Below, one piece after another: positions 1-18,475 of a DNA stretch of 18,475 nucleotides. Numbering within the stretch: position 1 is the stretch's first letter; each line of letters begins with the position of its first letter. Source of the stretch: Fibrobacterota bacterium. Lineage in GTDB: Bacteria; Fibrobacterota; Fibrobacteria; UBA11236. The position numbers and the translations under genes are program-made. The notes under the pieces are model-generated. The model saw only the letters and a program-made list of their open reading frames with translations. It did no database searches and had not been told where the DNA came from. The stretch covers positions 1-18,475 of the forward strand of contig JAYUVP010000177.1 of assembly GCA_043753995.1 (NCBI GenBank), read 5' to 3'.

Positions 1-1
1 A

Positions 2-868
2 GAATCTTTCGCCACAGCCACCTTTGCTTTTCCCCAGCCCAATCCCCTGGCGAATACCCAGGCCGTAGTGCAGGAAATGGCCGCCAATGGCTTAGCCCAG
101 TGGAAAGCCGCGACCAGGCCAAACAATTTGTTTTTGCCTTCCTGGGCGCCTTATCAATTCGGCCCGCGCCTCATCTCCGACGCTTATTCCGCCAAAGGCT
201 GGGACAGTGTGGAGGCGCTCTATGCCCATCCCCTCCAGCCGGTGATGACGGCCGTGACCAGTCGTCCCCAAGCCTTAATGCCATTCGATTTCAGCGAATA
301 CTTTCGTCGCGTAGATACCACCGGAGCCTATAATGACATGGGCTTGCATGGAAGCTTGGGTCTCATGTCTCTGCTGAATCAGGCCCTAGATTCGAACGGA
401 TTTTTTTCGGGCCTCGGTTGGCGAGGCGATCGCTATGCCTATTCACGTAAGTCCGGACAAAATTTCGGAAGCCTGCTTTGGGCCGGAGCTTTTGCCGATG
501 TCCAGCAAGCCGACTGGGTTTGGAAAAATCTGATACAAATAGTGCGTGGCCGCTTTTCCAATACGCAATATCCCCTTTCGGTCGATTCCAGTTCGAACCT
601 GTTAGCAAACTTACCCGGGATACACTTGCAGGGAAAAGAATTGCAATCTTATTTGTTGAAAGATGGGGTGAATATTTATTGGGTGGAAGGTCTTTCACTA
701 GAAGACAGCGAAGCCTTGGCGCAATCGCTAAAGTCCAAAGCCTCACCGGCCCCGGCGCTGGCTTTGAAGGGTCTGGTTAAATCACAATATGGCTGGATAT
801 CGGGAAAAGGACGTATTTACCTAAATAAAACGGGAAATCGACACCCCTTTTCACTATCTGGTCACTAG
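2..868 (+). CDS. 5'-truncated hypothetical protein; C-terminal part resembles Hvo_1808/LpqM-like exported (metallopeptidase-associated) proteins
   Basis: The frame is open from base 2 (ESFATATFAFPQPNPLANTQAVVQEM...), so the GTG at 68 is probably internal. Motifs 'PYQFGPRLI...KGWDSVEALYAHP' and 'GWRGDRY' recall the PY-x-G...GW-x-V-x-Y-x-P and GWxGDRY motifs of that family (from memory). No HExxH in the visible part. Stop TAG 866-868. Confidence 0.5.
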   Translation, partial: ESFATATFAFPQPNPLANTQAVVQEMAANGLAQWKAATRPNNLFLPSWAPYQFGPRLISDAYSAKGWDSVEALYAHPLQPVMTAVTSRPQALMPFDFSEYFRRVDTTGAYNDMGLHGSLGLMSLLNQALDSNGFFSGLGWRGDRYAYSRKSGQNFGSLLWAGAFADVQQADWVWKNLIQIVRGRFSNTQYPLSVDSSSNLLANLPGIHLQGKELQSYLLKDGVNIYWVEGLSLEDSEALAQSLKSKASPAPALALKGLVKSQYGWISGKGRIYLNKTGNRHPFSLSGH

Positions 869-929
869 AACACCTACATTGATATTGGCCTGATAATTAA
901 GGCATCATTGCATTTAGGAGTTTTAATTC

Positions 930-1214
930 ATGGGATATAACGGTAAAAGCAATTATGAGGAAAGAGATCGGCTTTTCGAAAAGAGCTTTCAAGAAAGAGG
1001 CACGAATAAAACCCAGGTGAAAAAAGACTTGGAAGCGTTATTCAAAAATAAACCAGAGACGGTAGTGACTTCGCCTACTGGAGTTCAGACCAAGGTCGAA
1101 TTGTGTGCCACGGGGCATGCCTGGATCCGCGATTGGGACGGCGTTAATAAATGCGTTCGTTGCAAAGCCCTGAAGCCTATGGTGCCCAAGGCAAGCTCTA
1201 GCCCAGCGGGCTGA
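930..1214 (+). CDS. small hypothetical protein (94 aa) with C-terminal C-x3-H...C-x2-C zinc-ribbon-like motif
   Basis: SD 'AGGAG' 9 nt before the ATG. Charged N-terminus followed by 'CATGHAWIRDWDGVNKCVRC'. Confidence 0.7.
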   Translation: MGYNGKSNYEERDRLFEKSFQERGTNKTQVKKDLEALFKNKPETVVTSPTGVQTKVELCATGHAWIRDWDGVNKCVRCKALKPMVPKASSSPAG

Positions 1215-1290
1215 AATTCACGGCAAGTCACCGGCATTTTGCTCGGGTGAATAACCGAGAATAAAATCGGGTGCTAATTTTAGCTCCCCT

Positions 1291-1968
1291 ATGAATAACC
1301 AAAATTCTGGACCGTGGCGGCAAAGCCTCGCTGCTGCTCGCCTAAACTTATGGCCAGGATTGGCATTGCAAACCGTCGCTCTTGGTTTGTTGGCATCCTA
1401 TTATTGGATTCCAGACATACGTGCCTTTTTTGATCAAGTCGCGCTGTTGAAACAACAGATGGGGTGGTGGTATGGGCTGATTTCCACTGCGGTTTTCGGC
1501 GGTGTCATCCCTTTTCTCTTTTTGCGTTTGAATCCCGCGACTCGCGCCATGACGCCTTATTCGCATGGCTTGTTTTACATCCTATTCTGGGGCTATAAAG
1601 GTCTAGAGGTCGATGCTTTGTACCGCTTGCAAGCCTGGCTTTTCGGATCAGGAAATGATTGGCGCACTCTTTCCCTTAAGGTGCTCGGCGATCAACTGAT
1701 TTACAATCCGATTTGGTCGGCACCCATGTCCGTGTTTTTCTTTCACTGGAAAGAATTGGGATTCGGTCTGGCCAATTTGCGGAAAACGCCATGGCTGTCC
1801 TATTTAAAGCAGGCCATACCTCCAGCCCTCGTTTCGACTTGGATTGTCTGGGTACCCACGGTGACCATCATTTATAGCCTGCCCTCATCCTTGCAGGTTC
1901 CCTTATTCAATGTGGTGCTTTGCTTTTGGGTGCTTTTGCTTACGACCTTGACACGCCATCGCAATTAG
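1291..1968 (+). CDS. Mpv17/PMP22-family integral membrane protein
   Basis: Several hydrophobic helices. Family-type motifs 'KVLGDQLIYNP' and 'WIVWVPTVTIIYSLP...LQVPLFNVVLCFW' (DQ and WxP..P..xxxN..W pattern). Confidence 0.75.
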   Translation: MNNQNSGPWRQSLAAARLNLWPGLALQTVALGLLASYYWIPDIRAFFDQVALLKQQMGWWYGLISTAVFGGVIPFLFLRLNPATRAMTPYSHGLFYILFWGYKGLEVDALYRLQAWLFGSGNDWRTLSLKVLGDQLIYNPIWSAPMSVFFFHWKELGFGLANLRKTPWLSYLKQAIPPALVSTWIVWVPTVTIIYSLPSSLQVPLFNVVLCFWVLLLTTLTRHRN

Positions 1969-1991
1969 AGCCGGTCTTGCAGGCGTCGGTA

Positions 1992-2000
1992 TGGTAAAAT
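1992..2000 (+). promoter_or_regulatory. possible extended -10 promoter element (TGG-TAAAAT) for the DUF1338 gene
   Basis: TGnTAAAAT 35 nt upstream of ATG 2036; GAGG SD at 2027-2030. No well-spaced -35. Confidence 0.3.
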
Positions 2001-2035
2001 CTTGGCGCTCACGGGTTTGAAATCACGAGGTCACT

Positions 2036-2854
2036 ATGCACATGCCCTCCCCGCTTCACGAACTTTTCGCGGCACTCTGGAAAGGGTATGCCTCCATCAA
2101 CCCCCAGGCAAATCGCATACAAGACTTGCTGCGCTCTCGTGGTGAATTCGTGGAAAATGATCATATCGCCTTTCGCACTTTGAATTGGCCGGGCCTCACT
2201 ATCGACGATATGGCTGCGCCCTTCGTCGCCTGCGGCTATCGCGAACAAGGGCGCTATGTTTTCGTCGACAAGCATTTGACCGCCAAGCATTGGCAACACC
2301 CCGACGCATCCTGGCCAAAGGTTTTCATCAGCCAATTAGGGTGGAAGCATTTAACGCCGGGTGGCCAAAGCCTAATGATGCGTCTCGCCAATACGGTTCC
2401 GCCTCAGGCTTTAAATCCTAGGCCGCTTTGCATCACGGGCCGACCTTGGAATCTAACCCTTGGAGAATATCAGGCCCTGGCCAGAGAGAGCGAATATGCC
2501 GCATGGCTTGCGGCCTTTGGATTTCAGGCCAATCACTTCACGGTAGCCGCCCATGGTTTGCAATCTTTTTCTTCCCTGCTTGATCTCAATGTGTTTATTA
2601 AGTCCCAGGGCTTTGCCCTGAATAATGCCGGCGGAGAAATCAAAGGCTCCCCTGGAGAAGGTTTGGAACAAAGCAGTACTTGGGCATCCTCCGTGCCGGT
2701 GAAATTTTCGGATGGCATGCTTTCCGTTCCAGGCTGCTATTATGAATTTGCTTGGCGCTTCAAACGCTCCGACGGTTCCTTATTTCATGGCTTCTTGGAA
2801 AAATCGGCGGACAAGATTTTCGAGAGCACGCACAGCCGTCAGGCGAAAGCATAA
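2036..2854 (+). CDS. DUF1338 family protein; HglS/YdcJ-like Fe(II)-dependent 2-oxoadipate dioxygenase/decarboxylase (short form)
   Basis: Family motifs 'NDHIAFRT', 'PKVFIS', 'ESEYAAW', 'NHFT', 'GGEIKGS', 'LEQSST', 'YYEFAWR', 'GFLEKSADKIFEST'. His/His/Glu metal triad and the Arg of FRT are present. Confidence 0.9.
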   Translation: MHMPSPLHELFAALWKGYASINPQANRIQDLLRSRGEFVENDHIAFRTLNWPGLTIDDMAAPFVACGYREQGRYVFVDKHLTAKHWQHPDASWPKVFISQLGWKHLTPGGQSLMMRLANTVPPQALNPRPLCITGRPWNLTLGEYQALARESEYAAWLAAFGFQANHFTVAAHGLQSFSSLLDLNVFIKSQGFALNNAGGEIKGSPGEGLEQSSTWASSVPVKFSDGMLSVPGCYYEFAWRFKRSDGSLFHGFLEKSADKIFESTHSRQAKA

Positions 2855-4218
2855 AGATCCGGTAATCGCAATAGCTTTGCCAAATCGCTAAGAGCACGCT
2901 TCAATTCCAAAGCCAAACCCGCATCTCGCAAATCCTGCGGCGATAGGCGATCGCGATAATGCTTTTTCACCCAGGCTTCCAAAGCGTCGAGCTTGGCCGA
3001 GGTCATTTTCACGCCTTCGGGCAGCCCCTGCCATTGCCGGGGAGTCAAGACCAAACGCAAGCGAAGGCAGGCGGGCCCACCTCCATTGCGCATGCTTTGG
3101 CGCAAATCCAGGCTTTGCCATTTTTGAATCACGCCTTCGCTGACCGCCCGTTGTAGTAGTCTCCGAGATTTTGGATTCTCTTCGCTTTCCTCGGCGCAAA
3201 GCAAACGGAGTCCGCCATCAGGCAATTCAAACAATTGGCTATTGAAGAAATAGGTGGTCACGGCTTCGCGCAAGGACAATTGCCGAGCCGAAACCCGGAA
3301 TAGGTGCAAAGGGCGACGATTCAAATCGCGATAACGCTTTTCGGTTTCGGCCAAGGCGGCCTCGCCTTCGGCATAGGCCTGTTCATGCACCAGCCACGTT
3401 TCGCCTTGCCCCACCGCGATGACATCATTGTGAAAAACTCCGGCGTCGATGGCGCGCGGATTTTGGCGAAGGTGCCAAACCTGGCTTTCGGCAAGTCGGT
3501 GCTGGCGGACTAGGGCTTGGCTCGCCTCCAGGGATTGGCGGGCAGGGTATTTTTCCGGTGACGTCCCTGCAGGGTGACGCCCTCCGGCGGCATTACCGGC
3601 ATTTCCTGCCCGGCCATGCACGAAGACGTGGAGGCCTTTGCTTCCAGGCGAAGGCGCGAAGCGCGTGTGATTGGCGCCCCCTTCGTCGCCGAAACGCGCG
3701 TCGCAAGGCAAAGCATCATGATGCTCAAAGCCAGCCTCGACGGGCAGAATGCGCCGTAGGATATGCCCGCTTTGATTCGCCTCCAGGGACCGATGCAGGG
3801 TACCGAGCAAATTCGCGGGGGTCACGTGCGCAGGACCCCGGGAATGATCGGCAGCGGGCGAATAGGTGGCTGCATTCGCGGCCCACATGGCGGAAGAACT
3901 CCAAACGGAGGCCAATAAGGCCGGATCAACGCGATAAGCCGCGTCCAGCATGTCGGAGAGTTTCCCATGAAAGCCGAGTCTGCGTAAAAAGTCAAAGTCC
4001 GGCCGCATTTGGGGCGGCAAAAACAATTGCGGCACGCCAGCTTCCACAAGCGCTCTCATTTTTTGCAGGCCTTGCAAAGCCGCCAGGCGCGGATTGGACG
4101 CTTCACCGCGATGTTTTTGCGAGGCTACATTGCCGAAACTGAGTCCGGCATAATTGTGATTCGGCCCCGCCAAGCCGTCGAGATTGGCATCGAAAGCATT
4201 GCTGCCGGGAGTTTTCAT
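2839..4218 (-). CDS. astB: N-succinylarginine dihydrolase
   Basis: 'NLDGLAGPNHNYAGLSFGNVAS', 'SSAMWAANAAT', 'GDEGGANH', 'YPARQS', 'GVFHNDVIAV', 'SMRNGGGPACLRLR'. Start revised to ATG 4218, which overlaps the astD stop (ATGA); the 72 upstream codons in the ORF track lie inside astD. Confidence 0.96.
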   Translation of the reverse strand: MKTPGSNAFDANLDGLAGPNHNYAGLSFGNVASQKHRGEASNPRLAALQGLQKMRALVEAGVPQLFLPPQMRPDFDFLRRLGFHGKLSDMLDAAYRVDPALLASVWSSSAMWAANAATYSPAADHSRGPAHVTPANLLGTLHRSLEANQSGHILRRILPVEAGFEHHDALPCDARFGDEGGANHTRFAPSPGSKGLHVFVHGRAGNAGNAAGGRHPAGTSPEKYPARQSLEASQALVRQHRLAESQVWHLRQNPRAIDAGVFHNDVIAVGQGETWLVHEQAYAEGEAALAETEKRYRDLNRRPLHLFRVSARQLSLREAVTTYFFNSQLFELPDGGLRLLCAEESEENPKSRRLLQRAVSEGVIQKWQSLDLRQSMRNGGGPACLRLRLVLTPRQWQGLPEGVKMTSAKLDALEAWVKKHYRDRLSPQDLRDAGLALELKRALSDLAKLLRLPDLYAFA

Positions 4219-5681
4219 GGCCTTCTCAAACCCGGTAGCAACGCGCTGGCAACCATGCGTTCCGCTTCGAGTGAGGCCACGGGATAGGCACAATAATCGG
4301 CAGCGGCATAAGCGCTCGGGCGATGATTGCCGCTGTGGCCCACGCCACCGAAAGGCAATTTGGCGCTGGCCCCGGTGAGCGGCCGGTTCCAATTCACGAC
4401 GCCTGCGCGCACCTCGGTAACGAAGCGATTCCAAAGTTCGGGTTGACGGCTGATCAGACCGGCGGAAAGGCCATAGCTTGTGGCATTGGCTGCCGCGATA
4501 GCGGCATCGAAGTCAGGCACGCGAACGATTTGCAAAAGCGGCCCGAAGGCTTCCTCATCCGGTAACTTGCCCGCTTCGGTCACATCCCAAATACCAGGGC
4601 TCAGCAAACATGGGCCACGCTCCGACGCCTGCATGCGCAGCATGGGCTTGGCTCCGGCCTTTTCCCAAAGCTCTTGGGTCGCCAGCAAATCAGAAGCGGC
4701 GCGGTCATGAATGACCGGACCATAAAAAGGTTCGGGCTTGTCGTCGGGAAAACCAAATTGCAAAGCCCGCGCCCATTGCACTAGGGATGCAATCAAGGCA
4801 TCGCCTTCCGCGCCTTCAGGCAGAATCAGCCGCCGCGCGCAAACGCAGCGCTGGCCAGCGGTGAGAAAGGCGGATTGCAAGGTCAGTAACACCGCGGTTT
4901 CCTGACACTCCGCATCCCAAATCACCAGGGGATTATTTCCGCCTAATTCCAAGGCCAGAATTTTGTCCGGTTTGTCGGCGAAAAGTCGATTGAGCGCCAA
5001 TCCGGCGCGATAACTGCCGGTGAAGAAAAGGCCGTCGAGGCCGGAATGGGCTGCCAAGGCTGCCCCGACATCACGGTTACCCTGAACCAAATTGAGAACG
5101 CCTGACGGTAAACCAGAGGCTTGCCATTGTTGTGCGAGAAAGGCACCCACTTGCGGCGCGAATTCTGAAGGCTTGAAGAGGACGGTATTCCCGGCGAGCA
5201 AGGCCGGAATCAAATGACTATGCGGTAAATGCGCAGGAAGATTAAAAGGGCCGAGCACGGCCACCACTCCGTGCGGCCTATGCCTTAAGACCCCACGGAA
5301 TCCGTCCATGGGTAATTCACGTGCGGCCAAGCGATCGGCCTGCGCCGCAATGGTTACCTCCACCTTTGCGGGCAATAAATCCGCCTCTTGCAAAGCTTCC
5401 CAATGCGGTTTGCCCGTGGCCTCGGATATCAAGCAGGCGAGGGCTTCTCTTTCCTGCTTGATTCGATCGGCGAAAGCACGGACAAAGACTTGCCTTTCCG
5501 CCTCCGCAAGCCGCGACCAGGACGGAAAAGCCTTACGCGCCGCTGTGATCGCCGCATCGACTTGCCAAGCATCGGCCTGACGACTTTCCCAAATCCATTC
5601 GCCAGTGCAAGGATTGGCATGTCGGAAAATTTCGCCCTGACCTTCTTGCCAAGCATTCGCGATGAAGGCTCCCGCTTGCAT
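4215..5681 (-). CDS. astD: N-succinylglutamate 5-semialdehyde dehydrogenase
   Basis: ALDH motifs 'GPFNLP', 'KPSE', 'FTGS', 'LELGGNNP', 'AGQRCVC', 'EEAFGP', plus the AstD-typical C-terminus 'GNHRPSAYAAADYCAYP'. Start ATG 5681 with SD GGGGAG and TAATG overlap with the astA stop. Confidence 0.94.
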   Translation of the reverse strand: MQAGAFIANAWQEGQGEIFRHANPCTGEWIWESRQADAWQVDAAITAARKAFPSWSRLAEAERQVFVRAFADRIKQEREALACLISEATGKPHWEALQEADLLPAKVEVTIAAQADRLAARELPMDGFRGVLRHRPHGVVAVLGPFNLPAHLPHSHLIPALLAGNTVLFKPSEFAPQVGAFLAQQWQASGLPSGVLNLVQGNRDVGAALAAHSGLDGLFFTGSYRAGLALNRLFADKPDKILALELGGNNPLVIWDAECQETAVLLTLQSAFLTAGQRCVCARRLILPEGAEGDALIASLVQWARALQFGFPDDKPEPFYGPVIHDRAASDLLATQELWEKAGAKPMLRMQASERGPCLLSPGIWDVTEAGKLPDEEAFGPLLQIVRVPDFDAAIAAANATSYGLSAGLISRQPELWNRFVTEVRAGVVNWNRPLTGASAKLPFGGVGHSGNHRPSAYAAADYCAYPVASLEAERMVASALLPGLRRP

Positions 5682-6742
5682 TAACTCCCCGATTCTTCTC
5701 GACCAGCGTCCGTCGAGATGGGCCATGTGCCGCGCAGTGGACATATCCGCAAACCATCGCCCTTATTGACCTGTAAAGCAGCGGCGGCCTCCCGCGACAA
5801 TTCCACGCCTTGCCCCGAAAACAGGGGATGGGCCACGCAGGCGCGAAAGCCATGAGACTTTGTATTGGAAACGAGATAGGGCGCGGCGGAAGGCACATGG
5901 GGACCGGTGCCAATGATTTGGAATAATCGACTCTCGCGCACAGTTCGAATCGATTGGCGCGCGCAACTGACCACGGGACCGCCTTCGAAAATATCCACCA
6001 TGCCATTGCGGGCAAAGCCTTCGCTCTCAAGCAAATGCAAGGCAGGCGCGCTTTCAGGATGCACTTGATTCACCACCTCTTGCGCGGCCTTGGGCAAAAG
6101 TGAAACGTAAATGGGATGGCGAGGCATCAAATCGGCGAGAAAGGTTTTGTCCTTCATCACCAAATAATCAGCATGGGGGAATTCCATGTCGAAAAAATGG
6201 CGGCCCACGGCTTCCCAAAAAGGCGATTGTCCCTGATGATCAATGCGTCCTCGCATTTCCGCCAAGACCGTCTCATCGAAGTAACGGGGCTGATCGGCCA
6301 TGAATAGGAAGCGGCTGAGGGAAAGCAACCGACCATTATTTCCCCGGCGATGTGCGGGCGCTAAAAAAAGGCTGCCGATTTCCGAGGGACCATTGTGCTC
6401 CTGGATCAAATGCAAGGTGTCCAGGGCAATGCGTTTTTTCAACGATGGCGATTCGCGGATTTCTTTTTCGAGATGATAGGCATAAAAGGGTTCGAAGCCG
6501 CCCACCTTGGAGACCATACCGGAAATGCCAACCAAGCCTTCGTCTGGATCGATGAGGGCCAGCAAATACGTCTCACCGCCTGGCCTCTCGGCCGCGCGCG
6601 CGAAACCCCGCAGGGATTCGCGAATGCGCTTTTCCAGCACTTCCGGATCCGGCGGTAAGGTCGTGAGGCCATAACCGGCTCGCCGCGACAGCCGCACCAG
6701 GGATTCCAAGTCCTCGGCTTCGATGGGGCGGACATAAAGCAT
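5681..6742 (-). CDS. astA: arginine N-succinyltransferase (single-subunit type)
   Basis: 'VRPI...DL', 'GLTTLPPD', 'EPFYAY', 'SEIGSLFL', 'GRLLSLSRFLFMA', 'AEMRG', 'SPFWEAVGRHFF', 'LMPRHPIYVSLL', 'VHP', 'VDIFEGGP'. SD GAGGA upstream. Confidence 0.95.
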   Translation of the reverse strand: MLYVRPIEAEDLESLVRLSRRAGYGLTTLPPDPEVLEKRIRESLRGFARAAERPGGETYLLALIDPDEGLVGISGMVSKVGGFEPFYAYHLEKEIRESPSLKKRIALDTLHLIQEHNGPSEIGSLFLAPAHRRGNNGRLLSLSRFLFMADQPRYFDETVLAEMRGRIDHQGQSPFWEAVGRHFFDMEFPHADYLVMKDKTFLADLMPRHPIYVSLLPKAAQEVVNQVHPESAPALHLLESEGFARNGMVDIFEGGPVVSCARQSIRTVRESRLFQIIGTGPHVPSAAPYLVSNTKSHGFRACVAHPLFSGQGVELSREAAAALQVNKGDGLRICPLRGTWPISTDAGREESGS

Positions 6743-6757
6743 GGCTATCCTCGCGTC

Positions 6758-6777
6758 TTAGGGCGACCTTGCCCTAA
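6758..6777. other. intercistronic hairpin TTAGGGC-GACCTT-GCCCTAA between the aminotransferase gene and astA
   Basis: Perfect 7-bp inverted repeat with a 6-nt loop in the 40-nt spacer; no U-tract on the minus strand. Confidence 0.4.
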
Positions 6778-6782
6778 CCTGA

Positions 6783-8174
6783 TTATCCTCTGAAATTCTC
6801 GACCACGCTGTCGAAAATATCGGCGGCAGAATCGATCTCCTCTTCGGTGATGCATCCCAAAGGCAATAAAAAGCGAATGCGTGTGGGGTGAGAACCCGCG
6901 ATAAAGCCAATAAGACCGGCCTGAAATAAGGATTGCAAAAAAGCCGCCGCGCGCTTTTCGTCTCCACCCATGGGCGTATAAACCACCATAGCTCCCAATC
7001 CGAATGGCCCCGCCACCCTTTCCGGATACTTCTCCGCCGCCACTTGCAACCGCGAGCGAAACCGATTGGATAGAGTGACGATGCGACCCAGCGGACCGAA
7101 CCAACCTTCCTTTTTCCATTCACGAAGCACAGCCCTGCCTGCCTTCAGCGCAGCCGTCGCTGCAGTAAAGGTTTGGCTCACCAGTCCCGGTCCGGGTTTA
7201 TAGGCATCAGTGAAAAGAGTCGCGCAAACCTGGGTCAATTTGCCTATGGTCACCACTTCGGCATATTCTTCCAGGCCGAAATGCTGAAAGGCAAAAGCGT
7301 GATCGGTGCGACCGAAAGTTTGAATTTCATCGAATAGTATGCCGACCTTTGCTTCGCGCGCGCGCTGAAGCAAGGCTTTGAAAAAGGTAACGTCACCTTC
7401 GCGATACCCCCCACCTTCACCTTGAATCAATTCCAATATGAAAAAAGCATGATCGCCCGGATGTCGGGTCAAATGCTCATTCAATTTTTCTAAAGCCCGC
7501 TGCGTGCTACCCTGGGGATCCGCGGCATCGAAGTAAGGCAAATAATCCACCGCTATCGCTGGAGGCAAGCCCACGCGATAAGCCGGCTTGTCGGTAATAT
7601 GCGAAAGCGCCAGAGTGCGGCCAGCGAAATTATGTTCGAAAGCAAGCACTCGCCGTGCCGGAAATTTTTTCTGGAATAAAACCTTGAGCGCATTTTCATT
7701 GGCCATGGCTCCGCTGCTGGTTAAAAAACCATGCGCGAACTTGGCTCCGGTAGCATTGGCGAAATCGAGAAAAAGCCCGAGGACTTCTTCAGCGTCGCCG
7801 CTTTGCTGCAAATTCCCCTGCATGAGGGTGTCTTCGAGACAAGCATCAAAACCAGCATCCAGCATAAGCTCACTGCCATGCCCGAAATAATGCACGCCAA
7901 TGCCGGAGATGAAATCGTATTTGACGCTGCCATCAAGCAATTCCACCAAGGGGCCGCGCCCAAAGCCGCTGGCGATATAAGGAAAATAAAGAGCCGCCCC
8001 TCGCAGTTCCTGGAAATGCTTGAGCTTTGCCGCAAAGGCTTCGGCCCGCAGGGGATCGGGAGGGCGAATACCGGTCAAGCGAGTCTGAGCTTCACGCAAA
8101 GCCGAATGCAAAAGGGCGCGCGCCTGCGCCACTTGGGGACTTTGTTTCCAGTTCTCGGCTTGCAAGCTCGACAT
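6783..8174 (-). CDS. PLP-dependent class III aminotransferase (AstC/ArgD position; succinylornithine transaminase-like, with lysine-6-aminotransferase-like motifs)
   Basis: 'YDFISGIGVHYFGH', 'SGAMANENALK', 'FAGRT', 'ELIQGEGG', 'FDEIQT', PLP lysine in 'TIGKLTQVC'. Strong SD AGGAGA. Directly upstream of astA. Confidence 0.88.
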   Translation of the reverse strand: MSSLQAENWKQSPQVAQARALLHSALREAQTRLTGIRPPDPLRAEAFAAKLKHFQELRGAALYFPYIASGFGRGPLVELLDGSVKYDFISGIGVHYFGHGSELMLDAGFDACLEDTLMQGNLQQSGDAEEVLGLFLDFANATGAKFAHGFLTSSGAMANENALKVLFQKKFPARRVLAFEHNFAGRTLALSHITDKPAYRVGLPPAIAVDYLPYFDAADPQGSTQRALEKLNEHLTRHPGDHAFFILELIQGEGGGYREGDVTFFKALLQRAREAKVGILFDEIQTFGRTDHAFAFQHFGLEEYAEVVTIGKLTQVCATLFTDAYKPGPGLVSQTFTAATAALKAGRAVLREWKKEGWFGPLGRIVTLSNRFRSRLQVAAEKYPERVAGPFGLGAMVVYTPMGGDEKRAAAFLQSLFQAGLIGFIAGSHPTRIRFLLPLGCITEEEIDSAADIFDSVVENFRG

Positions 8175-8210
8175 GTCTTTTCTCCTGAATTATTTACTTG
8201 TACTAAGTAT

Positions 8211-9446
8211 TCAAGTTGCGCTTTTTGCCGGAGGCTGCCAAATCCCACTTGCCGCCGACATCAAAATCAAGGCGGCCAATTCGGCGCGCTCTCTCAGGCT
8301 AGGAAGATAGAGTTTCTCTCCAGCGCCGTGCAGTCCCTCACCTATAGGCCCGAGGGTATCCACATTGGGCAAGCCCGCCGCGGCCAAACGATTGCCATCG
8401 CAGACGCCCCCATTCTTGCGCACTTGCAAATGGAGACCAAGCGCCGCGCCGCAAGCCACGGCCTGTCGCAACATTTCCGACGTGCCTCCCATCATGGTTT
8501 TCGGAGGTGCGGTGAAGGCGCCTTGCCAAGCCAAGGAATAACCTTCGCGTGCATCCCAGCGATCTTTCAATTGCTTTAAAACCAACAAGATCTGTTTTTG
8601 CTGTTCGTCCGTTGCGATACGAAAATTGACCTGGGCGGTGGCCGCATCGGGCACTCGGTTAATGCTGCCTCCTCCCGAAATACTTCCCACATTCACCGTC
8701 AAACCACTTTCAAAATCAGTCCACTTTGATAATTCCGTAACGACTTCAGCAAGAGCATGAATAGCATTGCGACCCGCTTCGGGATTGCGCCCCGCATGCG
8801 CCGCGCGCCCCTGCATATGCAAGGTGAAATTGCCGGAGCCCTTGCGCTCGCCCACCAAGGCCCCATCGGCCAAGGCGGGCTCGAAGAGCAAACCGAAATG
8901 ACAAGCCGCTGCTTCTCGACGCAAAATCCCCGAAGAGCCCGGCGATCCGATTTCTTCATCGGGATTGAGCACGACGCGCCAGCCAACGTTTTGCGACCAG
9001 GGCGAATGCTCTAGACAAAGCAAGGCTTCGCGTAAAACGGCAATACCTCCCTTGGCATCGGCGCTGCCCGGGGCATGCAGCCAATCGCCATCCTGCCGCA
9101 TCCGTATGGAGGCAATGTCCTTTTCGCTTTCGGCATAAACCACATCGGTGTGTATGGCCAATAGCACCTGCAAAGGCGCTTTCGCACGCTTACGTAGGAC
9201 AAAAGCCGGCCCCAAGGGTTTCATGTCTTCCTGGCCTTGGGCTCGGTAGGCCATCAGCGGAGGCAAGGTCACGATTTCGCTTTCCCCTCCAAGTTCGGCA
9301 AAATCTTGTTGCAAGAGTTCGGCGAAAACGCGCAGGGCATCGCTGTCGAAAGAACCGGTGCGATGCTGGCACCACAGCGCCACGCGCGCAGCCATCGCGT
9401 CATCGCGTCCCGAAAACCAATGGAGTTGGCGGAGCAGGGCTTCCAT
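8211..9446 (-). CDS. M20 family metallo-amidohydrolase (carboxypeptidase G2/ArgE/DapE-like); probable desuccinylase of the AST operon
   Basis: Metal ligand motifs 'HTDVV', 'PGSADAKGG', 'DEEIGS', 'FEP', 'GLHGAGE'. Dimerisation domain 'GRAAHAG...GRNAI', 'NVGSISGGGSINRVPD'. Start ATG 9446 preferred over GTG 9506 (uncertain). Confidence 0.88.
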   Translation of the reverse strand: MEALLRQLHWFSGRDDAMAARVALWCQHRTGSFDSDALRVFAELLQQDFAELGGESEIVTLPPLMAYRAQGQEDMKPLGPAFVLRKRAKAPLQVLLAIHTDVVYAESEKDIASIRMRQDGDWLHAPGSADAKGGIAVLREALLCLEHSPWSQNVGWRVVLNPDEEIGSPGSSGILRREAAACHFGLLFEPALADGALVGERKGSGNFTLHMQGRAAHAGRNPEAGRNAIHALAEVVTELSKWTDFESGLTVNVGSISGGGSINRVPDAATAQVNFRIATDEQQKQILLVLKQLKDRWDAREGYSLAWQGAFTAPPKTMMGGTSEMLRQAVACGAALGLHLQVRKNGGVCDGNRLAAAGLPNVDTLGPIGEGLHGAGEKLYLPSLRERAELAALILMSAASGIWQPPAKSAT

Positions 9447-9746
9447 GCGATTCGATTCGCGGCGACATCCTGTCGCACGCGGCCTTCTAATAGGGAGTAT
9501 ACCCACCTAAGGTCTAGAAGGCACGCCGGGAAAATGCGCCATCCCCAAATGGGAAGAGCCCAACCTTGCGATTGAGCCTTCCACAACGGGTTTTGATTTT
9601 ATCAGGGGGATACCGCATGATATACCCTCCCTGGCGCAGGCCCCAATCCTGCTCACCCTTATATCCTAAGGGGTGGCGGCGCAGAGTGCCAAGTCAGGAC
9701 CACCGGGTTATGCTTTGCTAGGAATGCTCTTTTGAGGAGTTGGATA

Positions 9747-10223
9747 ATGCATGAGAGTGAAATTCTAAAATCGACGGCTTTATTGCCTTGGGAAAAAGAG
9801 GACGAATACGTCACCTTAACCTTTTTGCCCATGGCCATGCGTTACAAGCTCGATCGGGTCGGCTTTAAATTGCATCTCAAGCAATGGCAGGCATTTCCGA
9901 AAGAGGCGCGTCAAGCCCTGCTGGCCTTGCCTTGCGAATCTCCCGCCAACGGTGTCGACTTCACCCTGCGCCTTCGCGCTTTGACCCAAGAACATATCGG
10001 TGAAGATCTGGAGCCTTTACCCGCCAGGCTTTCCGCCGAAGCAACCGAAACTCCCGAAGAACTGAGGACGAAACTCCTGGCCATGGGTTTTGACTTAAGA
10101 GGCGACTTTTGGAAACAAGCATCTGCCTATTCGCGCTATTTGCTGACCAAGGTCGGACTTTCCTCAAAAAGCACCCATCACCTGACCCTACTCGCTCAAG
10201 CCTTGAATTTGCCTCGACTATAA
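9747..10223 (+). CDS. nitrate reductase-associated protein family (NarM-like) putative molybdoenzyme accessory protein
   Basis: 'LTFLPMAMRYKLDRVGFKLHLKQWQAFPKEARQALLALPC' matches the family pattern LxxIPMxVRxKLDxxGxKLxLxxWxxLxxxxRxxL, with C-terminal 'W..AS...RYLLTK' (recalled, not searched). ATG 9747 has SD GAGGAG and is preferred over TTG 9732. Confidence 0.78.
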   Translation: MHESEILKSTALLPWEKEDEYVTLTFLPMAMRYKLDRVGFKLHLKQWQAFPKEARQALLALPCESPANGVDFTLRLRALTQEHIGEDLEPLPARLSAEATETPEELRTKLLAMGFDLRGDFWKQASAYSRYLLTKVGLSSKSTHHLTLLAQALNLPRL

Positions 10224-10246
10224 ACCGGCATTACTAAATATCCACC

Positions 10247-10726
10247 ATGTCTTTCACCCATGTAGATGAACAAGGCCGCCCCGGCATGGTCGATGTCGGC
10301 GCCAAAATCGAAACCGCGCGACGCGCCAGGGCCCAGGCAAAAATCACCTTGCCCGAGGCGGTATTGGCCGCGGCGCAAGGCCAGGATTTGCTGACACCCA
10401 AGGGATCGGTCTTTCAAGCCGCCATTCTTGCGGGCACCATGGCCGCTAAAAAAACCTGGGACTTGATACCGCTTTGCCATCCCCTGCCCTTGAGCGGTTG
10501 CCGCATCGAATGCCGCCTTGAAGGTCGCCTCGCCATTATCGAAGCCACGGTTTCCACCCAAGCCGCTACCGGCGTTGAAATGGAAGCCCTCACTGCCGTG
10601 AGTGTGGCTGCGCTGACCGTCTATGATATGGCCAAGGCATTATCCCATGAAATCGTGATTCATGATATTCGTTTGCTGGAAAAAACCGGCGGAAAATCGG
10701 ATTATCGCGCCGAGAATCAATCATGA
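10247..10726 (+). CDS. moaC: cyclic pyranopterin monophosphate synthase MoaC
   Basis: 'FTHVDEQGRPGMVDVGAK', 'AAKKTWDLIPLCHPL', 'TGVEMEALTAVSVAALTVYDMAKA', 'LLEKTGGKS'. Confidence 0.97.
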   Translation: MSFTHVDEQGRPGMVDVGAKIETARRARAQAKITLPEAVLAAAQGQDLLTPKGSVFQAAILAGTMAAKKTWDLIPLCHPLPLSGCRIECRLEGRLAIIEATVSTQAATGVEMEALTAVSVAALTVYDMAKALSHEIVIHDIRLLEKTGGKSDYRAENQS

Positions 10727-11373
10727 GCACCACCGTGCTTTCTGCCGAGGAAAAAACAGGGGCCCCCATTTATGGCCTGGTGCTCGGTGGCGGCCGCAGC
10801 CGCCGCATGGGTGTCGACAAAGCCACCCTGATTTACCAAGGCAAGCCGCAACTTGAAATCGCCTATGACCTATTGGCGCCGTTTTGCGAAAAACGCTTTG
10901 TCGGCATTCGTCCTGAGCAGGCCCAGCTTCCCGGCTTCAGGGCTTTTCCCCCATTGTTCGATGCCTTTCCCGGTGAGGGACCGCTGGGCGCCGTGGTCTC
11001 GGCGCAAAAGCAATTCCCGGAAGCGGCCTGGCTGGTGGTGGCTTGCGACCTGCCTTTCTTGAAAGCAGAAACCATTGAAAAGTTATTGCTGGCGCGGTCC
11101 GTCTCGGCTCAAGCCATTGCCTATTCGAGCGCCTATGACGGCCTCGTCGAACCCATGTGCGCTTTGTATGAACCAGCCTCGGCTTCGCAGTTGGGCGAGG
11201 CTTTCGCGGAAGGATTGCGTTGCGCCCGTAAGGGTTTGCAAAAACTGAACCCCGTCACCTTGACGCTACCCTCGCCGCAAGACCTCGACAATGCCAATAC
11301 GCCGGAGGACCGCGTGGCCGCCTTGCAGGCGCTCGGCCAGGACAAGGCGAACCCAGTCGTAGAGGCAGGATAA
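10723..11373 (+). CDS. mobA: molybdenum cofactor guanylyltransferase MobA
   Basis: 'GLVLGGGRSRRMGVDKA', 'GPLGAV', 'VVACDLP', 'EPMCALY', 'NANTPED'. ATGA overlap with moaC. Confidence 0.92.
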   Translation: MSTTVLSAEEKTGAPIYGLVLGGGRSRRMGVDKATLIYQGKPQLEIAYDLLAPFCEKRFVGIRPEQAQLPGFRAFPPLFDAFPGEGPLGAVVSAQKQFPEAAWLVVACDLPFLKAETIEKLLLARSVSAQAIAYSSAYDGLVEPMCALYEPASASQLGEAFAEGLRCARKGLQKLNPVTLTLPSPQDLDNANTPEDRVAALQALGQDKANPVVEAG

Positions 11374-11374
11374 A

Positions 11375-11620
11375 GTGGCTTTGATTCGGGTTTTGCTTTA
11401 TGCGCAATTGCGCGAAACTCTTGGCCGCGAAGTGAATGTCGAATTGCCCCTGCCCGCATCAGAACCGGAGGTGCTGGAGCAATTGGCGGCGCAATTTCCC
11501 GCCCATGCCGCCTTGATTCGGCGCTGCCGCATTGCCGTGGATGATGCTTATCTGAATGAAGGTGAAATTGTGCCGCTTTGCAATACGCTTGATTTGATTG
11601 CACCTGTCAGCGGCGGGTAA
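11375..11620 (+). CDS. moaD: molybdopterin synthase sulfur carrier subunit (MoaD/ThiS family)
   Basis: 81-aa beta-grasp pattern 'IRVLLYAQLRE...IAVDDAY...LIAPVSGG' with C-terminal GG. GTG start 1 nt after the mobA stop. Confidence 0.92.
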   Translation: MALIRVLLYAQLRETLGREVNVELPLPASEPEVLEQLAAQFPAHAALIRRCRIAVDDAYLNEGEIVPLCNTLDLIAPVSGG

Positions 11621-11651
11621 TTTCAGTCTTCCATTATTAAATCAATCACCG

Positions 11652-14396
11652 CTAGGCTGGCGCCGCCATCTCCGCTTTCCGCTGTTCGACCTTCCTTGCC
11701 TTTCGGATATCCACGGCCACCACCTTGTACTCGGGGCATTTCGTTTCCGTATCCGCTACGCTTGAGGTGATGATATTCATCATGATTTCAGGAAAATGAA
11801 AGGTGGAGCTCAATATTCCGGGCTTCACTTCCTTTGAAATTTTGGCCATGACATCCACTTTGCCGCGTGCGGAGCTGACGCAAACCAAATCACCCTGGGC
11901 GATTCCTTTGGCGGCGGCATCGACGGGATTGATGAGAAGCACGTCCTTATCCAGAATTTTCGCATTGTGAGTACGGCGCGTCATGGTGCCGCAATTGTAA
12001 TGCTCCAATTCGCGATTGGTCGTCAAGATGAACGGATATGTTTTAGCATGCTCCGTGATTTCCGGGCTTTCCTTGAAGGCCTTGAACTGGATATGGCCCT
12101 TGCCCCGCTTGAACGATTCGGTGTGAATGATTTCCGTGCTTTTGCGATCCGCTCCGACTGGCCATTGCTTGCCATTCGTTCCCAGCTCATCCCAACTAAC
12201 GCCCTTAAAGAAGGGTACGATGCCTGAAATTTCTTCCAGCAAGGTCTTGGGATCATAATCGGGTTGTTTATATCCCATGCGATTCATGATATCGACGATG
12301 ATTTGGCCATCCGACCGACTTTGACCCACGGGCTCCACCACCTGATGCACCCGCTGAATCCGTCTTTCGCCATTGGTGAAGGTTCCGCTTTTTTCAAAGA
12401 AAGAAGCTGCGGGTAAGACCACGGTAGCCATTCGCGCCGTGTCATTCATGAAAAGCTCGTTCACCACCAGCAAGTCGAGACTTTGTAGTGCCGCTTTGAC
12501 TCGATTCGTATTCGGATCGGTTTGTAGAACATCTTCCCCGACCACCCACAAGGCCTTCAATTCACCGCGCAGGGCGGCCTCATACATTTCAGGGATTTTC
12601 AAACCGGCGTCGCGAGTCAGCTTGACCCCGTAGAATTCCTCGTATAAGCGATGATTGTCCTCGTCATTCACCGCGAGATAACCCGCCCCTTGATGCGGCT
12701 GCGCACCCATGTCAGCCAATCCCTGGACATTATTCTGGCCGCGCAACGGGGTCACCCCCACGCCTTTCCGACCAATATTTCCGGTGAGCATGGCTAGATC
12801 CGCGATCAACATCACGGTAAAGGTTCCCTGCGAATGCTCGGTGACGCCGAGGCCATGGAAGGACATGGCGGCCTTGGCGCTGGCATAGGTCAATGCAGCA
12901 TCGCGAACCAGATTTCGGTCCACTCCGGTGATCCGTTCCATTTCATCCAAATCGATTTTCAACAATTCGGCTTTGAAGGACTCGAACCCTTCAGTGCGGG
13001 TTTCGACGAATTGCTTGTCCACCCGGCCTTCGGTCACGATGTAATAAAGCATCATGTTCAATACGGCGACATTGGTTCCGGGGCGTATTTGCAAATGATG
13101 GGTGGCGTATTTGGTCAATTCGATTTTGCGGGGATCGATGACAATGAGGGGGAATCCCTTCATGGCCCGCTGCTTGATCTTGGCTCCGGTGACCGGATGG
13201 GCGGCGGTGGGATTGGCTCCAATCACCAACATGCATTCGGTATGGGCAATGTCCTTGATGGAATTGGTAGCGGCACCCGTGCCGAAGGTACGCTGCATTC
13301 CCATGGCCGTGGGCGAATGGCAGACGCGGGCGCAACCGTCAATATTATTGGTACCCACCACGGCACGAATGAATTTCTGCATGAGGTAGCTTTCCTCATT
13401 GGTGCCCCGGGCGCAGGCGACGCCGCCGATGGAATTCGGCCCATGCTCTTTTTTGATGGCCGTCAATTTCGTGGCGATGAAATCGTAAGCCTCTTCCCAG
13501 GTCGCTTCCACCAGTGCCCCGTTTTTTCGGATCAACGGAGTCGTTAATCGTTCGGGATGGCGATAGAACTCAAAAGCATATCGGCCCTTGAGGCAGGTAT
13601 GGCCTTGATTCACCTCGGCATCGTAGGGGGCGAGAATGGATTTGATTTCCCCGCTGACGGTGGAAACTTCCAGATTGCAACCCACGCCGCAATACGTGCA
13701 AATCGTGCGCGTGGTCTTTTCCGCCACCGTGCTTTTGGATTGAAAGATATCGGTGATGGCTTGGGTCGGACACGCCTGGGCGCAGGCGCCGCAGGAAACA
13801 CAGGCCGATTCCTGATAGTTCTCATTTAAGCCCATGATGATACGATGATCAAAACCACGTCCCGCCATGCTGAGCACCATTTCGCCCTGCACCTCGTCGC
13901 ATGCGCGCACGCAGCGATAGCAATTGATGCAAGTGGAAAGGTCGGCGCGCATATAGGGATGCGAGACGTCCTTTTCCCGATCGTTATGGTTTTTTCCCGC
14001 GGGATAACGAATGTCTTGATGCGTTATGCCGACAGCCTCGGCCACATTCCGCAATTCATTGCGGCCGCTTTGATTTTCGTTCAGCCTATCCGCCGGGTAA
14101 TCCGTCAGCACCAACTCCACGATATTGCGGCGCAACCGGAGTATGCGTTCGGAGTCAGGATAGAGGTATTGCCCCGCAGTAACCGGAGTATGACAGGAGG
14201 CCATGGCTTTGCAGGGTCCGCCTTCTTTTAGCGCCACATCCACGCTGCAAACCCGGCAAGATCCAAAGGGTTTGAGATTTGGAGCATCGCACAGAGTCGG
14301 TGCATTGCGATCGTTACGACGCAGGAAAGCCAGCATGCTTTCCCCCGGCTCAATGGCAAAAGGCTGGTTTTCGATATAGGCGATATTGGCGCTCAT
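11652..14396 (-). CDS. fdhF: formate dehydrogenase alpha subunit (FdhF/FdsA type, Mo/W-bisPGD, Cys-ligated) with N-terminal Fe-S domains
   Basis: [2Fe-2S] 'PTLC...GSCRVC...ASC'; 2x[4Fe-4S] 'CINCYRCVRAC' and 'CVSCGACAQACP'; proximal cluster 'CTYCGVGC...CLKG'; active site 'DGCARVCH' (Cys codon TGC, not Sec) and 'PLRGQNNVQG'; 'EKSGTFTNGERRIQ'; 'CPEYK'. No Tat signal. SD AAGGA. Confidence 0.95.
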   Translation of the reverse strand: MSANIAYIENQPFAIEPGESMLAFLRRNDRNAPTLCDAPNLKPFGSCRVCSVDVALKEGGPCKAMASCHTPVTAGQYLYPDSERILRLRRNIVELVLTDYPADRLNENQSGRNELRNVAEAVGITHQDIRYPAGKNHNDREKDVSHPYMRADLSTCINCYRCVRACDEVQGEMVLSMAGRGFDHRIIMGLNENYQESACVSCGACAQACPTQAITDIFQSKSTVAEKTTRTICTYCGVGCNLEVSTVSGEIKSILAPYDAEVNQGHTCLKGRYAFEFYRHPERLTTPLIRKNGALVEATWEEAYDFIATKLTAIKKEHGPNSIGGVACARGTNEESYLMQKFIRAVVGTNNIDGCARVCHSPTAMGMQRTFGTGAATNSIKDIAHTECMLVIGANPTAAHPVTGAKIKQRAMKGFPLIVIDPRKIELTKYATHHLQIRPGTNVAVLNMMLYYIVTEGRVDKQFVETRTEGFESFKAELLKIDLDEMERITGVDRNLVRDAALTYASAKAAMSFHGLGVTEHSQGTFTVMLIADLAMLTGNIGRKGVGVTPLRGQNNVQGLADMGAQPHQGAGYLAVNDEDNHRLYEEFYGVKLTRDAGLKIPEMYEAALRGELKALWVVGEDVLQTDPNTNRVKAALQSLDLLVVNELFMNDTARMATVVLPAASFFEKSGTFTNGERRIQRVHQVVEPVGQSRSDGQIIVDIMNRMGYKQPDYDPKTLLEEISGIVPFFKGVSWDELGTNGKQWPVGADRKSTEIIHTESFKRGKGHIQFKAFKESPEITEHAKTYPFILTTNRELEHYNCGTMTRRTHNAKILDKDVLLINPVDAAAKGIAQGDLVCVSSARGKVDVMAKISKEVKPGILSSTFHFPEIMMNIITSSVADTETKCPEYKVVAVDIRKARKVEQRKAEMAAPA

Positions 14397-14406
14397 GTCT
14401 TTTTCC

Positions 14407-16062
14407 TTAAGCGAAATAGTCGCGTAATTCCGGTTCGAAATACTTCAAGGCGTTCTTGACGCCTAATGGCAAGCCGCCGCCCAGGGCGCAGAGCGAACCG
14501 ATTTCCATGGTCTCCAGCAAATCGTCCATTAGCTTGCGGGGGATTTTGTATTCGCCGCTTTGTGCCTTGACCAGCATTTCCTGGCCTCGAACCGAGCCCA
14601 AACTGCAGGGGAAACACTTGCCGCACGATTCCGCTGCGGTGAATTCGAAAAGATGTTCGAGATAGGCAATGAGGGGGAAATTTTCCGGCAGGGAAACTAC
14701 GCCGGCATGCCCCATTAAAAATCCGTTAGCGGCGAAGGATTCGAAATCCAAGGTGAGATCCGGAATTTTATGCACCGGCACGAGGCCGCCTAATGGCCCG
14801 CCCACATGCACGGCTTTGACCGGCTGCTTAAAGCCACCACCCAACTTATTCACTACGTCCGAGAACGGCGTTCCCATGGCGACCTCATAGAGGCCGGGCT
14901 GGTTGAAAAGACTATCCAAGCACACCAACTTGGTGCCCGATGATTTCGTCGTTCCTGTTTTCGTGAAAGCCTCGCCACCCTTACTGAGCACTTCGTACAG
15001 GTTTGCCAAGGTCTCGACATTATTGACCACGGTAGGCTTGTTAAACAATCCCACTTGGGCAGGATAGGGAGGACGCACGCGCACTTCGGGGCGTTGCCCC
15101 TCGATTGAAGAAAGCAAGGCAGTTTCTTCGCCGCAGATATAGGCCCCCGCGCCTTCGATAACCTTGAAGCGGAAACTGAATCCGGTGCCCCGGATATTTT
15201 TCCCTAACCACTCGCCGCCTTCGAGCTCGGCTATGGCTTCACGCACAATCCGAATCGCCTCGGGGTATTCGCCTCGTATATACAAGACGCCGCAATCCGC
15301 GCCGACGATGAAACCGGCGGCCATCATGCCAAAGAGCACCAAGTGCGGTTGGCGTTCCAGCAGGTAGCGATCCGAATAGGCTCCAGGATCGCCTTCGTCG
15401 GCATTGCATACCACAAATTTTTGATCCGACTCCGTGCGGGCACAAGACTCCAGCTTGATGCCCATGGGGAATCCCGCTCCACCCCGGCCTCGAAGATTGG
15501 CGGCTTTGACTTCGGCCAAGGCGGCATCCCGGCCCTTGGCTATGACCGCTTCGAGCAAGGGATACATTTCCCCGACAGCCCGAACGGTTCCGGTCAAGAT
15601 GGGATTCGACAGGGTCGTGCCCACCGTATACTTGTCTTCGCTTTCCAAGGACTCGCCGGCGAAAAGGCGCTTGATTTCGGCTTCCGATTTTCCGGAATAG
15701 TTTTTCCCTTGAAATTGGAAAGCGCCATTTTCGTGGCAACGGCCCAAGCAACAAATGTGGCCGACCTCTTTTTCCGAAAATGTCTTCTCCAAAATTCCGG
15801 ACAAAGTGTTTTGGGTTCCCGCCACCAGGCAAGCGCTGCCATTGCAAACGCGAACCTTGACGCCCTTATTCTCTTGGCGCGTGAAATCGTAAAATGAAGC
15901 GGTGCCATAGACGGCGGCATCGCCAAACAAAAATTCCTTGGCCAATTCCTGCATCTGTTCGGAACTTGGCGTTCCCTCGCGTTTGGCGATTTGCACCACT
16001 TGTTCAAATAGGGAGCGCTCGACTCCTTTGCGGCCCGCTAGAAATCCCAGGTTTTCAGACAT
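14407..16062 (-). CDS. NAD/FMN-binding diaphorase subunit of formate dehydrogenase; NuoE-like [2Fe-2S] domain fused to NuoF-like domain (FdsG-FdsB-type fusion)
   Basis: N-terminal 'GTASFYDF', 'CNGSAC...CCLGRC' (NuoE-like); 'LRGRGGAGFP', 'CNADEGDPG', 'GAGAYICGEETALLSSIEG', 'NNVET', 'ESCGKCFPC...SLCALG' (NuoF-like). Ends 10 nt upstream of the alpha subunit start. Confidence 0.93.
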   Translation of the reverse strand: MSENLGFLAGRKGVERSLFEQVVQIAKREGTPSSEQMQELAKEFLFGDAAVYGTASFYDFTRQENKGVKVRVCNGSACLVAGTQNTLSGILEKTFSEKEVGHICCLGRCHENGAFQFQGKNYSGKSEAEIKRLFAGESLESEDKYTVGTTLSNPILTGTVRAVGEMYPLLEAVIAKGRDAALAEVKAANLRGRGGAGFPMGIKLESCARTESDQKFVVCNADEGDPGAYSDRYLLERQPHLVLFGMMAAGFIVGADCGVLYIRGEYPEAIRIVREAIAELEGGEWLGKNIRGTGFSFRFKVIEGAGAYICGEETALLSSIEGQRPEVRVRPPYPAQVGLFNKPTVVNNVETLANLYEVLSKGGEAFTKTGTTKSSGTKLVCLDSLFNQPGLYEVAMGTPFSDVVNKLGGGFKQPVKAVHVGGPLGGLVPVHKIPDLTLDFESFAANGFLMGHAGVVSLPENFPLIAYLEHLFEFTAAESCGKCFPCSLGSVRGQEMLVKAQSGEYKIPRKLMDDLLETMEIGSLCALGGGLPLGVKNALKYFEPELRDYFA

Positions 16063-16327
16063 GCAGCATTTCCTGTAAAGAAGTCAAAGTGAGCCTTTCG
16101 GCATGGGAATAGGCCTAGGCCATCGATTGGGCCAAAGGCAAAGCCCAAAAAAGGTAACCCCCGCCTCGCTGCAAGATACCCCTGCCAGGGAGGTGGGGGT
16201 TGGAAACTAACGTCAAATTCGGGATGGATACCCGATGCGGTACCAAAGTCAATCAAAAACCTTTTTCCATCCTATTTTCCGCCGATTTCGTCCCAGTTTA
16301 TTCGCTTCATTCCACCGCAAAATTAAG

Positions 16328-16477
16328 CCGCCTTGGAACTGCGCCGGCATGGGTGAACCAATAAATTCAAGAAGTACATCGAGTAACGGGGGGAGGCGAG
16401 GCCGACATGGCTTCAGAGCAAGGCGGGCCGAGCCTGGGGGGTGTTTGGATGGCCCGGAACGAGTGGCTGAACCCCCC
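16328..16477. other. GC-rich structured intergenic element (two putative stem-loops) between divergent genes; unclassified
   Basis: CCGCCTTG (16328-16335) is complementary to CAAGGCGG (16419-16426), with a further imperfect inner stem. GGGGGG (16436-16441) is complementary to CCCCCC (16472-16477). Confidence 0.3.
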
Positions 16478-16541
16478 TCACTTTGAGCGGTCGGAAATTG
16501 TTTTGGAATACGAGACTTCACACCGATTCGTGGAATAGCTG

Positions 16542-16547
16542 TATAAT
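16542..16547 (+). promoter_or_regulatory. perfect -10 hexamer TATAAT just upstream of the beta-barrel gene
   Basis: TATAAT ends 9 nt before GTG 16557; weak -35-like TTCACA at 16517-16522 (19-nt spacer). Confidence 0.35.
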
Positions 16548-16556
16548 CCGCCTACC

Positions 16557-17285
16557 GTGCTCCCATACCTTCGCCCCCACCTGCTATCGATTTTCCTCGT
16601 CATAGGTTATTCCCATGGCGATCCCTTTGAAATGGACGAAGCCGTTGAAGCTGGCAACCCGACTCAAAGCGGTCTTCCCTTTTTTCGTGTGGCCGCCGAT
16701 TGGGGCTTGGGCTTGCACATAGGCGGTGGCTCCGATTCCGGCCTGACCGCAGCAGGCAAGGATTTCAAGGGCGATGAGCGTTTCGGCAGTAACCTCTATG
16801 GCGACATTTCCCTTTTTCCCTGGCCCAAAGGTGGCTTTGGGATATTTTACTCGCGATACACTTCGGATGATAAAGCGCCCAATTTGGTTTATCGAAATGG
16901 ATCGGCGGCGGCCAATTATCGATCGCGTACCCAATTCGACTTTTATGGCCCGTATTTTCTGAGCCGCTTGCCCACTGGGCCCATGGTGATCTATGGTGGG
17001 GTCGGCGGCGGGTTTTTACGATGGCGATCGATTTATGAAATGAATGCGAGCCGGGTCGATGTCGGCACCGACACCTATGGCTTTTTGGCCCAATTGGGCG
17101 TCGACTTCACCTTGCTTCGCGCGCTCGCTGTGGGTATGCAGGTGCGTTTGATCTTAGCGACAACGCGTGAATATAAGGTGAATGGCGTGACCTATCATAT
17201 CGGTGACGATGACAGTGAGGATATCACCTACTACAAGTCGCTCAATCGACTCGAAGCATCGGTCGGATTGAGATTTGGTTTATAA
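16557..17285 (+). CDS. outer membrane beta-barrel protein (OmpA/OmpW-like small barrel)
   Basis: Signal-peptide-like N-terminus, alternating amphipathic beta strands ('GGFGIFYSRY', 'IYGGVGGGF', 'GFLAQLGVDF', 'VGMQVRLI') and a C-terminal beta-signal-like 'ASVGLRFGL'. Confidence 0.75.
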   Translation: MLPYLRPHLLSIFLVIGYSHGDPFEMDEAVEAGNPTQSGLPFFRVAADWGLGLHIGGGSDSGLTAAGKDFKGDERFGSNLYGDISLFPWPKGGFGIFYSRYTSDDKAPNLVYRNGSAAANYRSRTQFDFYGPYFLSRLPTGPMVIYGGVGGGFLRWRSIYEMNASRVDVGTDTYGFLAQLGVDFTLLRALAVGMQVRLILATTREYKVNGVTYHIGDDDSEDITYYKSLNRLEASVGLRFGL

Positions 17286-17324
17286 GCCCCGCTGGCAAAG
17301 CGCGACTCCGCTATCTTTAGGGGC

Positions 17325-18475
17325 ATGACCTCGCTTGGCCGCTACTCTCTTGACCGCCTCATCGCGTCGGGGGGTATGGCCGAGGTGCATTTGGCCACCG
17401 ACACGACCTTGCTTCGCCAGGTCGCACTCAAGTTACCCCATCGTCATTTATGGCAGGATCCGCGCGCCCGTGAGCGTTTTCTGCAAGAGGGTCGCGTGGT
17501 CGCCGGCCTTTCGCATGAGAATATCGTGCATCTCTATGATCTCGGCGACTCCGAGGACCGCTTGTATTTGGCCATGGAATTTGTCGACGGGCATTCCCTG
17601 GAAGCCTGGCTGGAAAAAACCGGGCCCTTGCCGCCCGCTTGTGCCTATGCCCTGCTTATTCAATTGTTACGCGGCCTTGAAGTCGCGCATAGTCATGGCG
17701 TTTTGCATCGCGACATCAAGCCGGCTAATCTTTTAGTCACCCATCAAGGCGTGCTTAAAATCGCCGACTTCGGCTTGTCGCGGCTTTTAGGATCGCAAGC
17801 GTTGAGTCTTTCCGGGCAATTCCTCGGCACGCCTCGCTATGCTTCGCCCGAATTGACGCGCGGTGAACCGATTACCGCGCAAAGTGATTTATTCGCTGCG
17901 GGCTTGGTGGCCCTCGAAATGGTGACTGGCAAACCCGTTATCACAGCCGAAGACGCGCAGGCCGCCTTGCTGCAAATACGCGAAGGGCGCTTCGTCGATT
18001 CCAAAACCGCTTGTCCCACCGCGCCACCGACATGGCATCAAGTGGTGACCTCCCTGCTCGCCTTGAATCCCGCCCAAAGACCCACGGCTGGCGCCGCTTT
18101 GAAATCCCTGGAGACCATGCTGCGTGAGCATCGCCTGGCTTGGGATGCCCTGCGCGTGCAAACTTTTTTCCAAGATGCCGAAGCCGCAAAGCAAATCAAT
18201 GCGCGCGAATTGGCCGAGCTTTGGCAAGCCGAGGCCAAGCTTGCGGAGCAAGCGGGTCAAGTCGCCACGGCCTATAAGCATAGGCTCATGGCGAAAAGCT
18301 TAGGCGCCGAGGTCGACTCTCATGCAAACTCAATTGAGCCTCAAGCCCCATCCTTAGCGCAACCATCCGCCTCCGCCAAGCGCTTTAACATTCGCTCCAT
18401 GGCACCCGCCTTGGTACTTGGCCTCATTGCCATGGCGGTATTTTGGCAGTGGCAATGGCATTCGACCTTGGCCTC
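17325..18475 (+). CDS. Hanks-type serine/threonine protein kinase (PknB-like), membrane anchored; 3'-truncated by the window end
   Basis: Translated by hand from ATG 17325 (absent from the ORF track because there is no stop in the window): 'GRYSLDRLIASGGMAEVHLA', 'VALK', 'RFLQE', 'HENIV', 'HRDIKPAN', 'KIADFG', 'GTPRYASPE', 'SDLFAAG', 'P..RP', then a linker and a TM segment 'PALVLGLIAMAVFW'. Confidence 0.95.
   Translation, partial: MTSLGRYSLDRLIASGGMAEVHLATDTTLLRQVALKLPHRHLWQDPRARERFLQEGRVVAGLSHENIVHLYDLGDSEDRLYLAMEFVDGHSLEAWLEKTGPLPPACAYALLIQLLRGLEVAHSHGVLHRDIKPANLLVTHQGVLKIADFGLSRLLGSQALSLSGQFLGTPRYASPELTRGEPITAQSDLFAAGLVALEMVTGKPVITAEDAQAALLQIREGRFVDSKTACPTAPPTWHQVVTSLLALNPAQRPTAGAALKSLETMLREHRLAWDALRVQTFFQDAEAAKQINARELAELWQAEAKLAEQAGQVATAYKHRLMAKSLGAEVDSHANSIEPQAPSLAQPSASAKRFNIRSMAPALVLGLIAMAVFWQWQWHSTLA

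What the first reader, a model, noticed from the sequence alone, without database searches (positions are those of the whole stretch)
2036..9446. AST operon variant joined to an HglS/DUF1338 dioxygenase: possible succinyl-protected C6 (lysine/homoarginine) catabolic route
Seen: M20 hydrolase, class III aminotransferase, astA, astD, astB on the minus strand, converging on and overlapping an intact DUF1338 gene. Established: AstABCDE converts arginine to glutamate plus succinate, a C5 route that never makes 2-oxoadipate; HglS/YdcJ converts 2-oxoadipate (lysine catabolism) to D-2-hydroxyglutarate. Inference: the two non-canonical members (LAT-like transaminase, M20 desuccinylase) could let the operon also process the one-carbon-longer series: N2-succinyl-homoarginine/lysine, then succinyl-aminoadipate semialdehyde, succinyl-aminoadipate, 2-aminoadipate, 2-oxoadipate, HglS. 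An aminoadipate transaminase step would still be needed and is not obviously encoded here. Alternatively this DUF1338 subfamily has an unknown arginine-related substrate. I recall DUF1338 next to ast genes in some gammaproteobacteria, so the link may be conserved; unverified.
Basis: partly seen in the sequence, partly recalled or inferred. Interest (0 to 1): 0.72.

Follow-up and report, generated by a model that had tools for sequence, protein, structure and literature searches.

The report
AST operon linked to HglS dioxygenase
A variant arginine-breakdown (AST) gene cluster lies tail-to-tail with the gene for the enzyme that finishes lysine breakdown, and this pairing recurs in several bacterial phyla, which hints at an undescribed succinyl-protected route for lysine.

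Summary
On the minus strand lie an M20 hydrolase, an atypical class-III aminotransferase, astA, astD and astB. They converge on an intact short-form DUF1338 gene and overlap it by 16 bp. The DUF1338 protein is an HglS-type enzyme: it keeps the His/His/Glu triad and the substrate arginine, and its model matches rice HglS bound to 2-oxoadipate (TM 0.91).

Elsewhere this short form sits in lysine operons (lysine-dehydrogenase-like gene, AmaB, DUF1338, often with a YdiJ-like dehydrogenase), so 2-oxoadipate to D-2-hydroxyglutarate is its likely reaction.

AST-type genes flank DUF1338 in 18 of 80 public loci from at least four phyla, with several gene orders. In some they form one tightly packed same-strand cluster. 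The arrangement also persists through the window's own family.

All 12 AST-linked genomes examined lack AmaB. The six tested for LAT have none, and the only lysine-dehydrogenase-family gene among them looks like a polyamine enzyme.

My best reading (about 0.45) is that AST enzymes also carry lysine to 2-aminoadipate as N-succinyl intermediates and HglS finishes the job. This rests on genome context only. No D-2HG dehydrogenase was found in this genome.

By-product: a conserved three-hairpin RNA leader, matching no Rfam family, precedes the operon.

The parts
2036..2854 (+). Short-form DUF1338 gene (272 aa). It is an HglS-type Fe(II) 2-oxoadipate dioxygenase/decarboxylase candidate.
   Evidence: PF07063 at 76.8 bits. 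Matches PDB 3LHO at 2.7e-70 and rice HglS 6W1K at 1.2e-30. H43, R47, H167 and E237 are conserved in at least 97% of 77 relatives. The model (pLDDT 89) gives TM 0.87 to 3LHO and 0.91 to 6W1K.
2839..4218 (-). astB, N-succinylarginine dihydrolase. Its 3' end overlaps the DUF1338 3' end by 16 bp.
   Evidence: PF04996 at 529 bits. NF009789 at 522.6 bits against a cut-off of 452. TIGR03241 at 482.5 bits is below its cut-off of 538.3. The start ATG at 4218 overlaps the astD stop codon.
4215..5681 (-). astD, succinylglutamate-semialdehyde dehydrogenase.
   Evidence: TIGR03240 at 647.7 bits against 579.3, and NF006992 at 658 bits against 514. The likely start ATG at 5681 follows a GGGGAG motif. Alternative starts are at 5726 and 5744.
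5681..6742 (-). astA, arginine/ornithine N-succinyltransferase family.
   Evidence: PF04958 at 403 bits. The AOST subfamily model TIGR03243 scores 366.7 bits against 284. The AstA equivalog TIGR03244 scores 357 bits, below its cut-off of 391.
6783..8174 (-). Atypical class-III aminotransferase ('AT3'). It occupies the AstC position in the operon.
   Evidence: PF00202 at 127.7 bits. No NCBIfam model is reached; the best scores 110 bits against a cut-off of 552. In the PDB, acetylornithine aminotransferases and M. tuberculosis LAT both score about 65 bits. Orthologues at 37-51% identity sit beside astA in Planctomycetota and Bdellovibrionota and in the metagenome contig L094.
8211..9446 (-). M20 metallohydrolase of the PRK07338 type. 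It is a predicted N-succinyl-amino-acid desuccinylase that takes the place of AstE.
   Evidence: NF005602 at 410 bits against 357. The nearest solved structure is carboxypeptidase G2 at 89 bits. No AstE family member (PF04952) was found in the genome. The same M20 type sits in ast clusters of Neptuniibacter, Bremerella, Endozoicomonas, an Opitutales MAG, Parvularcula and Planctomicrobium.
9544..9666 (-). Conserved three-hairpin RNA motif in the roughly 210-nt leader of the M20-first ast operon.
   Evidence: Covariance model R1 matches at 121 bits. Of the structure's cells, 98.1% are paired, and 15 of 27 pairs show changes on both sides; 0 of 500 shuffles reach this. No Rfam family matches.
9663..9692 (-). 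Sigma-70-like promoter (TTGGCA, 18 nt, TAGGAT) directly upstream of the RNA motif.
   Evidence: It is the only promoter-like site in 9380-9780 (1 found against 0.3 expected). Both hexamer positions are conserved in the 12-sequence alignment.
1291..1968 (+). orf225, a predicted membrane protein of unknown family. It lies 67 nt upstream of DUF1338 on the same strand and may be co-transcribed.
   Evidence: It is syntenic at 63% identity in L093. There is only a weak Mpv17/PMP22 hit (E 0.0019). The Atlas returns hypothetical-protein clusters only. Two tandem paralogues lie on contig C190.
2..1214 (+). orf288 (2-868) and orf94 (930-1214), two unknown ORFs upstream of orf225.
   Evidence: They are syntenic in L093 at 46% and 62% identity. 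There are no Pfam or NCBIfam matches. The Atlas gives only a weak DUF8230 lead at 0.88.

Best explanation
The window encodes a complete but non-canonical arginine succinyltransferase (AST) operon. A distinct class-III transaminase replaces AstC, and a carboxypeptidase-G2-like M20 hydrolase replaces AstE. The operon is functionally coupled to a short-form HglS.

Shown:
- The gene identities.
- An intact HglS active site.
- The conserved, multi-phylum AST-HglS linkage.

Inferred pathway:
- AstA succinylates L-lysine as well as arginine or ornithine.
- The transaminase removes the 6-amino group, giving N2-succinyl-2-aminoadipate semialdehyde. The succinyl group prevents cyclisation.
- AstD oxidises that to N2-succinyl-2-aminoadipate.
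- The M20 hydrolase releases succinate and L-2-aminoadipate.
- An unassigned transaminase makes 2-oxoadipate.
- HglS converts 2-oxoadipate with O2 to D-2-hydroxyglutarate and CO2.
- D-2-hydroxyglutarate is then oxidised to 2-oxoglutarate.

Arginine still runs through the same enzymes, plus AstB, to glutamate. On this reading the operon with HglS would be a catabolic unit for basic amino acids in general.
For: 1. The DUF1338 protein is HglS-type.
- H43, R47, H167 and E237 are at least 97% conserved in 77 relatives.
- It matches 3LHO at 2.7e-70 and rice HglS at 1.2e-30, and the model gives TM 0.91 to rice HglS bound to 2-oxoadipate.
- Thompson 2020 (PMC7286885, passages read) shows that the triad plus the arginine define 2-oxoadipate specificity in both long and short forms.

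2. In other lineages the short form sits in lysine operons.
- A saccharopine-dehydrogenase-family gene, AmaB (685-760 bits on NF050084) and DUF1338 lie together.
- A YdiJ-like dehydrogenase lies within 8 kb in 20 of 77 loci.

3. AST genes flank DUF1338 in 18 of 80 public loci, with different gene orders.
- Neptuniibacter: astC, M20, DUF1338, astA, astD, astB on one strand, with 4-bp overlaps.
- Opitutales: astD, DUF1338, M20, astB.
- Rheinheimera and one gammaproteobacterial MAG: astC, astA, astD, DUF1338.
- Endozoicomonas: astC, M20, DUF1338.
- Bacteriovoracaceae, Bremerella and Planctomicrobium also show the linkage.
- Metagenome contig L094 has M20, AT3, astA, astD, astB, DUF1338 all on one strand.

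4. The arrangement persists in the window's own family.
- All 18 relatives that carry the ast leader RNA also carry DUF1338 (one of the 18, G422, is unpublished).
- In 12 of them the two lie 6.9-10.3 kb apart on one contig.
- L093 (68% identity) is fully syntenic.

5. The known routes to 2-aminoadipate are missing.
- AmaB at or above its cut-off: 0 of 12 AST-linked genomes.
- LAT: 0 of 6.
- Sacchrp_dh_C: 0 of 5, plus one in the own genome that best matches carboxynorspermidine synthase.

6. Among 50 DUF1338 genomes, 17 have AmaB only, 20 have AstA only, 2 have both and 11 have neither. Fisher p is 0.0003, but this is confounded by phylogeny.

7. Only 4 alignment columns separate AST-linked from lysine-operon-linked DUF1338 proteins. 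Three are conservative swaps (K/R, D/E, V/I) and one is A/Y. This gives no sign of a different substrate.

8. There is a precedent for AstA paralogues with a changed diamino-acid substrate: A. baumannii AstO/AstN act on ornithine (PMC12375414, passages read).
Against: - There is no biochemical or genetic evidence. The A. baumannii paper reports AstA substrates as arginine and ornithine only, and the word 'lysine' occurs 0 times in it.
- In the window the two units converge, so they are not co-transcribed.
- AstB is present in the operon, so the operon can be explained by arginine alone.
- The window's genome (97% complete, 356 contigs) has no YdiJ and no FAD-oxidase_C protein, so the fate of D-2-hydroxyglutarate is open.
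- No 2-aminoadipate transaminase is assigned. The P. putida type is absent from 16 of 16 genomes tested, including AmaB-type ones, so that marker tells nothing either way.
- 11 of 50 DUF1338 genomes have neither AstA nor AmaB. Most of these are Bacteroidales MAGs.
- In Bdellovibrionota, AstA-like genes are common without DUF1338: 85 of 119 DUF1338-negative genomes have one.
- The AmaB/AstA complementarity largely follows phylum boundaries.
Confidence: 0.45

Rival explanations
1. These are two separate pathways kept together for regulation or by history. The AST enzymes handle only arginine and ornithine. HglS handles 2-oxoadipate from another source: imported 2-aminoadipate, an unrecognised lysine route, or damage products. 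The genes cluster because basic amino acids are taken up and regulated together.
For: - The orientation in the window is convergent.
- AstB is present, so arginine explains the operon.
- In Endozoicomonas, astA-astD-astB lie apart from astC-M20-DUF1338.
- Planctomicrobium SH661, Piscirickettsia, Parvularcula and Bdellovibrio have both gene sets, but not adjacent.
- 11 of 50 DUF1338 genomes have neither AstA nor AmaB.
Against: - In Neptuniibacter, the Opitutales MAG and L094, DUF1338 lies within or at the end of the same-strand ast gene cluster. No other lysine gene is present there.
- The linkage recurs with at least five gene orders in at least four phyla.
- No alternative 2-aminoadipate route was found in any of the AST-linked genomes tested.
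Confidence: 0.27
2. Lysine is degraded by part of the cluster without succinylation. The atypical transaminase acts on free lysine, as LAT does. The AstD-type dehydrogenase oxidises free aminoadipate semialdehyde, as AmaB does. HglS then follows. AstA, AstB and M20 serve arginine only.
For: - The transaminase is as close to LAT as to acetylornithine aminotransferases.
- The dehydrogenase next to DUF1338 is AmaB in other lineages and AstD-like here, which suggests analogous roles.
Against: - In Rheinheimera, Neptuniibacter and Endozoicomonas the transaminase is a canonical AstC/ArgD type (TIGR03246 at 676.7 bits against 610), not a LAT.
- AstA is linked in 15 of 77 loci.
- The window's AstD passes the AstD equivalog cut-off.
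Confidence: 0.1
3. In the AST context the DUF1338 enzyme uses a different 2-oxo-dicarboxylate, or another arginine-derived 2-oxo acid, rather than 2-oxoadipate.
For: - No D-2-hydroxyglutarate dehydrogenase was found in the window's genome.
- One non-conservative column (A159 against Tyr) separates AST-linked from lysine-operon-linked proteins.
Against: - The metal triad and the carboxylate-binding Arg are conserved, and 62 columns are at least 97% conserved across all contexts.
- P. putida HglS was active only on 2-oxoadipate among the 2-oxo acids tested (passage).
- A FAD-oxidase gene sits directly upstream of DUF1338 in the AST-linked Bacteriovoracaceae locus L032.
- YdiJ-sized FAD-oxidase frames are present in 4 of 5 AST-linked genomes.
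- No AST intermediate is a 2-oxo acid (established pathway knowledge).
Confidence: 0.08
4. The adjacency is a chance event with no functional meaning.
For: Convergent neighbours need not be related.
Against: - 18 of 80 public loci show the pairing, where well under one would be expected by chance.
- The arrangement is conserved through the window's own family.
- In three lineages DUF1338 lies inside a same-strand ast gene cluster.
Confidence: 0.02

Closest known systems
AST pathway, astCADBE of E. coli and aruCFGDBE of P. aeruginosa (names recalled; family models tested)
   Same: AstA, AstB and AstD family members lie in one tightly packed operon. The chemistry is the same: N2-succinylation, guanidino removal, omega-transamination, aldehyde oxidation, then desuccinylation.
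   Different: - AstC is replaced by a separate class-III clade that reaches no NCBIfam cut-off.
- AstE is absent from the genome and is replaced by a PRK07338-type M20 hydrolase.
- An HglS gene is linked to the operon.
- A structured RNA leader precedes the operon.
HglS, 2-oxoadipate dioxygenase/decarboxylase: P. putida PP_5260, rice FLO7 (PDB 6W1K) and the uncharacterised Shewanella frigidimarina protein 3LHO (Thompson 2020, PMC7286885, passages read)
   Same: It has the same Pfam family, the same His/His/Glu plus Arg active site, and the same fold (TM 0.87-0.91). It shares 44% identity with 3LHO and 33% with FLO7 in the structural alignment.
   Different: - It is a short form (272 aa). P. 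putida HglS, with 434-450 residues in its PDB chains, carries extra helical parts; TM to that form is only 0.55-0.57.
- Its genomic partners are AST genes, not known lysine genes.
- Its activity has not been tested.
Lysine 6-dehydrogenase/LAT, AmaB, transaminase, HglS, YdiJ route from lysine to 2-oxoglutarate (operons seen in L134 and L098)
   Same: The same short-form DUF1338 is the last dedicated enzyme. Both contexts pair it with an enzyme set that turns a terminal amino group into a carboxylate.
   Different: Here the partners are the succinyl-dependent AST enzymes. AmaB, LAT and a lysine-dehydrogenase-type gene were not found in this genome.
A. baumannii AstO/AstN, a second partial AST operon specific for ornithine (PMC12375414, passages read)
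   Same: It shows that AstA/AstC-type pairs can specialise on another diamino acid and work with the shared downstream AST enzymes.
   Different: Its substrate is ornithine (C5). It has no HglS and no M20. Lysine is not mentioned in the paper.
LysW/N-acyl-protected aminoadipate lysine biosynthesis, which parallels arginine biosynthesis (recalled knowledge, no call)
   Same: It is a precedent for one set of N-protected C5 enzymes also handling the C6 homologues.
   Different: It is biosynthetic and uses a carrier protein or an acetyl group, not succinyl-CoA. It is offered only as an analogy.

Membership tests
HglS / DUF1338 (PF07063) | Pfam model matched above the gathering score | tested here: met
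   76.8 bits against a cut-off of 25.
HglS / DUF1338 (PF07063) | His-His-Glu metal triad (HglS H70/H226/E294) | tested here: met
   H43, H167 and E237 align to the DH..R, NH.T and YEFA motifs of 3LHO and 6W1K. They are at least 97% conserved in 77 relatives. The triad itself is defined.
HglS / DUF1338 (PF07063) | Arginine that binds the distal carboxylate of 2-oxoadipate (HglS R74, FLO7 R64) | tested here: met
   R47 lies four residues after H43, as in HglS.
HglS / DUF1338 (PF07063) | VOC-type fold of the solved DUF1338 structures | tested here: met
   The model has pLDDT 89.3. TM is 0.87 to 3LHO and 0.91 to 6W1K.
HglS / DUF1338 (PF07063) | Fe(II)/O2-dependent conversion of 2-oxoadipate to D-2-hydroxyglutarate | not testable with these tools
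   This needs an enzyme assay.
AST pathway (AstABCDE) | AstA succinyltransferase | tested here: met
   PF04958 at 403 bits, and the AOST subfamily model at 366.7 bits against 284. The AstA equivalog is not reached (357 bits against 391).
AST pathway (AstABCDE) | AstB succinylarginine dihydrolase | tested here: met
   PF04996 at 529 bits and NF009789 at 522.6 bits against 452. TIGR03241 is below its cut-off.
AST pathway (AstABCDE) | AstD succinylglutamate-semialdehyde dehydrogenase | tested here: met
   TIGR03240 at 647.7 bits against 579.3.
AST pathway (AstABCDE) | AstC-type succinylornithine transaminase | tested here: not met
   The operon's transaminase reaches no model cut-off. The argD/astC family model TIGR00707 scores 109.6 bits against 410. 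It is 28.6% identical to a Neptuniibacter AstC.
AST pathway (AstABCDE) | AstE succinylglutamate desuccinylase (PF04952) | tested here: not met
   There is no match in the 97%-complete genome. An M20 hydrolase stands in the operon instead.
Canonical lysine to 2-aminoadipate module | LAT or lysine 6-dehydrogenase, plus AmaB, in the same genome | tested here: not met
   The best LAT score is 92 bits against 521. The best AmaB score is 298 bits against 730. The only Sacchrp_dh_C protein best matches carboxynorspermidine synthase. tblastn with AmaB and lysDH-like queries finds no orthologue.
D-2-hydroxyglutarate dehydrogenase (YdiJ / FAD-oxidase type) | A YdiJ or FAD-oxidase_C protein in the same genome | tested here: not met
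   There are no matches. The genome is 97% complete, so absence is not proven.
Any Rfam family (for the ast leader RNA) | Match at the gathering score | tested here: not met
   There are 0 matches in the window. At E up to 10 there are only two chance-level hits.

The most novel reading that the evidence does not exclude
Many bacteria that lack LAT, lysine dehydrogenase and AmaB may degrade L-lysine by an undescribed N2-succinyl-lysine pathway. The AST enzymes (AstA, AstC or the atypical transaminase, AstD, and an M20 or AstE desuccinylase) would convert lysine to 2-aminoadipate, and the linked short-form HglS would channel it to D-2-hydroxyglutarate and 2-oxoglutarate. In the window's family the operon would in addition be controlled by a new structured leader RNA, possibly a riboswitch for a basic amino acid.
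Probability: 0.4. Interest if true: 0.8.

Novelty: new variant of a known kind. Interest (0 to 1): 0.68.

Why it matters
Lysine catabolism is still unassigned in many bacteria. A succinyl-protected route would add a new lysine pathway. It would explain why an HglS gene travels with arginine genes in at least four phyla, and it would give a role to a large 'DUF1338' group and to a widespread M20 'hydrolase'. It would also correct automatic annotations that read these clusters as arginine-only. The hypothesis can be tested directly in cultured strains such as Neptuniibacter, Rheinheimera, Bremerella and Bdellovibrio. The leader RNA is a separate candidate for a new cis-regulatory RNA in front of an amino-acid catabolic operon.

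Tried and rejected
- RNA evidence: no RNA holder was listed for the stretch, only two DNA runs that may be the source sample.
- The argument 'Bacteriovoracaceae lack AstB, so the cluster cannot be for arginine' failed. The complete Bacteriovoracaceae genome G005 has astB elsewhere.
- A P. putida-type 2-aminoadipate transaminase (NF049976) as a marker: 0 of 16 genomes reach the cut-off, including AmaB-type ones, so it is uninformative.
- Second AstA copies in Bacteriovoracaceae (32% identity) stand alone without ast neighbours and gave no evidence of a paralogous full pathway.
- A DUF1338 tree by context: only the quick tree finished. Its backbone is unresolved and the window's branch is long, so I draw no origin or clade claim from it.
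- Within Bdellovibrionota, AstA-like genes are too common (114 of 151 genomes) for co-occurrence with DUF1338 (29 of 32 against 85 of 119; p 0.035) to mean much.
- A Moco riboswitch as the explanation for the conserved intergenic block: there is no Rfam match, and the motif is always on the M20 strand.
- The leader RNA model found nothing near DUF1338 or in the AST loci of other phyla.
- Atlas look-ups of orf225 and orf288 gave only hypothetical-protein clusters.
- Literature searches found nothing:
  - DUF1338 with succinyltransferase: 0 papers.
  - A combined search on succinyl-lysine spellings, astA, hglS and 'lysine catabolism': 0 papers.
  - Succinyl-aminoadipate and succinyl-homoarginine names: 0 papers.
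  - A wider search on succinyl-lysine spellings, aminoadipate and succinyltransferase: of the 15 listed, 14 are on protein succinylation and one is an insect amino-acid-degradation survey; none describes such a route.
  - All 12 papers that mention DUF1338 were listed. I checked two for 'succinyl' (0 occurrences) and read the DUF1338 passage of a third.
- Earlier scan notes: none were found.

Full report
**Observation**

The window carries intact frames at the stated coordinates.
- A short DUF1338 gene lies at 2036-2854 on the plus strand.
- On the minus strand lie astB (2839-4218), astD (4215-5681), astA (5681-6742), a class-III aminotransferase (6783-8174) and an M20 hydrolase (8211-9446).
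- DUF1338 and astB converge and share 16 bp.
- astD/astB overlap as ATGA, and astA/astD overlap by one base.
- AstD passes its equivalog cut-off. AstA and AstB pass their subfamily cut-offs but not their equivalog cut-offs.
- The transaminase reaches no NCBIfam cut-off. The M20 protein passes NF005602, the 'PRK07338 hydrolase' model.

The genome holds 5.2 Mb in 356 contigs and is 97% complete. It has one DUF1338 gene and no AstE family member. It has single copies of all ast genes, and all of them are in this window.

**What the DUF1338 protein is**

- It matches the uncharacterised Shewanella protein 3LHO at 2.7e-70 and rice HglS (FLO7, 6W1K) at 1.2e-30.
- An AlphaFold model (pLDDT 89.3) superposes on 3LHO at TM 0.87 and on rice HglS bound to 2-oxoadipate at TM 0.91.
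- Thompson et al. 2020 (PMC7286885, passages read) define HglS by a His/His/Glu triad plus one arginine that binds the distal carboxylate. They show that FLO7 has the same activity as the long P. putida enzyme.
- The corresponding residues here are H43, H167, E237 and R47. All are at least 97% conserved in 77 relatives.

**What the short form sits next to elsewhere**

I fetched 80 loci from species genomes, called ORFs and clustered them. Of the 80 loci, 76 plus the window had a clustered DUF1338 ORF. Four fell out at this step.
- The commonest neighbour is a roughly 980-aa YdiJ-like FAD/Fe-S dehydrogenase. It occurs in 20 of 77 loci. The representative scores 645 bits on the YdiJ model, below the equivalog cut-off.
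- In Bacteroidota, in two sampled gammaproteobacterial genomes and in a metagenome subgroup, the adjacent aldehyde dehydrogenase is AmaB. It scores 685-760 bits on NF050084 even as partial translations. It often follows a saccharopine-dehydrogenase-family gene: L134 reads lysDH-like, amaB, DUF1338, and L098 also has the YdiJ-like gene.

This context supports 2-oxoadipate to D-2-hydroxyglutarate as the family's reaction in bacteria.

**The AST linkage**

tblastn with the window's proteins found AST-type genes within 8 kb of DUF1338 in 18 of 80 loci.
- Neptuniibacter: astC, M20, DUF1338, astA, astD, astB on one strand, with 4-bp overlaps.
- An Opitutales MAG: astD, DUF1338, M20, astB.
- Rheinheimera and one gammaproteobacterial MAG: astC, astA, astD, DUF1338.
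- Endozoicomonas: astC, M20, DUF1338.
- Eight Bacteriovoracaceae loci: an AstD-like dehydrogenase divergent from DUF1338, with astA and the atypical transaminase a few kb away.
- Bremerella: the five-gene variant 2 kb downstream.
- A Planctomicrobium MAG: convergent, as in the window.

Further support comes from other collections.
- A metagenome scan gave L093 (68% identity), which is fully syntenic including three unknown upstream ORFs.
- The same scan gave L094 (52% identity), with M20, transaminase, astA, astD, astB and DUF1338 all on one strand.
- In a sample of 201 genomes of Neptuniibacter's class, 7 had the short form. Two of those were AST-linked and two AmaB-linked.

**The window's own family**

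- DUF1338 occurs in 21 of 31 relatives.
- All 18 relatives that carry the ast leader RNA (described below) also have DUF1338. In 12 of them the two lie 6.9-10.3 kb apart on one contig.
- One of the 18, G422, is unpublished. It enters only these tallies.

**Are other routes to 2-aminoadipate present?**

- In five AST-linked genomes (G001-G005), AmaB, LAT and Sacchrp_dh_C were each found in 0 of 5. All five have FAD-oxidase_C proteins, four of them of YdiJ size. All five have AstB.
- In locus L032 a FAD-oxidase gene lies directly upstream of DUF1338.
- The window's genome has no LAT or AmaB at cut-off. Its single Sacchrp_dh_C protein best matches carboxynorspermidine synthase.
- I chose 50 of the 80 loci for whole-genome searches. 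I left out the seven loci of G001-G005 and their near-duplicates, and 23 others, many from short contigs. The choice was not random. Results: AmaB in 19, AstA in 22, both in 2, AmaB only in 17, AstA only in 20, neither in 11. Fisher p is 0.0003.
- All six AST-linked genomes in that set lack AmaB. Together with G001-G005 and the window, that makes 0 of 12.
- The split largely follows phyla (Bacteroidota against the rest), so the p-value overstates independence.

**Wider pattern**

- Of the 22 genomes with both DUF1338 and AstA, only 7 have AstB. Three complete Bdellovibrio chromosomes lack it.
- Bdellovibrio HCB337 carries a tight cluster of the atypical transaminase, an ArgE/DapE-type M20, an AstA-like gene and an AstD-like gene. 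This cassette cannot start from arginine. Ornithine or lysine are the candidate substrates.
- In 151 Bdellovibrionota genomes, six carry a second, higher-scoring AstA (369-390 bits). All six are DUF1338-positive, and in three the gene lies 3-5 kb from DUF1338. They may represent one clade.

**The two non-canonical members**

- The transaminase scores alike against acetylornithine aminotransferases and against M. tuberculosis LAT, at about 65 bits each. 'LAT-like' is therefore not a specific assignment.
- Close homologues of the transaminase and of DUF1338 list the same 'longest contig' lengths, including Fibrobacterota MAGs. This suggests shared contigs, though adjacency was not checked.
- The nearest solved relative of the M20 protein is carboxypeptidase G2. 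From recalled knowledge, that enzyme cleaves an N-acyl-glutamate bond.
- Genomes with this M20 in the cluster mostly lack AstE. This fits a role as desuccinylase.

**Interpretation**

HglS needs 2-oxoadipate. Its operon partners in other lineages turn lysine's 6-amino group into a carboxylate. In AST-linked lineages the only such enzymes near it, and the only ones found in the genome, are the succinyl-dependent ones.

The simplest model is that AST enzymes also process lysine as N2-succinyl intermediates to 2-aminoadipate. I hold this at about 0.45.

Several gaps remain:
- There is no biochemical evidence.
- The 2-aminoadipate transaminase is unassigned.
- No D-2-hydroxyglutarate dehydrogenase was found in this genome.
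- The orientation here is convergent.
- Arginine alone can explain the operon.

Only four alignment columns separate AST-linked from lysine-operon-linked DUF1338 proteins, which gives no sign of a different substrate.

I found no paper linking DUF1338 to AST or describing succinyl-C6 intermediates. The two Thompson papers contain 'succinyl' 0 times. A V. natriegens lysine overproducer carries a DUF1338 V92I change (PMC8605253, passage read), which is anecdotal. Supplements were not consulted.

**By-product: a conserved leader RNA**

- The 285-bp spacer upstream of the M20 gene is more conserved between the window and L093 than the coding DNA is.
- A 12-sequence alignment shows a promoter-like TTGGCA, 18 nt, TAGGAT followed by three hairpins.
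- A covariance model finds one strong copy in 18 of 31 family relatives and in the window.
- In all 16 published relatives with flanking sequence, the motif lies on the M20 strand directly upstream of the M20 gene.
- One further copy, in G410, follows a peptidase gene instead.
- On the model-fitted alignment, 98.1% of cells pair, and 15 of 27 pairs change on both sides. No shuffle out of 500 reaches this, and slid controls give at most 7 such pairs. That alignment leans toward the model.
- The third hairpin lacks a U-tract.
- No Rfam family matches.

I read this as a new cis-regulatory leader of the operon. Its ligand or protein partner is unknown.

Noticed in passing
window 9544-9692 (-): A conserved promoter-like site plus a three-hairpin RNA motif lie in the leader of the M20-first ast operon. 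The motif is found in 18 of 31 family relatives, always upstream of the M20 gene. Covariation is strong and no Rfam family matches. It is a candidate new cis-regulatory RNA.
   Followed up: yes
L144 7097-12378 (Bdellovibrio sp. HCB337): A tight four-gene cassette: atypical class-III transaminase, ArgE/DapE-type M20, AstA-like and AstD-like genes, in a complete genome without AstB or AmaB. The substrate cannot be arginine. AstA-like genes occur in 114 of 151 Bdellovibrionota genomes sampled.
   Followed up: partly
L021 8820-10463 (-) (Bremerella sp.): A 547-aa frame fuses an N-terminal response-regulator receiver domain to a glutamate dehydrogenase. It lies between DUF1338 and the AST operon.
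   Followed up: no
16 Bacteroidota loci, e.g. L070 6943-7923: A lipoate-protein ligase gene (TIGR00545 at 426 bits) lies a median of 14 bp from DUF1338, usually together with the YdiJ-like dehydrogenase. The reason for this linkage is unexplained.
   Followed up: no
window 1291-1968; G000 contig C190 35-1443: orf225, upstream of DUF1338, is a predicted membrane protein of an uncharacterised family (Atlas clusters commonest in Verrucomicrobiota). It has two tandem paralogues (53-55% identity) on another contig.
   Followed up: partly
window 9732-16062: To the right of the operon lie a NarM-like gene, moaC and mobA on the plus strand. On the minus strand lie a 914-aa formate-dehydrogenase alpha subunit with N-terminal Fe-S domains and a NuoE/NuoF-like fusion. 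A Ser/Thr kinase runs off the window's end. In 8 relatives moaC is the divergent neighbour of the ast leader.
   Followed up: no
G207 C1 980895-982205; G423 C41 6471-7259; G000 C228 949-2337: In-frame stop codons occur inside otherwise full-length matches: TGA in Planctomicrobium SH661 astB, TAA in one relative's DUF1338, and TGA in an aldehyde dehydrogenase of the window's genome. They could be pseudogenes, sequencing errors or recoding.
   Followed up: no
L098 7905-8966: The saccharopine-dehydrogenase-family gene upstream of DUF1338-amaB is split into two adjacent ORFs (191 and 161 aa) in this metagenome contig. This is probably a frameshift or an assembly error.
   Followed up: no
L180 1501-1621 (G410 C43): A second, weaker copy of the leader RNA motif (68.6 bits) lies after an astacin/tectonin peptidase gene and before a convergent caspase-domain gene. 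It is not near any ast gene.
   Followed up: partly
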